64,000 bases of DNA from Acutalibacteraceae bacterium (GTDB taxonomy: Bacteria; Bacillota; Clostridia; Oscillospirales; Acutalibacteraceae), in assembly GCA_045578085.1 (NCBI GenBank), contig JAZNJO010000063.1, positions 275 through 64,274 on the forward strand, read 5' to 3'. The notes under the pieces are model-generated. The model did not search any database and had not been told where the DNA came from. It saw nothing but the letters and a program-made list of their open reading frames with translations. This document shows positions 1 to 64,000 of the stretch, one piece after another; within the stretch, counting starts at the first letter, position 1; each line of letters begins with the position of its first letter. A program made the position numbers and the translations under genes.

Positions 1-1401
1 CTCCATAGGAGGCACCCCCTGGCCCAGAAGGCTCAGGATGATGCCCGAGAGCACGTCGCCGCTGCCGCCGGTGGCCATCCCCGGATTGCCCGTGGGATTC
101 TCCAATACCGGTCGCCCTGGGGCGCTGATGAGGGTACGGTGTCCTTTAAGCACCAAGATGACGCCCGTCTCATCCGCAAAACGGCGGGCGATCTGCCGTC
201 GGTGGCGCTGAACCTCCTCCACGGAAACGCCCAACAGACGAGCCATCTCACCCGGATGAGGGGTCAACACCAGAGGAGCCGAACCGATCTCCTCTTTCAA
301 TATATGCAGGTCAATGGCATTTATGCCATCTGCATCCAGTACCACGGGACGGGTGCTCTCCCGACACAGACGGCGCACCAACTCCCGCTGAGCCCCGCCG
401 GTACCCAGTCCGCATCCGATCACCACCGCCGTGGAACCACTCACCGCCCGATGGAGCAGGGGCTCCGCCTCCATAGACAGTTGTCCGTTCTCCTCGGGCA
501 GAGGCAGATATACCGCCTCGGGGACCACGGGGCTCAGCAAGGGATACACACTGCGGGGCAGCGCCGCCGTCACCAAGCCTGCACCGCTGCGCAGGGCGCC
601 GCAGACACACAGCTGAGCCGCCCCCGCCATACCATAGCTGCCGCACACAGTCAGCAGGTGGCCGTAGGTGCCCTTATGGCTGTCGGCGGCGCGGGGGGTA
701 AAGCGGGCGGCCACCATCTCGCGGGTGACCGTCTGATACCCCAGCACCTCTTCCACAATGTCCTCGGGGATACCGATGTCCAGCCGTGTCACCTCACCGC
801 ATTGCGGGGCGGCCTGCCCCGCTTTCAAGGCGGTGAAGCTGAGGGTATAATCCGCTCCGAACGCATCCTCGTCCGCCTGTCCGTCATCGGCGGACACGCC
901 GCTGGGCATATCCACCGCCACCTTGTAACCCAAGGCGGCATTCATCTGCTGAAACAGAGGGCGCAGTAAGGCGGGCAGGTCGCCGCAAAAGCCGATGCCG
1001 TACACCGCATCCACCACCACCGCCGCCTCACGGACGGCGGCACTGCACAGGTAGGGCTCGTCGGTCCAGCTGAGCACCGACAGATTCGGCTCCCGCCGCT
1101 CGCACAGCACCATCAGCCGCTCGAAGGCCTCGATGGCGGGATGCGCAGTGGGCTCACCGTCTGCCAGAATCACCGTAACGGGCATCACCCGCCACAGATG
1201 ACGAGCCAACACGAAGCCGTCGCCGCCGTTGTTGCCGCGACCGCACACGATGGCTACCGAGCCGCCCATTTGCTCCAAGCGACCCAGCATCCAGCCGGCG
1301 CAGGCTTCTCCCGCCCGCTCCATCAGTTCTTCATAGCTATGTCCTCGTTCTACGGCTAAGGCCTCCATCCGACGCATATCCGCTGCCGTGGCTCTGTTCA
1401 T
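1..1401 (-). CDS. nnr: Bifunctional NAD(P)H-hydrate repair enzyme (YjeF_N epimerase + YjeF_C dehydratase); C-terminus lies beyond window start
   Basis: Own translation of the minus strand. The frame is open to position 1, which is why it is absent from the ORF track. MNRATAADMRRMEALAVERGHSYEELMERAGEA...VAIVCGRGNNGGDGFVLARHL (YjeF_N GNNGGDG motif) ... HKGTYGHLLTVCGSYGMAGAA ... GNPGMATGGSGDVLSGII (YjeF_C kinase-like). GGAG lies 8 nt upstream of the ATG at 1401. Confidence 0.8.
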   Translation of the reverse strand, partial: MNRATAADMRRMEALAVERGHSYEELMERAGEACAGWMLGRLEQMGGSVAIVCGRGNNGGDGFVLARHLWRVMPVTVILADGEPTAHPAIEAFERLMVLCERREPNLSVLSWTDEPYLCSAAVREAAVVVDAVYGIGFCGDLPALLRPLFQQMNAALGYKVAVDMPSGVSADDGQADEDAFGADYTLSFTALKAGQAAPQCGEVTRLDIGIPEDIVEEVLGYQTVTREMVAARFTPRAADSHKGTYGHLLTVCGSYGMAGAAQLCVCGALRSGAGLVTAALPRSVYPLLSPVVPEAVYLPLPEENGQLSMEAEPLLHRAVSGSTAVVIGCGLGTGGAQRELVRRLCRESTRPVVLDADGINAIDLHILKEEIGSAPLVLTPHPGEMARLLGVSVEEVQRHRRQIARRFADETGVILVLKGHRTLISAPGRPVLENPTGNPGMATGGSGDVLSGIILSLLGQGVPPME

Positions 1402-1416
1402 CTCCATCGCTCCTTA

Positions 1417-1452
1417 CAAAAAAATGCCGCGCACCCGACGGGCGCACGGCAT
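1417..1452 (-). terminator. Intrinsic terminator after the 1457-2014 gene
   Basis: Minus strand: ATGCCGTGCGCCcgtcGGGTGCGCGGCAT hairpin followed by TTTTTTT. Confidence 0.6.
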
Positions 1453-1456
1453 CCGA

Positions 1457-2014
1457 TCATTCGTCCTCTGCGAAACGACGCACCGACAGAGAGATCCCCA
1501 TCTCCCGTGTGGCACGGTCGGTGTCCATACGCACCAACTTTTGCAAGCCGCCGTACAGCGCCTGCAACACCCGCTCATCCGGCTGAAACACCACCAAGGT
1601 ATGGCCGTTCTTTTTGCTGTGATAGGTAAAGCTCCACAGTCCCTCCACATCCAAGGAAGGGGCCGCCACCACGATGCGCTGATACACGCCCTGAGGCTTA
1701 TTGCTATCGTAGGGAAGCAGGCTCTCCACCTTACGTCCCGCCACCGACACCAGACGACGGCGCTTACGGCGGGCGATGATCATATCAATGTCGATGTCCC
1801 CGTTGGTGACGCAATATTCATATTCCTTATTCTGGGCAGACGCCACCCACCAGGCGCCGTAGGCGCAACCGGCCAGCACGAAAACAAAGATGGTGGGCAG
1901 GAACAGGAACGCCGCCGCCGATACCACCAGCGCCGCTACCAGCACCGCCACGATAATCAGCCACTCCTTAGGCTCCTTCTTTTTCTGCACGATCAACTCG
2001 GTAAAACTGTCCAT
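1457..2014 (-). CDS. Hypothetical single-pass membrane protein (185 aa)
   Basis: ORF track 1457..2083, trimmed to MDSFTELIVQKKKEPKEW followed by one hydrophobic helix (LIIVAVLVAALVVSAAAFLFLPTIFVFVLAGCAY). No motif recognised. Confidence 0.55.
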   Translation of the reverse strand: MDSFTELIVQKKKEPKEWLIIVAVLVAALVVSAAAFLFLPTIFVFVLAGCAYGAWWVASAQNKEYEYCVTNGDIDIDMIIARRKRRRLVSVAGRKVESLLPYDSNKPQGVYQRIVVAAPSLDVEGLWSFTYHSKKNGHTLVVFQPDERVLQALYGGLQKLVRMDTDRATREMGISLSVRRFAEDE

Positions 2015-2109
2015 AACGCGGAATCTCCTTACTGTTTCTGTGTTCTTTCCTCTTATTATACACAACCAAGCGGACATTTTCAATGGTATTTCAAAAAATT
2101 AACAGATTA

Positions 2110-2139
2110 TTGACACTTGGCGGCAGGAGTTGGTATAAT
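2110..2139 (+). promoter_or_regulatory. Sigma-A-type promoter upstream of ansA
   Basis: TTGACA (2110-2115), 18-nt spacer, TATAAT (2134-2139), about 30 nt before the ansA start. Confidence 0.55.
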
Positions 2140-2169
2140 AAAGGATGACAAGTGCGAGGAGGGGTCACT

Positions 2170-3180
2170 ATGGACAAGAAGATTTTGCTCATCTACACCG
2201 GCGGCACCATCGGTATGTGCCGTACCGAGGCGGGCTATGCCCCCAAGCGGGGCTTTTTGCAAGAGACGCTGTCCGGTCTCCCCGCCCTGCATCACCCCGA
2301 CCTGCCGAAATGGGAACTGGTGGAGTTGGATCCTCTGCTGGACTCCTCCAATATGACGGTAGTGGAGTGGAACCGCATCGGCCGCATCATCGAGGAGCAC
2401 TATCCCCATTTCGACGGCTTTGTAATCCTCCACGGCACCGATACTATGGCCTATACCGCCGCCGCTCTGTCCTTCTCTCTGGAAAATCTGGCGAAACCCG
2501 TCATCCTCACCGGCTCCCAGATCCCCCTGTACGAAATGCGCAACGACGGACTGGAAAATCTGCTCACCGCCATGACCGTGGCCGCAAAGGGGCGGGTGCG
2601 GGAGGTGGCTCTGTGCTTTGCCCACAAGCTATTGCGGGGCAACCGCTGTACCAAGGTGAGCACCTCCGACTTGGCGGCCTTCTCCTCCCCCAATTTCCCG
2701 CTTCTGGCGGAGATCGGCACGGACATTCACTACAACGAGATGATCCCTCCCGTCCCTGCCACCCGCCCCTTTCGGGTGCAGGAGCTGAAAAAGATCCCCA
2801 TCGGCATCATCAAGGTGTTCCCCGGCATCCAGTTCGAGCTGTTTGAAGAAATTATGAGCGAGTCCCTGCGGGGCATCGTGTTGGAGACCTTCGGCGCGGG
2901 CAATATCCCCGGTGACCCCGATGCCATCCTGCCCATCGTGCGCAAGGCACGGGACAACGGCACTGTGCTGGTCATCTGCTCCCAGTGCCTCAAAGGCTCG
3001 GTATCCTTGGGCACCTACGAGACCAGCGCCGCCCTCAAAGAGGCGGGGGCGGGGTGCGCCTACGATATGACCACCGAGGCTGCCGTCGCCAAGCTCTATT
3101 ATCTGTTCAGCTGCGGCTACGACGCCGCCACCGTCAAGAAAATGATGGAAGAAAACATCGTGGGTGAGATGAGCGTCTGA
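2170..3180 (+). CDS. ansA: L-asparaginase, type I (cytoplasmic)
   Basis: MDKKILLIYTGGTIGM (TGGTIG active-site motif), HGTDTMAYTAAAL, about 336 aa. Start trimmed to the ATG at 2170 behind GAGGAGG. Confidence 0.85.
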   Translation: MDKKILLIYTGGTIGMCRTEAGYAPKRGFLQETLSGLPALHHPDLPKWELVELDPLLDSSNMTVVEWNRIGRIIEEHYPHFDGFVILHGTDTMAYTAAALSFSLENLAKPVILTGSQIPLYEMRNDGLENLLTAMTVAAKGRVREVALCFAHKLLRGNRCTKVSTSDLAAFSSPNFPLLAEIGTDIHYNEMIPPVPATRPFRVQELKKIPIGIIKVFPGIQFELFEEIMSESLRGIVLETFGAGNIPGDPDAILPIVRKARDNGTVLVICSQCLKGSVSLGTYETSAALKEAGAGCAYDMTTEAAVAKLYYLFSCGYDAATVKKMMEENIVGEMSV

Positions 3181-3246
3181 CCCCGTCTCCCCTTGCGCCC
3201 CAATGGAAAACGGGATGTAAAGGTAAAATCGTTTACAGATAAAAAA

Positions 3247-3277
3247 CACACCGCATCCAACTGCGGTGTGCTTTTTC
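3247..3277 (+). terminator. Intrinsic terminator of ansA
   Basis: CACACCGCAtccaacTGCGGTGTG followed by CTTTTTC. Confidence 0.65.
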
Positions 3278-3403
3278 TTTTTGCGGTGAGGGTTCGAGTC
3301 CCCGGACGCAAAAAAACCACCGCTATTGCGGTGGTTTTTTATTGCGAAAGAGCGACTAAAAGTAGTATAAGTAGGGGTAAAAACGACCAAAAGTAGCGTA
3401 GTG

Positions 3404-3604
3404 CTAATCTTCAAGAACGAATTTGCCTTTTGTTCCGTCAGGATTTATATAATACCCGTCGACAATTTCATTAAAACCGCCACCAAAATGCCAACCTTTT
3501 GATTCAATCCATTCGATAAAAGCATCTGCAAATTCATCAGTTGTAATTTCGCAAGGTATTTCAACACAACCATTTATCTCTATTTCTTTACGCATTATCA
3601 TCAC
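3404..3604 (-). CDS. Small hypothetical protein (AT-rich gene)
   Basis: 66-aa ORF MMIMRKEIEINGCVEIPCEITTDEFADAFIEWIESKGWHFGGGFNEIVDGYYINPDGTKGKFVLED, preceded by AGAGGTGA. GC content is much lower than in the flanking genes. Confidence 0.5.
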   Translation of the reverse strand: MMIMRKEIEINGCVEIPCEITTDEFADAFIEWIESKGWHFGGGFNEIVDGYYINPDGTKGKFVLED

Positions 3605-3642
3605 CTCTTAAGGAAAGTATATCACAAATTATTTTGGCGTTC

Positions 3643-3803
3643 AATGAAATCGCCTACGGCGATGAAATCCTCACTCCGCTCGGATGAAATCTGCTTCGCA
3701 GATGAAATTAAATCCGTCCCTTTACCCGACGAAGTCGGATTTCATCACGAAGTGATTTCATCCCACGAAAGTGGGATTTATCCCGTCCGCAAGGACGGAT
3801 TTA
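3643..3803. repeat. Array of 7 mini-hairpins separated by GATGAAATC (left half) and its reverse complement GATTTCATC (right half)
   Basis: Read directly. Hairpins ATCGCCtacGGCGAT, ATCTGCttcGCAGAT, CCGACgaaGTCGG, ATCACgaaGTGAT, ATCCCACgaaaGTGGGAT, ATCCCGTCCgcaaGGACGGAT, plus one degenerate unit. Spacers at 3643, 3660, 3682, 3700 (GATGAAAT) and at 3737, 3753, 3774, 3797 (GATTT(C)AT). Confidence 0.8.
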
Positions 3804-3811
3804 GTTGAAAA

Positions 3812-3852
3812 GAAAACACCTTTTGTCTGGTAGACAAAAGGTGTTTCTTTTC
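3812..3852 (-). terminator. Bidirectional hairpin; presumed original terminator of the tRNA-Arg gene, now stranded next to attL
   Basis: AAACACCTTTTGTCTggtAGACAAAAGGGTGTTT (15-bp stem, one bulge) flanked by A/T runs. It lies immediately 3' (minus sense) of the tRNA fragment at 3853-3901. Confidence 0.6.
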
Positions 3853-3901
3853 TGGCGCGCCCGAAGGGACTCGAACCCCTGACCTCTTGATTCGTAGTCA
3901 A
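3853..3901 (-). repeat. attL: 49-bp exact copy of the 3' end of tRNA-Arg(ACG)
   Basis: tggcgcgcccgaagggactcgaacccctgacctcttgattcgtagtcaa is identical at 3853-3901 and 38823-38871. Confidence 0.9.
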
Positions 3902-3951
3902 TTTTGCAATCATTGTAATCACTTGGTGTTACTGGGTTTGTCAAATATATT

Positions 3952-3972
3952 TGACACCCATCTGACACCCAT
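3952..3972 (+). repeat. Two copies of TGACACCCAT (candidate integrase arm-type sites, left arm)
   Basis: TGACACCCAT at 3952-3961 and 3963-3972. The same 10-mer occurs 4 times at 38666-38716. Confidence 0.5.
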
Positions 3973-3974
3973 AA

Positions 3975-4277
3975 TCACTCATTTTTCTTTACACCCTGCA
4001 GGCGTTTCACAAAATCGCTCACATAATTGGCGCCGCGGCTAATGATAATCCCGGTGAGGGCGACCCCCACCCACGGCCACGCAAAAGCGATCTCGACCAC
4101 AGCGAACAGATCCGCGCCGGTCATAAAGCACAGCAGCACCGCCACAACGATGGCGACCAGCTGCGTGACAGCCGTTTTCCATTCACCGGACAAAAACGCC
4201 TTGCCGATGCTCTTGCAATACTCGATCAGCGCCTCCACGACGATCGCCATGGTGATGATAAGTACGATACCCGTCAT
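3975..4277 (-). CDS. Phage holin
   Basis: 100 aa with three hydrophobic helices and a charged C-terminus (RLQGVKKNE). It is the last gene of the lysis cassette, next to the endolysin. Confidence 0.7.
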   Translation of the reverse strand: MTGIVLIITMAIVVEALIEYCKSIGKAFLSGEWKTAVTQLVAIVVAVLLCFMTGADLFAVVEIAFAWPWVGVALTGIIISRGANYVSDFVKRLQGVKKNE

Positions 4278-4293
4278 TTTAACTCACCTCCTC

Positions 4294-5076
4294 TCACATC
4301 TTCACCCAACCGGACACGTACGTGCCGATCGGTTTCTTGCCGACCCGCTCCGGTTTATTGGTGACGCGGTACCGCCCATTGACCTTTTTGCCATCGTACA
4401 ACCAGAAAGTGCCGGTGCGGGTCACATGCTTGTCGCCGGTGCTGGAGGTATACAGCTTACCTTTCTCCAGTTTCACTTCGGCGCCGGCGGCCGGCGCAAC
4501 CGGCTCCCCGGTGTTCTCCTTCTTCGGCTCCGTCACCGGCGCCTGATAGGGCACGCCCAGCTCCGCACAGAGCGCCTGCACTGCTTCCTCGGCCATCAAC
4601 TCCATACCGCCGTTGTGGAACCAAGCGCAGTCCTCGGCGTTGTCGTGGAAGAAAAGCTCGTCATACAAGCAGAGCATTTTAGTGGCACGGATCTCATACA
4701 GATCGGGACGATCTACCACCTTATGGCTATGTACGCATTTGCGGTACGCGCCAAAGCGTGCCGCTGCCGCCTTGCTGGCAGCATCCTTCCAGCACATGGT
4801 CATACTGTACCGGCCACCGCCGGCGTTGGTGTGGGCCGCGTAACAGAGGTCAGCACCCCAGCGGTTGGCCTCCTGCACTCGTTTTTTGGCGCCCGCATCG
4901 CCCACCCAGTCCTTAGGCGGACGCTTGGTCAGGATGCCACACTCGCCCAGCCGCTTCTCCACAATGTCCATATACTGGTTGCAGTGGGTGTTTTCACTGC
5001 AGGGGATGGGGCACGCCGTTTTGTTGTCCACCGCATGGGCGGCGGGTACCAGATACACCTTTTTCTGTTTTGCCAT
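4294..5076 (-). CDS. Endolysin: N-acetylmuramoyl-L-alanine amidase (Amidase_3-like) with C-terminal SH3b-like binding domain
   Basis: LCYAAHTNAGGGRYSMT and ELFFHDN amidase motifs, a Pro/Glu linker, and a C-terminal GKLYTSSTGD...WLYDGKKVNGRYRVTN...GWV SH3-like segment. Confidence 0.75.
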   Translation of the reverse strand: MAKQKKVYLVPAAHAVDNKTACPIPCSENTHCNQYMDIVEKRLGECGILTKRPPKDWVGDAGAKKRVQEANRWGADLCYAAHTNAGGGRYSMTMCWKDAASKAAAARFGAYRKCVHSHKVVDRPDLYEIRATKMLCLYDELFFHDNAEDCAWFHNGGMELMAEEAVQALCAELGVPYQAPVTEPKKENTGEPVAPAAGAEVKLEKGKLYTSSTGDKHVTRTGTFWLYDGKKVNGRYRVTNKPERVGKKPIGTYVSGWVKM

Positions 5077-5114
5077 AGTTTTTCTCCTTTCTTATTCACG
5101 GTCTGCAGACCGCT

Positions 5115-5420
5115 TTAACCAATGCCAAGTTTAATCAATACCCAACCGATCAAACCCACCACCAAAGCACGGATCGCGTTCTCCACGATACTGTCCAACC
5201 GCTTCGCTGGCTTCCCCGTGATGGATTTAATGTCCGCTTTGATCTCCTTCATGTCAGAGTCCATATCCGTTTGCTTTTGCGCAATGGTCGCCACAGATTT
5301 AATGAGCTCCGTCATGTTGTCTTGCACTTCCTCCATCTTCTCCAGACGATGGGTGTTGGATTTCGCCCGATCCTCCACACGGATCAGGCGCTGCGCAAAA
5401 TCGTTCTCGTTCATTTGCAA
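5115..5420 (-). CDS. xhlA: XhlA-family lysis-associated membrane protein
   Basis: 101 aa. Coiled-coil N-terminus (RLIRVEDRAKSNTHRLEKMEE) plus a single C-terminal TM helix, located between the fibre and the endolysin as in PBSX-type lysis cassettes. Confidence 0.6.
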   Translation of the reverse strand: MQMNENDFAQRLIRVEDRAKSNTHRLEKMEEVQDNMTELIKSVATIAQKQTDMDSDMKEIKADIKSITGKPAKRLDSIVENAIRALVVGLIGWVLIKLGIG

Positions 5421-5441
5421 CCTCCTACTGCTCCTTCATAG

Positions 5442-7178
5442 TTATCCAGCTGTATACGCACGATTTGGAATGATGGTATCCGTATCCTTAACTCTCACGC
5501 CATCAAAAGTGATCCACTGTGAAGGAAATTCTTGATTCACAAAGTAATACACCTCACCGTCTTGCGATTCATAGAATGCTTTGTGAGGACCGTAATCGCT
5601 GGCAGGGTTATACTCGCTGTCAATCAAGTCCTGCCAAGTCATACCCACCTTTGCTCTGTACTCAATGCCATCCACGGTAAAGAACACAAAAGCATTGCTG
5701 AGTAAGTCGGTGATGCCCAGCCACTTCATAGCCGCCGCTTGTTCCTCTGCGGTGAGGGTTTCGGTGTTGGTGGTTATGCCAACTTTTACAGCGTAGTCAA
5801 GAACGTCGGTTGTGATAGACTTGTGAGACGAGTCTTTCTTATCAATGTTCTCCGGTCTTGCTCCGTATACTCGCAAAAGCCCATCGCCGATAACATATAA
5901 ACCGCCGCCCGTATATTCGACTTTAACCACGCCGTGTTTACTCTGTCCTGCATAGTCGGTTTTCTTGACAACATCCGCCATCTGTCCATCGACATAGGAT
6001 TTCGGAGTGGCTGCGCTATCAAAAGTTGGGTCGCCTACCAAAAGCTGTCCGCCCTCTCGTCTTAGTGCGAAAGTGTAAGGGGAATTGTTAGTAGTCCAAC
6101 CAAAATTAGTCGCAATATCGCCGTTGGCATCCGTATAGGGTACTTTATAGGCACCTAGTTTTTTAGGAATTGCTCCTAACCATTCGGTTGCCGCCGCTTT
6201 TTCTTCGTCCGTAAGGGTTTCGGTGTTGGTGGTCAAGCCTACCTTTACGGCATAATCCAAAACGTTTGGTGCAATCGCGCGATACGCTATGCTTTTAGCA
6301 TCGATGTCGGTTTTGTCAGCAGAGCGAACGGTCAACAGACCACCACTACTGACATACAAGCCATACGTTGGACTGGATTTAACCAAGCCAGCCACCGAAG
6401 CCGTAGCATAGTCGGTTTTCTTGACAAACTCGCTTGTGTCGATGCCGCCATTTTCCTCAGCCTGTTCCGCTGCCTCTTCAGCCCGCCGCGCGGCCGCCTG
6501 AGCGTCATCAACAGCACTTCTTGCGGCTAGCTCCGATTCCGACGCGGAGCCGGCCGCCTGTGTTGCTGTTTCAGCAGCTTCTTCAGCGGTTGTTGCGCTT
6601 TCGGCGGCATCGGCAACGTTGGCTTCGGATTTCTGCATCAGAAATCGAGCGTCTGCCGTGGCGGCTTTTGCTTGCAGCATAGCCTCATTCGCCTCTCGGG
6701 CGGACGAACCGGCCGCCTCTCGATAGTAAAAAGCAGCCTCCCGCGCCGCCTGTGTTTCGTCCAGCATCGCCTGCAGAAAACCGCGCATCACGCCGTCGCC
6801 TTTGGGGCCTGCGGGACGGGAATCAAAGGAGACGCGACATTCCAGGGTGATCACCTTTTCGGATTTGCTCTCCGTCTTTTCCGCCACCAGCCGCATAGTG
6901 GATACACCGCCGTATTGCGTCCACGCCAGCGGTAACAGCACGGACACCTTGCCGTCTTCGATGGTCAGCGGTCCCTGATGGTCCGGCTCACCGCCGGTGG
7001 TATCCGTGCACTCCACGTAGAGAGAATATTCCGGATTCGTCAGAGGGGAGTCCTTGCCGATCACCCAGATCGACCGCGTGGCGTTATGCTCACCCTGCAC
7101 GCCGCCGTTCTGCACCGTGCTGGGCAAAATGCTGCTCGCATCCTCCGATACAGTCCACATAATTTCACGAATTGCCAT
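5442..7178 (-). CDS. Tail fibre / receptor-binding protein with internal duplication
   Basis: 578 aa. It has an Ala/Glu-rich coiled-coil and two roughly 110-aa repeats (VKKTDYA...VLDYAVKVG[LI]TTNTETLT.EE.AAA..WLG). Its position is just upstream of the lysis genes, and its C-terminal part is AT-rich. Confidence 0.6.
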   Translation of the reverse strand: MAIREIMWTVSEDASSILPSTVQNGGVQGEHNATRSIWVIGKDSPLTNPEYSLYVECTDTTGGEPDHQGPLTIEDGKVSVLLPLAWTQYGGVSTMRLVAEKTESKSEKVITLECRVSFDSRPAGPKGDGVMRGFLQAMLDETQAAREAAFYYREAAGSSAREANEAMLQAKAATADARFLMQKSEANVADAAESATTAEEAAETATQAAGSASESELAARSAVDDAQAAARRAEEAAEQAEENGGIDTSEFVKKTDYATASVAGLVKSSPTYGLYVSSGGLLTVRSADKTDIDAKSIAYRAIAPNVLDYAVKVGLTTNTETLTDEEKAAATEWLGAIPKKLGAYKVPYTDANGDIATNFGWTTNNSPYTFALRREGGQLLVGDPTFDSAATPKSYVDGQMADVVKKTDYAGQSKHGVVKVEYTGGGLYVIGDGLLRVYGARPENIDKKDSSHKSITTDVLDYAVKVGITTNTETLTAEEQAAAMKWLGITDLLSNAFVFFTVDGIEYRAKVGMTWQDLIDSEYNPASDYGPHKAFYESQDGEVYYFVNQEFPSQWITFDGVRVKDTDTIIPNRAYTAG

Positions 7179-10100
7179 TGTTTAACCTCCCGAATATAGC
7201 ATTAAAATAGTCGTCCTCTTCCTCCGGCTCGGTGACCTCTTTCTTATTTTGCGTATAGATGCGGGAGAGCACCCGACGGCGCTCATCATCCGTCATTTCG
7301 CTATAGAATTTGGTCACGTTGGTCTTTTTGCCGGTGGGTCCGGTCACCTGTACCTGATAAGGCCATTTATCATTGACAAAGTCCTCCACCGCCTGCCGGT
7401 TGGTGGCGCCCAGCTGCTTATTCACCCGCACATAGTCCAGTCCGTTATCCCGGGCTTCATCCCGGGTGATAGCGGTGGGTATGGCTTTGCTTTCTCCCTT
7501 CTTGCCGTACAGGCGCAGGATCTCCCGGCTGACGCGATCGCCCTTGCCGGTGCCGGTCTTGATATTGGCGGGCAGCGCCACCTGCTGCAATATGTTGAGC
7601 GCCGCATTGCCTGCGGTCGGCTTGCCGGTGCGGTATACCTCCTCGCCCCACACGTCCAGTTCCGGATCCAGCAAATAGGTCAGCCCGGGGATCTTCGCCA
7701 TCACCTGGTTGACCAGGGTCTCAAAGTCGCTGTCACCGGTGGTCTTGCGCTGCACCGGGTCGATGGCTCGGGCCGCCTGACCGAATACCGTCGGTATGCT
7801 CTGGCTGACCACGTTCTCCACCACACTGGCGGCAGTGGCGCTGGCGCCGGCATCATAGCCGCCCAGTATATCGTACAGGCTCTGCAGCATCGTCATTTCG
7901 AACAGACTGTCGGTGCCGTCCATCACGGCGCCGAATGCCGAGCTGAGGGATATATCATCCTCCGCCAACCGTTGACCCATACTGGCACCCACGATCAGCG
8001 GCGACGCCGCAGGCTGCAACCAGTCCAAAGAGACGGAAACGTCGCCCAACATCAGCGCGTTCTCCTGCCGTCCCGCCAGCTCATCCGCCGCCCGCTCCTT
8101 TTCGGTCTTGCCGAATCCGGTGTTGAACAGTCCGGCAGAGCCCAGCAACAGACCGATCGCCAGCAGAGCGGTGCCGGTGATGCCCTTGGCAAACTCATTG
8201 ATGATTTGCGCCGTGGTGGCACCGCCCTTGCCCCGGGCCGCCTGAATTAGATCAAAGGCGCCCTTGGCGATGCCCAGCGGACTGTGCAGTGCGGTCTGAA
8301 TGGCGATATTGGCCGGCGTTTTGTGGAAGGGGATCACCACGTCCACCATCTGTCCAAATAACCGACTCCCCGCTTTGCTCCCGTTCTGGTACCGTTTTAG
8401 GCTGCTGACCACCTCACTGATGACATTGTCCGCCCGGAAGGTGGCATCCAAAGCTCTCTTCATCGCCATAGCGTGCATTTCATCGGTGATCTCTGTCACA
8501 CCCCGCGCCGTCATCATCTGCCCCAGCGCGTCGATATACGCCGGTTTAAAGAACCACACGTCCTCCCGCTCCAACAGATCGCTGTTCCCTCGGTTAGCGG
8601 AGTTAAGGGCCTCGCCCACCTTGCTCTCACCGAAAAACTTGCGCCTGGTTTTCAGCTGTCCGGTGCCGGTCTCGTACTTGGCGCCGCGGTGTTGCATTTC
8701 CAGCACCGCCTCCTCGGCCCGCTTTTGCAGTTCCGGCAGGATCTTCCGGCCGTGCTCCGTGTGGCTCCATCCCAGCTGGGCGGTGCGCTTTTGCGGGTCT
8801 TTGAGGAACAGGCGTTCCAGTACCATCGCCACCAGATCGTCCGCCTTTCGCACACCCACATAGGCGGCGTTGGAGCCGATGTTTCGTAGGTGGGTCTTCA
8901 CATTGGCCAGCATACCGAATTTGCGCCACGCCTGCAGACGGTCCAGCCGGTTCACCGACATTTTGGCGCCGAGGAAATCGTAGATCTCGTCCATAGCATC
9001 CGCCTGTGCCACCGGATCCTCCGCCAGGCCCTGCGCCTTGGTGGCCAGCTCCACCAGCGTCTGCACGTCCCCGTCGGTCAGGGTGGGCAGCTCCAGCGCC
9101 TCCTCCAGCGCTTGGCGGGTTGCCGTGGCGGTCAGATGCCCTTTTTTATACACCTCGTATAGACGGTCCGCCAGGGCGCCGTCGTTTTTGCGGATCTTCT
9201 TGAGCACGTACCGCTTCACCTGCTCCGGCACGTTGGTGCTGTTTGTGATCACCTGCTGCAGCGACGCCTTGATCTGCTCTTTGGAGAGATAGTTGCCCTC
9301 AGTAGCAGCAAGGTCCTCAGATAATGCGTTCACCAACTGTGCTCGGGTGGCTCCTTCCATATTAGGGGTGCCGGTTCCCACGGTGCCGTCCCATACGGTT
9401 CCTTGCCCGGTGCGCTCACCGTCAGCCGCCGTACCACCGTCAATCCCTTTCAGCCGTGCCAGCCGCCCCAGAGCGCCCGCTATATCATCCGCCAGCATAT
9501 CCAGACCTTCGTCGGCGCCCTCGCCGATCACGTAGTCGGCTTCCGCCTTGATGGTCCGTTGCGCCGCTTTCAGCGTGCCCTCCGGGGTCAGCCGAGCCAT
9601 CATACTGAATGCCTGCACCGCCCGTCCCAGCTCGGTGCCCTTGCGGGACAGACCGGTGATCAGATCCATTGCCACCTGCCACTCGCCGTCGTTCAGGGCG
9701 TCGTTGATCAGCACCTGCGCCGCCGCCACGTCCACCGTGTTGAATAGATCGTGAGGGTTATACCGTCCAATGCGCTGCATCAGGCGCCGCTTGTACTTGT
9801 CGCTCCGCAGCTTGCCGTTGGCCCGCTCCAGCGTCTTTTCGTTGGCAATGGGGTTATAGGTCTCGCTGCGGCCCGCCAGCAGATCCACCAGCTCCTGATG
9901 GTGGTTGGCATCGGTGCCCCGCAGCCGTTTCTCATAGAATTGGCGGGTCTCGGTGCCCTCCTCGCCCGGCTCCAGCTGCAGCATATCCCATTTGCGGCGG
10001 GCGGCGAACAGCTGCAGGTCGATCTTCAGGCTGCCGAAGGTGTGCTCCTCCAGCGTGCCCTCCCGGGCCATCTGCAGCACCGTCTCCGCCTGCTCCTGCT

Positions 10101-13100
10101 CCAGCCGCTTTATGGTCTGCTGTAGGGCGGCGGGATCATTCGGCAGCGCCTGCTCATAGGCGTCCACGTAGGCATTTGCGTCCACCTGCCGGCCGTCGAT
10201 CTCCACCGTGCCGGTGGGGCGCCGGATCTGCGCTGCATTATACATACGCCGCAGCAGTTCCTCCTCGCCCAGATCACGGGCCAGCTCCTCCAGTGCGGTA
10301 TCCACATCCTCGTCCTGCATCCGGACTTGGCTCTCTTTCCGTCCTTGCATCGCCGTTTCCAGCACCGCCGCCTCGTCGATGGGCGTCGCATAGCCTCCCT
10401 CACCGAGGGAGGTGGCGTCTCCGACGCCGGAGGGAGTTTCCGCCCGCTCTCCGCTCGGGTCTATCAAGGCATCCCCGGTCATCCGCTCCGGCGGCAGATA
10501 CGCACCTTTGGAATAATTCTTCCCATTCTGCATAGACTGGGTATTGACACCGGATGTAACATCTGTTACACTAGTGTTAGAGACACCGTTTTGTAGAGCG
10601 TATCCCTCGTTTGGTTTGGGGCGCTCCAGGCCGTTGATTCGGTCGGCGGTGTCTCTTATATTTTTTGTGATATCATATATGTGGTAGGTTCCGTCGTTTT
10701 TACTCCTGCCCACATTGATGAAGGACGGGTACGTTTCGTTTTCAAACCTGACATCTGCCTTGTAGTAATAGAAGGAGTCAAATTTATTGTGCTCTGCATA
10801 AATATCTTTGGCATATAAGACGGCATTTTCAATTAATTTCCTTATTTCTGCTATTTCAGCCGTCTTCCTGCCTGCCGCCTTATTGGCAATATGCAGCGCA
10901 TCACTTTTATCCACAGTTGCCATTTTACCGTCACTTAGGCGAATTGGTTGACCTCCCAACACCTCGAGAATATACTCTTGGATTTTCTTGTATTTTGTTG
11001 ACCCTCGCAATCCTTCTACTCTTCTTGCCAATTCACTGTCTTTAGACAGATCAATAACCGGCACTTCTTGAATCGCATACTCCGCACTTCCCTCCCGGGC
11101 ACTGGTCCGGTTCTCCAGAGCCTTCATATACAGCCTCTCCAGACTGGCGATATCGCCGGCGGAGGGGCTGTTTTTTATGCCCACAGCCCGCCGCACCGCA
11201 TCCAGCGCCTGCAGGATGGCGTTGCCGGTGGAGGCGTCTCCCTCCACCACCATCTGGGCAAAGCCCCGCTCAAACAGATGCTCGGCGCACCACGCCGCCA
11301 CCGTTTCACGTGTAATCTGCTCCGGCGTCAGCTCGATCCCCCGCTCCGCATACTGGGTCTTGGTTTCGTCCTGCGCCGCCCGCCAGTTGGTCTCTCCCAT
11401 CATCCGTCGCACCGTTTTCTCCAGCGCGGCCAGTTGGCGGGTTCCCTCGGCGGTGTGGGTCATTTCGTGGGTCAGCAGTTGCCCCAGTAGGGCGGTGGTG
11501 TCCGTCTTGGGATTAAGCAGCACCGTGTCCGTGCTCGGATCATACAGACCCGCCTGCCCCTCGGCAAACTGCTCCGCCGGGGCAAATCGGACGGTCTGTC
11601 CCAGTTTCACCGCCGCCGCTGATAGCGTCTCTGCCACCTCGGGCTTTACCGTGGCCTGTTCGGCGCTCTCCAGCACCGCCCGCTCGATCTGGCGGGCACG
11701 CCGTGCCTCGGCGGTCTGACTCTCTTGGATCATTCGTCCCACCTGATAGGCGGACACCGATTGATTGTTCTTGACCCGCTGGGCGATCTGCTCCGCCATT
11801 TGGCGGGCTTCGGTTCCCTTGGCGTTGCTCAGACCGATTTCAATGGCGGTGTCTATGTTGACCCCGCCCTCCCCTTGCAGGAATTGGTTGCCCAGGGCGG
11901 ACACTTCTACGTGGTCTTTTACCAGCCCCACCGTGCTGAACGCCGTGGAGCTGCCGATGCCGCCGGCCATACCGCCCACGGTAGCCCACAGCACGTCGGT
12001 GGCCTTATCTCGGGCCGCCATCTGCCTCGCCTGCTCCGGGGTATAGCCCGCCTGCTCATAGGCAGCGACCTCTCGGGCGAGGTCGCTGTTGCCTCCCTGC
12101 AAAATAGAGTCGGCGGCAAGGTTGGCGATCTCAGTCAGCGCTTCCTCGGTGCCCTCGATGCCGCTTTGGCGGATGATGTTCTTTACCATGGCCCGCACTC
12201 CGCTGGTGCCGCCCGCCATATCCATCAGTTCATCCAGCGGTACCTTTTCCATCAGCGCCTCGATGGCGCCGCTGGCCACACTACCGGCTAGGATCTGCCA
12301 GTCCTGCGCACCGCTTTCGTAGAGTTCTTTCGCCTTATGGGTGGCGGCATCCGCACCGGCCAGAGCCAGATACCCCGGACCCAGTGCCAGACCACCCAAA
12401 GCGGCGTCTGCGGCACTCATACCGCCCTGATACAGGGTGGACGCCAGCTGTGCCAACCCCTCCGATTCGGTGCGACCTGCCACCCCCGTATAGATGTCCT
12501 GCGCCGTCTCTCCCCGCACCGTGTCGCTCACGGTCTGCAGATAGTGGGCGGTGCCATAGGGACTGTATTCTCCGCGTGCGGTCTCCGCTGCGTCGTTGAT
12601 CGCCGCCACAGCGGTACCGATGGGCTTGGTCAATAGCGTGCCGGCGTTCATCAGCGCACGGCCCAGTTTGCCGGCCTTGTCGTAGTTTTTCTTCGTATCG
12701 TATTCCGTGGCGGCAGTGTTGCGCCGTTGCAGGATGATCTTCAGATCGTCCAGGTACTCCTTGGCGGCCTCTGCCCCGGCAGTCTGATAGAGATAGTTGT
12801 ATTTGTCGCGCTCCTCCGCAGTCATCCACGTAAGCTCTCCGTAGACGTTTTCGCTGGCAACCGCACCCTTGTTCCGGCTTTCCTCCTGTTGCCCGGAGAC
12901 GCCGGCGGCGATGCGGTTGGCGATCTCCCGATTGTCCCAACCGTATTTTTTGGCCAATGCATCCGCATTGTCGTCGGTCACCCACCCGCCGTCCACCCAA
13001 CCATAGTGGTCCTCGTGGTTGTCGGGATAGGTCGTCCCATAAGTGTCCTTGTTCACCGCCTTGTAGATGGGGTCCTCGTCGTGACGCTGCACGCCCTTGT

Positions 13101-13602
13101 TGGCGTCATAATCCGCGTTGTCGGCAAGGGCACCGTACTTGGTCTGGATACCGGTTGCTCGGTCAAAGAGCACCTTCTCCGCCTTCAAGGCGTCGATGCG
13201 GCTCATCAGGCGCTCGTACTCCTCGGTCTCCCTCGGCCGAAACCCCTTATTATGCAGCGTCGCCGCCGGATGGGCAACGGTCAACGTCTTGCTCCTTGCC
13301 GCATCCGCTTGGCTTTGCAGGTCGGCAATGGCATTGTCGTACTCCGCGGCGGTCTTATAGGTCAAGTTGCTCAGATCCGCAGAGCCGTAGATATACTGCT
13401 CTCGGGAGGCATCCACCGTAGGGGCGGCAGGAGCTTCCGTGTTCACCGTAGTTTTTTGACGGATCCTCTTGAAAGAGTCCGCAATGTTGACCTCGCCGCC
13501 GGTGGGGCGGTTGCCTGTCTGCACACCGGTCGTTTGTGTCGCCGTATTACGATGTTCACGGATCCGCTTCAGCGAGTCCGCAATGTTGATTCCGTTGTTC
13601 AT
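7165..13602 (-). CDS. Giant virion (ejection/polyvalent-type) protein, 2145 aa, with HExxH motif and C-terminal TM segments
   Basis: Single uninterrupted ORF. Start trimmed to the ATG at 13602 behind GGGAGGAG. LLTHEMTHT lies at nt 11455-11469. TM-like ITGTALLAIGLLLGSAGLF is present. An AT-rich insert lies at about 10545-11075. The functional class is an inference. Confidence 0.6.
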   Translation of the reverse strand: MNNGINIADSLKRIREHRNTATQTTGVQTGNRPTGGEVNIADSFKRIRQKTTVNTEAPAAPTVDASREQYIYGSADLSNLTYKTAAEYDNAIADLQSQADAARSKTLTVAHPAATLHNKGFRPRETEEYERLMSRIDALKAEKVLFDRATGIQTKYGALADNADYDANKGVQRHDEDPIYKAVNKDTYGTTYPDNHEDHYGWVDGGWVTDDNADALAKKYGWDNREIANRIAAGVSGQQEESRNKGAVASENVYGELTWMTAEERDKYNYLYQTAGAEAAKEYLDDLKIILQRRNTAATEYDTKKNYDKAGKLGRALMNAGTLLTKPIGTAVAAINDAAETARGEYSPYGTAHYLQTVSDTVRGETAQDIYTGVAGRTESEGLAQLASTLYQGGMSAADAALGGLALGPGYLALAGADAATHKAKELYESGAQDWQILAGSVASGAIEALMEKVPLDELMDMAGGTSGVRAMVKNIIRQSGIEGTEEALTEIANLAADSILQGGNSDLAREVAAYEQAGYTPEQARQMAARDKATDVLWATVGGMAGGIGSSTAFSTVGLVKDHVEVSALGNQFLQGEGGVNIDTAIEIGLSNAKGTEARQMAEQIAQRVKNNQSVSAYQVGRMIQESQTAEARRARQIERAVLESAEQATVKPEVAETLSAAAVKLGQTVRFAPAEQFAEGQAGLYDPSTDTVLLNPKTDTTALLGQLLTHEMTHTAEGTRQLAALEKTVRRMMGETNWRAAQDETKTQYAERGIELTPEQITRETVAAWCAEHLFERGFAQMVVEGDASTGNAILQALDAVRRAVGIKNSPSAGDIASLERLYMKALENRTSAREGSAEYAIQEVPVIDLSKDSELARRVEGLRGSTKYKKIQEYILEVLGGQPIRLSDGKMATVDKSDALHIANKAAGRKTAEIAEIRKLIENAVLYAKDIYAEHNKFDSFYYYKADVRFENETYPSFINVGRSKNDGTYHIYDITKNIRDTADRINGLERPKPNEGYALQNGVSNTSVTDVTSGVNTQSMQNGKNYSKGAYLPPERMTGDALIDPSGERAETPSGVGDATSLGEGGYATPIDEAAVLETAMQGRKESQVRMQDEDVDTALEELARDLGEEELLRRMYNAAQIRRPTGTVEIDGRQVDANAYVDAYEQALPNDPAALQQTIKRLEQEQAETVLQMAREGTLEEHTFGSLKIDLQLFAARRKWDMLQLEPGEEGTETRQFYEKRLRGTDANHHQELVDLLAGRSETYNPIANEKTLERANGKLRSDKYKRRLMQRIGRYNPHDLFNTVDVAAAQVLINDALNDGEWQVAMDLITGLSRKGTELGRAVQAFSMMARLTPEGTLKAAQRTIKAEADYVIGEGADEGLDMLADDIAGALGRLARLKGIDGGTAADGERTGQGTVWDGTVGTGTPNMEGATRAQLVNALSEDLAATEGNYLSKEQIKASLQQVITNSTNVPEQVKRYVLKKIRKNDGALADRLYEVYKKGHLTATATRQALEEALELPTLTDGDVQTLVELATKAQGLAEDPVAQADAMDEIYDFLGAKMSVNRLDRLQAWRKFGMLANVKTHLRNIGSNAAYVGVRKADDLVAMVLERLFLKDPQKRTAQLGWSHTEHGRKILPELQKRAEEAVLEMQHRGAKYETGTGQLKTRRKFFGESKVGEALNSANRGNSDLLEREDVWFFKPAYIDALGQMMTARGVTEITDEMHAMAMKRALDATFRADNVISEVVSSLKRYQNGSKAGSRLFGQMVDVVIPFHKTPANIAIQTALHSPLGIAKGAFDLIQAARGKGGATTAQIINEFAKGITGTALLAIGLLLGSAGLFNTGFGKTEKERAADELAGRQENALMLGDVSVSLDWLQPAASPLIVGASMGQRLAEDDISLSSAFGAVMDGTDSLFEMTMLQSLYDILGGYDAGASATAASVVENVVSQSIPTVFGQAARAIDPVQRKTTGDSDFETLVNQVMAKIPGLTYLLDPELDVWGEEVYRTGKPTAGNAALNILQQVALPANIKTGTGKGDRVSREILRLYGKKGESKAIPTAITRDEARDNGLDYVRVNKQLGATNRQAVEDFVNDKWPYQVQVTGPTGKKTNVTKFYSEMTDDERRRVLSRIYTQNKKEVTEPEEEDDYFNAIFGRLNNGNS

Positions 13603-13619
13603 AGGCTCCTCCCGATCTC

Positions 13620-14858
13620 TCAAAACACTCCGTCGTTATAGATGGCCAGCGCGGTGTTGTAATCCACGCCCAAGTTGTTGCAGGCCGCTTTCAGGCGCTG
13701 CTCATTGTTTTCGGCTTTGGCATTTGGCCAGTTGGTTTTCACAAACAAGGCTGCCGAATACGTGAGGGTGGCATTTTGAGCGGCCGGACTCATCGCCTTA
13801 AACTGGGCGTTATTCTCGGTCTGACTTTTGATCTTATCCGCCACCGCTTCACCGTCGCCGGCTTTACCGCTCCAAAGAATGCCCGTGCCGGTCATCTTGG
13901 TGGACAGACCGGAGGCGAAGTTCAGCGCCTGCGCGGCAACGTGATCCGACACAGCTTGATTACCCTTTTCACCGCCACCGGCCTGCTCATAGATCGTTGC
14001 CTCCTCGTCGGAATAGCCGGCGCTGTAAGCTTCATAGTAGGCCGCCGTCCGCGAGTTATCCAAAGGTGTCAACCCTTTGAGGGTCAACTCCTGATCCCGC
14101 TCCGCTTGGTTCTGTTTCTCCTGCCAACCGCGGGCCGTCTGGTTCTCTTGGCTCTCCCATTCTCGCGCCAGTCGGCTTTGATCCTCCTGCCACTGACGGT
14201 TTCTGTCATTCTCTCCGGCGGTGAAATCCCGCTCCATCTGATTCTGTTGGCCCTGCCAATCGCGGGCCGTCTGGTTCTCCCGACTCTGCCACTGACGATT
14301 TCTCTCGCTCTCCGCAAGAGATTCATCAAACTGATACTCACTCTCCGCCTGCTGACGAGCCTGTGCGGGCATATCCGCCATCATTTGGGTGTACCAGCTG
14401 TAGGTGTCTCGATCAATATCGATCTCGTTCTGGGCCTTTTTGCCCTCCGCCTCCGCCGTCAGCCGAGCGATGGCGTTTCTTGCCTCCTGGATCTTCTTTT
14501 GCTCGGCGCTGCGCACCCCGGCATCCGCGCGGCTTTTCTGCACCTCCAGTGCCGTATGCATACTGCCGGATAGGCCACTGTCGGTCATACCCATGTTGGC
14601 CAGGCTCTCCTTGATGCGCATACGGCTCACCGCGTCCGCCATGGCGTTCTTGTCATAGCCGGCCTGGCTCTCCATCGGCGCATTGTCGATCTGTTGCTGA
14701 TACTGGCCTGTGGCAGCTTTGGTTGCCGTGTCGATACTTTTGTTGATCTTGTCGATGGTTTCCGCATCCGCCGCCTTACGGTTGGCGTGCTGCTCATCCA
14801 CAGCGCTCTTGTTCTGCGCATAGATCTCATCATAGGTCTGCTGGCGCGTTTTTGTCAT
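13620..14858 (-). CDS. Virion-associated protein, Gln/Glu/Arg/Trp-rich repeats (412 aa)
   Basis: Repeats RNRQWQSRENQTARDWQGQQNQMERD / RNRQWQEDQSRLAREWESQENQTARGWQEKQNQAERD. The gene is tightly packed between the 734-aa and giant genes. Confidence 0.5.
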   Translation of the reverse strand: MTKTRQQTYDEIYAQNKSAVDEQHANRKAADAETIDKINKSIDTATKAATGQYQQQIDNAPMESQAGYDKNAMADAVSRMRIKESLANMGMTDSGLSGSMHTALEVQKSRADAGVRSAEQKKIQEARNAIARLTAEAEGKKAQNEIDIDRDTYSWYTQMMADMPAQARQQAESEYQFDESLAESERNRQWQSRENQTARDWQGQQNQMERDFTAGENDRNRQWQEDQSRLAREWESQENQTARGWQEKQNQAERDQELTLKGLTPLDNSRTAAYYEAYSAGYSDEEATIYEQAGGGEKGNQAVSDHVAAQALNFASGLSTKMTGTGILWSGKAGDGEAVADKIKSQTENNAQFKAMSPAAQNATLTYSAALFVKTNWPNAKAENNEQRLKAACNNLGVDYNTALAIYNDGVF

Positions 14859-17063
14859 TTATCTCACAACTCCTTGCATTTTGACTTTAACCGTGATTCC
14901 GTCCACGGCCATCGGCGCTTCGCTTTCAAAGCGGAAGGCCACCGCCTGCACCATCCGCACGTTGGGGGTGGTCCGCATCCGTCGAATGAAGCCGGTTTGA
15001 TTTTGCAGTCCCTGCTCCGTCAGGCGATAGCCGTCCTGCAGTTCGCCTTTTTCCGTCACATAGGAGACGCGGACGCTCCCACCGGCAGGGAATCCTATGC
15101 CCACGTACATCTGCTCAACGCTCTTTTTCTGATCTGCTCTATCGAAGTCCCACATCTTGGTGGTAAAGCAGCTGTGTACGGGTTCGTCACCGTCCGTATC
15201 GCCCTCCGGCACCGCCACCACACTTTTGCCGGTGCGCTCATCCGTCGCCGTCATCAGCATCGTCGTGTCGTCCGATACCAGTCCGGTAAAGGTCAGATGG
15301 GACGGAAACTCCCACACAAACCACGGTAACGCCTTGCGGGCGCTGTCCTCGTCGTTGTAGTAGTTAAAGCTGCCAAAGGCGCTGGTTTGCGTGTCCAGCA
15401 GATACATGCGGTTGTCCACCAGCACGATGTAGAACCCGTAGTATTCGCCCGCCACGGCTCTTTGCAGCGCGTCCCGCCCATGGGCCGTCATCTGCTGGCG
15501 GACGTTGCGGGAGATCATGCGCACGTTGCGCTCGCTGTACTGGTTCACCGTGGTGAGCATATACACCTGCCCCTTGCTGTCCGCCCACACCAGGCGGTTG
15601 TTCACCAGCCGCAGGGTGTCGGGGCAGTCGCACCCGATGACCGAGTGAATGGGGGTGATGGGGAACTGCGCCAAATAGTTGTTCAGCGCAACGCCGCCGC
15701 TTTCAGCAAAGGCCATACTCTCCTCCGTTCCGGAGGAGTACTCCGCCATATAGATCTCGTGTTCTTTGAAGATGATCAGCAGATTTTCCTGTTTTCCGAA
15801 GGCGGTGACCGCTTGGGAGCTGTCGCCGATGTAGCAACAATCCTTCTCGGGGAAATACAGCGCATTGTTGAGCCCGCTCCAGTGGATCAGATTGGGCTTG
15901 TCGGGGTTACCGCATACGAATAGGCGGGTACCGCCGGCAATGCCGCTTCGATCGCCGCCAAACCAAACACAACGGGTCATTTGGCATATCGTCAGGCGGT
16001 TTTGCTCGTATTCCCGAGAGCGCCACGCGGTTATTTTCAGATTGTTATCCGCCACAAAGGGCAATGCCGCATCAATATGGGTTTCCCCCTGATTGACGCC
16101 AATCAGTTTGAAGGAGATCGTGCCCTTTTCCGGCTTCATCGTTACCCGCAGTTTGACGCTGGTATAGGTCTCGGCGCTTTCTCCTATCTCGCCCGGCGTC
16201 AGATCCACGTCAGTCGGCAGCACGGCACCGATCGTCTTATCCACTTTCAGTGTGATCGGCACCACTCGCAGGGAGGAGGTATTCTTATCCCACAGGGTCA
16301 GCTCGATTTTGGCGGCGGTGCCGTCCTTTTCGTCCGCACGGTAGGTCCCCGGCAGATCGGTGGTCAGGTTGGTTTGCGGCAGTTGCCACGTATTAGATAC
16401 ACCGTCCGTCGTAAAGGTGCAGGCAAAGGCGCGGGTCAGCATGTTATAGTCCTCATAGACAGCGGCGCCGCTTTCCTCCGTATATTCCTCTCCTCTTCCG
16501 TTGATCATAACAGTGGGTACATAAGGTTCTGCATTGATCCATCCGGAATCTCCGGACGGTACCTGCGTGCCCCAGTTTTCTTTCAGCACACTGCCGTCTG
16601 ACAGGAAATAGTACCAGTTGGTGCCCTCGGCGGATGCTCTGCCGCCCGCCTTGATACCCAAGGCGGTCAACCTGTTCACCGATTCCCGCATCGCGGCGCG
16701 GTAGATCTGTCCGGCGGCACCGGCGTTGGCGCCGGTATGCCACACGTCCCCCTCCGCCGACAATACGGCAGATACGAACTCCAGCACTCCGCCCTCCCCC
16801 TCCTGCAGGTTTGTCAGCAAGGTCTCTCGCTCGTTGACGCACTGGCGGATGTTGTAGTCCGATACCGGTGTGTGATAGGTGTCCTTGCTACTCAGTTTCA
16901 GTCCGGGGCGGGTGCGCAGGGCGCCTTGGTGCCACCACATATTCAGGCATTCCGTCAGCTGGTTATCCGCTATTTTGTTGGGACGGTCAAACAGATTCAC
17001 GCCGCCTGACATCTGCGGCACCTCAACGGTAGCCCTCGCGTTAGGTCTCATCGCGTATCTCAT
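14859..17063 (-). CDS. Virion structural protein (734 aa), putative tail hub/nozzle
   Basis: Large ORF directly downstream of the portal, with RBS GGAGGGAACCT-ATG. No motif was recognised by eye, so the role is inferred from position only. Confidence 0.5.
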   Translation of the reverse strand: MRYAMRPNARATVEVPQMSGGVNLFDRPNKIADNQLTECLNMWWHQGALRTRPGLKLSSKDTYHTPVSDYNIRQCVNERETLLTNLQEGEGGVLEFVSAVLSAEGDVWHTGANAGAAGQIYRAAMRESVNRLTALGIKAGGRASAEGTNWYYFLSDGSVLKENWGTQVPSGDSGWINAEPYVPTVMINGRGEEYTEESGAAVYEDYNMLTRAFACTFTTDGVSNTWQLPQTNLTTDLPGTYRADEKDGTAAKIELTLWDKNTSSLRVVPITLKVDKTIGAVLPTDVDLTPGEIGESAETYTSVKLRVTMKPEKGTISFKLIGVNQGETHIDAALPFVADNNLKITAWRSREYEQNRLTICQMTRCVWFGGDRSGIAGGTRLFVCGNPDKPNLIHWSGLNNALYFPEKDCCYIGDSSQAVTAFGKQENLLIIFKEHEIYMAEYSSGTEESMAFAESGGVALNNYLAQFPITPIHSVIGCDCPDTLRLVNNRLVWADSKGQVYMLTTVNQYSERNVRMISRNVRQQMTAHGRDALQRAVAGEYYGFYIVLVDNRMYLLDTQTSAFGSFNYYNDEDSARKALPWFVWEFPSHLTFTGLVSDDTTMLMTATDERTGKSVVAVPEGDTDGDEPVHSCFTTKMWDFDRADQKKSVEQMYVGIGFPAGGSVRVSYVTEKGELQDGYRLTEQGLQNQTGFIRRMRTTPNVRMVQAVAFRFESEAPMAVDGITVKVKMQGVVR

Positions 17064-17075
17064 AGGTTCCCTCCG

Positions 17076-18923
17076 TTATGCAGTGGTGCTCGCCATAGCA
17101 GCCAGCACCTGCTCTTTCTGCTCGGGACTCATCTGCTCATAGGCTTGCCGCTCGTCATCAGACAGGGTGCTCAGCAGCATTTCCTCGTCTGTGACACCAC
17201 CCGTAGCATCGGCGGTTTCTTCATCCGCCATTAGCGCGGGGGACATCTTTGCGGTCACCTCTTTGATCAGGGTTTCCTGCTCCGGCACGCTGCCCTTGGG
17301 TAGGCGGTTCAGATACTGCACCGCATCGATCACACCGGCCTGGAACAGACCGTCCAAGGTCTGCCGCACGGTGATCTCACTCCACAGGCTGGCAGGACCC
17401 ACGTCCACACGGGCGTTCACGATGCAGGCTTTGCACTTTTCACCGTCAAAGGGGATGTACCACACGCCATTCTCGTCCTGCATTTTCAGCTTACGCACGC
17501 CGTACATATTGACCCAGTATTCCGCCCAGATTCGCGCCACGTCTTCCACGAAGGAATAGAAGCGGTTTTCCAGCAACTGCAACGGCATCGTGGCTGCCTC
17601 GCGCACGGCGATGATGGCGCTGGTGTTGTCCGGACGCATATCGCCCAGTGCGGCATCGTTGGCGCCAGCCTGAGAGAGGGTGGTGCTCATCATTCCGTTG
17701 ATCAGGTTGTCAAATTGAGGAGTAAAGTTCGGCGGGCTTACGTAGCGGATGGCATCATTAAGGGCGTTTTCACCGTACACCTCGACAATTTGTCCGGGAT
17801 CGTTGGTGATTGGTTCCGATACTACGTCGCGGTTGACCAGCATGATCGGCATTCCCATCATCATCACCGCCTCTGCCGATGCCGTTGCCGCTCGGTTGAT
17901 GGCGATCTGGTTGGGGACCAGATGCGTCACCTCGCTGACCCCGTAGGCGCAGTTGGCCATGCTTTCCCAGTTGATCCGTGCAATGGGATACAGCTGGAGG
18001 GCGGTATCCCACGCCGGACGGATCACGGCGCCTTCCACCACCCGCACCGCCATGATCTTGTAGGACACGCCGTCCTTGCTGTATTTTTTATACAGTTTGG
18101 TGATGACGGTGGCTTTCCTTTCCTCGGCGGCGGCTTTGTGGTTGTCTTCTCCGGCCATATATTCTGTTTGGTTATCGGCCTTGATGGCGTCGACTTCCTC
18201 CGCGGATCGCCCGTTTCGCCGCGCTTCCCGCTTCAGTTCGTCCACACTTCTTCTCTGCACCAGCAGGATATAGGGTTGTCCCTGCACGTCGTCCAGCGTC
18301 GGATCGCCATAGTAGACATTCTCTACATCCAGCACCTCACATCGGATGTCGCCGATGATGGGGGATTTTTTGCCGTCGTCGGCATATTGCCCCGTGCGGA
18401 TGGTATCGTCCCAGTAGGTATACAGGATGCCCGTTCCGGTTGTATAGGCTTTGCGGAGCGCCAGGCTTTTCAGCTCGTCGAATTTGACCCGCTCCGCCGT
18501 CACTTTATAATGGTCGGTCAGCATGTCCATCAGCAGGTTGATCTCGTCCTGTTGGGCGATGCTTTCCACATCCTGACGATCGCCAATGCTCTGCTGGCGA
18601 TATTCTTTCTTTTTCTGCGCCACGCGCTCTTGGATCTCACGGGTATAGGGCACGCCCTCCGCGGTGTATACAGCAGACAGTTGGGCACCCGTCACCATCG
18701 CCATCTTGTACTCGCCGATGCGCTTGATGATGTTATAGCGGATCAGAGGCTTTCCCTCGCCAGCCTGCACACCATTCCACTGATCACCGATGTAAAATCG
18801 CTCGTTGATACGGTTCTGTTCATACAGACCTCGCCGCCCGAGGGCACCCTTATAGTCGGCGCCCTTCTTGTATTCGGTGAAGATTACGCTCGGTTCATTC
18901 CATTCTGTTTTCTCTTTGTTCAT
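17076..18923 (-). CDS. Portal protein
   Basis: 615 aa. N-terminal RGLYEQNRINERFYIGDQW...YNIIKRIGEYKMAMV. Homologous to the 537-aa ORF adjacent to terL in the second element (58867-60480). Confidence 0.7.
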   Translation of the reverse strand: MNKEKTEWNEPSVIFTEYKKGADYKGALGRRGLYEQNRINERFYIGDQWNGVQAGEGKPLIRYNIIKRIGEYKMAMVTGAQLSAVYTAEGVPYTREIQERVAQKKKEYRQQSIGDRQDVESIAQQDEINLLMDMLTDHYKVTAERVKFDELKSLALRKAYTTGTGILYTYWDDTIRTGQYADDGKKSPIIGDIRCEVLDVENVYYGDPTLDDVQGQPYILLVQRRSVDELKREARRNGRSAEEVDAIKADNQTEYMAGEDNHKAAAEERKATVITKLYKKYSKDGVSYKIMAVRVVEGAVIRPAWDTALQLYPIARINWESMANCAYGVSEVTHLVPNQIAINRAATASAEAVMMMGMPIMLVNRDVVSEPITNDPGQIVEVYGENALNDAIRYVSPPNFTPQFDNLINGMMSTTLSQAGANDAALGDMRPDNTSAIIAVREAATMPLQLLENRFYSFVEDVARIWAEYWVNMYGVRKLKMQDENGVWYIPFDGEKCKACIVNARVDVGPASLWSEITVRQTLDGLFQAGVIDAVQYLNRLPKGSVPEQETLIKEVTAKMSPALMADEETADATGGVTDEEMLLSTLSDDERQAYEQMSPEQKEQVLAAMASTTA

Positions 18924-18989
18924 ACACAATAGCTCCTTTCAAAGCGCATAAGAGACACCACCGATCCCTCGATGATGTCTGTTATACGT

Positions 18990-19361
18990 TCATCCCTCCG
19001 GAATGGGGATGCGGTCGGTGACCCTTTTGCTGCCGCGGGGTACACTCTGTCGCCGCCGGTCGTATTCTTCCGCAAAGCGGTTGTAGTTGTCCCCGTCGTT
19101 TTCGCTGTGCGCAAGATACATAGCCACGCCGGGCACTGCCACCAACAGCGCAACGTCATCTGCAACAGGCAGTTCCGTGGCCAAAGTGTCCACCTTAACC
19201 GGCTTTTCTCCTTGGATACGCAGTATATCGGTTAACACCACATTGAGCACCGGCAGACTGCGACGGATCTGCTCTGCGTTGAGCGCGTTGTCCGGCTCGC
19301 CCGTCGGAGTCGTATAGTTTAATTGGAGCAGCGCCTGCTCCACCACCTCGTATCCCGTCAT
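18990..19361 (-). CDS. Head-completion/connector-like small protein (123 aa)
   Basis: Trimmed to MTGYEVVEQALLQLNY.... The upstream Arg-rich extension in the ORF track is an out-of-frame read of the 48-bp repeats. Counterpart of 57169-57525 (MTGMSILRQALSLMG...). Confidence 0.5.
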   Translation of the reverse strand: MTGYEVVEQALLQLNYTTPTGEPDNALNAEQIRRSLPVLNVVLTDILRIQGEKPVKVDTLATELPVADDVALLVAVPGVAMYLAHSENDGDNYNRFAEEYDRRRQSVPRGSKRVTDRIPIPEG

Positions 19362-19368
19362 AGGCGGC

Positions 19369-19686
19369 TCACTCCTCCGTTTTGGCGTTCTTGCCCTTAC
19401 CCTTCGGTGCGTTGGTCTTCTTCGTCTCCTCCGCGGGGTCGGGGTCCTCATCAGCAGGCGGCTGGGTTGTCTCCTCCTTCGCGGGGTCGGGGTCCTCATC
19501 AGCAGGCGGCTGGGTCGTGTCTTCCTCCGCAGGGTCGGGGTCCTCATCAGCAGGCGGCAGGGTCGTCTCTTCCTCCGCAGGGTCGGGGTCGATCAACTTG
19601 TAACCTTTGCTGAGCAGTTCATCCCTCTTGTGCTCACTTTCTACGATTTTCTGCACGTTACCGTGCTCGCTGACCAGTGTAAACAT
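19369..19686 (-). CDS. Small acidic repeat protein (105 aa), possible capsid decoration/accessory protein
   Basis: MFTLVSEHGNVQKIVESEHKRDELLSKGYKL, then about 3.5 copies of a 16-aa unit PDPAEE[ED]TT[LQ]PPADED (48-bp DNA tandem repeat), then a Lys-rich tail. Confidence 0.5.
   Translation of the reverse strand: MFTLVSEHGNVQKIVESEHKRDELLSKGYKLIDPDPAEEETTLPPADEDPDPAEEDTTQPPADEDPDPAKEETTQPPADEDPDPAEETKKTNAPKGKGKNAKTEE
19430..19590. repeat. 48-bp tandem repeat (about 3.5 copies) inside the 19369-19686 CDS
   Basis: ggggtcggggtcctcatcagcaggcggctgggt... recurs with few substitutions. Confidence 0.75.
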
Positions 19687-19764
19687 CGTTTTTCCTCCTT
19701 TTTGATCGTTAGCGCAAAAACGGGTCAAGGCCCGAGGGTTTTTCCCCCGGGCCAAAGGCTCCGT

Positions 19765-20676
19765 TTAATATACGTAGGCGTAGATGCCGGTCTCGTACGA
19801 CCCCTTAATGAAGGCGTCGTAGTACACGCGATAGTCGCCCTTCCAAGCATCCGCGTTGATGTTCTCGCTGGGCTTGAAGATGCGGGTCTTCTCGGTCTTT
19901 TTGACCAGGCTGCAGGCCTTCTTGGGTACCACCAGCAGACCGATGCTCTTGGCGGAGCCGGTGGGCACAAAGCCGCCCTCGGTCTGACCCTCGGTGGAGC
20001 CGTCGTTGAAGGTGTAGGCGCTCTTCATGCGGTTATCGGTCACGGGAATGATCGCCACGTCGTTGAGCTTCTTCACCTTGGTGGTCATTTCGCCGCGCTT
20101 AAAGTCGCTGATGACCAGCTGGCGGTTGATCTCCGGGGTGTTCAACATGGCAGAGTGGAAGGTGGAATCCACAAAAGCCACCAGCTCCTCATCATAGCCC
20201 ACGGCGTTCTGCACCTTGCCGATAGCCTCGGTGATCATCTTGTAGGCGGCGCTGGCAGGGGTGCCGGTGACCGTCTGGTTCTTGGTTGCGGCCAAACCGG
20301 CCAGCTTGGACAGCACGTAGGCGTCCATCTCGGGGATCACCTTCACGCGCACAAACTCGCCCATGGTCTTGCCCATAAGGTCGGCAATGCCGCTCTCGTC
20401 CGCATCCTGATCGTCGATCTGGAAGCTGCGGCCGCGATCCTGCTGCAGGGTAAAGGGGGTGTTGGTGACCGACACGGCACCACGGACAAAGCCGGTGTCA
20501 CGGTCATAGTCACCCAGACCCTGCATATCCACCTCGGGGATGAGCACGGTCTTGGCACCGACAAACTTTGCCTGCAGCACGTTGTCGGCAAACATACCGG
20601 TGACGGAGCGCTGCACCAGAGCCTTGTCCAGCGCATCGGTCAGTTTTTGATTGGCGGTAATGGAATTGATAGGCAT
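19765..20676 (-). CDS. Major capsid protein (303 aa)
   Basis: Follows the scaffold gene. Paralogue at 57552-58463 sharing GLGDYDRDTGFV, DRGRSFQ, DESGIADL, VDAYVLSKLAGLA, QTVTGTPA, EELVAFVD and a C-terminal GIYAYVY. Confidence 0.7.
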   Translation of the reverse strand: MPINSITANQKLTDALDKALVQRSVTGMFADNVLQAKFVGAKTVLIPEVDMQGLGDYDRDTGFVRGAVSVTNTPFTLQQDRGRSFQIDDQDADESGIADLMGKTMGEFVRVKVIPEMDAYVLSKLAGLAATKNQTVTGTPASAAYKMITEAIGKVQNAVGYDEELVAFVDSTFHSAMLNTPEINRQLVISDFKRGEMTTKVKKLNDVAIIPVTDNRMKSAYTFNDGSTEGQTEGGFVPTGSAKSIGLLVVPKKACSLVKKTEKTRIFKPSENINADAWKGDYRVYYDAFIKGSYETGIYAYVY

Positions 20677-20697
20677 ATGTTTCTCTCCTCTTCTTTG

Positions 20698-21513
20698 TTA
20701 AAATGCGGATTCAACACCGCGCACCAGAGCGGCCGCCGCTTCGTCCATATCGCCGGAGGGCGGATGATCCGCCATGCTTCCGGTGGAGGCTTTGGCGGCT
20801 GCGGCCTGTGCCGCGCGGTTCTTTTCGATTTTCTTGCCTTCGCGCCGTTCATAGCGCAAATAGGCATCCAACAGATGACGTCCGTTTTTCACGGCGTCGT
20901 TGACCACCTCTTGGGGGATGGTCCCGTAGTCCGTCACCTCGGGATACTCCTCGCGGAGCTCGGCAAACTCGGCAGCTAGGCGATCGGTCAGGGATCGCTC
21001 AGCGGCGGCCTCCTGTTCCTGTTCCTGCGCTGCGCGGGCGTTGCAGGCGGCGCGGCGCTGCTCCAGATCGTATTTCAGGAGCTTCTGCGCTTCCTCCTCG
21101 TTTCCTCCCGTGATTTGCAGTTTGCTTTCCAGCAAGTGACGTTCCTCCGCCCGCGACCAGGCGGCAACAAATTCCGCCGGAGACTGCCCTCGGGCGCTGG
21201 CCATCATCGCCAGTTGATCCATCATCTCCTGTTCCGACTCCCGCAGCATACCCAACTGGGCGTAGCGGGTGGCTTCCTCCGTCGATAAATCCCGCGTCTC
21301 GTGGCGGAACTTTACCGGCAACACAAAAGTGTCCGGCTCTTGCGCTTCTTCCTCCGCCTGAGTCTCCGTCGGTGTGGTGCCCTCAGGCTGCTCTTCGGCT
21401 TCGGTTTCCGCTGTGGTTTCCACCGCCGCCTCGTCTTCGGCGGTGCTTTCGGTCTCGGTTGCCTCCGGTGTGGTGTCCTCGGCTGCCGTAACCTCCATAA
21501 TCTCTTCGTCCAT
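20698..21513 (-). CDS. Scaffolding protein (271 aa)
   Basis: Acidic, Ala/Glu-rich and helical. Start at the ATG at 21513 behind AGGAGG. Located immediately upstream of the capsid gene. Confidence 0.6.
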   Translation of the reverse strand: MDEEIMEVTAAEDTTPEATETESTAEDEAAVETTAETEAEEQPEGTTPTETQAEEEAQEPDTFVLPVKFRHETRDLSTEEATRYAQLGMLRESEQEMMDQLAMMASARGQSPAEFVAAWSRAEERHLLESKLQITGGNEEEAQKLLKYDLEQRRAACNARAAQEQEQEAAAERSLTDRLAAEFAELREEYPEVTDYGTIPQEVVNDAVKNGRHLLDAYLRYERREGKKIEKNRAAQAAAAKASTGSMADHPPSGDMDEAAAALVRGVESAF

Positions 21514-21567
21514 TTTCTTTCCTCCTTGCCCATGGTGAGGGCTCGTCGTTATATGCAAAGGCGGCTG

Positions 21568-21807
21568 TTATTCGCCGCTTTCTGCCAAGATGGTGTTGCG
21601 GTTGATCGGCTTCTGTGGTTCACCGTCATAGCGCATAAAGTTTTGGTGCTCCCTCTTGCATACCGCCCGCTCCGTTTCGTCTGCCGCCGTCCGCGGCATA
21701 GGAGGCTTGCGGTCTGCTTTTTTTGCCTTCACAGGCGGTTTCAGCCCGGATCGATAAAAGGCCGCCACAGCCACAACGAGGGCGACCACGCTCAACAGTT
21801 CTCCCAT
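21568..21807 (-). CDS. Small membrane protein (79 aa)
   Basis: MGELLSVVALVVAVAAFY... and NFMRYDGEPQKPI. Counterpart of 60470-60676 (…NFLYYDGTEMPIEE). Confidence 0.45.
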   Translation of the reverse strand: MGELLSVVALVVAVAAFYRSGLKPPVKAKKADRKPPMPRTAADETERAVCKREHQNFMRYDGEPQKPINRNTILAESGE

Positions 21808-21974
21808 CGGTATCGTTTTTCCCCTTTCTCCAGGTGGCAGATCACCTCCGCCACCTCGTCCATTTCTTCCGTCAGCAGATCCAGCTGACGCGGATCGGCG
21901 CCGGCGGCTCGCTTTTTCTCTTCCAGTTCTTGCAGCGCGGCAAGGGTTTTGCGGTATTCCGTGATAACACTCAT
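21792..21974 (-). CDS. Small coiled-coil protein (60 aa)
   Basis: MSVITEYRKTLAALQELEEKKR...LTEEMDEVAEVICHLE. Resembles the 66-aa ORF at 61973-62173 (…LLEEEMDELCEAMRMM). Confidence 0.45.
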   Translation of the reverse strand: MSVITEYRKTLAALQELEEKKRAAGADPRQLDLLTEEMDEVAEVICHLEKGEKRYRWENC

Positions 21975-23302
21975 AAGAAACCTCCCCGCATATCCTCCGC
22001 CGTGACGCTGGTGCGGCTTTGCCGCGGCGGACGGGGTTTGTCCACAGGCGGCTTAAACGCCGCCACGTCCTCCATGGCGTAGCGCAGGGCATCCATCAGA
22101 TGGTTGTCCCGATCCACCGGCTCATTGATTGCCTTGCCGGTCTTATCCGTCTTCCACCGATAAACACCCAGCTCCGTCGCCGTGTTCCAGCAGGCGCTGT
22201 GTACGATGATCTTGTATTCCTGCAGGCGGGTGATGCCGTTGATGATGCTATCGCGACCTTTGGTTGCTGCACACACTCTGGTCAGTCCCAGCCGCCGCAG
22301 ATCGTCGTTGCTCTTGGGTTCGGCGGCGTCGGCACGGATGCGCTCTTTTTTGTATCCCTTCCGCGTGATCATCGCGGCAATATCCGTGTTGAGCATCTTG
22401 TGCTCATAGTGCTCGTCGTATATGTAGATCACCCGCTCCATCGGATTCACAGCCGCCGCGATGAAGGCGGTGGGGTCGTTGGTGTATCCGTAGTCCAGCC
22501 CGAATACGTGGCGCCATTGCCACGGTTTTTCAGCGGTCACCTCTTTGATGTCAAAGGTGTTCACCGTCCAGTTTTCCAGCACCAGCCCTTCCGCCACGCC
22601 CCAGTTGCCCAGCCCGGCCACGTCGTATTTGCGGGGCTGTTTTTGCTTCATCCGCTCATAGATGGCACGATCCTCGGCGTCTAGGAACTCGTTGCACAGA
22701 TAGTTGGTGGTCATCACCAGCGCATCCTCCGGCGGATCGTCGAAGAATCGGCTTTTCAGCCAGTGGTGCTCACTCCACGGGTTAAAGGTCACGGTGGTCT
22801 GTTTAAACAGCGGCTCCGGCACCTTTCCACGGGGCACCGACAGATCCAACTTGTCGAAGTCGTCCTCTTTATCAATCTCAAAGGCCTCCTCCAGCCACAC
22901 CCAGCACAGGTGTCCTTGCGGCACCGTCAGAGAGGCCAGCTTCTGCACGTCATCCATACCACGGAACAGAATCCTCTGCCCTGTGGGCAGATAGGTCATC
23001 TCCAGCGGACTTTTGGTGGTCCTCCACCACCGCTCGGCGTGCAGCCGGCGGATGGCCCACTGCAGCTGGGATACGGTACTGCTGCGGTGGGTGTCCATAA
23101 CCTTACGCACCACCAGCAGATTGGCACCAGGATGCTTCATCAGGTGATAGATGTACCACAGTGCTGTCGTGCTGCTCTTTTTGCTGGCCTTGCCGCCCTT
23201 GACCACCCGATAACGGCGGCGGCAGTTCCAGAACTCGCGGTATCCCGCTCCGATGATCTCCGGCAAATACACGGTGTTTTCGTTGTCCATGCGATCCATC
23301 AC
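21971..23302 (-). CDS. terL: Terminase large subunit (PBSX-type)
   Basis: 443 aa. RYRVVKGGKASKKSSTTALWYIYHL (Walker A-like), FGLDYGYTNDPTAF, DRDNHLMDALRYAMEDV nuclease end. Confidence 0.85.
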   Translation of the reverse strand: MMDRMDNENTVYLPEIIGAGYREFWNCRRRYRVVKGGKASKKSSTTALWYIYHLMKHPGANLLVVRKVMDTHRSSTVSQLQWAIRRLHAERWWRTTKSPLEMTYLPTGQRILFRGMDDVQKLASLTVPQGHLCWVWLEEAFEIDKEDDFDKLDLSVPRGKVPEPLFKQTTVTFNPWSEHHWLKSRFFDDPPEDALVMTTNYLCNEFLDAEDRAIYERMKQKQPRKYDVAGLGNWGVAEGLVLENWTVNTFDIKEVTAEKPWQWRHVFGLDYGYTNDPTAFIAAAVNPMERVIYIYDEHYEHKMLNTDIAAMITRKGYKKERIRADAAEPKSNDDLRRLGLTRVCAATKGRDSIINGITRLQEYKIIVHSACWNTATELGVYRWKTDKTGKAINEPVDRDNHLMDALRYAMEDVAAFKPPVDKPRPPRQSRTSVTAEDMRGGFL

Positions 23303-23748
23303 TCTTTTATGTCCTCCTCTCCGGAGTAAAAGACGGGGCCGCTGTGCTCTTCCGGCTGCTCCTTGCGCTCAAACATACCCAGGTGCTTGCCCGCCAGCTC
23401 CAGCGCCTTCACCGCGCCTCTGGCGTCGATCTGATATTCGCCGGTAGGTACCATCTCGTGGTTTATGTAGTCCCATTTCATTACCGGCTTTTCCGCTTTG
23501 CAGATGGCCACCACGTCCATCAGCTCAAGGATCACCCGCTCCTGGGTGAGCATTAGCCGTTCCGCCATCTCCTTTTGGATCTCGCGAATCCGTTTCAGGA
23601 TACGGGGGTCCTTCATCAGCTTGCATCCCATTTTCGCGGCGTTTTTCTCGGAATAGCCGGCGCGGATGGCCGCCTTCGTCTTGATATAGTCCAGTGTGTA
23701 TTCCAAGCAAAATCGGTCTTCTTTCATTGTCAGCGGGCGCTCGTCCAT
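23299..23748 (-). CDS. terS: Terminase small subunit (Terminase_2-like)
   Basis: MDERPLTMKEDRFCLEYTLDYIKTKAAIRAGYSEKNAAKMGCKLMKDPRILKRI, the typical N-terminal HTH of this family. Start at 23748 behind GGAGGTGA. Confidence 0.75.
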   Translation of the reverse strand: MDERPLTMKEDRFCLEYTLDYIKTKAAIRAGYSEKNAAKMGCKLMKDPRILKRIREIQKEMAERLMLTQERVILELMDVVAICKAEKPVMKWDYINHEMVPTGEYQIDARGAVKALELAGKHLGMFERKEQPEEHSGPVFYSGEEDIKE

Positions 23749-23784
23749 CGGCTCACCTCCGTGCTCGTCGCCTCGTTTTGGGTA

Positions 23785-23833
23785 AAAGAAAAGCACCTTG
23801 CCGCCGACGTTTGTGTCGGTTGCAAAGTGCTTT
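23785..23833 (-). terminator. Strong intrinsic terminator inside the late-operon leader, about 40 nt upstream of terS
   Basis: Minus strand: AAGCACTTTGCAACCGACacaaaCGTCGGCGGCAAGGTGCTT followed by TTCTTTT. Confidence 0.6.
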
Positions 23834-24075
23834 CGTTATGATCCGAGGATTCTTCCGCACGGCTGATGGTGCCGCCGTTTTCTCTCCCCGGCCGGGGCCG
23901 TGCGCCTCACGAGCAACACGGCACGATCCCTTTATGTTGTTTGTTTCCCCCACCCCACAAGAGGGAGCCGATCCGAAAATCGCCAATCGGACCCGCTCCC
24001 TCCCGATGAGAAAAGGAATGATAGCAGAGAAGCTCTGACGGTGGAGGTATCCTCTACACGCCTCTCTACACTATC

Positions 24076-24119
24076 ATTATAGCATGGTTTTTCGGTGATT
24101 TTGTCCCAGGTTTGTCCCA
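24076..24119 (-). promoter_or_regulatory. Candidate late promoter with two TGGGACAAA direct repeats
   Basis: Minus strand: TGGGACAAAccTGGGACAAA (11-bp period, 24119-24100), 18 nt, then TATAAT (24081-24076). Confidence 0.5.
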
Positions 24120-24187
24120 AGTTTTGCGGCGCATAGAATAGAGGTAGAGTATAATTCGGAATGGTACCCGCGTGCGCAGGCGGCGCC

Positions 24188-24640
24188 TTACCTTTTCTTC
24201 CCCTTTTTTGGGGTTGTGTCTATATATCCCATCCGACAGGCAAAGTGCCACAGCGCCACCTCCCGCAGGCGATACACCTCGGAGCGGCTGATGTGCAGGC
24301 GGTCTTCCAGCCGCCTTACTGCTTGACCGGGCTTGAGCCCACGACAGAAGAACAGTTTGAGTGCCAGCCACTCCTGCTCATCCAGAGCGGCGGCCACATG
24401 ATCCACGTGGCGCAGGTGAGCGCGCACGGCTTTTTCTTTTTCGCAGAGCACCCGCTTTTCATCCATCAGCGCTTTCATTTTTGCGCTGGGCTCCTTTTCT
24501 CCGGCGACTATGTATCCGAGCTCCGAGGCGGCCACCATATCGGCGTCCAACTGCTGTATCTGAACCCGCAATCCTTCCACCGCCTGCCGCTTCGTTTCCA
24601 GCTCGCTCAGATCCTTCTTTGCCTGCTCGATCCCGTCCAT
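24188..24640 (-). CDS. Late-gene transcriptional activator, sigma-70 region-4-like HTH (DUF1492/RinA-ArpU-like class)
   Basis: 150 aa. N-terminal coiled-coil. C-terminal LDEQEWLALKLFFCRGLKPGQAVRRLEDRLHISRSEVYRLREVAL. Lies directly upstream of the packaging genes. Confidence 0.6.
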   Translation of the reverse strand: MDGIEQAKKDLSELETKRQAVEGLRVQIQQLDADMVAASELGYIVAGEKEPSAKMKALMDEKRVLCEKEKAVRAHLRHVDHVAAALDEQEWLALKLFFCRGLKPGQAVRRLEDRLHISRSEVYRLREVALWHFACRMGYIDTTPKKGKKR

Positions 24641-24664
24641 TCTTTCGCACCACCTTTCCGCTTC

Positions 24665-25195
24665 TCACTTACCCCAGTTTAAAAAATCCAGCACACCGCG
24701 GGTGTTATAGCGCACCCGATACGGGGCAGCCTCCTCACGGGTCATAAACTTGTGGCCGAACAGTTCCTTCATCCGCTTCCAGTCGGTCCAAGGCACCGTG
24801 GCATACACATCACCAAAAGATACCACCACAAAACAGAGTGCGTTCATCGCACTGTGGTTATCCAGATATTCCCCCTGCTCCTTGGTCACGATCTTCTGCT
24901 CGATTTTGCCGGTGCGGGTGGTCTTGGCCTCAAACATGACCGCCCGACCGCTGCTCAGTGTTCCTTGAAAATCCGGTTGCGCCTTTTTGCCGAAGCAGCA
25001 GACAAACTGCCCGTTCTCCATCGGCCGCAACACCCGCATCGGCTCCGGCGTTTTTTCAATGGCAGCCAACCCCATCGCACGGTAATACCCGCAGGCGACG
25101 AGGATCTGTTCCTCCAGGGCAGCGCCCTGTGCCCGGTTCTTGGCACCAATAAACTTGGCCCGCTCCGTCTTCTGTTCGGCTTTCATTCCCGCCAC
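24665..25195 (-). CDS. recU: RecU-type Holliday junction resolvase
   Basis: PDFQGTLSSGRAVMFEAKTT...EQGEYL matches the RecU D-x-G...G-x-x-x-F-[DE]-x-K core. Confidence 0.7.
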   Translation of the reverse strand: MAGMKAEQKTERAKFIGAKNRAQGAALEEQILVACGYYRAMGLAAIEKTPEPMRVLRPMENGQFVCCFGKKAQPDFQGTLSSGRAVMFEAKTTRTGKIEQKIVTKEQGEYLDNHSAMNALCFVVVSFGDVYATVPWTDWKRMKELFGHKFMTREEAAPYRVRYNTRGVLDFLNWGK

Positions 25196-25198
25196 CGC

Positions 25199-25504
25199 TT
25201 ACAGAGTGTGGCAGCCCATCCCATCGATGAGCCGGATCAGTTCTTCCCGAACTTCTCCAATTACGTCCTTTTGCACCTCTAGTTCACTCCTCATATTCTG
25301 CGCGTCCGGGTATTCTTCTTTCGGTATTTCGCCACCCAGCATCGCAACCCTTAAGCATCGAGCCAGGTACAGATTTTCCCGCATCATTTCCACACATTGT
25401 CCGTGTATCTCGATGATGGTGGGTTGCTTTTCGCGTTTGTCTGCGCAGGTGGAGCGAGCGCACGCTTCCTCATCAGGATACATGCCCGTTTTTGCTTCGT
25501 TCAT
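25199..25504 (-). CDS. Hypothetical phage protein (101 aa)
   Basis: ORF with GGAGGAAGAAGA-ATG. No motif recognised. Confidence 0.5.
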   Translation of the reverse strand: MNEAKTGMYPDEEACARSTCADKREKQPTIIEIHGQCVEMMRENLYLARCLRVAMLGGEIPKEEYPDAQNMRSELEVQKDVIGEVREELIRLIDGMGCHTL

Positions 25505-25833
25505 TCTTCTTCCTCCTGTTCGTCTTCTGCCCTCGTGGCATAGGGCACCTCGTAGTCGCTGGGCATATAGTCCAGACCCGCCACTGTCACGATGCAGGGT
25601 TTAATGCTCATAATAACGAAGCCTTTTCGCGTGTAGGCTTCATCTCTCCAGATACCGTCCACGTGCACCAGGCAACTGTTGCCCGTGTAGGTGTCCAGCA
25701 CGGGGTTGTATTCGTTCAGCGCCAGCAGGTCGCCATAGCGGAACGGACGATCATCCACCCGCACCTCAAAGGTTTTTCTGCCGGCGATCACCTCCGAAAA
25801 GTATTCCGGATGAATCTTCAATGCGTGGATCAT
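25501..25833 (-). CDS. DUF3850/ASCH-fold protein
   Basis: MIHALKIHPEYFSEVIAGRKTFEVRVDDRPFRYGDLLALNEY is typical of DUF3850 (PUA/ASCH-like). Confidence 0.65.
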   Translation of the reverse strand: MIHALKIHPEYFSEVIAGRKTFEVRVDDRPFRYGDLLALNEYNPVLDTYTGNSCLVHVDGIWRDEAYTRKGFVIMSIKPCIVTVAGLDYMPSDYEVPYATRAEDEQEEEE

Positions 25834-26381
25834 TGTCCTGCCTCCTTCTCAAAGGTCTGCCGCAGGGCGACGAGTAGGCTCTGAAGATCGTCCAGCCAGT
25901 CCGCACGCAGCACTCCCTGTCTGGGTAAGATTATCGCTTCCACCATCAGCCCTTGCTTGGCCACGATATACACGTTCCCTCGCCCATCCGTCCTTTCATA
26001 CAGCATACAGTCACCGTTTTCTCCCGGTTCCAGCGGTTTGATGTACTTCTGCTCGATGAACGTCACGCCGGCACTGGTGCGCAAGCTAACCAACGGCATT
26101 CCGATGGGCTGCATCTGAATCTTTTCATAGAATACCGGCTGTTCCTGTCGGACCACGTCTGCAAAACACAGGTGTATCGGTAGCGCACCCCGCTCCTCCA
26201 CCTTCACTTTAGCGGACAGCGAGTATACCGCCCGCACCGCCTCCTCGTTCATATGGGGCATTTTGAGCAGCGGCCAACAGGCGTATCCGTCGGAGATCCA
26301 TTGCATATCCCCGTCCTCATACAGAATCAGGTTCCCGTCCTTCTTGCATAGTTCGATCACTTTTTGATAGTTAATGCTCAT
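25830..26381 (-). CDS. Hypothetical phage protein (183 aa)
   Basis: Trimmed to MSINYQKVIELCKKDG.... Start/stop codons overlap with the neighbouring genes. Confidence 0.5.
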   Translation of the reverse strand: MSINYQKVIELCKKDGNLILYEDGDMQWISDGYACWPLLKMPHMNEEAVRAVYSLSAKVKVEERGALPIHLCFADVVRQEQPVFYEKIQMQPIGMPLVSLRTSAGVTFIEQKYIKPLEPGENGDCMLYERTDGRGNVYIVAKQGLMVEAIILPRQGVLRADWLDDLQSLLVALRQTFEKEAGQ

Positions 26382-26680
26382 ACTGCGTATCCTTCCTTTC
26401 TCATTTGCTCCACCGCCTTGGGGTATCCCAACCACTGGCCGGTGATTCGTTTGTGTTCTGCCTGCCAGGCGCCGATGGCCTCCAGCGACACCGGCTTGGC
26501 TTTGGCCTGTTCCATCTTGCGGCGGGCCTCCTCATGGCGGCGGTGCCGCTCCGGATAATCCATTTCGGCCATTCCTCTGTCCCGGCAGTTCTGGTTGCAG
26601 AACATAGCCTTGCTGGAATAGCACGCAAACACCGCACCGCACACGATACACACCGCCTTCTGCGGCTCCCTCGGTTTCAT
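26378..26680 (-). CDS. Small Cys-rich (zinc-ribbon-like) protein
   Basis: CIVCGAVF...FCNQNCRDRG. 100 aa. Confidence 0.5.
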   Translation of the reverse strand: MKPREPQKAVCIVCGAVFACYSSKAMFCNQNCRDRGMAEMDYPERHRRHEEARRKMEQAKAKPVSLEAIGAWQAEHKRITGQWLGYPKAVEQMRKEGYAV

Positions 26681-27252
26681 CCCGTATCACCCACCCTTTC
26701 TTTTACAAGGTTGTTTCTTATCTCCCAAAACTCGTCTAAACAAGCATTCCAGCCCTTGTTGTATTCTTCATTTTCTACGCATTTTTCGTTTAAACGGGGC
26801 GGTCTGCAATTCCAAAACTCTTTGATTGCTTCGGATTTGATTTCACTATACATTTTGCCAATGTAGGCAAATTGCTTGTTTTCTTTCTGCAACCTCTCAA
26901 TCTCTGCATTTTGGCTTTCGTTTTCCTTTTCAAGCCTTTCGCATTCAATATCAAGGTAACGGAATTGTTGTTGCAAATCTTCATACTCTGCCTTTGTAGA
27001 AGTCAAATCGTTTTGCAAAGAAGCTAAATCAGAAGTCAAATTTGAGTTCTCTGCTTGTAACAAATCAATGTGTGCTTGTCTCGCCTCATTCTCTGCTTGC
27101 AGGTGGTTGATTAGGTCAAGGGCATATTTCATTATTTTTTCGCCCCCTCTTATTGGCGAGTCACACTCTTTATCAATCGGACAACCATTTTCACAACCAT
27201 AACTTCCGCTACTGCAACACTCCAAAGCCTTAATAATCTCGTTATCGGTCAC
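26677..27252 (-). CDS. Coiled-coil protein with N-terminal Cys cluster (AT-rich gene)
   Basis: 191 aa. ECCSSGSYGCENGCPIDKEC, then long heptad-like LQAENEARQAHIDLLQAENSNLTSDLASLQNDL. GTG start overlaps the upstream stop (GTGA). Confidence 0.5.
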   Translation of the reverse strand: MTDNEIIKALECCSSGSYGCENGCPIDKECDSPIRGGEKIMKYALDLINHLQAENEARQAHIDLLQAENSNLTSDLASLQNDLTSTKAEYEDLQQQFRYLDIECERLEKENESQNAEIERLQKENKQFAYIGKMYSEIKSEAIKEFWNCRPPRLNEKCVENEEYNKGWNACLDEFWEIRNNLVKERVGDTG

Positions 27253-27356
27253 TTAAACCACCCCATTCTGTCACACAACCAATTCATTACCAACGGCACA
27301 ACAACACCGCCAAGCACGATAGAAACAATGACAACTAACATATCACCCATACTCAT
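27249..27356 (-). CDS. 35-aa hydrophobic peptide (below ORF-track cutoff)
   Basis: Own translation: MSMGDMLVVIVSIVLGGVVVPLVMNWLCDRMGWFK. ATGA overlap with the upstream stop and GTGA overlap with the downstream start suggest translational coupling. Confidence 0.35.
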   Translation of the reverse strand: MSMGDMLVVIVSIVLGGVVVPLVMNWLCDRMGWFK

Positions 27357-27676
27357 TCTCCTTTCGGCGGTTGGGGCAAGGGCATCCAATGGGTGACATT
27401 TACAGAACACCCCTCCACTAAAAACAACTTGTATTCGTACCTTCCGACAGCCATCGTGTTTTTTGCGTGTTGCGTAGGATTGAGGTTGTTTTTAGCATAC
27501 TGTAATAAGACGAACTCACCGGCTTCCGGCAACCTATCCTTGACCGAAATCCACTCCTGCACCGTTACGCCGTGGGCGATAAGATAATCAGCAACATCGC
27601 CCCAAGTTCTCGCTCCAGAACGCTTGTCAAGTTCTTTAATCGCACTTCTAAACAAACATATCAGCCTATCTCTCAT
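27353..27676 (-). CDS. DUF551-domain phage protein
   Basis: C-terminal WISVKDRLPEAGEFVLL...VTHWMPLPQPP is the DUF551 signature. Confidence 0.6.
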   Translation of the reverse strand: MRDRLICLFRSAIKELDKRSGARTWGDVADYLIAHGVTVQEWISVKDRLPEAGEFVLLQYAKNNLNPTQHAKNTMAVGRYEYKLFLVEGCSVNVTHWMPLPQPPKGE

Positions 27677-27870
27677 TGTCTGCCCTCCTCAATTACCTCT
27701 AAACAACGGGTTCCTTTTCGTGTTTCGCCAGTTTTGCGATTAAGCCAAACTTGATATTGTGAATAATATTTAGCGAAACATTTACAAAATCCATTACACT
27801 CCTCATAATGCTCAACCCACTCGCCGCAAAAGGGACATTGGTGCTTAACTTTCCTAATCATTGTCTGCAC
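27673..27870 (-). CDS. Small zinc-ribbon protein (65 aa)
   Basis: HQCPFCGEWVEHYEECNGFCKC. Confidence 0.45.
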   Translation of the reverse strand: MQTMIRKVKHQCPFCGEWVEHYEECNGFCKCFAKYYSQYQVWLNRKTGETRKGTRCLEVIEEGRQ

Positions 27871-28051
27871 CGTCCTTTTCGTAGCATTTAAATGTGCTAA
27901 CCTCTGCCATTACGCCGAATACCGCACCAAAATATTTAATAAAACTATCTCGGTCAATGTTGTGCTTGTCTGCGCAATCAATCAAGTCGTTTAATGTTTG
28001 CTTAATAATCTCGTTCAATTCGACAAATTCAGCGTCTTTTAAGTTAGTCAT
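27854..28051 (-). CDS. Hypothetical small phage protein (65 aa)
   Basis: ORF in the operon frame. AT-rich. No motif recognised. Confidence 0.4.
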   Translation of the reverse strand: MTNLKDAEFVELNEIIKQTLNDLIDCADKHNIDRDSFIKYFGAVFGVMAEVSTFKCYEKDGADND

Positions 28052-28353
28052 TCACCATCACCCTTTCCGTCCATCTTTGCACCGCAATTGGGGCAGTACG
28101 CCGATTTGATTTTTTGGTTTGCATACTGGGTGCGATATACTTTTTTGTGACAAACGGAACAATACACACCCTCGTTTGCACACTCGTCAAGCAAAAACCA
28201 ATGTCCGTGCCGTACCTCTACCACATCGGCTTTGTTTTTGAAATGCACACATTTTTCGTTCTCGTTCCCAGTATGGTGAAAAATGCAAATATCATAATGT
28301 ATGCAATCCTCGCAAGTCACTTCACGCTCGATATATTCAGCCATCTGTTTCAC
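28048..28353 (-). CDS. Cys/His-rich small protein (about 100 aa)
   Basis: CEDCIHYDIC...CSVCHKK...CPNCGAKM. The true start may be the ATG at 28344. Confidence 0.45.
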   Translation of the reverse strand: MKQMAEYIEREVTCEDCIHYDICIFHHTGNENEKCVHFKNKADVVEVRHGHWFLLDECANEGVYCSVCHKKVYRTQYANQKIKSAYCPNCGAKMDGKGDGE

Positions 28354-28492
28354 CCTTTCCGTCCGCTCTCGCCCCGCAGGCTTTGCACTCCTCCGGCGGC
28401 ACGGCGTTCTCCACCGTCACCGTCAGCGCCCCACAGTCAGAGCACACGTACCCGGGCAGCACATCCGCTCCGGTCTGTTTAATCCACTCCAT
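28337..28492 (-). CDS. 51-aa zinc-ribbon peptide (below ORF-track cutoff)
   Basis: Own translation: MEWIKQTGADVLPGYVCSDCGALTVTVENAVPPEECKACGARADGKGETDG. Overlaps both neighbouring genes. Confidence 0.35.
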   Translation of the reverse strand: MEWIKQTGADVLPGYVCSDCGALTVTVENAVPPEECKACGARADGKGETDG

Positions 28493-29474
28493 CCTGCGCC
28501 ACCTCCTTGCATTTGACTGCTAACTGCTCAAAATACGCGGCAAGTGCAGTCCCGGTACGGGCGGCCTTGTCACCGTCGGCCTGTCGGATCTGTTCGATCT
28601 GATGCAGCAGATTGTTGGCGGTCTCCTGGAGTTGGGCAAAGTAAATATCCACCGCACGATAGTCACCGTCAGCCGACACCACGGTGCTCTCGCGGACACG
28701 TCGCATCTCATCGTTGTGCTGCGCTGCCATCTCCCTGCGGACCCGCTCCTCGATCTCCGCTTTTTCCTTTTCGGCCTGGGCGGCAGCCTCCTTGGCGGTA
28801 GATAGGTCTGCCCTCACGGCGGCCGTTTCCTTCTCCAGTTTTTTGTTGAAGGTGGCCTCCAGCTTTGCCTTCAGCTCCTTCTCGATGCGTTTGATGATCG
28901 CCGGATCCGGCTCCACGGTGGCGGTAACGTTCACCGGCTCAGACGGCTGGCTTTTCATCTCCTCGATCTCCCGCAGCAGCTCCTTGATGGTGTCGTGCTG
29001 GCGGTCCATCTTCTCGGCCATCTCCGCCTCCTTCTCCTCAAACAGGTTGATCTGCTCGCCCCGGCGGTTGTTCTCCGCCACCAGCGCCTCAATTTCCTTG
29101 ACCGTCATGCCGGCCAGATCGTTCTCCTCGACAAATTCTTCCCGCTCCACTGGCGTGATCTCCGCCAGTAGGCTCAATTTGGTGATGCCCAGGCCGGCGT
29201 TCTCTTCCATCATCGTCTGTCCCAGCCGCTCTAGGGTGGAGATATAGGTGTATGCCTGCCGGGCTTTGATGCCAGCCATCTCCTCAGTGTATTTGTCAAA
29301 GGTCTCCATACCCAGAGACAGATACGCCTTGGTATCTCGCATTTCCTTGAGATACCGGGCGGCGTCCACCAGGTGATGGGACGCCATCCGGTAGTTGTAT
29401 ACGATATTTTTGTGCAGCTCTTTTGCCTGCTCCTCCACACTAAGAGGAGAGTTGACATTGACCATCTTTTCCAT
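28479..29474 (-). CDS. DUF3102-like protein with long coiled-coil
   Basis: N-terminal EEQAKELHKNIVYNYRMASHHLVDAARYLKEMRDTKAYLSLGMETFDKYTEE resembles DUF3102 of Firmicutes phages and plasmids. Confidence 0.5.
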   Translation of the reverse strand: MEKMVNVNSPLSVEEQAKELHKNIVYNYRMASHHLVDAARYLKEMRDTKAYLSLGMETFDKYTEEMAGIKARQAYTYISTLERLGQTMMEENAGLGITKLSLLAEITPVEREEFVEENDLAGMTVKEIEALVAENNRRGEQINLFEEKEAEMAEKMDRQHDTIKELLREIEEMKSQPSEPVNVTATVEPDPAIIKRIEKELKAKLEATFNKKLEKETAAVRADLSTAKEAAAQAEKEKAEIEERVRREMAAQHNDEMRRVRESTVVSADGDYRAVDIYFAQLQETANNLLHQIEQIRQADGDKAARTGTALAAYFEQLAVKCKEVAQDGVD

Positions 29475-29476
29475 CC

Positions 29477-31303
29477 TTATGCGCTCCTTTTCTTTTGTTT
29501 AGGCTGTTTTGCTACCGTTATCTGCTGGCACAGCCAGGGCTTCAGTACGTCCCGCTCCCATTGTGCAACAAAGGCCAGCACCTTGGGCGGGATGCGGTGG
29601 GAATGCTCCTTGTGTTTTCCATGCCGCTCGTTTCCATAGCCGTGCAGCTGATTGCGGCGATAGGCTCCATTGTCGCCGAGGGTGTAGTCCATCGTATAGT
29701 AGCTTCTCTCCGGGCGGCGATAATGCCGCACAAAAAACACGATGACCTTCTCCTGTGTATGTCTGGACCCATAGGATCCCACACAGTGGCGCAGCACATT
29801 TCCCTCTTGCACAAGCTCATGGTTGCTCCTGGGCAGGCGCACGCACAGTTGGCCGTCTGTCCATTCCAGAGCAGCGTACTTTTCTGCTACCCGGGCAAAG
29901 GCAAGGTCGATCTTTTTATCCCGGATTGCCGCACGGCGATTGCTTTCCCGGTCGTGCGTTTCCTCCAGATTGCGGGGCCACCGCTCCCATGCGGTGATGG
30001 TCTCACCCGCTTCCTCCCGCTCGTCCAGCATATCCCACAGATCGCACAGCATTTCCGCCGATCGGGTGGGGTCCTTTTGCCGAGCGATATACCGGGCTGC
30101 CTTATCCAGCCATCCCTCATCATCCTCCCCGGCAGCATAGGCGGTCAATTTGTCCAGCGCCTCCACTCCGATGGCCCGGCGGTGGTTTTCGTATTCGGTA
30201 GCAGAGATGCGGGCGGAATATCCCCGATAGCGAGCCCAGTTTTCCAGCATTCCTACGTTCCATACAGCGGACAGTTCGCTCATTTCCTGCTTAGTCATGC
30301 CCAATTGATGCCCTGGGCGTGCCTTCGACAGATCTGCCCACTCGATACGCACCCGCCCGGAGCGATTTCCATAGTTCAGATGCCCGTTGATCTGTCCGTC
30401 GATATCTTCGGCCACTTGCCCGGAGAAGCCTGCTTTCAACAAATTCTCAATATATGGATGGCGCCTCCACTCCTGCATATAGGCCACCGGAAAGCCGCCG
30501 CCGGACAGCAGATATTCTTCCAGCCCGGTTTTTTCAGCGGTGGTCCCGTCCAGCGACGGCACTTGATCCCACATCAGTCCGCCAACTTGTTTGTGGTTGA
30601 CGGCGTCATAGTTGTAGTAGAGGGTCAGAAAAGGATCGTCTCCTACCGTTCGTGCCCGCTCCCAGCACGGAAGGTCGTATGTGCCTCCGTAGCTATTCTG
30701 CTTCACGTGATTATACTGGTGCAGGTTCCCCTTCTCCGTCACCACATACGCTCTTGCGGGACGGATATCTGTCAGATTGGTAGCTCCGTAGATTACACGG
30801 CGATACAGCCAGGTATAGATCACTGCATAGGGGCCAATGCTGCCCACGTTGCCCAGCATGATCTGGAATGTCCTTCCGTTCTCGATGGATGCCTTGTGGA
30901 TCAGTTGCACACCACACTCGCAATAAGGACAGTTGAGCGTCTCTCCCTCCGGAATGTTGATCGCATACTCGTCGTCCGGTGCTACATATCCGGGCCACCA
31001 TCCGTTTTCTTGTAACGAGATGCGTATACCTTTCATCCGAGCCCTCGGGTTGCTGGCCCAACCCGTCTCAAAGGTCTCGCCGCACAGGGTGCAGGTGCAC
31101 ACGGCTCCGTGACGGGGTACCGTCCGGACCGGTCCGCACAGAATGTCCTCCGGCGAAGCTGCTTCTTTCGGATCCGGGACGTAAACCGTGTCCCGATGAA
31201 ACAGCAGATAGTCTTCTCCGATATCCACCATGGTCTCAGCCCAGTCCCACAGTTCCCGGGGCGGCTCAGTGGGCAGATAGCGAACGATGTCTTGAAGCGT
31301 CAT
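29477..31303 (-). CDS. PcfJ-like protein (608 aa)
   Basis: C-terminal QEGNVLRHCVGSYGSRHTQEKVIVFFVR matches the PcfJ-like domain core. The N-terminus has a CxC...C cluster. Confidence 0.6.
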   Translation of the reverse strand: MTLQDIVRYLPTEPPRELWDWAETMVDIGEDYLLFHRDTVYVPDPKEAASPEDILCGPVRTVPRHGAVCTCTLCGETFETGWASNPRARMKGIRISLQENGWWPGYVAPDDEYAINIPEGETLNCPYCECGVQLIHKASIENGRTFQIMLGNVGSIGPYAVIYTWLYRRVIYGATNLTDIRPARAYVVTEKGNLHQYNHVKQNSYGGTYDLPCWERARTVGDDPFLTLYYNYDAVNHKQVGGLMWDQVPSLDGTTAEKTGLEEYLLSGGGFPVAYMQEWRRHPYIENLLKAGFSGQVAEDIDGQINGHLNYGNRSGRVRIEWADLSKARPGHQLGMTKQEMSELSAVWNVGMLENWARYRGYSARISATEYENHRRAIGVEALDKLTAYAAGEDDEGWLDKAARYIARQKDPTRSAEMLCDLWDMLDEREEAGETITAWERWPRNLEETHDRESNRRAAIRDKKIDLAFARVAEKYAALEWTDGQLCVRLPRSNHELVQEGNVLRHCVGSYGSRHTQEKVIVFFVRHYRRPERSYYTMDYTLGDNGAYRRNQLHGYGNERHGKHKEHSHRIPPKVLAFVAQWERDVLKPWLCQQITVAKQPKQKKRSA

Positions 31304-31305
31304 TG

Positions 31306-31647
31306 TCAGACACCTCCCAACAGCTCCGCAATGGATACGATCTTACCCGGTGGCTGTTCCTTCTGCTGGTCGCCTGCGCCCGGCAGGCCATAGAACTCTC
31401 GCAGGATCCGCTCCGCTTCTTGAGGAGGGCAACATCCCTGGTTGCCCTTTTTATTTTTCCGGGCATATGCTTCGATTTTCCGCTCTGCCTTTGCCAACGA
31501 CATCTCCGGAACCTGCAGATCTTGCTCCAGTAACGGTATGCACGCAGGCTCCTTGAGGCACATATCCTTTAGTTGTTCTCCGACCATCCACACAGCAGTC
31601 CCCTCATGCCCTCGCTGCTGTTCGGTGATTCTCTCATAAATGTCCAT
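31306..31647 (-). CDS. PcfK-like protein
   Basis: Trimmed to MDIYERITEQQ.... LAKAERKIEAYARKNKK...PQEAERILREFYGL resembles PcfK-like proteins, which pair with PcfJ. Confidence 0.5.
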   Translation of the reverse strand: MDIYERITEQQRGHEGTAVWMVGEQLKDMCLKEPACIPLLEQDLQVPEMSLAKAERKIEAYARKNKKGNQGCCPPQEAERILREFYGLPGAGDQQKEQPPGKIVSIAELLGGV

Positions 31648-31813
31648 CCTTCCCATCCTTTCCGTTTTTGTGTGTACACGTACATTCGCCATGCTTCCAG
31701 CGCCGGCATCCGGCGCACTGCTTTTCCTGTTGTCGTTCCGCATACAGCAGTACGCCGGCGGCGCCGATCAGCAGCCCGCCCAGCAGAGCCATCACAAAGG
31801 TGTATGTTTCCAC
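31634..31813 (-). CDS. Small membrane protein (59 aa)
   Basis: GTG start behind AGGAGG. ETYTFVMALLGGLLIGAAGVLLYA, then a Cys-rich tail CAGCRRWKHGECTC. Confidence 0.4.
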   Translation of the reverse strand: METYTFVMALLGGLLIGAAGVLLYAERQQEKQCAGCRRWKHGECTCTHKNGKDGKDGHL

Positions 31814-31830
31814 TGGTCCACCTCCTTCCC

Positions 31831-32625
31831 TCAATTCCTCATCCTCACTCGGCGACATATCGCCACATATATAGTCTCCTGCACCGGCAGGCCGTTCTCC
31901 TCGCTCACACCCTCAAAGCTGGCGTTCTTGTCTATGTAGTACCCCTTGCGCTGGGCCGCCTCCTTGCGCCACTGCTTGGCGTCGATGATCTCCACCACCG
32001 GCTTTGGGTGGATCAGGTTGCGGCTTTGTCGGTACCTACGTTTGCATATGGCGCCCGTATCGTTTCGGCTCTTGTCGGTCTCCTTGATCAGATACTCCGC
32101 CAGCTCGCCATACTGTCCCGAATCGTCCAGCGGCGACCAGGGAAAACGCAGATGCAGCGGCTCTCCCCGTTCCCGCTCCTCCTCTGTGTAATAGGTCTCT
32201 GCCAGCAGCCGCTTCCACAGCCGTTTTACCGGCTCCATCCCACCCGGCAGGTTGGGGATCACCATGTGATGGTGGATTCGCTTGTGCTTATATTCGGTGG
32301 GCTGCACGTATTTCAGCTCCACCCCGTGCTCCTTATAGAGCTGCCGCAGCCACCGTAAAAACTTGTCCATATCCCGATAGGCTTGACCGGGTGTGGGAGG
32401 TTTGCTGTTGGGATAGGTGAATATGGCGTGCCAGTCCCCCGGGTTAAAGTTGGCGTTGAGGGTTCTCCGCAGCTCCGCTATGGCATTGCGTCGGTTGACC
32501 GCTTCCTGTGCTTCGCTGGTGGTGCCGATGTTACCCCCCCGCGGAATCTTCTTCCCATAGCGTGCTGAATAGGTCTTTTTCACCTCCACCGTCCGGCCGG
32601 CTTTCCACGTCTTCCGGATATACAC
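31831..32625 (-). CDS. HUH-superfamily rolling-circle replication initiator-like protein
   Basis: Three motifs in canonical order: WHAIFTYP (motif 1), KRIHHHMVI (HUH), GELAEYLIKE (Y-x-x-K). GTG start behind GGAGGGAG. Confidence 0.55.
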   Translation of the reverse strand: MYIRKTWKAGRTVEVKKTYSARYGKKIPRGGNIGTTSEAQEAVNRRNAIAELRRTLNANFNPGDWHAIFTYPNSKPPTPGQAYRDMDKFLRWLRQLYKEHGVELKYVQPTEYKHKRIHHHMVIPNLPGGMEPVKRLWKRLLAETYYTEEERERGEPLHLRFPWSPLDDSGQYGELAEYLIKETDKSRNDTGAICKRRYRQSRNLIHPKPVVEIIDAKQWRKEAAQRKGYYIDKNASFEGVSEENGLPVQETIYVAICRRVRMRN

Positions 32626-32739
32626 GCTTCTCCCTCCTCTCCCGTCGGTGATCTAATACTCTTAGCAAGGCCGCAACAGGGGGCGGAAATCCCCCTGTTT
32701 TCGCGGTCTTTTTCGGTTTCCAAGGTGTGCAAAAAGCGG

Positions 32740-32768
32740 TTGATTTCTCACCGCTTTTGTGCTATACT
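32740..32768 (+). promoter_or_regulatory. Near-consensus plus-strand promoter inside the minus-strand early operon
   Basis: TTGATT (32740-45), 17 nt (ending TGc), TATACT (32763-68). Confidence 0.5.
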
Positions 32769-32775
32769 TTTTGTA

Positions 32776-32854
32776 GCGGCAAAGCGCCGCCGAGAGGATC
32801 CCATCCCCTCTTGACCAGTCCCGACGGAACAGCCCTTCCGTCGGGGCTTTTTTT
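32776..32854 (+). ncRNA. Candidate about 80-nt countertranscript RNA antisense to the rep leader
   Basis: Promoter at 32740-68. No ATG. Internal hairpin GCGGCaaagcGCCGC. Terminator CCCGACGGAAcagcccTTCCGTCGGG followed by GCTTTTTTT (32820-32854). Confidence 0.4.
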
Positions 32855-32858
32855 ATGC

Positions 32859-33185
32859 TCATCGGTAGGCCTCCACCAGTGCCTCCACGCTGTCGTAGAC
32901 AGGCTTCCCGATATAACGGCAATAGACGGATTCCAGCGTGGCGCCGTTGGACCCTTGCCATCCGGGCAGCATCACCACCACGTCCGCCACGTCGATCATA
33001 GCAAAGCAGATTCGCATATACTGCTCGGTGGTCATTCCCTCCGGCAGAGTGGTGGGGTCCAGTATTCGGGTCACCCCTTCCCGCACAAGACTCCATCGAT
33101 TTTCGCAAAAGGGTGCCCAATAGTCTTTGACACCAGTGATCGGCCCGGCTATATACACCACCGGTGCCCTCTTCGGATCGATCAT
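32859..33185 (-). CDS. DUF4406 / nucleoside 2-deoxyribosyltransferase-like protein
   Basis: VVYIAGPITGVKDYW...VVMLPGWQGSNGATLE is the typical DUF4406 pattern. Confidence 0.6.
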   Translation of the reverse strand: MIDPKRAPVVYIAGPITGVKDYWAPFCENRWSLVREGVTRILDPTTLPEGMTTEQYMRICFAMIDVADVVVMLPGWQGSNGATLESVYCRYIGKPVYDSVEALVEAYR

Positions 33186-33451
33186 TCCCTCACCTCCTGA
33201 TCCCAGCAGGCTTCGCAGCCCCTTATCATCGTTTCCTCGTCGGTCTCAGGGTCATCAATGGCACAGGCTTCGCTCTTGGTCGGCCCACCCGTTTTCACCA
33301 ACCCCATCGCAGTCAACTGCAACAGCACCACCGCAGCGCCCAGCCAATAGGCCCACGCCACGGCATCCGCCTCGATGCCCATCACCACCAAAAAGCTCAG
33401 CGGCAACGTTACCAGCAGGATCCCTGCCGCGATTTGCTCAGATGTCTTCAT
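33182..33451 (-). CDS. Membrane protein (89 aa)
   Basis: Trimmed to MKTSEQIAAGILLVTLPLSFLVV... behind AGGAGG. Two or three TM helices and an acidic tail. Confidence 0.45.
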   Translation of the reverse strand: MKTSEQIAAGILLVTLPLSFLVVMGIEADAVAWAYWLGAAVVLLQLTAMGLVKTGGPTKSEACAIDDPETDEETMIRGCEACWDQEVRE

Positions 33452-33755
33452 CCACATATACCTCCTCATAGCGCACCCGCACCGGTTGGCGGGCGGCGAT
33501 CTCTTCCTGCTTGTCCATAAAGTCGTAGGTCATCAGCTGCCACGGCGTTCGGGTAGGCGGTGGACACGCCTCGGCGTATTTGGCCACCATCTCTCGGTCG
33601 AATTGCCGTCTGTCCCGCAGCGTCGTTGGGCTGTCCGGTCGTCTCCCCAGCCGTAGCTGACGCTGGGTCCACTCTCGTATCATTACAGGGTGCCGCAGAT
33701 CGGTCAGGTACCCGGCACCGTTCTCCGCCCAGATTCCTCGCAGATCTTCACTCAT
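33438..33755 (-). CDS. Hypothetical phage protein (105 aa)
   Basis: MSEDLRGIWAENG... behind AGGAGG. No motif recognised. Confidence 0.45.
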   Translation of the reverse strand: MSEDLRGIWAENGAGYLTDLRHPVMIREWTQRQLRLGRRPDSPTTLRDRRQFDREMVAKYAEACPPPTRTPWQLMTYDFMDKQEEIAARQPVRVRYEEVYVDEDI

Positions 33756-34357
33756 ACGCACGCCTCCTTTGGGTCGGTATCACAGGAGTTGTCCCGCTCC
33801 GGTTGAAATTTCGGCCGATAGGTCCACAGATCCTCCTCGGCCTTCTTCACATCAAAACTGCTATGCTCCGGGTTGGTTTGTTGCACCCGACTGCGCCTCG
33901 AAGGTAGTGTTCCCTCCCTTTCCTTGCGCTCCCAGGTGCGCACCGCCGCCTTCCAGTCTTTCATTTTGACCCGTCCCACCATCCATCCGTTGGATTCGTA
34001 GTGGTCGTGGATGGCTTGTCCGTCCAGTCCGTTGCCCCGCTCCCGGCAATAGTCGTTGATCTCCTCCACCGTCGGCTTTTTGAAAGGGCCGGCGGTCTTT
34101 TTTTGCTTCGTCTTTTCCTCCGGCGCAGGCGGCGGTGGAAAATACACCAGTTTTCCCGCCGGGGTAAACCGCGCCTGCTGCTGCTCCTCTTCCGCTACGG
34201 CGGTGGCGATGGCCAGCGCCCGATAGAGGAATAGCCGTTCCGCCACGGCAGCCACCTTGGCAACAGCCAGCAGCTGCCCGTTCTCCTGGATCTCAAACCG
34301 CTCCCCTGTCTGGATCAGCCGCACATCGCGATAGGCGAATACGATGTCATGCAGCAC
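33752..34357 (-). CDS. Replication-associated protein (replisome-organiser-like C-terminal domain)
   Basis: GTG start behind AGGAGGTGA. C-terminal VEEINDYCRERGNGLDGQAIHDHYESNGWMVGRVKMKDWKAAVRTWER resembles the conserved W-rich module of phage replication organisers. Confidence 0.4.
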   Translation of the reverse strand: MLHDIVFAYRDVRLIQTGERFEIQENGQLLAVAKVAAVAERLFLYRALAIATAVAEEEQQQARFTPAGKLVYFPPPPAPEEKTKQKKTAGPFKKPTVEEINDYCRERGNGLDGQAIHDHYESNGWMVGRVKMKDWKAAVRTWERKEREGTLPSRRSRVQQTNPEHSSFDVKKAEEDLWTYRPKFQPERDNSCDTDPKEACV

Positions 34358-34362
34358 GGCCG

Positions 34363-34539
34363 TCACCTCCTCATGGCAGGCTTGCGGGGCTTTGGCACCA
34401 CCGTCATGGCGCTGCCGTCCCGTTTCAGCACCACCAGCTTGTCCGGATCGTTGCCGATCAGCAGCCACTCCTCCGGCTCAAACCCTTGGTCGCTCAGCAG
34501 GATCTTCTGCTCCCGGGTCAGTCTCGTTGCTCGTCTCAC
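34363..34539 (-). CDS. DUF6906-like small protein (58 aa)
   Basis: GTG (GTGA overlap) ...RLTREQKILLSDQGFEPEEWLLIGNDPDKLVVLKRDG. Confidence 0.4.
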   Translation of the reverse strand: MRRATRLTREQKILLSDQGFEPEEWLLIGNDPDKLVVLKRDGSAMTVVPKPRKPAMRR

Positions 34540-34886
34540 GCGCTCACCCCGTCTCTGCGGTGGAGTGCCTCGCTGAAATCGTCCCGGATCACCGGATAGT
34601 ACCCCCGCTCCTTCGCCGGGGTGGACATACCGTATCCGTACCGTTCGATCTCCCAGTCCAGATACCCCAGGTGCGCCATCAGCTGGTCCTTGCGGACCCG
34701 CCAGTTGGTCCCCAGCACCTTTTGCCCCGGCAGGCGTCCCTCCTGCAGAGCCTTGCGCACCGCCTCGTGCTTCAGCCCCAGCACGATGGCCACGCCTCCG
34801 GCATCCAGCAGCACCGGCACCTCCATCCAATCGGTGTGAAAATGTACCTTTCCTAGCCCTTGTTTGGTTCTTCCCATCCTTCCCAT
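34536..34886 (-). CDS. Excisionase/MerR-type HTH DNA-binding protein
   Basis: VLLDAGGVAIVLGLKHEAVRKALQEGRLPGQKVLGTNWRVRKDQL is the excisionase-family HTH pattern. Confidence 0.5.
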   Translation of the reverse strand: MGRMGRTKQGLGKVHFHTDWMEVPVLLDAGGVAIVLGLKHEAVRKALQEGRLPGQKVLGTNWRVRKDQLMAHLGYLDWEIERYGYGMSTPAKERGYYPVIRDDFSEALHRRDGVSA

Positions 34887-34902
34887 CCTTTCTTTTGATT
34901 GA

Positions 34903-35286
34903 TTATCTGCACTTGTAATCCTCTACGACCCAAAGCGATACACCAATAATCGATTGATCTCTTTCCGCAGCCTCTATACGCTCTCTCACCATTTGGACAG
35001 AGGCAATGAACGATTCTTTTGCTGCTATCGTTGCTTTGACTGTGTGGGCTCTCCATTGTAAGGGTGTGTCTTCTGGCAGCTTAGACAACTGCTCGTCATA
35101 AAGGCGAAGTCCATCTGCCATTTCGTACGCGAGTCTTTCGTGCCGAACTGTAATTTTGCTGTTGGGCGTTCTCCTTTTATACGCCGTCACCATCCGATCA
35201 ACTGCCGCTTGGCTATGGCATGTCCGTTTGAGTGGTTTTCTGAGTCCGGAATATTGAATTGTTATTACATATTTATCAATGCACAC
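34903..35286 (-). CDS. Hypothetical early protein (127 aa, AT-rich)
   Basis: ORF only. No motif recognised. Confidence 0.4.
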   Translation of the reverse strand: MCIDKYVITIQYSGLRKPLKRTCHSQAAVDRMVTAYKRRTPNSKITVRHERLAYEMADGLRLYDEQLSKLPEDTPLQWRAHTVKATIAAKESFIASVQMVRERIEAAERDQSIIGVSLWVVEDYKCR

Positions 35287-35322
35287 GTTGCTCTTCCTCT
35301 CGTTGTCACTATTCGTTAGTGC

Positions 35323-35496
35323 TTATCGGATGAAACCCCACGGGTTAAAAACAAACAAAGAAATAGCGTTGCAAAAAAGTAACCACATCAAATAGCCTCG
35401 AGCTGTACTGCTTGGGGCTATTTTTCTTTTCCAAAAAATCCATGCCGCCACACTAAAAGCCAAAATTGAGCAGAACCATATTTCATTTGCGCCCAT
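35323..35496 (-). CDS. 57-aa two-TM membrane peptide (below ORF-track cutoff)
   Basis: Own translation: MGANEIWFCSILAFSVAAWIFWKRKIAPSSTARGYLMWLLFCNAISLFVFNPWGFIR. Strong RBS AAGGAGGTGAGCGA-ATG. Confidence 0.45.
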   Translation of the reverse strand: MGANEIWFCSILAFSVAAWIFWKRKIAPSSTARGYLMWLLFCNAISLFVFNPWGFIR

Positions 35497-35629
35497 TCGC
35501 TCACCTCCTTACTTTGGTTGATTTGCACAAACGGCTTTTTAAGTACCCGCTTGTTTTTACGGTTTTTTGTGTCTTTTCCCCTCTTTTTGGGAACTAAAAA
35601 AACAACCTTGCCAAAATTCGACTTTTTTG

Positions 35630-35658
35630 TTGATTTTATGCTACACTTGTAGTAAAAT
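35630..35658 (+). promoter_or_regulatory. Near-consensus plus-strand promoter in the AT-rich gap
   Basis: TTGATT (35630-35), 17 nt, TAAAAT (35653-58). Confidence 0.5.
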
Positions 35659-35689
35659 AATGACATCCCAAAGAAAGGGGGGTGATTTT

Positions 35690-35782
35690 TTGACCATAAT
35701 GTTTGGACGCTTAACCAACATTCTTCTGGGCAAGATTCTGTCACCCTCCCATAGCCACGGAAGAGATCACCATTCTTTTTGA
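35690..35782 (+). CDS. Candidate 30-aa peptide (TTG start), hydrophobic N-terminus and His-rich C-terminus
   Basis: GGGGGGTGA lies 7 nt before the TTG. (M)TIMFGRLTNILLGKILSPSHSHGRDHHSF. Lies between the promoter at 35630 and the terminator at 35905-35945. Coding status is uncertain. Confidence 0.3.
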   Translation: MTIMFGRLTNILLGKILSPSHSHGRDHHSF

Positions 35783-35904
35783 ATAGTTTTGGGATGCGTG
35801 GAGCGCGCAAACTCAGTCTCATAGGAAAACACTGAGGCAACAGTGGCTTGTGATATCTTCACCATAGATATCAGTCCCAAGAGCCTAGAGCCCCGTGGTT
35901 GCTC

Positions 35905-35945
35905 CAAAAAACACCCGGCTTTGCCTAGCTGGGTTGTTTTTTGGA
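35905..35945. terminator. Bidirectional terminator between the cro-like gene and the plus-strand mini-unit
   Basis: AAAAAACACCCGGCtttgcctaGCTGGGTTGTTTTTT. Confidence 0.55.
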
Positions 35946-35966
35946 TTGCTCGTTTCCTTTTGGAAA

Positions 35967-36170
35967 CTATACGGCAAAAAAAATAAGCATAACCTGATCA
36001 GAAGAAAGACCAAGGCAAGAAGATAGCGCAACAATTTCTTTTTGCGTAAAATCGGTTTTGCCACTTAGTTTTTTATAGAACGTGCCACGATGCACACCAA
36101 TTTCAGCAGCTACTTGTTGCATTTTTTTGCCGGACATAGCAATAGCTGCTCGTAGAGCTCGCTCATTCAT
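35967..36170 (-). CDS. Cro/antirepressor-like HTH protein
   Basis: MNERALRAAIAMSGKKMQQVAAEIGVHRGTFYKKLSG. Divergent from the cI-like gene. RBS AAGGAGGTGA. Confidence 0.6.
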   Translation of the reverse strand: MNERALRAAIAMSGKKMQQVAAEIGVHRGTFYKKLSGKTDFTQKEIVALSSCLGLSSDQVMLIFFAV

Positions 36171-36209
36171 ATTGTCACCTCCTTTTTGTTTCCTATAGTG
36201 CACAAGCCA

Positions 36210-36238
36210 AGAATAGCACTCTTTTTGATGTTTGTCAA
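36210..36238 (-). promoter_or_regulatory. Early lytic promoter of the genetic switch
   Basis: Minus strand: TTGACA (36238-33), 17 nt ending TGc, TATTCT (36215-10). Its -35 overlaps a plus-strand TTGTCA. Confidence 0.5.
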
Positions 36239-36318
36239 GGACTTTTGGAAACTTTTTTATCTTTTTTGTTGCTTTTTATATTCATTTGTGATAGCATAGG
36301 CACAACGGAGGTGTAAAA

Positions 36319-36678
36319 ATGACTATTGGAAAGCTTATTGAAACACGTCGGAAAGCGCTACACTATACTATGGATGAGCTCGCCTTACTTGTCGGCGTTT
36401 CTAAAGGTACAATCAAAAAATGGGAGAGCGGCTACATCTCGAATATGGGGCGGGACAAAATTGCAAAACTGGCAGCAGCACTACACGTTTCCCCTCTGGA
36501 TTTCATTTATGACGATGATAGCGAAAAACAACGCTATTGTGCAGGTCTTGTACTTTCCCCTCACGAGGAGCGCCTGATCCTGGCTTACCGGGCACAGCCG
36601 GCGCTGCAGGCCGCGGTGGATAAGCTGCTGGACGTCGAGGAGGAGGCCGCGTCCCCCTCCCAAGTCGAGACTGCTTAA
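36319..36678 (+). CDS. XRE-family CI-like repressor (no peptidase domain)
   Basis: LIETRRKALHYTMDELALLVGVSKGTIKKWESG HTH. Only 119 aa, with no S24 GxSM motif. Confidence 0.7.
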   Translation: MTIGKLIETRRKALHYTMDELALLVGVSKGTIKKWESGYISNMGRDKIAKLAAALHVSPLDFIYDDDSEKQRYCAGLVLSPHEERLILAYRAQPALQAAVDKLLDVEEEAASPSQVETA

Positions 36679-36729
36679 CCGCGTCGGCAATATACTGTAT
36701 GTGGAATTTAAATAATAGGAGGGGCTGTC

Positions 36730-37356
36730 ATGATTAGTACAACTTTTTTGCCACCGGAATTGATGATTGGAAACCCCAAAACGCCTGCAGAAAGAGCTCG
36801 TCGGCTTGCCGAAGTCCACACGGATCAAGCTACCTGTCCGTTTTTCTCGAAGTTTTATGCGGGCGCAGATGATGAGTATGTCCAAACGCAATTGTGTAAA
36901 GCTGTGGTTTTGGCCGTCATACACGATATGCACGATTTTGAACAAGAGCTTAAAGCAGAAATGATACGAACAGAATCGCAGTATTTAGGAAGCCCCGGCA
37001 AAGAGAGTTATGCCAACCATGCCAATAGAGTTCTTTGCGCATTACAAGATCTTTTCATTGGTCGCCCCGACATTGAAAATCGCGTAGCAGACGCCCTTGA
37101 GGCTCACCACAGCCAAGACGTTTTTGATCAGATGGGAATGTATTATTCGGTTTTTTGGTATGGCATCACTGGCAAAACCGCCAACAGTTCCACTGTATAT
37201 GTGCTGAATTGCTTGCATGATGAAATAATCAATAATATGACAGAGCATTTGCAAGATGAGTTCGCCAGAAACCGCAAAAGAAATAATTGGCTGTTTTTTT
37301 TGATAATACTCGCATTCTGCTTGGTTGCAGTCGTTATTATTCTCTCTTGCAGCTAA
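36730..37356 (+). CDS. Lysogeny-operon protein of unknown function, C-terminally membrane-anchored (208 aa)
   Basis: RBS AGGAGGGG. Soluble about 180-aa domain, then NWLFFLIILAFCLVAVVIILSC. Located between cI and int. AT-rich. Confidence 0.55.
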   Translation: MISTTFLPPELMIGNPKTPAERARRLAEVHTDQATCPFFSKFYAGADDEYVQTQLCKAVVLAVIHDMHDFEQELKAEMIRTESQYLGSPGKESYANHANRVLCALQDLFIGRPDIENRVADALEAHHSQDVFDQMGMYYSVFWYGITGKTANSSTVYVLNCLHDEIINNMTEHLQDEFARNRKRNNWLFFLIILAFCLVAVVIILSCS

Positions 37357-37384
37357 TCTCAATAACCCCTAAGGAGGTGACCCT

Positions 37385-38557
37385 ATGCCCCGCGCCAAAT
37401 ACAAAAAGCGACCCGACGGCCGCTACCAGACCAAGGTCTACGTAGGCCTTGAGGACGGAAAGCCCAAATACAAATACCTCTACGCCTCCACCGTGGCCGA
37501 GCTGGAGCGCAAGGCGGAGGAGATCAAGTATTCCTTACACAAGGGAGGGGACATTCTCTCCGGAGATCTTCCCTTCCGCACCTGGGCCGATCGCTTCCTG
37601 CGCCTTAAGGAAAATAAAGTGGCACCTGTTTACTTTACCGGCATCCGTAGCCGAGTCGATTTTTGGTGTGACGCCGTCGGGAATATCCCGATTTCAAAGA
37701 TTACCCGTTCCGACCTGCAGGTGCGTCTGGATGAACTGGCTTTACACTCTCCGGGCACAGGCAAGCCGGCGGCAAAAAAGACCCTCATCGACTACCGCCG
37801 CACCGCGGCCGGTGTATTCGAGCTGGCCATTACCGATCGGGCGCTCAACTACAATCCGGCGGATAAGTTGGAGATCAACCCCAATGCGGAAAAGAATACC
37901 CGCCGTGCTTTGACGGATGCAGAGCAACGGTGGATTCTGGATACTCCCCACCGGGCACAGACCGCCGCTATGATTATGATGCTGGCGGGGCTGCGCCGTG
38001 GTGAGCTGATCCCCCTGCAGGTGCGGGACGTGGATCTGGAGACCGGCACTCTGCTTGTTTGCAAATCCGTCCGTATGGTCAACGGGCGTCCGGAAGTAAA
38101 ATCCGGTGGCAAGTCGCCCTCCGCTGAGCGAGTAATCACTATGCCCCGACAGTTGACCGACTATCTGCGCCCGCTTCTGGCGGGTCGCTCTCCCTTTGAC
38201 CTGGTGTGCACCGATACCAGAGGGCACATGCTTACTGACACCGCGTGGAAACGGATGTGGGATTCTTATCTTCTGGATCTCAATTTCAAGTATGGATCCT
38301 TTACCAAAAAACCATCCTCCAAGTACGATCCCGGCGGCGTCCCCTTCGTCATTCCTCGGCTGACCCCTCATATGCTGCGCCACACCTGCGCCACCAATAT
38401 GGTGCTGGCAGGTATGGACGTGGTCTCGGTCAAATCGCAGATGGGGCACGCCAATATCCAGACCACGCTAAACATTTACACCCACGTCACTGCTGAGCAC
38501 CAACAATCCCAAGTGGAGAAGCTGGACGCCTTTTTGGCCGCCCGCTCCATCGGATAA
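37385..38557 (+). CDS. int: Tyrosine recombinase (phage integrase)
   Basis: 390 aa. ...GLRRGELIPLQVRD...TPHMLRHTCATNMVLAGMDVVSVKSQMGHANIQTTLNIYTHV (R...HxxR...Y). Confidence 0.9.
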   Translation: MPRAKYKKRPDGRYQTKVYVGLEDGKPKYKYLYASTVAELERKAEEIKYSLHKGGDILSGDLPFRTWADRFLRLKENKVAPVYFTGIRSRVDFWCDAVGNIPISKITRSDLQVRLDELALHSPGTGKPAAKKTLIDYRRTAAGVFELAITDRALNYNPADKLEINPNAEKNTRRALTDAEQRWILDTPHRAQTAAMIMMLAGLRRGELIPLQVRDVDLETGTLLVCKSVRMVNGRPEVKSGGKSPSAERVITMPRQLTDYLRPLLAGRSPFDLVCTDTRGHMLTDTAWKRMWDSYLLDLNFKYGSFTKKPSSKYDPGGVPFVIPRLTPHMLRHTCATNMVLAGMDVVSVKSQMGHANIQTTLNIYTHVTAEHQQSQVEKLDAFLAARSIG

Positions 38558-38665
38558 CAAAAAGAGCCGCCGAGCACCCCGCTCGACGGCTTTTTAAAGA
38601 CTTAACAGTTTGTTTCTCATAAGAATCAAAACCCGGCTTTTTTGATTCTAAAGCGCTTCTTTTTC

Positions 38666-38716
38666 TGACACCCATTTGACACCCATAGAACCTCTGACAC
38701 CCATATTGACACCCAT
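38666..38716 (+). repeat. Four copies of TGACACCCAT (candidate integrase arm-type sites, right arm)
   Basis: 10-mers at 38666, 38677, 38695 and 38707, in the same orientation as the two copies at 3952-3972. Confidence 0.5.
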
Positions 38717-38776
38717 ATTTCTGTGCTTTTCCACCTTTTTTTGTGCGTTTTTGGGAACTGTCAAAGATAACAAAAA

Positions 38777-38818
38777 AGCCGCTAATCCCTTGAAAACACT
38801 GGGATTAGCGGCTTTTTT
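38777..38818. terminator. Bidirectional terminator (int on plus, reconstituted tRNA-Arg on minus)
   Basis: AGCCGCTAATCCCttgaaaacactGGGATTAGCGGCT flanked by A6/T6. Confidence 0.65.
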
Positions 38819-38822
38819 CACT

Positions 38823-38871
38823 TGGCGCGCCCGAAGGGACTCGAACCCCTGACCTCTTGATTCGTAGTCAA
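38823..38871 (-). repeat. attR: 49-bp core within the intact tRNA-Arg
   Basis: Identical to 3853-3901. Confidence 0.9.
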
Positions 38872-38899
38872 GCACTCTATCCAGCTGAGCTACGAGCGC
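38823..38899 (-). tRNA. tRNA-Arg (anticodon ACG), CCA encoded
   Basis: Reverse complement: GCGCTCG-TA-GCTC-AGCTGGATA-GAGT-G-CTTGA-CTACGAA-TCAAG-AGGTC-AGGGG-TTCGAGT-CCCTT-CGGGCGC-G-CCA. All four stems pair. Confidence 0.9.
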
Positions 38900-38926
38900 A
38901 TATGTCGCTCATTGGCAACGCACTAG

Positions 38927-38955
38927 ATTATACTCACTTTTGCTTATCTTGTCAA
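38927..38955 (-). promoter_or_regulatory. Consensus promoter of tRNA-Arg
   Basis: Minus strand: TTGACA (38955-50), 17 nt, TATAAT (38932-27), about 20 nt before the tRNA 5' end. Confidence 0.65.
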
Positions 38956-39076
38956 GGGGAATTGCAAAAAAAGTGAAAAGATTTTTATTTTCTTTGTTCA
39001 CCGCCCCCTCACGACCGCATATCTCCCCTGTTTTCGGGGAACCTACATCCGATACTTACAAAAAGGAGGGCTGACC

Positions 39077-39766
39077 GTGACCGTATCGGTGATACGCACC
39101 GTGATCCTCTATCTCCTGCTGATGGCGGCGATGCGGCTGATGGGCAAACGGCAACTGGGAGAACTGCAACCCTCCGAGCTGGTGGTGACCCTACTGCTGT
39201 CCGATCTGGCGGCGGTGCCTATGCAGGAGAACGGATTGCCCCTGCTCAACGGCGTCCTGCCCATATTGGTGCTGGTGGCGATGGAGATCCTCCTCTCCGG
39301 CGCCATGATGAAATGGCCGCGGCTGACGGGTTGGATCTCCGGCTCCCCCATCCCCGTCATACGGGACGGCAAGCCCGACGCTGCCGCCATGCGCCGCCTG
39401 CGACTCACGGTGGACGACCTGATGGAGACCCTACGACAACAAAACGTCTTCGAACTGTCCCAGGTGCAGACCGCACTGGTGGAAACCAACGGCCACGTCA
39501 CCATCTACTGCTATCCCGACTACCAGCCCGCCACCGCAAAAGACGTGGGCGTGGACGCTCCACCTACGGGAATGCCCCTTCCCATCATCAACGACGGCGC
39601 CCTCTGCCAATGGGGGATGGCGGTATGCGGACTCTCTGAAGAGGCGGTGGATCGTCTGCTCCGTCAGCATCGCTGTCAGCGGCAGGACGTGTTCCTGCTC
39701 ACCGCCACCGCCACGGGTCAGCATTATCTGCTCACGCGCAAGCAGGTAACAGGAGGTGCGCCGTGA
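39077..39766 (+). CDS. DUF421 (YetF-like) membrane protein
   Basis: VIRTVILYLLLMAAMRLMGKRQLGELQPSELVVTLLLSDLAA is the typical DUF421 N-terminus. Confidence 0.7.
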   Translation: MTVSVIRTVILYLLLMAAMRLMGKRQLGELQPSELVVTLLLSDLAAVPMQENGLPLLNGVLPILVLVAMEILLSGAMMKWPRLTGWISGSPIPVIRDGKPDAAAMRRLRLTVDDLMETLRQQNVFELSQVQTALVETNGHVTIYCYPDYQPATAKDVGVDAPPTGMPLPIINDGALCQWGMAVCGLSEEAVDRLLRQHRCQRQDVFLLTATATGQHYLLTRKQVTGGAP

Positions 39767-40143
39767 AGCGCCTATGGATCGCCCTGACCCTCCTCTTACT
39801 GGTGGTGGGGCTGTGTGTGATTTCTCGCACCTATCTCTACCGCCGTATGGGAGACCTGTTGGACGCCTTGGACACCATCGAGACCCATTGGGCCGAGGGA
39901 GACAAAGACACCGCCGTCCGTCTGGCGGAAGCCTTTGTGGAGGAGTATCACCGCGTCCGCGGGGTGCTGGACGGCTATGTGGCTCACAACGATCTGGAAG
40001 AGAGCGAGGAGACCGCCGCCCTGCTCCCCACCCTGTTCAGCCAAGGCGGCGAAGAGGAGCTGCGGATGGAACTGGCCCGCCTGCGAGAACAGCTGACCTA
40101 TCTGCGCACCATCGACGACCCGCTATGGCGAAATATACTGTAA
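39763..40143 (+). CDS. DUF4363-family protein
   Basis: Signal-anchor plus helical domain. It is the usual partner gene downstream of DUF421 in Clostridia. Confidence 0.55.
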   Translation: MKRLWIALTLLLLVVGLCVISRTYLYRRMGDLLDALDTIETHWAEGDKDTAVRLAEAFVEEYHRVRGVLDGYVAHNDLEESEETAALLPTLFSQGGEEELRMELARLREQLTYLRTIDDPLWRNIL

Positions 40144-40207
40144 TGCGCCTCTCCCAAAGGGCAAGAAAAAGTAAAGCCGTTTACACTTTCACAGGTGTAA
40201 ACGGCTT

Positions 40208-41245
40208 TTATTCGTTCTCTTGACCGCAGTGAACGGTGTAGGCGTGGAAAGCATCGTAGACGGATTTCCACTTATTGGAATTGTGCATCGACACAAAAAT
40301 ATAATCGTGCCCATCCTCCCCCACCGCGTAGCTGACCATGGTATTCCCCGCCTGATCGGTGAAGCCCGTCTTGCCCGCAATGATGGTGGCTCCCTCCGGC
40401 TCGGTGCCGTACATACGGCTGAACATGGTGCTGGTGAGCAGCAGTCCCTCGGGATGCTGAGGGGTAGAGGCGGTGGTATACCGATAAGTGGACAGCACCT
40501 GCCGACACAGGTCGTTCCGCATGGCCGCCGCCATCACCACCGCCATATCCAGCGCGGTGGTATAGTGATTCGAGTCGTGGAGGCCGCTGGAATTGACGAA
40601 GTGGGTGTTGCGCAGTCCCAGTTCTTCCGCCTTGCGGTTCATCAGCACCGCAAAGGCTTCCTCCGACCCCGACACGTAATTGGCCAGTCCGATGGTGGCA
40701 TCCGCGCCCGAGGGCAGGATACATCCGTACAGCATATCCATCACGGTGACCCGCTCCCCCGAAGAGAAACCCGCCACCGTGGCGCCCTGCCAATACAGCG
40801 CATCCAAAAACTCATAAGACATCTCGTAGGTGTCGGTGTAATTCTCGATGTGCTCCACCGCCGTCAGCAGGGTGAGCACCTTGGTCACCGAGGCAGGATA
40901 GATCTTCTCGGTGGCACCCCGCTGAGCCACGATGCGGTTGGCGGTCACGTCCACCAGCACCGCATAAGGAGCGTCGATCTCGCTGTCGAAACCCACCGTA
41001 TTCTCGTCCGCCGCAGGATACTCGAAAACCGGCTCCATATCCACCGTCGAATCGGTCACGAGAGGCGAAGAAGTATCGTCAGGGCGGCGGGAGGAGCGGC
41101 ACCCGCGAACCAGCAGTACCACGCCCAGCACCAACACCGCCAACACCGCGCACTCGATGAGCCGCTGACGAATCAGCCGCCGACGACGGCGACGGCGCCG
41201 CAGTTGGGCACGCCGTTCTTCCTTTTCCCAGTCGTACAGTTCCAC
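40208..41245 (-). CDS. D-alanyl-D-alanine carboxypeptidase (S11 family)
   Basis: YPASVTKVLT (SxxK), ILPSGADA, AGKTGFTDQAGN (KTG), N-terminal TM anchor. Confidence 0.8.
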   Translation of the reverse strand: MELYDWEKEERRAQLRRRRRRRRLIRQRLIECAVLAVLVLGVVLLVRGCRSSRRPDDTSSPLVTDSTVDMEPVFEYPAADENTVGFDSEIDAPYAVLVDVTANRIVAQRGATEKIYPASVTKVLTLLTAVEHIENYTDTYEMSYEFLDALYWQGATVAGFSSGERVTVMDMLYGCILPSGADATIGLANYVSGSEEAFAVLMNRKAEELGLRNTHFVNSSGLHDSNHYTTALDMAVVMAAAMRNDLCRQVLSTYRYTTASTPQHPEGLLLTSTMFSRMYGTEPEGATIIAGKTGFTDQAGNTMVSYAVGEDGHDYIFVSMHNSNKWKSVYDAFHAYTVHCGQENE

Positions 41246-41319
41246 GGGATCTCCCCTCCTCTCCTTAGGCGTTAAACGGGAACAAGCCCCCGATGGATTC
41301 GGGGGCTTAAACTCCTCTG

Positions 41320-42861
41320 TTATTTCTTCGTGGTCTGGGCGGTCTGCTCTTTGAGCGCTACCTTGACGGTATGGGAGGATACCCGACCGGTGCGCTGATC
41401 CGAGCGGAGCAGTTTCAGGGTGACCTCGTCCCCCACCTTGTGCCGCGCCAGCTCGGCGCGCAGAGTGCCGTAGTCGGTGACGGTCACGTCGTTGACACCC
41501 ACGATCAGGTCATACACCTGAACGCCGGTACCTTCCAGACAGGATCCCTCCACGATGGAGATGATCATAAAACCCTTATAGTTGCCGGAATCAATGGTCT
41601 GGCCCGTGATGCCCAGCGCCACACGACCCTTCACGTAGCCGTGCTGAATCAAGGAATCGATGACCACCTTGGCCTCGTTGATGGGAATGGAAAAACCTAG
41701 TCCCTCGTAGCCGGTGGCAGCGATCTTGGCGGAGTTGATACCCACCACCAGACCCTGCTTGTTCAGCAGAGGGCCGCCGGAATTGCCGTAGTTGATGGCC
41801 AGATCTACCTGCAAGCACTTGATGGCGTAGCCGGTGTCGTCGTACACATCCCGCGCCTTGGCGGACAGAATGCCTTGGGTAGCGGTCCAGGACAGACCCG
41901 CCGCATTGCCCAATGCCACCACGCGGGTGCCCACCGCCAGCTCGTCACTGTTTCCGAACTGGGCAGGGGTCAGGTCAGCGGCCGCCACCTTAATGACCGC
42001 CAGATCGGTAGCCTCGTCGGTGCCGACGATGGTGGCATTCTCATACACGGTGCCATCGTAGGTGGTCACGTCCACCCGATCGAACGCCTCTCCCGTCTGC
42101 TCATTGACCACGCAGTGGCGATTGGTGATGATATAGCCGTCAGCGGTCATCACGATACCGGTGGAGCCGCCCGCTTCGGTAAGATTGCTCTCACCGAAGT
42201 AGAAATTATTAGTCCGCTGATAGGCGGTGAGCACCACCGTGGAATCGTAGTTACGATTGACGATCTCCTCGGTGCTCAAACCGCCGTCGTCGGTATCCCA
42301 AGTGTCGATCTCCAGCTTGGGAGCGTTCTCATTTGTCGACACGTCGTCGGAAACGGCGGAGTTATTCTCCACAGGGGGCATATCGGGTGTGAAACGGGTC
42401 GCCACCGCATAGGCACCCACCACCACCGTCGCTACGATGGCGAGAGAACCCAACACCGCCAGCACCGCCACCCAACCGCGGCCCTTGCGACGGGGCGGAG
42501 GAGACGGGGGTGTCTGCTGAGGAGTGTTATAATACGGATTCGGCTGAGGCGTCGGCGGCGTGGGCGGGGTATGAGAATACCCATTACCCGCCGGCGACTG
42601 ATACCGGGGCGGCTGCTGATTATAGCCGCTGTAAGGAGGCTGGGTCGGCTGCGCAGGACGGGGCGGCACATAGCGATAGCCGCCGTCGGGACTCCAACCG
42701 TTGTAGGGCGGCTGGGGCGGCTGTGCGGGCTGCTCGGCCGGAGCCTGCGGCTGCTCCGTGACAGGGGCGGCGGCCTGCGGCTCCTCGGCGGGGGCAGGCT
42801 GCTCCGTCGCAGGAGCGGCGGTCTCCTCTTTTTTATTTTCAAAATCCCAGAATTCGGACAT
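41320..42861 (-). CDS. HtrA/DegP-type serine protease with PDZ domain, Pro/Gln-rich N-terminus
   Basis: Trimmed to MSEFWDFENKK.... TNRHCV (His), GNSGGPLLNKQG (Ser), C-terminal PDZ-like segment. Confidence 0.8.
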   Translation of the reverse strand: MSEFWDFENKKEETAAPATEQPAPAEEPQAAAPVTEQPQAPAEQPAQPPQPPYNGWSPDGGYRYVPPRPAQPTQPPYSGYNQQPPRYQSPAGNGYSHTPPTPPTPQPNPYYNTPQQTPPSPPPRRKGRGWVAVLAVLGSLAIVATVVVGAYAVATRFTPDMPPVENNSAVSDDVSTNENAPKLEIDTWDTDDGGLSTEEIVNRNYDSTVVLTAYQRTNNFYFGESNLTEAGGSTGIVMTADGYIITNRHCVVNEQTGEAFDRVDVTTYDGTVYENATIVGTDEATDLAVIKVAAADLTPAQFGNSDELAVGTRVVALGNAAGLSWTATQGILSAKARDVYDDTGYAIKCLQVDLAINYGNSGGPLLNKQGLVVGINSAKIAATGYEGLGFSIPINEAKVVIDSLIQHGYVKGRVALGITGQTIDSGNYKGFMIISIVEGSCLEGTGVQVYDLIVGVNDVTVTDYGTLRAELARHKVGDEVTLKLLRSDQRTGRVSSHTVKVALKEQTAQTTKK

Positions 42862-42946
42862 AACATCCACAACCTTTCTGTTTGCTGTCCCTATTATACC
42901 CCAACGGGGAAAGAACTTGTTGAATAGAAAATGAACATTTTGCCAA

Positions 42947-44392
42947 CTAATTATTGACGGTGGCGGCGGGCAGCCAAAAACCGAACTCGGTAAACTCCCC
43001 CTCCACCGAACGGACCGAAACCTCGCCCCCGTGGAGGCGCACCACCGTCTGCACGATATACAAACCCAGTCCCACGCCGTTCTTATCCAGTCCGCGGGAG
43101 CGGTCGCTCTTGTAAAATCGCTCAAAGATGCGGGGCATCTCCTCGGCGGGAATGCCTGCGCCGGTATTACGCATTACCATATACACCCGTTCCCCTACCC
43201 GATGCAGGCGGATGTCGATCTGTCCACCCTCGTCAGTGAACTTGATGGCGTTGTCCAGCAGGTTATACAGAACCTGACCCAACAGGTCCCGATCCCCCTC
43301 CACCTCAATACGGGGACAATCCTCCAAGCCCGTGACGGTCAACCGTTTCTGCTCGATGCGCTGTTCGGAGGAGATAAGGGTATTGCACACCACCTCGGTG
43401 AGATCCACGCGAGCGGTATTGAGTTTCAGTTCACCACTGTCGATGCGGGACAGATCCAGCATGGAACGCACCAGACGGGACAGGCGCTTGACCTCGTCGG
43501 ACACGATACGCATGTAGTGGCTCTGCTTCTCTTTGGGCACGGTGCCGTCCAGCATCCCGTCCACAAACCCCGCGATGGTGGTCATGGGGGTTTTCAGCTC
43601 GTGGGACACGTTGGCGATAAAGCTGCGGCGCATCATCTCCACCGAGGAGAGGGACACCGCCATCTGGTTGAGGGACTCGGCCAACTCAGCCACCTCGTCG
43701 TTGCCGCGCACCGTCACACGGGCGCTGAAATCTCCGCTCGCAAAACAGCGGGTGGCGGCGGCCATCTGCCGCAGAGGACGGACGAATCGCGCGGTCATCA
43801 CCCACACGAAGAGAAAGCTCAGCACCAAAGCGCCCAACACCGACATCCCATAGATGCGCAGGTTGGCCTGTAAGGTCTGGGCCAGAATATCCGCCGGTGC
43901 CGAGGCAAACACGTAGCCGATGACCGTGTGATTGTTCACCGTCACCGGCACCGCCACGGTGTATTGGCGGGACTCGTACAGTCCGTTCAGGGTGCCCACC
44001 TCATAGTAAGGCTCCTCAATGGGGAACAGGGATGCCAGCCGCTCCTGAGCCCCCGCCCCGATTGGCGCGTCCCCCGAGGTGACCAGCACCCGTCCTTCCC
44101 CATTCACCACCAGAAAGGTGGCGTCAATGGCGCCCGACACCAGATTGAGCACGGGAGAGAGCCGCTCCTCATTGAGGTGAAACACCAGCCGATTGTCGAG
44201 GGTGGGCACGGCGGTGGCCGCCAATGCCGTCTGCTGGGCAATATTCTCCGCATTCTCGGTGAGCAGTTCCTTCTTCTCCTGAGCCAGCGCCGAGGTGGTG
44301 AACACCACCTGCAACAGGGTCATGGCCAAGAAACCCACCACGATCACCAGTGAGATGACCGACAGGTATTTGGAAAATACACTCTTAAACAT
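42947..44392 (-). CDS. Sensor histidine kinase (HAMP-HisKA-HATPase)
   Basis: FIANVSHELKTPMTTI H-box, NLLDNAIKFT, GVGLGLYIV G-boxes, two N-terminal TM helices. Confidence 0.85.
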   Translation of the reverse strand: MFKSVFSKYLSVISLVIVVGFLAMTLLQVVFTTSALAQEKKELLTENAENIAQQTALAATAVPTLDNRLVFHLNEERLSPVLNLVSGAIDATFLVVNGEGRVLVTSGDAPIGAGAQERLASLFPIEEPYYEVGTLNGLYESRQYTVAVPVTVNNHTVIGYVFASAPADILAQTLQANLRIYGMSVLGALVLSFLFVWVMTARFVRPLRQMAAATRCFASGDFSARVTVRGNDEVAELAESLNQMAVSLSSVEMMRRSFIANVSHELKTPMTTIAGFVDGMLDGTVPKEKQSHYMRIVSDEVKRLSRLVRSMLDLSRIDSGELKLNTARVDLTEVVCNTLISSEQRIEQKRLTVTGLEDCPRIEVEGDRDLLGQVLYNLLDNAIKFTDEGGQIDIRLHRVGERVYMVMRNTGAGIPAEEMPRIFERFYKSDRSRGLDKNGVGLGLYIVQTVVRLHGGEVSVRSVEGEFTEFGFWLPAATVNN

Positions 44393-44403
44393 CCGCTTCC
44401 ACC

Positions 44404-45096
44404 TCAGTCGTTGCGTACTTCGAACTTATAGCCCACGCCCCACACGGTTTTGAGATTCCACTGATCGGATACCCCGTCCAGCTTCTCCCGCAGGCGTTTG
44501 ACGTGTACGTCCACCGTGCGGCTATCCCCAAAATACTCAAAGCCCCACACCTCGTCCAAGAGCTGGTCGCGGGTGTAGACCCGATTGGGGTTGCTGGCCA
44601 AGTGATAAATGAGCTCCATCTCCTTGGGCGGGGTGTCGATGGTCTTGCCCCCCACCCGCAACTCATAATTCTCCATATTAATGTAGAGGTTGTCGTATTC
44701 CACCGCCCGCTCCCGCTTTTGGTCGCTGACCCCGCAGCGGCGCAGCACCGCGCGGATACGGGCAATGACCTCCTTGGTCTCGAAGGGCTTGACCACGTAG
44801 TCGTCGGCGCCCAGTTCCAGACCCAGCACCCGATCAAACACCTCGCCCTTTGCAGTGATCATAATGATGGGCACCGAAGAGCGACGGCGCAGCTCGCGAC
44901 ACACCTGCCAGCCGTCCATACGAGGCATCATCACATCCAGCAGAATGAGATCCGGCTTGTCACTGTCAAAAGCGGTCAGTGCCTGCTCTCCGTCGGTCTT
45001 TACGATGGCAGTGAAGCCTTCCTTCTCCAAATACAGACGCAAAAGCTCGCCGATGTTGCTGTCGTCGTCCACGACCATAATCTTGATGTCGGTCAT
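44404..45096 (-). CDS. OmpR-family response regulator
   Basis: IMVVDDD...DLILLDVMMPRMDG receiver domain. C-terminal winged helix ...TVDVHVKRLREKL...VWGVGYKF. Confidence 0.9.
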   Translation of the reverse strand: MTDIKIMVVDDDSNIGELLRLYLEKEGFTAIVKTDGEQALTAFDSDKPDLILLDVMMPRMDGWQVCRELRRRSSVPIIMITAKGEVFDRVLGLELGADDYVVKPFETKEVIARIRAVLRRCGVSDQKRERAVEYDNLYINMENYELRVGGKTIDTPPKEMELIYHLASNPNRVYTRDQLLDEVWGFEYFGDSRTVDVHVKRLREKLDGVSDQWNLKTVWGVGYKFEVRND

Positions 45097-45173
45097 TGTG
45101 CGCCCTCCTTTTCTCAGCGTTTACATTCAGTGTACCATATTTTCATGGCGGAATGTGAACAGAAAGTGAAAAA

Positions 45174-46298
45174 TCATCCGATAATCTGTGAAATCAAGGG
45201 GTTGGACAGCAGAAAGCCCTCTCGCGTCAGGTGAACGCCCTGCTCATCACACCGCACCAGCGACGCAGGCAATTCCTCAGCGCGGCGACGCCATTCGGCC
45301 GGGATGCTCGTCCCGAAGCGGGCGGCAAACCCATCCTCGCGAAGCCCCTCGGTCAGCCGCAGGCGCAGCAGGGCGTATTCCTCGGCGCCGCCCACAGAGA
45401 TGGTGCCCACGGGATCCTCGACAGGCTCTCCCCCGCCCAGAAAATGCGCGGTATCTCGCGGATAGGTAAAGCGGTGTCCCCCCAAACAGGAGGAGGCGGC
45501 AGGACCCAACCCCAGATAAGGCAAGCTGTCCCAATATTTGAGATTATGGCGGCTCTCACAGCCCTCCTTGGCGGCATTGGAGATCTCGTACTGCCGATAC
45601 CCCAGCGCCTGAGCCCGCTCCATGGCAGCCAAGTAAATATCCGCCGTGTCGTCCTCATCGGGCAGGGGCGGCGGACAATGTCCGTAGGGGGTGCCTGCCT
45701 CCAATTTAAGCAGGTAGGCGGACAGATGGGTGGCACCCAGTTCCGCCGCCGCGTCCACGCTGTGGCAGGCGGTGGTCGCCGTCTGTCCGCTGACCCCCAG
45801 CATCACATCCAGAGAAAGATTGCGGACCCCCGCACGGCGGGCATCCCCCACCGTGCGCTCCACGTCCGCGGGGGTGTGGCGGCGCCCCAGCACCGCCAAT
45901 TCCTGCGGCAGGGCGGACTGCATCCCCAGAGACAGTCGGTTGCCCCCCGCCGCCGCAAAGGCGGAAAGGGTGTCCGCCAGGTTGTCGGCGGGATTGGCCT
46001 CCAAGGTGATCTCGGGGTCGGTGAAAAACAGAGAAAATCGCTCCTCGGCACGGCGGATAATGGCCGCCAGCCGCGCACCGCCCAGCAAAGAGGGGGTGCC
46101 GCCGCCGAAATAGAGGGTATCGGCGGTCAGGGGCAGACGGGCCGCCCATTCGTCCATGGAGCGGAGCAGTCCGCTCACGTAGGCATCCAGCGCTGCCTCG
46201 GCCTGCAACGGGGTGCCCAAGGGGCGGGAATAGAAGTCGCAATAGGGGCATTTTGCCGCGCAAAAGGGCGTATGAATGTACAGTCCGATCCGCTCCAT
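45174..46298 (-). CDS. hemW: Radical SAM heme chaperone HemW
   Basis: MERIGLYIHTPFCAAKCPYCDFYS (CxxxCxxC), about 374 aa, HemN-like C-terminus. Confidence 0.8.
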   Translation of the reverse strand: MERIGLYIHTPFCAAKCPYCDFYSRPLGTPLQAEAALDAYVSGLLRSMDEWAARLPLTADTLYFGGGTPSLLGGARLAAIIRRAEERFSLFFTDPEITLEANPADNLADTLSAFAAAGGNRLSLGMQSALPQELAVLGRRHTPADVERTVGDARRAGVRNLSLDVMLGVSGQTATTACHSVDAAAELGATHLSAYLLKLEAGTPYGHCPPPLPDEDDTADIYLAAMERAQALGYRQYEISNAAKEGCESRHNLKYWDSLPYLGLGPAASSCLGGHRFTYPRDTAHFLGGGEPVEDPVGTISVGGAEEYALLRLRLTEGLREDGFAARFGTSIPAEWRRRAEELPASLVRCDEQGVHLTREGFLLSNPLISQIIG

Positions 46299-46444
46299 AG
46301 GACACCTCCTTGTGTTGTTTTGAAGATTATACCACAAAATATAGTGTTTCGCAAGGCAAAAAGAGCGATTTCCCCCTTGACCGCGGACAATTTTCGCGAT
46401 ATAATGAACCTAGACTAATTCGACATGGAGAAAGGAATATCGAC

Positions 46445-46798
46445 ATGGAGACTGTGAACAAGGTACGACTGAATATCTGCGGCACCGACTACGTGGTGAC
46501 CACCGACGAGACCCCCGGCTATATGCAGGAGCTGGGCGCCCAGCTGGATGCCCGTATCCGCAACGTGATGAACGCCAACGAGCGCACCTCGCTGGTGATG
46601 GCCACCGTGATGACCGCCCTGATGCAGGCGGACGAAGCCAAGAAGGCCGCCCAGTCGGCGGATAATCTGCGCAAACAGCTTAAAAGCTTCTTTGACGACA
46701 GCAACCGCACCCGCGTAGAGGCGGAGGCCCTGCGCCGCGAGGTGGCCCAGCTGCGCCGCGAGAAGGAAGAGCTGGAAAGAAAGTTGGCTATGCGATGA
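46445..46798 (+). CDS. zapA: Cell division protein ZapA
   Basis: VRLNICGTDYVVTTDETPGYMQELGAQLDARIRNV...SLVMATVMTALMQADE plus a coiled-coil tail. Promoter TTGACC-17-TATAAT at 46375-46403. Confidence 0.75.
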   Translation: METVNKVRLNICGTDYVVTTDETPGYMQELGAQLDARIRNVMNANERTSLVMATVMTALMQADEAKKAAQSADNLRKQLKSFFDDSNRTRVEAEALRREVAQLRREKEELERKLAMR

Positions 46799-48870
46799 AA
46801 CACATCCTGCCGGAAGTATTGGCGCCGGCGGGCTCCCCTGAATGCCTGACGGCGGCGGTACGATGCGGTGCCGCCGCCGTTTATTTAGGTGCGGAAGCCT
46901 TTAATGCCCGCCGCAGTGCCCACAACTTCACCACCGAGGCCCTTCGGGAAGCGGTGGCCTATTGTCACGCTCGAGACGTGGCGGTATACCTCACCCTCAA
47001 CACCCTCATCCGCGAGGAGGAGATGGAGGCGGCGGTGGCGGTAGCCATCGAAGCCGCTGCGTGCGGGGTGGACGCTCTTATCTTGCAGGACTTAGGGTTG
47101 GCGCGCCGTCTGCGGGCGGTGATGCCCACCATGCCGCTGCACGCCTCCACCCAGTTATCTTGTCACTCTCCCGCAGGGGTCACCTTCCTGCGCAAGGCAG
47201 GCTTCTCCCGTGTGGTGCTGGCCCGTGAGATGACCCGCGACGAGATCGCCGCCTGTACCGATTTGGGAGTTGAACTGGAAGTGTTTGTCCACGGCGCTCT
47301 GTGTATGAGTGTGTCGGGACAGTGCTATTTCTCCGCTATGTTGGGTTCCCGCAGCGGCAATCGAGGCGCCTGCGCCCAGCCCTGCCGCCTGCCCTTTGCC
47401 CCCACTGAGGGGACGGGACGCCCCGCCACCCCCGACAAGGCGGCGCTGAGCCTCAAAGACAACTGCCTGCTACACTACGTGCAGGAGCTGAAAGAACTGG
47501 GAGTCACCTCCCTGAAAATCGAGGGGCGAATGAAACGCCCCGAATACGTGGCCGCCGCCACCTCCGTGTACGCCGCGGCGGTACGGGGTGAAACGGTCAG
47601 CGACAACCAACTGGAACAACTGAAAAGTGTCTTCTCCCGCAGCGGATTCACCGACGGCTACTACACCGACCGTCGGGGCGGAGAGATGTTCGGTGTGCGC
47701 CGCCACGAGGACGTAACCGCCGCCGCCGGGGTGCTCAAAGAGCTGGCGCGGCTGTACGACAAGGAGTCCCCCTGCGTGGAAATCACCATGGCCTTTTCCC
47801 TGAGCGGCGAGGAGACCCGTCTGACCGTCCGCGACGGCAAGCAGGAGGTCATCGTCACCGCCGACGGAGGCGAGACGGCGGTGAACCGCCCCTTGGATCC
47901 TGCTCGCGTGGAGGAGCAACTCCGCAAGACCGGCGGCACCCCCTACACCGTCACCGCCGTAGACTGCCGCTTGGAAGAGGGGCTTACTCTGCCTATGGCT
48001 GTCATCAACGGCCTGCGGCGACAAGCGGTGGAAGAATTGACCGTAAAGCGGCAAAGCTTCACACCCGTAGAATGGGACAACCGTGCGGTCTGCGAGGCGT
48101 TGCCGCCTCACAAAACAGAGAGTACGCAGTGGATCGCGCGGCTCTCCTCCGCCGTCCAATACTCCCCCGAATTAAATGCAGACGCGGTGATCCTGCCCCT
48201 CAATACCCCCGCCGAGACCATACTCGCCATCACCCGCCGGGTGAAGGTGGGGGTAGAAATTCCCCGCGGACTCTTCGGGCGGGAAGCGGTGACCCGCAAA
48301 CGGCTGGCCGCCGCCAAGGAAGCGGGCGCCGCCTTTGCCCTGTGTAACAACGTGGGTGCCATCCCCCTCTGCCGCGAGGCGGGGCTGGCCCCTTTGGGCG
48401 GGTTCGGTCTGAACATCACCAACCAGGACGCCCTCGCTTTCTATACCAAAAAGAAGCTGGCGGGCGCCACCCTGTCCATGGAGCTGACCTTGGGACAGAT
48501 GGCGGGGCTGCTGCCCGCTCCCCTGCCGGTAGGTCTCATGGTGTACGGGCATCAGCCCCTGATGCTCACCCGCAACTGCCCCCGCCAAAGCGCTCTCGGT
48601 TCCTGCGCCGACTGCAAGGGACAGGGACTCACCGACCGCACCGGCACCCGATTCCCCGTCCAGTGTGCGGGAGGATGCGCCGAGGTGCTCAACAGTGTCC
48701 CCCTGTGGTGGGGGGATAAGACGGATGAGCTGCCCCGTGCGGATTTCCATCTCTTCCATTTCACCATAGAGGACGCCGCCCGTTGCCGCCAGGTGATGGA
48801 CACCTACAAGCAGGGCGGCAAGCCCCCCGCCGCCATCACCAGAGGACTCTACAAACGCGGCGTGGAGTGA
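46795..48870 (+). CDS. U32-family peptidase (long form)
   Basis: LEVFVHGALCMSVSGQCYFSAMLGSRSGNRGACAQPCR is the U32 signature. Confidence 0.85.
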   Translation: MKHILPEVLAPAGSPECLTAAVRCGAAAVYLGAEAFNARRSAHNFTTEALREAVAYCHARDVAVYLTLNTLIREEEMEAAVAVAIEAAACGVDALILQDLGLARRLRAVMPTMPLHASTQLSCHSPAGVTFLRKAGFSRVVLAREMTRDEIAACTDLGVELEVFVHGALCMSVSGQCYFSAMLGSRSGNRGACAQPCRLPFAPTEGTGRPATPDKAALSLKDNCLLHYVQELKELGVTSLKIEGRMKRPEYVAAATSVYAAAVRGETVSDNQLEQLKSVFSRSGFTDGYYTDRRGGEMFGVRRHEDVTAAAGVLKELARLYDKESPCVEITMAFSLSGEETRLTVRDGKQEVIVTADGGETAVNRPLDPARVEEQLRKTGGTPYTVTAVDCRLEEGLTLPMAVINGLRRQAVEELTVKRQSFTPVEWDNRAVCEALPPHKTESTQWIARLSSAVQYSPELNADAVILPLNTPAETILAITRRVKVGVEIPRGLFGREAVTRKRLAAAKEAGAAFALCNNVGAIPLCREAGLAPLGGFGLNITNQDALAFYTKKKLAGATLSMELTLGQMAGLLPAPLPVGLMVYGHQPLMLTRNCPRQSALGSCADCKGQGLTDRTGTRFPVQCAGGCAEVLNSVPLWWGDKTDELPRADFHLFHFTIEDAARCRQVMDTYKQGGKPPAAITRGLYKRGVE

Positions 48871-48911
48871 TAAGCAACAAAAAAGCACCGACTGACAGTC
48901 GGTGCTTTTTC

Positions 48912-50054
48912 TTATTTCGTATACCGCGTTTCGCCACCGATGATGGTGGCGCGCACGGCGAAGACAGGGTCAGTGATTATAATATCCGCATCCTTCCCTA
49001 CTTCCAGCGAGCCTTTGCGGTGGTCCATCCCCAGCACGGTGGCAGGGTTGAGGGAGGCGGCATTGACACACTCCCACAGCGGGATGGAGGAATGGGTATA
49101 CACCTGCCATACCCCACGGTTGAGGGCCAGCACGCTGCCCGCGATGGTGCCGTCCTTCAGACGGCACACCTGCCCGTCGTAGCGGATGGGCTGTCCCCCC
49201 AAGGTATACTCGCCCTCAGGCAGACCGCCCGCCGGCAGACAGTCGGTAATAAAGCACAGGCGTCGCCCTTTCAGCCGCCACACCAAATCGTACAGCGCCG
49301 CATCCACGTGATAGCCGTCCACAATCAGCTCGCAGCTCACGTCGCGGGCAAGGGCGGCGGTCACCGCACCGGGGGCGCGATGGGAAATCGGTGGCATAGC
49401 ATTAAAGAGATGGGTCACGTGACCCACCCCCGCCTCGATAGCGGCGGCGGCGGTGGCATAGTCCGCCTCGGTGTGTCCCATAGACACCACTACGTCGGTC
49501 TCGGCCCGCACCTGACGGACGAAGGCAAAGTCGGCGGTATCCCGCTCCGGCGCTACCGTCACCAGTCGGATCACGTCCGCATACTCCCGAATCAGGTCGG
49601 CATTGGGCGGCTGTATGTGGCGTGGATCCTGCGCCCCCGCCTTATTAGGGCTGACGAAGGGACCCTCGGCGTGGAAGCCCAGTATGGTGCTCCCCTGCCA
49701 GCGACGGCTCTCTGCCATTACCTGACGGCCTGCCTCCAGCGCCCCACGGATGGTGTCCTCCCCCACCGTCATGGTGGTGGGCAGATATCCGGTAACACCA
49801 TTGGCTATCAGTCCTTCGGAGATGGTCCGCAAACTCTGTGCCGACCCGTCGCACACGTCCCGTCCTAAATAACCGTGGATATGCAGGTCAATAAGACCAG
49901 CCGCCACATAGCCGCCCTCGGCGTCCAGAATGGTCGCCTCCGCAGGCACTTCATCCATCGGGACGATGCCCTCGATCACATCGGTATATAACAGGGCGTG
50001 GTTATCCACCGCCCCGTCTTTGGTAAGAATCGTACCGTTTATAATGGCTTTCAT
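48912..50054 (-). CDS. nagA: N-acetylglucosamine-6-phosphate deacetylase
   Basis: Trimmed to MKAIINGTILT.... LIDLHIHGYLG, HAEGPF, THLFNAM motifs. Confidence 0.85.
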   Translation of the reverse strand: MKAIINGTILTKDGAVDNHALLYTDVIEGIVPMDEVPAEATILDAEGGYVAAGLIDLHIHGYLGRDVCDGSAQSLRTISEGLIANGVTGYLPTTMTVGEDTIRGALEAGRQVMAESRRWQGSTILGFHAEGPFVSPNKAGAQDPRHIQPPNADLIREYADVIRLVTVAPERDTADFAFVRQVRAETDVVVSMGHTEADYATAAAAIEAGVGHVTHLFNAMPPISHRAPGAVTAALARDVSCELIVDGYHVDAALYDLVWRLKGRRLCFITDCLPAGGLPEGEYTLGGQPIRYDGQVCRLKDGTIAGSVLALNRGVWQVYTHSSIPLWECVNAASLNPATVLGMDHRKGSLEVGKDADIIITDPVFAVRATIIGGETRYTK

Positions 50055-50239
50055 CGGCTCACCTCGTCTCTCTTGCCCCATTGTAGCAGAAAGGGCGAGA
50101 AAGTACAACCCTTTTTGGAAGAAAAATAGGGGCGAACTTTGTTCGCCTGCGGGCGGTCCGTGACCGCCCCTACGGAACAGAACGAACATAGCGGTATAAA
50201 AAACACCCCGCTCTCCACGAAAGCGGGGTGCGATGGGAA

Positions 50240-51166
50240 TTATTTCAAGAAGCCGCTGACGATCTGCTCCTCGGCCTCCTGCTCGGTAAGGCCCAAGGTC
50301 ATCAGCTTAATGAGCTGTTCGCCCGCAATCTTGCCGATGGCGGCCTCGTGAATGAGAGCCGCATCCAGATGGTTAGCGGTCACCTCGGGGATGGCGCTCA
50401 CCGACGCGGCATCCATAATGATGGCGTCACACTCCGAATGGGCCGAGCACTTGGCGTTGCCGTTGATGACCGAACGGAACACCTGACGGGATTCCCCCTT
50501 AGCCACCGAGCGGGAGGACAACTGAGCAGAAGATCCCTCGCCGTTGAGATCCACCTTGAAGTTGGTCTCCGCCAACTGCTGGCCGTGGGTCATAATCTTC
50601 TCACGGACAATAAGGGTGGCGCCTGCCGCCAGCACCGCATCCGTCTCACGGACGGTGGAGGTGACCCCCTTGATCTGGGTGGACTCCATCTCCATATAGG
50701 CGTCCTCACCCAGTTCGATGACGGTGGTGGGGTTCATTACCCGACGGCCGTTACCGTCCCCGTCGCCGTAATGCTTCTCCACGTATTTGAGCCGCGCCCC
50801 CGCCGCCAGATGGAAGGCGTGAATGCCGTCGTGGCGGGATTCCTCGTCACCGCCATTGTGGATACCGCAGCCGGCCACAATGGTCACGTCGGCGCCCTCG
50901 CCCACGTAAAAGTCGTTATACACCAGCTCCTGATGCCCCGTTTGGCTCAGGATAACGGGGATATGCACGCTCTCGTTCTTGGTGCCGTCCTTGATGATAA
51001 TGTCAATGCCCGGCTTGTCCGTCTTGGTGACGATGTCGATGTTCTCGGTGGTGGCGCGTCCCGCCATCTCACCGTTGGCGCGGATATTGTAGGCGCCCTG
51101 AGGCACCCCGTGCAGATCCGCAATCTGCTCTAACAAGGTCTGTTGAATCTTATCCACTGCGCGCAC
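50240..51166 (-). CDS. SufB/SufD-family Fe-S cluster assembly protein
   Basis: 308 aa beta-helix-type sequence ...SRSVAKGESRQVFRSVINGNAKC...DAALIHEAAIGKIAGEQL. Adjacent to sufC. Confidence 0.7.
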   Translation of the reverse strand: MRAVDKIQQTLLEQIADLHGVPQGAYNIRANGEMAGRATTENIDIVTKTDKPGIDIIIKDGTKNESVHIPVILSQTGHQELVYNDFYVGEGADVTIVAGCGIHNGGDEESRHDGIHAFHLAAGARLKYVEKHYGDGDGNGRRVMNPTTVIELGEDAYMEMESTQIKGVTSTVRETDAVLAAGATLIVREKIMTHGQQLAETNFKVDLNGEGSSAQLSSRSVAKGESRQVFRSVINGNAKCSAHSECDAIIMDAASVSAIPEVTANHLDAALIHEAAIGKIAGEQLIKLMTLGLTEQEAEEQIVSGFLK

Positions 51167-51170
51167 CCCC

Positions 51171-51896
51171 TTACAGCTTGTCCGTCAGGACCGAACAGGG
51201 GCTGCTGCCCGCCAGCAAATCAGGCAGGATGTCCTCCCGCCGACCCTCGTTGCGGATCTGACCGTCGGCCACCACGATGACCCGATCGGCAATATTCAAT
51301 ATCCGCTCCTGATGGGAGATGATCATAATGCTGCCGCCCAGCTTTTCGTGCATCTTCTCAAACACCTGAATCAGGTTATTAAAGCTCCACAGGTCGATGC
51401 CCGCCTCCGGCTCGTCGAAAATGGACAATTTGGTGCCCCGCGCCATAATCATAGCGATCTCGATGCGCTTCAACTCGCCGCCCGAAAGGCTGGCGTTGAT
51501 CTCGCGGTGGATATACTCGCGGGCGCACAGACCCACCTCGGACAGGTAGGCGCAAGCCTCGGAGATGGTAATCTTGCGCCCCGCCGCCAAGGTGATGAGA
51601 TCCTGCACGGTGAGTCCCTTAAACCGCACCGGCTGCTGGAAGGCGAAGCTGATGCCCGCCTGGGCCCGCTGGGTAATGGTCTTGTCGGTGATGTCCTCCC
51701 CATCCAACAGGATTTGTCCCGCGGTGGGGGTCAGGATACCGGCAATGATCTTGGCCAACGTGGACTTGCCGCCACCGTTGGGACCGGTGATGGCCACAAA
51801 CCGCTCGTCGATGGTCAGGTTAATATCCTTGAGGATGTCCAGCGCTTTGCCACTTTCATCCTCTACGGTATAGGTGATGTTTCTCAGTTCTAGCAT
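51171..51896 (-). CDS. sufC: Fe-S cluster assembly ATPase SufC
   Basis: Trimmed to MLELRNITYTV.... GPNGGGKSTL Walker A, LSGGELKR signature, LSIFDEPEAG Walker B. Confidence 0.8.
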   Translation of the reverse strand: MLELRNITYTVEDESGKALDILKDINLTIDERFVAITGPNGGGKSTLAKIIAGILTPTAGQILLDGEDITDKTITQRAQAGISFAFQQPVRFKGLTVQDLITLAAGRKITISEACAYLSEVGLCAREYIHREINASLSGGELKRIEIAMIMARGTKLSIFDEPEAGIDLWSFNNLIQVFEKMHEKLGGSIMIISHQERILNIADRVIVVADGQIRNEGRREDILPDLLAGSSPCSVLTDKL

Positions 51897-51918
51897 AGGG
51901 TTTCCTCTTTTTTGGGTG

Positions 51919-52581
51919 TTATTTCTCCAATACACCACCGGTGTGATCGATGGTGTAGCTGATGGCAGACAGGGGATCGTCCTTGATGGAAATGTGGGCG
52001 GGAGAAATGTAGAAGGTGTAGTCGGTCTTACCGCCAGCCTCCACGATGACCTCGCTGTCCGATACCTCAGCATAGCCGCTGGCGATCTGGTCGCCCGCCT
52101 CGTTAAACAAGGTTACGTCGATATCCATCAACAAAAGGTCGTCGGCACTGCCGTTGCCCAGAATCATCTCCACCGCCAGATAGCCACCCTTGGTATAGTA
52201 AGCGGCGGTAACGGCGCCCCGCAGACCGTCCTCGGCCATCTCGGGCTCGGCGTCGGGGTTGTAGAAATAGGTAAGCTCCGTATTCTGCTCGAACTTCTCT
52301 TGCTTGGCCGCCTGCACGAATTGCAGCGCCAGCGCCGCCACGCAGATGGCCACGATGGCCACCAGCACGATGGAGATGGTGATCACGTCCTTGCGCTTGG
52401 TGGCGGGGCCGTTCTTGGCCGCCTCGCGGCGGGCCTTGGCCACACGGCGCAGGGCCTCCCGTTCCTTTTGCTTGCGCTCTTTCTCCTCCGCCAGCACCTG
52501 CTCGCGGGTCTTATGTTCACCAAAGATATCCATCTCGTCGGAGGAGATGCCGTTCAGGGTATATTTCTTGTCGTCGCTCAT
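51919..52581 (-). CDS. Hypothetical membrane-anchored protein (220 aa)
   Basis: Lys/Glu-rich N-terminus, one TM helix (ITISIVLVAIVAICVAALAL), extracytoplasmic domain. Confidence 0.5.
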   Translation of the reverse strand: MSDDKKYTLNGISSDEMDIFGEHKTREQVLAEEKERKQKEREALRRVAKARREAAKNGPATKRKDVITISIVLVAIVAICVAALALQFVQAAKQEKFEQNTELTYFYNPDAEPEMAEDGLRGAVTAAYYTKGGYLAVEMILGNGSADDLLLMDIDVTLFNEAGDQIASGYAEVSDSEVIVEAGGKTDYTFYISPAHISIKDDPLSAISYTIDHTGGVLEK

Positions 52582-52718
52582 TGTATTGACACATCCATTC
52601 TTTATATTGGCACAGATACCTATTCTTAATCATTTTACACGAAGAAGGCTTAATTGTAAAGATAAAAGCGTGAATAATTTGTAAAAAAGGCGGAAGAGTT
52701 CCCTTCCGCCTTTTTTGT

Positions 52719-52898
52719 TCAGAACATATCCGTCACGTTCTCCAACAGATCCCCGAAGGAATGCAGGGCACGACCTGCATTGCGTTTAAGCCCTTTTTTG
52801 TTCTTTTTCAGCAGATAGGTGCCCATTACGCCGGCGGTGCAGCCCAGCGCCACACCCATCCCCATCCCTTTCATAAAGTGGTCCATACTCTGTTTCAT
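52719..52898 (-). CDS. Small Gly-rich membrane protein (59 aa)
   Basis: AGGAGG RBS. MKQSMDHFMKGMGMGVALGCTAGVMGTYLLKKNKKG.... The longer ORF in the track is a spurious 5' extension. Confidence 0.45.
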   Translation of the reverse strand: MKQSMDHFMKGMGMGVALGCTAGVMGTYLLKKNKKGLKRNAGRALHSFGDLLENVTDMF

Positions 52899-53012
52899 CG
52901 CTTTGCGCCTCCTTTCCTCCCTAGGATGTCCCCAAACAGGCAAATTATGACTTGTCAACCGCTCATTTCTGCGGTACAATAAGAAAAAACACGGAAACGA
53001 GGCGGTACCCCT

Positions 53013-53516
53013 ATGGCCACACTGAATATCGTACTGGTGGAGCCGGAGATTCCCCAGAACACCGGCAACATCAGCCGCACCTGCGCCGCCACCGGCGCCC
53101 GTCTGCACATCGTGGAGCCCATGGGCTTCAAGATTGACGACAAGAAGCTCAAACGGGCGGGTCTGGACTACTGGCATCTGCTGGACATCACCTACTATAA
53201 GGATCTGGACGACTTTTTCGCCCGCAACGAAGGGCCTTACTATTATTTCTCCACCAAGGCCAAGCACATCCACTCGGACGTAAGCTATCCCGACGGGGCC
53301 TATCTGGTGTTCGGCAAGGAGACCAAAGGTCTCCCCGAATGGCTGCTCCACAACAACCCCGACAGCTGCGTACGGCTGCCGATGATCGATCGGGATTCCG
53401 CCCGCTCCCTAAACCTGTCCAACGCAGTGGCGGTGGGTGCCTTCGAAGCCCTGCGCCAGTGGGGATACCCCGCTATGCGCACCGCCGGTCACCTGACCCA
53501 ATACGAGGATGAATAA
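53013..53516 (+). CDS. trmL: tRNA (cytidine/uridine-34 2'-O)-methyltransferase TrmL (SpoU family)
   Basis: LNIVLVEPEIPQNTGNISRTCAATGARLHIVEPMGF...LVFGKETKGLPE...RSLNLSNAVAV. Confidence 0.85.
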   Translation: MATLNIVLVEPEIPQNTGNISRTCAATGARLHIVEPMGFKIDDKKLKRAGLDYWHLLDITYYKDLDDFFARNEGPYYYFSTKAKHIHSDVSYPDGAYLVFGKETKGLPEWLLHNNPDSCVRLPMIDRDSARSLNLSNAVAVGAFEALRQWGYPAMRTAGHLTQYEDE

Positions 53517-53554
53517 AGCAAGAGCCTTCCCTACACAGGGAAGGCTCTTGCTTT
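53516..53554. terminator. Bidirectional terminator shared by trmL and the ABC exporter gene
   Basis: AAAGCAAGAGCCTTCCCtacacaGGGAAGGCTCTTGCTTT. Confidence 0.65.
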
Positions 53555-55214
53555 ATTCTTCGACAAACTGTCCTTTTTCCAGACGGATCACCCGATCGCA
53601 TACCTCCATAGCCGCAGGGCGGTGGGAGATGCACAGGCAGGTGCGCCCCGACAGGGCGCGGAGATTCCGCAGCACACGGGCTTCGGTGGCCTCATCCAGC
53701 GACGAGGTGACCTCGTCCAGCAGGAGAATGGGTGCCCCCGACAGCACGCCGCGGGCAATGGCCAGGCGCTGGAGCTGCCCCTCGGACAGACCTGTGCCCC
53801 GCTCCCCCAACACCGTATCCAGCCCCTCGGGCAGAGCACGAATGGCTTCGTCTACGCAGGCGGTCTCGGCCGCCGCCCACACCGCCTCGTCGGTCACGTC
53901 ACCGCAACAAAAGGCGATATTCTCCCGCACCGTGCCGGAGGTGAGCCGATTCTGCTGGGGCACGTAGGCGAACAGACAACGGGTGTCGCCACCCAAGGGG
54001 AGAGTCTCCCCCTCTGTCTGCGCCACCAGCCGCCCCTCCTGAGGAGTATAGAATCCGAGGAGCAACTGAAACAGGGTGGACTTGCCGATGCCGGAGTTAC
54101 CGGTGATGGCCACGAACTCCCCTTTCTTTATGATAAGAGCGGCGTCGGTGAGCACCGGCGCCTCCCAATCGTAGGCGAAGGTGACCCCCTCCACCTCGAT
54201 GGTATCCAAGCGGGAATAGAGCTCCTCTGCCGCCAACGGCTGCTCGCGGCGGGGCTCCTCGGGCAGATGAAGCAGCTGAAGCAACCGCTCTGCCGAGGCC
54301 AGCATATTGTAATATTGGGGCAGAACACCCGACAGATTCATAAAGGGGATGCGCAACTGTCCCACCAACTGCAAAAAGGCGGTGAAGGTACCAAAGGTAA
54401 GAGTATCCGCCATCAGTCCCACAGCGCCCCACAGCAGGGCACCGTAGTAACTGCCGTTAAACAGCAGGTATATCCCTCCGTGCGCCAGATTGCTCCATCG
54501 GGCACGGCGCACCTCCGCCGCCAAGTGGCGGTCCATCCCCTGCCGTAAGCGCTTCCGCACGGCATCCGCCCCCGAAAAAGACTGGATCACCGTCCAGTTG
54601 GCCAGACTTTCTTGTGTAAAGGATTTGACCTTGCCATCCTCAGCTTGGCATTCCTTGTGGAGGTTTTTCATTTGCTTACCGTACATACGGGTGGACAGCA
54701 CCATCAAGAGTCCCGCGCCCACCAGTATCAAGGTGAAGCGCAGATCCACCGTTGCCAGCACCGCCACGCAGGCCAGCAGGCGCACCCCCATCCCCACCAG
54801 TTGAGGAATCAACGTTACCAGTGCGCCGACCACCACCCGACTGTCGGAGGTGAGGCGGTTGAGCAGTTCGCCGGAGTGATACTCCTTCACCTCCTGCCAC
54901 CGCTTACGAAACAGCGCCGCGGTGACGGTATCCCGTATGCGGATATCCATCCTGCCCGACAGCCGCACCCGCAGGGTGCCCGACAGGGCGTTGAGCAGCG
55001 CCTCCGCCACCACCAGCGCCAGCAGTGCCGCGCCCCAGTGCCAAAGATTGCCCTCCACCACGCCGGTGGCGGTGTCGATGACCCGACGGGATAATAGAGC
55101 AAACAGCACCATTCCCCCTGCCATCAGACCGCTGACCACCGACAGTGCGGCCAATCCACCCGTATGGGGTCGGGCGATCTGCCCGATCCATTTGTTGGCT
55201 GTGTTGGTCTTCAT
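53553..55214 (-). CDS. ABC exporter, fused permease-ATPase (no C39 peptidase domain)
   Basis: Six-TM N-terminal half. GNSGIGKST Walker A, LSEGQLQRLAIARG signature, ILLLDE Walker B. Confidence 0.85.
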   Translation of the reverse strand: MKTNTANKWIGQIARPHTGGLAALSVVSGLMAGGMVLFALLSRRVIDTATGVVEGNLWHWGAALLALVVAEALLNALSGTLRVRLSGRMDIRIRDTVTAALFRKRWQEVKEYHSGELLNRLTSDSRVVVGALVTLIPQLVGMGVRLLACVAVLATVDLRFTLILVGAGLLMVLSTRMYGKQMKNLHKECQAEDGKVKSFTQESLANWTVIQSFSGADAVRKRLRQGMDRHLAAEVRRARWSNLAHGGIYLLFNGSYYGALLWGAVGLMADTLTFGTFTAFLQLVGQLRIPFMNLSGVLPQYYNMLASAERLLQLLHLPEEPRREQPLAAEELYSRLDTIEVEGVTFAYDWEAPVLTDAALIIKKGEFVAITGNSGIGKSTLFQLLLGFYTPQEGRLVAQTEGETLPLGGDTRCLFAYVPQQNRLTSGTVRENIAFCCGDVTDEAVWAAAETACVDEAIRALPEGLDTVLGERGTGLSEGQLQRLAIARGVLSGAPILLLDEVTSSLDEATEARVLRNLRALSGRTCLCISHRPAAMEVCDRVIRLEKGQFVEE

Positions 55215-55217
55215 ACA

Positions 55218-55790
55218 TTATCTCCCTTTGATTAAGCGGCGCAGGCGACGGGGAATCCCGTAGCGAAGCCGTTTGGGTAATCCATAAAAGAACAGGATCG
55301 TCTGCCGCCAAGGCAGCAGACGGTGCCACCGCAGACGATTCTCACGATAGGCAGCGTCGGCACAGTCCCACCGCCGTCCTTTGCGGATAAAGGCGGTGGC
55401 GCAGGCCACGATCTGGTCGGGGGTGATCCCCTCTTCCCGTTGCCATTGGGCGTCCCCCAGCAGGGTGTACCGCAGGTCGCCCCCCTGAGAAGGACGGCTA
55501 TCCCCGCCGTAGCAGGTCACGGTGACGCCGTCATCCCGCTCCACGATGCGGTGCAGGACGTATTGACCGCTTTTGCGGCGATAGAGGGGCACGTCCCCCA
55601 CGGACAACGCCGTAGGGTCGACGGCGGTCAGCACCACCTGATCCCGTTTGTCCCGCAGAAAGGGACACATACTGTCCCCTGTGACCGTGAGGATCACCTC
55701 CTGCCCCTGTTCCAAGCAGGCGGTCATCAGAGGGGTCAGCTGTGCCATGGGCAACAGGGTCACGGCGGGTTCTTTCGCTCGTTTATTCAT
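55218..55790 (-). CDS. S24/S26-type serine peptidase-like protein with Arg-rich C-terminal extension
   Basis: VTGDSMCPFL (GxSMxP nucleophile motif), ...YVLHRIV (His where Lys is usual), C-terminal RLRWHRLLPW...RRLRRLIKGR. Confidence 0.6.
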   Translation of the reverse strand: MNKRAKEPAVTLLPMAQLTPLMTACLEQGQEVILTVTGDSMCPFLRDKRDQVVLTAVDPTALSVGDVPLYRRKSGQYVLHRIVERDDGVTVTCYGGDSRPSQGGDLRYTLLGDAQWQREEGITPDQIVACATAFIRKGRRWDCADAAYRENRLRWHRLLPWRQTILFFYGLPKRLRYGIPRRLRRLIKGR

Positions 55791-56049
55791 CCAGCATACC
55801 CTTTTCCCGTAGCGTGGAGATAAAGGCGGCCACGTCCGCCGCCGCCACCGACTCCTCCACCGCGTACTCCGAAAGCAGAGCAGCGGTCAGTTCTTCGGGG
55901 GTAGCGCCCTCGGTCAGCCGCGCCCACAAGAAGGCACCGCTCTCATTAAGGGTGAGAATGCTGCGGAAATCCACCGTCCGCTCGCCTACGGGCACCACCA
56001 CGTGGTGGTCTCCCACCTGCCTTAACAAAAATCCGTCTTTCAGTTTCAT
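55783..56049 (-). CDS. PqqD-family protein (RiPP recognition element-like)
   Basis: 88 aa. ...ILTLNESGAFLWARLTEGATPEELTAALLSEYAVEESVAAADVAAFISTLREKGML is the canonical PqqD/RRE pattern. Confidence 0.75.
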   Translation of the reverse strand: MKLKDGFLLRQVGDHHVVVPVGERTVDFRSILTLNESGAFLWARLTEGATPEELTAALLSEYAVEESVAAADVAAFISTLREKGMLDE

Positions 56050-56052
56050 CTC

Positions 56053-56925
56053 TTACATCTCCTCTTGGGGAAATACCGCCCGCACCACCGTCTCCACCGC
56101 CTCGGTGCTGATGGTGCAGGTAAGCAAATATACGGGTACGCTTGCCAGCAAGCGCTCGATAACCTCTACGGTGCGTAGACCCAGCGGCGCATCGTAATAG
56201 GGACGGGGAATCTGCCCCGCCAAGCGGGCATAGGCCTCCACCGTATCTAGGGGACGGATGCGATTCTCCCCACCCCGCTCGATAAACACGATGGCCTCCA
56301 AGGGGGCGGACAGGTTGTGGTTAAGGGCGTGCTTGCCGCTCCATGGCGTGCCCCACAGCATAGGGGTATCCCCCGCAAAGCGGATGGCCGGCTTATCGTC
56401 GTTGATCATCTCCACCTCGTCACCGAAGCGCTCACGCCACAGAGAGGTGTGGGTGGACTTGCCCACACCCGAATCGGCGGAAAAGGCGATACCGTGTCCC
56501 CGCCAACAGATGGCGGAGGAATGGAGCCAGCCGCCCCCCAGCACCGTCATCCGATCCTGAAAGGACAGCCCCGTCAGCAGGTATTCATTGGCGCGGTTGC
56601 TCATCTGGGGATGACTGCCGTCCGCCCGCAGGCGGATGTCCACCCGCCGATAGTCCTCGTCATAGGCGGTGGCAAAAAACACCGTGCCGTCCGGCTTGCG
56701 TCCAAAGCGGCACAGCCGCCCATCGGGGGTACGCACCACCGTGGCGGCTTTGACCCGACGGAGCACCTCTCCCTCGGGGACAGGAATCTCCTCGGGGACA
56801 GTGACGGTGATCTCCATCTGCGCGGGAGCGCCGTCGGTGCGCAGGTAGGGCGCGTAGATAGGCTCCAATTCTTCTTTATGGGCGGCATTCACCGTAATGG
56901 GCACCCCAGCCACCAGCAGATCCAT
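56053..56925 (-). CDS. HPr-kinase-related P-loop protein
   Basis: HGIAFSADSGVGKSTHTSLW P-loop in an HprK C-terminal-like context. 290 aa. First gene of the operon. Confidence 0.6.
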   Translation of the reverse strand: MDLLVAGVPITVNAAHKEELEPIYAPYLRTDGAPAQMEITVTVPEEIPVPEGEVLRRVKAATVVRTPDGRLCRFGRKPDGTVFFATAYDEDYRRVDIRLRADGSHPQMSNRANEYLLTGLSFQDRMTVLGGGWLHSSAICWRGHGIAFSADSGVGKSTHTSLWRERFGDEVEMINDDKPAIRFAGDTPMLWGTPWSGKHALNHNLSAPLEAIVFIERGGENRIRPLDTVEAYARLAGQIPRPYYDAPLGLRTVEVIERLLASVPVYLLTCTISTEAVETVVRAVFPQEEM

Positions 56926-56959
56926 CTTCCTCTCCCCTTTCTATGATATATACATAGCT

Positions 56960-56988
56960 ATTGTACCAATTTTAACACCGTTCGTCAA
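56960..56988 (-). promoter_or_regulatory. Near-consensus promoter of the HprK-like/PqqD/S24/ABC operon
   Basis: Minus strand: TTGACG (56988-83), 17 nt ending TGg, TACAAT (56965-60). 28-nt leader to the ATG at 56925. Confidence 0.6.
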
Positions 56989-56992
56989 CCAT

Positions 56993-57030
56993 AAAAAAAA
57001 GAGAGTCGGAAGACCTCAGTCTCCCGACTC
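56993..57030 (-). terminator. Strong intrinsic terminator closing the head-only operon
   Basis: Minus strand: GAGTCGGGAGACtgagGTCTTCCGACTC followed by TCTTTTTTTT. Confidence 0.7.
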
Positions 57031-57168
57031 CCACGGAGAATCAGCCGCCCCTAACAGGGCGGGGCTTGGTTGTCTTTGCGCGAGCGCGGTGCACCCGCAG
57101 ACGGTGCTCCATCACCAGCACCTCCAACCGCTTGCGGTCGTAGAGGGGATGGCGCCTATCCTGCCTTG

Positions 57169-57525
57169 TCACAGGGCGCTCACCTCCCCCAACAGATCGC
57201 GGCGGCGGTAGGGAGTGCCGCCGGCGTGGGTCAGGGCACGGAGATACAGCTCCAGATAGCGGTCATAGGGACCGCTATCCTCCGCCGCCACGCAGAGCAG
57301 GGCGGCGGTGCCGTAGGTCATGGCGGGCAGCAGGCGGGGGCTCAGCGCCACCTTCTGCCGCAGATGGGACAGAGGGATAAACTCCCCCTCGTTATCCCGA
57401 TGCCACAGCTCCCCGTAGATCTGGTTAACCGCCAGCAGGCCGCTCTCGTCCCCGTCGTCGGCGATAAGCCGATGGGACTGTCCCATCAGGCTCAGCGCCT
57501 GCCGCAGGATGCTCATACCGGTCAT
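57169..57525 (-). CDS. Head-completion/connector-like protein (118 aa)
   Basis: MTGMSILRQALSLMG.... Same position and similar N-terminus as prophage gene 18990-19361. Confidence 0.5.
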   Translation of the reverse strand: MTGMSILRQALSLMGQSHRLIADDGDESGLLAVNQIYGELWHRDNEGEFIPLSHLRQKVALSPRLLPAMTYGTAALLCVAAEDSGPYDRYLELYLRALTHAGGTPYRRRDLLGEVSAL

Positions 57526-57551
57526 ACCGTCACCTCCTTACAGGGACGGTA

Positions 57552-58463
57552 TCAATACACGTAGGCGTAGATACCGCCGCTCAGGCTGTCCTTGACCACC
57601 ACGTCGTAGTACAGACGGTAGTCCAGTTTCCAAGCGTCCGCCTTCAGGTTATGGGCAGGGTCAAAGCAGCGCCCCTGCTCGGTCTTTTTGATGAGAGATG
57701 CGGCGCGGCGGGGCACCAGCAACAGACCCACGCTCTTGGCGCCGTCCGCGGGGGTGAAGCCGCCCGCCTCCTGACCGGAAGTAGTGCCGTCATAGAAGTC
57801 GTAAGCGGACTTCATGCGGCTGTCCGGCACGGGCAGAATGGCCACGCCGTTGAGGCTGGTGACCTGAGTGTGCAGTTCGCCCTTCTTGAACTCGTTCATC
57901 ACCAGATGGCGGGAGATCTCGGGGCTGTCCTGCAAGGCTTTGAGCATACTGCCGTCCACAAAGGCCACCAGCTCCTCCTCATAGCCTACCGCATTCTGGG
58001 CCTTGGCGATGGCCTCACTGAGCATGGTGTAGGCCTCCTCAGCGGGGGTGCCGGTGACGGTCTGGGACTTGGTCACCGCCAGACCCGCCAACTTGGACAG
58101 CACGTAAGCGTCCACCTCGGGCACCACGCGGGTACGGACGAACTCGCCCATCACCTGACCCGCCAGATCGGCAATACCCGACTCGTCGCCATCCTCACGG
58201 TCCAGCTGGAAGGAGCGGCCGCGGTCCATGGTCAGGGTGAAGGGCTTAGCGGTAACCGCCACAGTACCACTGACAAAGCCGGTGTCGCGGTCATAGTCAC
58301 CCAGACCCGAGATGTTCACCTCGGGGATCATTACGGTCTTGGTGCCCACGAACTTGCCGCGCAGGTTGTTGTCCGCCATAAAGCCGGTGACCGGCTTCTG
58401 CACCACGGCCTTATCCAGCTCGTCGGTCATTTTGATAGAAATGGATTCCAGATTCAAACTCAT
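57552..58463 (-). CDS. Major capsid protein (303 aa), paralogue of 19765-20676
   Basis: Same length as the prophage copy. Many identical blocks are shared (see that entry). Ends GIYAYVY. Confidence 0.7.
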   Translation of the reverse strand: MSLNLESISIKMTDELDKAVVQKPVTGFMADNNLRGKFVGTKTVMIPEVNISGLGDYDRDTGFVSGTVAVTAKPFTLTMDRGRSFQLDREDGDESGIADLAGQVMGEFVRTRVVPEVDAYVLSKLAGLAVTKSQTVTGTPAEEAYTMLSEAIAKAQNAVGYEEELVAFVDGSMLKALQDSPEISRHLVMNEFKKGELHTQVTSLNGVAILPVPDSRMKSAYDFYDGTTSGQEAGGFTPADGAKSVGLLLVPRRAASLIKKTEQGRCFDPAHNLKADAWKLDYRLYYDVVVKDSLSGGIYAYVY

Positions 58464-58486
58464 TAATACGTTCTTCCTTTCTCAAA

Positions 58487-58843
58487 TTACAATGCAGAGC
58501 GGAACGCTCGGAGAAACGCGTCCTGCTCGGGTGGGGTGTGGGTGGCGCCGCGGGACAGACTGCCCGCACTGCGGGCACCGGCCTCCTGCTGCTTTTGCAG
58601 GGCGGCGGCCACCTTCTTCTCCTCCTGCCAGCGATGCCGCAGATAGGCATCCAGCAGAGGGATGCCCTCCTCGGCGGCGGTGTCCAGCACCCCGTCGGGC
58701 AGGGCGGCAGGGTCGGTGAGCTGAGGGAACTCGGCGGACAGGGCGATAAACTCCTCTGCCAGCCGTTCCGTGGCGTCCTCCACAGGCGCCGCGGTCTCCT
58801 CAGGGATCACCTCAGGGGTGGTGTCGGTTACGTTTGGTTCCAT
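58487..58843 (-). CDS. Short scaffolding-like protein (118 aa)
   Basis: Aligns only with the N-terminal acidic tip and the C-terminal about 90 aa of the 271-aa prophage scaffold (…AEEFIALSAEFPQLTD...LLDAYLRHRW vs …AAEFAELREEYPEVTD...LLDAYLRYER). Confidence 0.55.
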   Translation of the reverse strand: MEPNVTDTTPEVIPEETAAPVEDATERLAEEFIALSAEFPQLTDPAALPDGVLDTAAEEGIPLLDAYLRHRWQEEKKVAAALQKQQEAGARSAGSLSRGATHTPPEQDAFLRAFRSAL

Positions 58844-58866
58844 AGGTTACCCTCCTCGGTGAAATG

Positions 58867-60480
58867 TCAGCCCATCTCCTGCAACAGAGAATCCAGTCGG
58901 GGGACGTATCCTCTGGGCAGGCGGCTCAGGTACTGTTTCTTATCGATGACGCCGCTCTGATAGAGATTATCCAGCGTCTCGGCGGTGCGGGTCTCGCTGT
59001 AACGGTCTCCCTCCCCCGCCTCCACGCGAATATCCAGCAGCAGACGGCGGCAGGCGGCGCTGTCGAAGGGGGCGTACCAGACCCCCTGCTCCTCGCAGAT
59101 CTTGAGGGCGCGGTCACCGTACATACCCATCCAGAACTCCGCCCAGATCCGCGCCACCTCCTCCACAAAGGTATAAAAGCGGTTCTGCATCATGGTGAGC
59201 GGCATCAGGGATGCCTCTCGCACCGCGATGATGGCGGAGGTGTTGGTGGGCTCCACGTCGCCCAGCAGGGTAGCGCTGACCCCTGCCTGGGTCATGGTAT
59301 CCCGAATCAGTCCCTGCACGTTGGTGTCCAACTGGGCGGAGAAGGCGGGCGGGTCCACATACCGCACCGCCTCCCGCACCTCTTCACCGGTGCCGTAGAC
59401 GGGGATCACCTGACCCGGGTCGTTGGTGATGGGCTGGGTGACCACGTCTCCATTAACCAGCATAATGGGCATACCCATCATCATACCCGCCCAAACAGCG
59501 GCGGACACGGTGCGGTTAATGGCGATCTGGTTGGGGATGAGATAGGGGATCTCGCTCTCACCGTAGCCTTGCTGGCGGCGCTCCTCCCAGCGGAATACCG
59601 CCAAGGGATAGAGGCGCAGCCCCATCTCCCAAGGAGCGCGCACCGTCACGTCGCCGCACACCTGCATAGCCTTGACGGTGGGGGTGCCGTCCTCTGCCCA
59701 CTCCTTCCAGAAGCGGGTCAGCAGGGTGGCGTGACCCCCCTGCCCGTTGTCCTCATCCCCCACGATGCGTTGCCAGTCCCGACAGCCGGCAGCCTTGGCC
59801 TGACGGCGCAGGGCGGCCACGGGGCGACGCTGGGCGATGAGCAGGTAGGGCTGCTGCTGGATGTCCTCCACGGTGGGGTCCCCCAAATACACCTGCTCCA
59901 CGTCCAGCACCTCGGCGGCAATGTCACCGCAGATGGGGGTGGTGGCGGCAGTGTCGGCATACTGCCCCGTCCGGATGCGGTCATCCCAATAGGTATACAG
60001 CACACCCGTGCCGCTGATGTAGGCGTTGCGCAGCACCCTCTGTTTGAGATAGTCCAGCCGCAGACGGGCGGCGGTGGTGGCGAAATAGTCGGTGAGGGCC
60101 GCCGCCATGGCCTGTGCCCCTGCCGTCGCCTGTAAAGGCGCCGGACTTTCTCCGCGCCGCAAAGCGGTGCGGTAGGCGCTCACCTGCTCCTGCACCGTGG
60201 CGGTCAGGGGCAGCCCATCCGCCTGAAAGCGCACCCCCACGGGGGCAGCGCCGACCACCGCCATTTTGTAGTCACCGATGCGCTTGATGACGTTGTACCG
60301 TACCAGAGGACGGCTGTCGCCGCAATGGGCGCCGTGCCACTGGTCGCCGGAATAGAACCGCTCGTTGATGCGGCTCTGCTCATACAGACCCCGCTCCCCC
60401 AGCTGCCGTTTATAGTCGGTGCCGCGTCGGTATTCCTCCTGCACCTGCTTGGGGGTCACGGCTGTTTTCTTACTGCTCAT
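58867..60480 (-). CDS. Portal protein (537 aa)
   Basis: RGLYEQSRINERFYSGDQWHG...YNVIKRIGDYKMAVV. Homologue of 17076-18923. In the canonical position after terL. Confidence 0.7.
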   Translation of the reverse strand: MSSKKTAVTPKQVQEEYRRGTDYKRQLGERGLYEQSRINERFYSGDQWHGAHCGDSRPLVRYNVIKRIGDYKMAVVGAAPVGVRFQADGLPLTATVQEQVSAYRTALRRGESPAPLQATAGAQAMAAALTDYFATTAARLRLDYLKQRVLRNAYISGTGVLYTYWDDRIRTGQYADTAATTPICGDIAAEVLDVEQVYLGDPTVEDIQQQPYLLIAQRRPVAALRRQAKAAGCRDWQRIVGDEDNGQGGHATLLTRFWKEWAEDGTPTVKAMQVCGDVTVRAPWEMGLRLYPLAVFRWEERRQQGYGESEIPYLIPNQIAINRTVSAAVWAGMMMGMPIMLVNGDVVTQPITNDPGQVIPVYGTGEEVREAVRYVDPPAFSAQLDTNVQGLIRDTMTQAGVSATLLGDVEPTNTSAIIAVREASLMPLTMMQNRFYTFVEEVARIWAEFWMGMYGDRALKICEEQGVWYAPFDSAACRRLLLDIRVEAGEGDRYSETRTAETLDNLYQSGVIDKKQYLSRLPRGYVPRLDSLLQEMG

Positions 60481-60676
60481 TCTGTTCCTCCTCTATGGGC
60501 ATCTCCGTGCCGTCGTAATACAGAAAATTGCGGTTTTCCTGCCACGTGTGGGTGGCGGGCGGCACCGCAGGGGCGGCGATCAACGCCCCCTGCCGAGGGG
60601 CAGGCAGCCAGGTGAGCAAACACTGCACCACCGCTGCCGTCAATAAACCGCCCATATAGCCGATAAATAGCCACAT
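60470..60676 (-). CDS. Small membrane protein (68 aa)
   Basis: AGGAG 8 nt before the ATG. MWLFIGYMGGLLTAAVVQCLLTWL...NFLYYDGTEMPIEE. The longer ORF in the track overlaps terL and was rejected. Confidence 0.45.
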   Translation of the reverse strand: MWLFIGYMGGLLTAAVVQCLLTWLPAPRQGALIAAPAVPPATHTWQENRNFLYYDGTEMPIEEEQNEQ

Positions 60677-60690
60677 ATTCGTTACTCCTT

Positions 60691-61986
60691 TCATCCCTGC
60701 CATCCTGTGCGGGGCAGACCATAATGCCGCACCCGCTCCTCGCGGCGGGGCGAACGGGGCACATCTTCCATAGCGTAGCGCAGGGCATCCATCAGGTGGT
60801 TGTCCCGATCGCAGGGAATATTGCGCCACGCGCCATCTCGTCCCCCCGACTCCCACCGATAGGCGCCCAGCTCCGCCGCCGTGTGGACGCATCGGGGGTG
60901 CACCACCAATCGGTATTCCTGCAAGCGGGCAATGCCTGCCGCCACCGAATCCCGTCCCTTGCCCGCAGGACACAGGCGGGTCAGCCCCAGTCGCCGCAGG
61001 TCGTCGTTGGACTTAGGTTCGGCGCTGTCGGCGCGGATGCGCTCCTTCTGATACCCTTTGCGGCGGATCATGGCGGCGATATCCTCGTTGAGCATCCGCT
61101 TTTCGTAGTGCTCGTCGTAGATATACAGTCGTTTGGTTTGTTCCTCCACCGCCGCGGCGATGAAGGCGGTGGGGTCATTGGTGTAGCCGTAGTCCAGTCC
61201 GAAGATGTGCCGCATCCCCTCCCGCCGCAGGTCAGACAGTGGGAACGCCTCCACCTGCCAATTCTCGAATACCAAGCCCTCGCTGTGTCCCCACTCTCCC
61301 AGTCCCGCCACCGCGTACCGACGGGGGTTTTCCACCCGCATCCGCTCGTATACCGCCCGATCCGTGTCGTCCAGAAACTCGTTGCACCGATAATCGGTGG
61401 TGATGGCCAGCACCTGCGGATCGGAACGGTCAAAAAAGCGGCTTTTGAGCCAATGATTTCCATCCCACGGATTAAAGGTCACCGTGGTCTGCTTAAACAG
61501 AGGTGGCGGCACCTCGCCACGGGGCACCGACAGATCCAGCTTCTCAAAGTCCTCCTGCCGCCCGATCTCAAAGGCTTCCCCCACCCACACCCAGCACAGG
61601 TATCCCTGCTCCACAGTGGTGGAAGCCAGCTTCTCCACGTTGTCCAAACCGCGAAACAGCACCCGCTGTCCCGTGGGGAGATAGGTCAGCTCCATCGGCT
61701 CCTTGACGGCGCGCCACAGATGCTCCACCCCCAGACGGCGGATGGCCCACCGTAGCTGGGCGAAGGTGCTGTCCACGTGGGTGCGATAGACGTTGCGCAC
61801 CACCAGCAGATTAGCCTTTGGATATTTCATCAGGTGGTAGATATACCATAGGGCGGTGGTGGTGGATTTCTTGCTTGCCTTACCGCCCTTGACCACCCGA
61901 TAGCGGCTGCGGCAGTCCCAGAAGGCCCGATAGCCCCGTCCCACCACCTCCGGCAGGCAGACGATGTCCGCATCAAGCCTCCACAT
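60691..61986 (-). CDS. terL: Terminase large subunit (PBSX-type), paralogue of 21971-23302
   Basis: Shares RYRVVKGGKASKKS, TTALWYIYHLMK, FKQTTVTFNPW, FGLDYGYTNDPTAFIAAAV, AEPKSNDDLRRLGLTR and DRDNHLMDALRYAMEDV with the prophage terL. Confidence 0.85.
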   Translation of the reverse strand: MWRLDADIVCLPEVVGRGYRAFWDCRSRYRVVKGGKASKKSTTTALWYIYHLMKYPKANLLVVRNVYRTHVDSTFAQLRWAIRRLGVEHLWRAVKEPMELTYLPTGQRVLFRGLDNVEKLASTTVEQGYLCWVWVGEAFEIGRQEDFEKLDLSVPRGEVPPPLFKQTTVTFNPWDGNHWLKSRFFDRSDPQVLAITTDYRCNEFLDDTDRAVYERMRVENPRRYAVAGLGEWGHSEGLVFENWQVEAFPLSDLRREGMRHIFGLDYGYTNDPTAFIAAAVEEQTKRLYIYDEHYEKRMLNEDIAAMIRRKGYQKERIRADSAEPKSNDDLRRLGLTRLCPAGKGRDSVAAGIARLQEYRLVVHPRCVHTAAELGAYRWESGGRDGAWRNIPCDRDNHLMDALRYAMEDVPRSPRREERVRHYGLPRTGWQG

Positions 61987-62173
61987 AGCGCCGCATCATC
62001 CGCATCGCCTCGCACAGTTCGTCCATTTCCTCCTCCAACAGAGCCACTCGCTTATCGTAGACGGTGATCTCCTTGGTCAGACGCTCGTGCCGCTCCCGCA
62101 GCTTCTGCAAGGATTGCTGATAGGTTTCCAAAAGTTGTTTCATTTCAGTCCGGAATAGCCTCCTCTCCCACAA
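61973..62173 (-). CDS. Small coiled-coil protein (66 aa)
   Basis: …LLEEEMDELCEAMRMMRRY. Related to prophage orf 21792-21974 but located upstream of terL rather than downstream. Confidence 0.45.
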   Translation of the reverse strand: MWERRLFRTEMKQLLETYQQSLQKLRERHERLTKEITVYDKRVALLEEEMDELCEAMRMMRRYVEA

Positions 62174-62552
62174 AGATGACCGGCGCCATCGGAGCGTCGG
62201 CGTTGTCCTTAGCCGTCTTTTTGGGAGGGTCTCCCTCGTAGCCGGCGTGATTTTTCAGATATAGAATGTGCATATTGGGGCTGGTTCCCCTCCGCAGGGC
62301 GTGCTCCATCACGCTGGCGGTGGCCTCGCCTCCCGCTCGACGGATGGCGGCGATCTTCGCTTTGGCACTGCGGGTGGTGCCCTCGGTTTCCCCCTGCAAA
62401 ATGCGGCAGAACTGCCCCAGCTCCATATCGATTTCCGCCGCCAGACGCTCCACGGTCAGGGGCACCTCCTGCGCCGCGGCGTAGGCTTTGGCTCGCTGGA
62501 TGGCCGCCTCAATGTCCGCCAGCCGCCGTTTTTCCAGTGGTGTATCGTGCAT
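62145..62552 (-). CDS. terS: Terminase small subunit-like protein (gp3-packaging/HTH type), unrelated to the prophage terS
   Basis: …LTVERLAAEIDMELGQFCRILQG...NMHILYLKNHAGYEGD resembles the GP3_package-type TerS pattern (…F.LKN.FGW.D). RBS ACGGAGGA. Confidence 0.5.
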   Translation of the reverse strand: MHDTPLEKRRLADIEAAIQRAKAYAAAQEVPLTVERLAAEIDMELGQFCRILQGETEGTTRSAKAKIAAIRRAGGEATASVMEHALRRGTSPNMHILYLKNHAGYEGDPPKKTAKDNADAPMAPVIFVGEEAIPD

Positions 62553-62688
62553 GGTATCCTCCGTTTTCGGTGTTCAAATGAAATGCATTCCGTTGTCTCT
62601 TCGACGGCCTCCTCGCGTGGCATTTGCCGTGCAAATGACAGAGGAAAGGTCGATTTTTCAAAAAAGTGCAAAAGAAAAAGCCCTCGGC

Positions 62689-62940
62689 TCAGAATCGCTC
62701 TCCCAATTCCACCAGTACGCAGGGCTGCCAGCCCTCATGCCCCTCCCACATACGGGATGGGACGACCCGCAGGCCGTCGCAGTAGTCCTCGGTCTCCATG
62801 GGCTGTCGCCCATCGTACCGAAAGATCACCGGTGTTTCGAGAGGCATCTCCTGAGCCAAGCGCTGCCAATCGCCCAGCGTCACAGTCGTCACCTCGATAT
62901 GAATTTTCATTGCAGACGGATTTGTCCGTCCCTTACTCAC
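62689..62940 (-). CDS. Hypothetical first gene of the SOS-controlled operon (about 83 aa)
   Basis: GTG start behind GGAGG (or the ATG at 62910). …MKIHIEVTTVTLGDWQRLAQEM.... No motif recognised. Confidence 0.4.
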   Translation of the reverse strand: MSKGRTNPSAMKIHIEVTTVTLGDWQRLAQEMPLETPVIFRYDGRQPMETEDYCDGLRVVPSRMWEGHEGWQPCVLVELGERF

Positions 62941-62974
62941 AACCGCCCTCCACAACGACGGTGTTTCTCGAAAA

Positions 62975-62988
62975 CGAACATTTGTTCG
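62975..62988. promoter_or_regulatory. LexA (Cheo/DinR) box
   Basis: CGAACATTTGTTCG is a perfect match to the Gram-positive consensus CGAAC-N4-GTTCG, at about +5 to +18 of the promoter at 63000-63028. Confidence 0.7.
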
Positions 62989-62999
62989 TTCTATATATT

Positions 63000-63028
63000 A
63001 TTGTAGACCCTATTTCGGGAGTTGTCAA
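63000..63028 (-). promoter_or_regulatory. Consensus sigma-A promoter of the head-only operon
   Basis: Minus strand: TTGACA (63028-23), 17 nt, TACAAT (63005-00). Confidence 0.65.
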
Positions 63029-63074
63029 GTGGTTTTGTGAAACTTTTCCTTTTCGACCATTTCTTTCCTTTTTC

Positions 63075-63103
63075 TTGACTTTGTGTGTCTACCGTGTTAG
63101 ACT
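63075..63103 (+). promoter_or_regulatory. Divergent promoter for 63134-63952
   Basis: TTGACT, 17 nt, TAGACT. Confidence 0.45.
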
Positions 63104-63133
63104 ATACAAAAAAACAGCAAAGGAGCCTCCCCT

Positions 63134-63952
63134 ATGAAGAACGCATTTGCCATCAATAATACCGTAGAGTCGGCGCCTGTTGCTCCGGCGGATGCCTTTC
63201 TGAAAGGCAAGATCAACGCCGCTCTGTCGCAGCAGATCAACGAGGAATTTGACGGAGCGATCAAGAAAGTGGTCCTTCGTTTTCGCTCCGTTCCTCACTT
63301 TATCGGTATGGGCGTATCCGCGCTGGTGGTGGCGGTATGCTCCGCTATGTTGGAGGAGTCGGAGCAATTTTCCTTGCCCTGGCTTTTCGGTGCCATCATC
63401 GGTATGGTGGCGTTGTTTCTCGTTGTGTGGTCCTATAATCGGCATATTTCCACTGACAGCGATGAATCCCAACTGAATATGGCGCAAGCGGAGGAGTACG
63501 GCACTATGACCCGCCGTGAGCTGGGAATCCCCGATACCGCCGCCGACTTGGACGTGCTGGGATATTTCTATGAGGTGAGCAAAGGCAAAGAGAAGCGCAC
63601 GCGTATGGATAATGAGGATTATGACGCCTTGGATATGTATGTCTTTATAGAAGATGGGCACTTGATGTTAGCGGACGGAGAGTGTCTCTACGCCTTCCCC
63701 TTGTCCTCCATCACCGCCGTTCGCCGTCAGGAGCAGAAAACCCGCATCTTCTGCTGGAATAAGGACACCATGCCCAATCAGGAGCCTTATAAGTCCTATC
63801 GGATCAAGTATGATGAAGAGAACGACGTATTCACCGTCCGCTGCGTGTATGCACTGGAACTGGCCGCATCCGACTGTGAAATACTGGTGCCGGATTACGA
63901 GTGGGAGCTCACCCTGCAGTCTATGCTGGGTCTGCCGGTCACCGAGGCGTAA
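63134..63952 (+). CDS. Hypothetical membrane protein (272 aa)
   Basis: RBS AAGGAG. Two TM helices (GMGVSALVVAVCSAML, LFGAIIGMVALFLVVW) followed by a soluble domain. No motif recognised. Confidence 0.5.
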   Translation: MKNAFAINNTVESAPVAPADAFLKGKINAALSQQINEEFDGAIKKVVLRFRSVPHFIGMGVSALVVAVCSAMLEESEQFSLPWLFGAIIGMVALFLVVWSYNRHISTDSDESQLNMAQAEEYGTMTRRELGIPDTAADLDVLGYFYEVSKGKEKRTRMDNEDYDALDMYVFIEDGHLMLADGECLYAFPLSSITAVRRQEQKTRIFCWNKDTMPNQEPYKSYRIKYDEENDVFTVRCVYALELAASDCEILVPDYEWELTLQSMLGLPVTEA

Positions 63953-64000
63953 AGCAACCCCCCTTGCCACCACGGCAAGGGGGTCGGTTTTTGGGGAACC

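Follow-up and report, generated by a model that had tools for sequence, protein, structure and literature searches.

A conserved podovirus head operon without tail genes in Acutalibacteraceae: a candidate LexA-controlled, GTA-like module

Introduction

Why should a bacterial chromosome keep the genes to build and fill a phage head with no tail, fibre or lysis gene beside them? The question is raised by an operon in a 64-kb window (the whole stretch of Acutalibacteraceae DNA analysed here), lying 20 kb from a complete related podovirus prophage that occupies 3.9-38.6 kb. A sequence-only reading of this cassette had left three options, a phage satellite, a GTA or an otherwise domesticated capsid, and its signals, genes and relatives now allow a choice to be proposed.

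Operon organization and control

The head operon lies wholly on the minus strand, where a single promoter and a single strong terminator enclose its ten genes (Table 1). Both signals were located as the sequence-only reading had proposed for a tail-less head operon, and the gene content agrees: genes for tail, fibre, lysis, integrase, repressor or replication functions are absent from the interval. Its count of nine ORFs had to be raised to ten by the addition of a conserved 43-aa ORF. The host operon claimed to adjoin the terminator is also there, coding for ScmC, PqqD, a peptidase and an ABC system and starting from its own promoter.

The cassette promoter is overlaid, at the expected transcription start, by a LexA (Cheo/SOS) box, and LexA is predicted to bind it from the published Firmicute consensus. 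The promoter hexamers are invariant in all 27 aligned cassettes, with a variable spacer sequence, and the consensus box CGAACAAAYGTTCG recurs at an identical distance from the promoter in 27/27 of them, with 0-2 outer mismatches. The box draws its support from this conservation at every orthologous locus, because a lone box is not above chance: the window holds no LexA box besides that of the cassette, and the chance expectation is 2.2 when one mismatch is allowed. The proposed SOS box therefore stands, being perfect in the window and kept in every copy. The accompanying claim that the element encodes no regulator is true of the window's sub-lineage but not of the cassettes at large, about half of which have, immediately upstream, a divergent gene for an XRE-HTH/Peptidase_S24 (CI-like) repressor, as do all the ancestral-type mini elements described below.

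Table 1. Features of the head cassette in order of transcription, with the flanking host promoter and the prophage nozzle (positions in the window)
Feature	Position	Strand	Basis or remark
Sigma-A type promoter, TTGACA-17-TACAAT	63028-63000	-	11/12 consensus matches
LexA (Cheo/SOS) box, CGAACAAATGTTCG	62988-62975	-	perfect Firmicute match; 11 nt downstream of -10
c1, conserved small protein, 64 aa	62689..62883	-	alignment and translation; dN/dS 0.23-0.41
c2, TerS-like, 135 aa, HTH-like N-terminal segment	62145..62552	-	dN/dS 0.12-0.15
c3, coiled-coil protein, 56 aa	61973..62143	-	translation; median dN/dS 0.24
TerL, 431 aa, PBSX/Terminase_3 family	60691..61986	-	PF04466 E=7e-44; PF17288 E=1e-25
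c5, single-pass membrane peptide, 68 aa	60470..60676	-	C-terminal WxExRNFLYYDG motif
Portal, 537 aa	58867..60480	-	phrog_156 E=3e-24; dN/dS 0.03-0.10
Half-length scaffolding protein, 118 aa	58487..58843	-	C-terminal ~95 aa match prophage scaffold
Major capsid protein, 303 aa	57552..58463	-	phrog_422 E=2e-76; dN/dS 0.011-0.032
c9, predicted tail adaptor (P22 gp4/Sf6 gp7-like), 118 aa	57169..57525	-	structure prediction; dN/dS 0.09-0.13
c10, basic ORF, 43 aa	57041..57172	-	GTGA overlap with c9 stop; median dN/dS 0.33
Intrinsic terminator, 14-bp stem, 4-nt loop, T8	57032-57001 (feature 56993..57032)	-	sequence
Second promoter, of the adjoining host operon	56988-56960
Predicted tail nozzle of resident prophage (outside cassette), 734 aa	14859..17063	-	structure prediction

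Gene content

The longest ORF of c1 (the earlier 'orf83') extends to 62955, and the gene most likely starts at the GTG at 62883. A weak homologue of c1 is found in one mini element (L049). The TerS-like c2 directly precedes TerL in all relatives, and 5 of the 32 members of its family match PF16677, the model of the P22 gp3 TerS (best E=3e-4). For c3, formerly 'orf66', 56 aa is the most likely length and the one found in most relatives; its profile search gave coiled-coil chance matches only. TerL scores 146 bits against TIGR01547 and shows a dN/dS of ~0.10, the portal also matches P22_portal and Head-tail_con weakly, and the capsid protein has 1981 homologues at E<=1e-10. Peptides of the c5 type, alike in position and motif, are encoded not only by cassettes but also by mini elements, full phages and the prophage of the window. 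Median lengths of the ORF preceding the capsid gene are 134 aa in cassettes and 144 aa in mini elements, against 257 aa in full phages.

The protein c9, previously described as 'head-completion'-like, is predicted to be a tail adaptor of the P22 gp4/Sf6 gp7 kind. When its AF2 model (pLDDT 82.8, pTM 0.76) was compared with the PDB by Foldseek, the top 15 matches were all Sf6 gp7 or P22 gp4 (probability 0.75-1.0, TM 0.52-0.60); their E-values are weak (0.08-1.6), and it is solely the consistency of these matches that carries the call. The last gene, c10, is restricted to head-only cassettes, with gene calls in L001 and L088; it is absent from mini elements and phages, and is unrelated to the nozzle N-terminus.

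Relation to the resident prophage

Paralogy with the prophage, as first proposed, holds for TerL (67% identical), for the capsid protein (64%, both copies being of 303 aa and ending GIYAYVY, as had been noticed) and for the portal (48%), and extends to the C-terminal part of the scaffold (39% over residues 25-118 against the 286-aa prophage scaffold). It is weaker than claimed for two other proteins: the 118-aa adaptor is related at the profile level only to a 185-aa prophage protein (19% identity, hhalign probability 96.7%, E=4e-10), and the membrane peptide c5 has in common with the prophage ORF at 21568-22092 only its architecture and an NF(L/M)xYDG motif. The window prophage, with a TerS of the Terminase_2 family, has no paralogue of c2.

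The AF2 model of the 734-aa prophage protein (pLDDT 83.8, pTM 0.83) has as its top 31 Foldseek matches podovirus tail, nozzle or muzzle proteins (E=3e-19 to 2e-7), including those of E1004, T7 gp12, P22 gp10, Sf6 gp8 and phicrAss001. By this prediction, the gene missing just after c9 is a T7 gp12/P22 gp10-like nozzle, and the prophage nozzle becomes a candidate partner supplied in trans to the cassette, whose heads could possibly use tails from their neighbour. The divergence of the adaptors (19% identical) and portals (48%) may count against docking of the prophage nozzle. Within the data available, a related full phage is present only in the window and in 4 of the 27 cassette genomes, a co-occurrence that may simply reflect phage host range.

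Conservation and origin

With identical end points, the cassette is found in at least 27 species-level Acutalibacteraceae/Oscillospirales genomes from gut and rumen, and the survey of this site in relatives revealed neither full prophages nor assorted deletion derivatives. In none of the 27 genomes does a nozzle homologue come after it, even where 10 kb of downstream sequence is present; every non-cassette relative with downstream sequence has a nozzle homologue after the adaptor. Of the 25 loci checked, 24 have every ORF at full length; in the exception (L015) most of the portal gene is gone, so loss is tolerated at least sometimes. The cassette usually occupies the same locus: it adjoins the ScmC-PqqD-peptidase-ABC genes in 16 of the 24 genomes that have 3 kb or more of sequence downstream, with synteny continuing to SufCBD and a U32 peptidase. 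The divergence of the cassettes follows that of their flanks (Mantel r=0.84, p=2e-4), with a mean identity of 82% in the cassette core and 64% in the host flanks. Values of dN/dS lie between 0.01 and 0.4 across all ten genes, far below 1 in each and down to 0.01-0.03 for the capsid gene, the per-gene ranges coming from close pairs. These intact genes under purifying selection bear out the earlier argument against decay. Integrase and replication genes and flanking att repeats were found neither here nor in the ~27 relatives.

The cassettes form one clade in 200/200 bootstraps, and their nearest outgroups are ~10-kb mini-podovirus elements of Acutalibacteraceae carrying the S24 repressor (L049, L125, L036, L042, L044 and L063), apparently undescribed until now. 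These sit between host genes and encode neither an integrase nor replication functions. The mini elements have the promoter, the half-length scaffold and the c1-to-adaptor gene order in common with the cassettes, but they keep the nozzle, a ~240-aa protein, an amidase endolysin and holin-like genes, and AAGTTGCAAAA repeats flank their promoter, either in place of a LexA box or alongside one. A further grade (L031, L034, L046) has the head, adaptor and nozzle only and lacks fibre and lysis genes, and some cassettes retain the holin-like genes found at the end of the mini element without the endolysin. Full phages of the same lineage have genomes of 37-39 kb. It is well supported that the cassettes descend from repressor-controlled mini-podovirus elements of ~10 kb through a single loss of the nozzle, fibre and lysis genes, and that control moved from the S24 repressor to the host LexA. 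Equally well supported is the view of the cassette as a chromosomally fixed, vertically inherited and domesticated module of a small P22-like podovirus, retaining exactly the head, DNA-packaging and portal-closing functions; its intact inheritance in at least 27 species is that of a domesticated virus part, not of a dead prophage. Among the options left by the sequence-only reading, the best fit is a 'GTA-like or otherwise domesticated particle system'.

Proposed function and alternatives

Judging from the gene content, we tentatively favour an SOS-induced head, packaging and adaptor module that would yield a helper-dependent, GTA-like particle, its nozzle, fibres and lysis being provided in trans. 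In an undamaged cell, LexA would occupy the box over the transcription start and keep the single promoter off; upon DNA damage, active RecA would lead to LexA self-cleavage and to expression of the ten genes as one transcript. Scaffold, capsid protein and portal would form procapsids, and the half-length scaffold would probably make these smaller than the procapsids of the ~38-kb parent phages. TerS and TerL would fill them by headful with cellular DNA, with packaging possibly initiated at the locus or close to it, and with no excision or replication by the element the cargo would be host DNA. An adaptor ring would then seal the portal and present a docking face for the nozzle, which, with fibres and lysis functions, could come from a related podovirus prophage, such as that at 3.9-38.6 kb, or from an unlinked operon, as in the FpGTA of Faecalibacterium prausnitzii. 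In P22, heads that have received gp4 but neither gp10 nor gp26 lose their DNA, so the stability of a head bearing only its adaptor may hinge on a plug provided by c10 or a trans factor. None of the 80 metagenomic nozzle loci examined proved to be a stand-alone nozzle or tail operon.

The same genes could also be the head operon of a split and self-sufficient GTA, with nozzle, fibre/RBP and holin/endolysin encoded in one or more unlinked, co-induced operons and no helper phage involved. FpGTA offers a precedent (two operons 125 kb apart), supply in trans looks common in a lineage with grades that keep the nozzle without fibre or lysis genes, and some cassettes have holin-like genes without endolysin. 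We nevertheless consider this not very likely, as the window, prophage aside, contains no second LexA box or tail-like operon, and the nozzle always follows the adaptor in the ~60 metagenomic loci with upstream context, a weak test since the carriers' whole genomes were outside the search. Somewhat less probable is anti-phage interference, in which heads, adaptor and terminase would reduce the phage burst by competing for phage parts, mis-assembling with them or diverting tails; the cassette would then be induced together with, or by, related podophages, and any DNA transfer would be incidental, an unlikely scheme in our view. Part-stealing satellites usually interfere with their helpers, and the 48-67% paralogy to the co-resident phage, a phage type present in 4 further cassette-bearing MAGs, is consistent with such a role. 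However, all the packaging and assembly genes, TerS, TerL and portal among them, are under purifying selection as strong as in tail-bearing relatives, which simple poisoning would not need, there are no matches to known defence families, and control is ascribed to LexA, with no phage-sensing regulator.

Tail-less capsids might themselves be the end product, as DNA-filled or empty shells freed on lysis that would act without injection, for instance as protected extracellular DNA or a stress compartment. The FpGTA particles, which showed no identifiable tails, and the cassette-specific c10, which occupies the former position of the nozzle gene, speak for this. Yet the adaptor, a known bridge from portal to nozzle, is kept at a dN/dS of ~0.1, and with no lysis gene in cis the release of capsids needs something further. 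We know of no precedent for the uptake of tail-less capsids, and this outcome seems to us quite unlikely. A mobile, cf-PICI-like satellite that excises, replicates and moves with helper tails would have its own TerS, TerL, portal, capsid protein and connector and no tail, as here, and similar capsid-only clusters have been noted in a murine transductomics preprint. This satellite option of the sequence-only reading was rejected, and we regard it as very improbable: an integrase, replication module and att repeats are missing from every copy, the cassette usually keeps the same locus and has co-diverged with the host flanks, and the parts are scaffold-based and podoviral, not an HK97 protease with siphovirus connectors. 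Equally improbable is a decaying, functionless prophage remnant with a LexA box by chance. The single box per 64 kb is within chance expectation and L015 has a broken portal gene, but the comparative data contradict decay through identical end points and intact ORFs in 24/25 loci of different species, selection on all ten genes, a core conserved above its flanks, and a promoter and box kept in 27/27 cassettes.

Comparison with known systems

The cassette follows the order TerS-TerL-portal-scaffold-coat-adaptor of P22 and Sf6 (gp3, gp2, gp1, gp8, gp5, gp4), where gp4/gp7 resembles the predicted adaptor fold and the gp10 nozzle resembles the missing next gene; it differs by a 303-aa capsid protein of another sequence family (phrog_422), the half-length scaffold and the additional small genes c1, c3, c5 and c10. 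Like the cf-PICIs (Alqurainy et al. 2023; He et al. bioRxiv 10.1101/2025.02.11.637232), it has a full head and packaging set without a tail, and its particles would be expected to be completed with phage-made tails. Those islands are mobile, with an integrase, regulators, replication genes, HK97-type heads and siphovirus connectors and tails, none of which it has, whereas the cassette combines vertical inheritance, predicted LexA control and podovirus parts.

With RcGTA, the Caulobacter and Bartonella GTAs, Brachyspira VSH-1 and PBSX, the cassette has in common a domesticated, host-regulated and vertically inherited structural cluster without replication or integration genes. PBSX of B. subtilis is moreover SOS-induced, and its TerL belongs to the family of the cassette TerL (TIGR01547). 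In these systems, one or several loci code for the complete tailed particle and, as a rule, for lysis, whereas the tail parts of the cassette in cis stop at the adaptor.

The closest precedent, although non-orthologous, is FpGTA (Borodovich et al., Nat Commun 2026;17:2046; PMC12946183), a podovirus-like chromosomal system whose head and tail/lysis genes form two operons and whose particles have no visible tails and contain 8.4-8.9 kb of random host DNA. As described there, its capsid protein is of the N4-gp56 family, a model that the cassette capsid protein does not match, its TerL is annotated 'Terminase-like family' and not PBSX/Terminase_3, and its operon I includes the tail nozzle, whereas the cassette ends at the adaptor. 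The passages considered mention no SOS/LexA control of FpGTA, whereas the cassette has a LexA box, and the second operon of FpGTA has no counterpart in the 64-kb window. FpGTA resembles the cassette in being a chromosomal, non-replicative and podovirus-derived system of Oscillospirales gut bacteria. Both keep a head operon of TerS, TerL, portal, scaffold and capsid protein apart from fibre and lysis genes, and both have been kept across species, FpGTA within one genus.

Operon limits and gene content

Motif and terminator calls place the head operon on the minus strand where the sequence-only reading had located it, bracketed by one promoter and one strong terminator, and family searches bear out its statement that no tail, lysis, integrase or replication genes lie in between. 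The nine ORFs counted at first have to be raised to ten, since a conserved 43-aa ORF, c10, overlaps the stop of the last 118-aa gene. Family searches assigned TerL to the Terminase_3/PBSX family (TIGR01547), the portal protein to phrog_156 and the 303-aa major capsid protein to phrog_422. The first and third ORFs, c1 and c3, most likely encode 64 and 56 aa; together with the membrane peptide c5, the scaffold c7, the adaptor c9 and c10, they have no family in Pfam, PHROGs or NCBIfam. In the TerS-like family of c2, 5 of 32 members weakly match the P22 gp3 model. Sequence-profile searches of the PDB with the adaptor, TerS-like and nozzle families gave nothing useful, and adaptor and nozzle were resolved only by structure prediction plus Foldseek.

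c10 occurs in head-only cassettes exclusively, where it occupies the former place of the nozzle gene. A relic of the nozzle N-terminus was considered for it and rejected (hhalign probability 0.3%), and no clear relationship links it to the 35-aa ORF behind the nozzle gene in L125, one of the 10-kb relatives described below. A small TM peptide with a C-terminal WxExRNFLYYDG-like motif is present throughout the phage lineage. No Rfam family was found for structured RNA, no att-like repeats were detected, and no flanking direct repeats were better than chance. The host operon beyond the terminator is a RiPP-like maturation and export cluster and adjoins the cassette in at least 16 species.

Coordinates of the cassette, its neighbours and related elements (window positions unless a related locus is named)
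Feature	Position	Strand	Remarks
Promoter TTGACA-17-TACAAT	63028-63000	-	near-consensus
Predicted LexA/Cheo box CGAACAAATGTTCG	62988-62975	-	perfect Firmicute match, 11 nt past the -10 element
c5, single-pass membrane peptide	60470-60676	-	between TerL and next head gene
c10, 43-aa basic ORF	57172-57041	-	motif PLYDR(R/K)RLExLV; translationally coupled to adaptor gene; dN/dS about 0.33
Terminator	57032-57001	-	14-bp stem, T8
Second promoter	56988-56960		starts unrelated host operon directly beyond terminator
Host operon: ScmC/HPrK-like 290 aa, PqqD 88 aa, S24/S26-like peptidase 190 aa, ABC exporter 553 aa	53553-56988	-	own promoter
272-aa two-TM protein	63134-63952	+	no family match; divergent from cassette; 75-87% identical in cassette loci L001 and L008
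Prophage counterpart of c5	21568-22092	-	between TerL and next head gene
Prophage giant 2152-aa protein	7165-13623		counterpart in related locus L127 has MuF_C domain
Extra gene in cassette locus L017	L017 ~3120-3400		between c1 and c2; 64% identical to window prophage ORF 34536-34886
Portal deletion in cassette locus L015	L015 4417-4900		residues ~84-441
Mini element L049	L049 4670-15470		repeated AAGTTGCAAAA at 5430-5500
Mini element L125	L125 3378-14197		
Mini elements L036, L042, L044, L063			equivalents of the AAGTTGCAAAA repeat
Intermediate grade L031	L031 ~4055-13391		host carbohydrate genes GH39, GlgA, GlgB follow (all three intermediates)
Intermediate grade L034	L034 ~4683-13225		
Intermediate grade L046	L046 ~3543-13237		
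Adaptor and nozzle of L158	L158 2675-7356		directly after divergent HTH regulator pair
Tandem Cheo-like boxes of cassette locus L019	L019 2093-2172		upstream of 113-aa membrane protein

Relationship to the resident prophage

The resident prophage (about 3.9-38.6 kb) is podovirus-like and complete: besides an integrase, an HTH repressor and genes for replication, it has a Terminase_2 TerS, head genes and a lysis cassette. It also encodes a nozzle, a giant protein of 2152 aa, a fibre-like protein and a 286-aa scaffold. Its head genes are ordered unlike those of the cassette, the portal gene following the capsid gene. The sequence-only reading had described TerL, portal, capsid, TM peptide and the last 118-aa protein of the cassette as clear paralogues of prophage genes. 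This stands for TerL (67%), capsid (64%) and portal (48%), and the C-terminus of the scaffold can be added (39%). Both capsid proteins have 303 aa and end in GIYAYVY. The paralogy of the last 118-aa protein is detectable by profile comparison only (hhalign 96.7%, 19% identity), and the two TM peptides have in common just their position, a single TM helix and an NF(L/M)xYDG motif.

Full phages of the lineage have genomes of 37-39 kb. Among isolated phages, no capsid protein is more than 43% identical to that of the cassette, and IMG/VR holds two short cassette fragments only.

Conservation, locus and selection

A search of the protein collection with the capsid protein found 1981 homologues at E<=1e-10. 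Identity is 72-99% for more than 110 clusters, and nearly all of those listed have about 300 aa; three homologues inspected for their context share the gene series of the cassette as well as its gene sizes. We surveyed one genome per GTDB species, which gave 304 loci, kept the best 80 of these 304 and mapped all window proteins onto them. In this set, loci whose capsid protein reaches 75% identity with that of the cassette are always head-only cassettes running from c1 to c9. Such cassettes were found in 27 species-level genomes among the best 80 of 304 loci, labelled Acutalibacteraceae, Ruminococcus sp. or Clostridia and of human, ruminant or other gut origin. A homologue of the prophage 734-aa protein is missing downstream of all 27, even with 10 kb of downstream sequence, whereas loci with a capsid protein at most 72% identical have it as the next gene after the c9-like one wherever downstream sequence exists.

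All cassette ORFs are full length, with identical end points, in 24 of the 25 loci checked; in the exception, L015, an internal deletion has removed most of the portal gene. An extra gene is inserted in another cassette, L017. The same locus, with ScmC, PqqD, peptidase and ABC genes downstream, is found in 16 of the 24 cassettes having at least 3 kb of downstream sequence, and synteny extends beyond it to a U32 peptidase and SufCBD. The cassette core (TerL, portal, capsid) has diverged in step with the host flanks (Mantel r=0.84, p=2e-4, 15 genomes), the core being more conserved, with a mean identity of 82% against 64% for the flanks. A tree of TerL, portal and capsid with 67 taxa unites its 26 cassettes in a single clade, recovered by 200 of 200 bootstraps.

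In close comparisons, dN/dS is 0.011-0.032 for the capsid, 0.03-0.10 for the portal, about 0.10 for TerL, 0.09-0.13 for c9 and 0.12-0.15 for the TerS-like gene. When all unsaturated pairs are taken, the nine genes have medians of 0.13-0.43 and c10 has one of 0.33; flanking host genes give 0.10-0.29. At the level of sequence comparison, these data show a single origin, vertical inheritance and purifying selection on all ten genes, and identify the cassette as a conserved unit rather than a local accident. The conservation of the cassette, its intact ORFs and this selection thus come out in favour of the earlier description of the genes as intact and free of decay: relatives carry neither a full prophage nor assorted deletion derivatives at this site, and there are no frameshifts.

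Adaptor, nozzle and scaffold

The AF2 model of c9 (pLDDT 82.8, pTM 0.76) has Sf6 gp7 and P22 gp4 as its best 15 PDB matches in Foldseek, with probabilities of 0.75-1.0 and TM scores of 0.52-0.60. The E-values are weak (0.08-1.6), so that c9 is called a probable, rather than certain, P22-like tail adaptor of the gp4/gp7 type. The prophage 734-aa protein, homologous to a ~680-aa protein of the mini elements, was modelled by AF2 with a pLDDT of 83.8; the first 31 places among its PDB matches are taken by podovirus proteins of tail, nozzle or muzzle (T7 gp12, P22 gp10 and Sf6 gp8 among them) at E-values from 3e-19 to 2e-7. A c9-like gene followed by the nozzle gene is found in all non-cassette relatives with downstream sequence. 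With both identities, the cassette appears complete through the adaptor ring and devoid of nozzle, fibre and lysis genes; the structural models thereby indicate that a probable adaptor for tail docking has been kept and the nozzle is gone.

The order TerS-TerL-portal-scaffold-coat-adaptor is that of P22. The scaffold has a median length of 134 aa in cassettes and 144 aa in mini elements, against 257 aa in full phages. Work on P22 showed that truncated scaffolds favour smaller shells; small capsids are therefore plausible for the cassette, the half-length scaffold being the sole hint of them.

A nozzle-profile scan of metagenome contigs returned no nozzle without an adaptor upstream and no stand-alone tail operon. 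One locus, L158, has adaptor and nozzle directly after a divergent pair of HTH regulators, an unusual module order, and no head genes in the 4.8 kb upstream of them. It is an adaptor plus nozzle behind a regulatory module and is not counted as a stand-alone tail operon.

Mini elements and grades of reduction

In the tree of TerL, portal and capsid, the cassette clade has as its nearest outgroups podovirus-like mini elements of about 10 kb and not full prophages. L049 and L125 are examples, with genes running from a divergent S24 repressor to lysis-type genes. After the repressor come c1-like, TerS-like and c3-like genes, then TerL, TM peptide and portal, a scaffold of ~125 aa, a 303-aa capsid protein, a c9-like protein of ~128 aa and proteins of ~680 and ~240 aa; an Amidase_3/SPOR endolysin and two small, holin-like membrane or coiled-coil proteins close the element. 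Mini elements sit at conserved loci between host housekeeping genes (for L049 and L125, ADH and PHP phosphatase, or GAPDH and ClpP/FtsK/YgiQ) and encode neither an integrase nor replication functions. They are candidates for self-contained, apparently undescribed GTAs of Acutalibacteraceae.

An intermediate grade (L031, L034, L046) has only repressor, head, adaptor and nozzle genes and stops right after the gene for a ~700-aa protein, with fibre and lysis genes absent in cis. Some cassettes (L002/L014, L013, L019, L023, L029, L030, L052) have kept one or two of the terminal small mini-element genes after c10. The cassette is very probably derived from such a mini-podovirus element, as a domesticated, selected and SOS-boxed module for head, packaging and adaptor.

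Promoter, LexA box and repressor

In 27 of 27 aligned cassettes, TTGACA is followed after 17 nt by TACAAT and after another 11-12 nt by CGAACAAAYGTTCG; hexamers and box are kept while the spacers drift. The LexA box owes its credibility to this footprint across species and not to its lone match in the window. By the published Bacillus/Clostridium consensus, the motif is predicted to be a LexA operator: a Cheo box (CGAAC-N4-GTTCG) lies over the expected transcription start, as sites of the LexA (SOS) regulon do, and LexA would bind there. Extra Cheo-like boxes in related loci are mostly chance matches within genes and were of no use for calibrating the SOS motif. Two tandem boxes of this kind lie upstream of a 113-aa membrane protein in L019, possibly a YneA-like SOS inhibitor of cell division.

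Directly upstream of the cassette, 11 genomes encode a divergent protein of 212-214 aa with XRE-HTH and Peptidase_S24 domains, its copies being 70-100% identical. Its domains mark it as a putative CI-like, self-cleaving repressor. It was rejected as host LexA because its HTH is XRE-type and its score does not reach the LexA equivalog cutoff. In the window's sub-lineage (13 genomes), and only there, a 272-aa two-TM protein takes the place of this repressor. The sequences of L001, L008 and L088 stop just past that gene, and window proteins looked up by exact sequence, in order to extend the contig, had no match.

Mini elements have the same promoter, with a AAGTTGCAAAA motif upstream of the -35 element and another right after the -10 element. 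The S24 repressor probably uses this repeat as its operator. Some mini elements have a LexA-like box at the downstream position in place of AAGTTGCAAAA, and in cassettes the LexA box replaces that downstream copy. Cassettes bearing a repressor retain the upstream motif together with the LexA box; the window lineage has the LexA box alone. We infer from this distribution that control may have been handed over stepwise, from an element-encoded, SOS-sensitive repressor to host LexA.

Proposed working and alternatives

LexA would repress the cassette promoter and DNA damage would derepress it. Procapsids would form, TerS and TerL would fill them and the adaptor would close the portal, nozzle, fibres and lysis being supplied in trans. 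The cassette cannot excise or replicate, so that whatever is packaged would be chromosomal DNA, possibly beginning near the cassette locus. All of these functional steps are inferred computationally, and the specific helper-dependent, GTA-like mechanism they would compose falls, in our estimate, a little short of an even chance.

Conceivably, the missing parts come from a related prophage such as the window's own: a phage type with the order TerL-scaffold-capsid protein-portal is present in the window and in 4 of the 27 cassette MAGs. The cassette is absent from all 18 mini-element genomes and from about 25 other phage-bearing genomes. Host range alone may account for this association. An unlinked operon, by analogy with the Faecalibacterium GTA (FpGTA), is also a conceivable source; no second operon was found in the 64-kb window, and the absence from metagenome contigs of a nozzle without an upstream adaptor weighs weakly against it. 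The cassette could possibly serve to interfere with phages, but this would leave the strong selection on the whole packaging machinery unexplained, and searches with models of defence systems and families gave no matches. Tail-less capsids as the end product are quite improbable, the conserved adaptor speaking for docking; they stay viable because FpGTA particles had no visible tails. A decaying (cryptic), non-functional prophage remnant is contradicted by the intact ORFs and identical end points in 24 of 25 loci and by dN/dS values of 0.01-0.4, and a capsid-forming PICI (cf-PICI) is contradicted as well.

The helper-dependent mechanism can be extended to the whole clade, as a host-fixed, non-mobile, vertically inherited and LexA-switched podovirus head plus adaptor. 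After damage it would fill small capsids with chromosomal DNA, and these would become infectious only with nozzle, fibres and lysis captured from resident or superinfecting related podophages. We hold this extended version to be rather unlikely. If true, a tail-stealing element would for the first time be fixed in its host rather than be a mobile satellite, and would for the first time depend on tails of podoviruses, which are assembled on the head and not joined as preformed units. The cassette would then be the end point of a series from full phage to 10-kb mini element, to head plus nozzle and to head only, with control passing in parallel from an element-encoded repressor to host LexA.

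Significance

The cassette is of interest because it is widespread in abundant commensals of gut and rumen, its regulation can be read from sequence, and it makes the biology of a split or helper-dependent GTA testable. Acutalibacteraceae include Ruminococcus bromii-type organisms of the human gut and rumen. A small set of ten genes under one promoter is predicted to build and fill capsids. Should particles be made, the SOS response, and hence antibiotics and inflammation, would be tied directly to capsid-mediated gene flow in abundant commensals. It would moreover be established that bacteria can keep just the head half of a virus over a very long time, and a natural series would be at hand for the stepwise domestication of phage parts and their regulation. 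Sequencing of virus-like particles has recently shown host DNA to be commonly packaged in a GTA-like manner among gut Oscillospirales, with genes known for Faecalibacterium only (PMC12946183). The cassette and its ~10-kb relatives provide concrete, non-orthologous candidates for such packaging in Acutalibacteraceae.

Comparison with known systems

With cf-PICIs, the cassette has 'heads but no tails' as common ground: TerS, TerL, portal, capsid and head-tail connector are present and a tail is not. It lacks their defining integrase, replication module and mobility. No copy has an integrase or flanking repeats beyond chance that might be att sites; the replication (primase-replicase, ori) and regulatory (alpA/stl-like) modules are absent, a CI-like S24 repressor occurring in some relatives only. 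Compared with GTAs in the RcGTA sense, the cassette has the evolutionary traits, being fixed, vertically inherited, conserved across species and without replication, integration or excision genes of its own. It does not encode a complete particle: nozzle, fibre and lysis genes for delivery and release are absent in cis, and neither the window nor metagenomic nozzle loci revealed an unlinked operon. We found no description in the literature of this cassette family, its SOS box or the reduction series. A preprint on murine transductomics reports capsid-plus-lysis clusters in Oscillospiraceae resembling cf-satellites, which suggests that the general phenomenon is only now being noticed.

The cassette belongs to a known kind, that of domesticated phage particle modules, or GTAs. 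FpGTA is podovirus-like and chromosomal, with a head-plus-nozzle operon and a fibre/RBP/lysis operon 125 kb apart, the second being undetectable in 7 of 12 strains (PMC12946183). With a size of about 40 nm and no visible tails, its particles enclose 8.4-8.9 kb of host DNA; GTA-like packaging is also reported from other Oscillospirales, with no gene cluster identified there (PMC12946183). The FpGTA capsid protein is of the N4-gp56 family, whereas that of the cassette has no NCBIfam match, N4-gp56 included. TerL is named 'Terminase-like family' in Table S2 of that paper and is set apart by this name from the TIGR01547 TerL of the cassette (PMC12946183). The head operon of FpGTA includes the nozzle and is paired with a second operon, whereas that of the cassette lacks the nozzle, and no such partner was found for it in the window or in metagenomic nozzle loci. 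In addition, the cassette has an explicit predicted LexA operator. FpGTA is the closest published system, and the cassette would work like it in outline but is not a member of its family.
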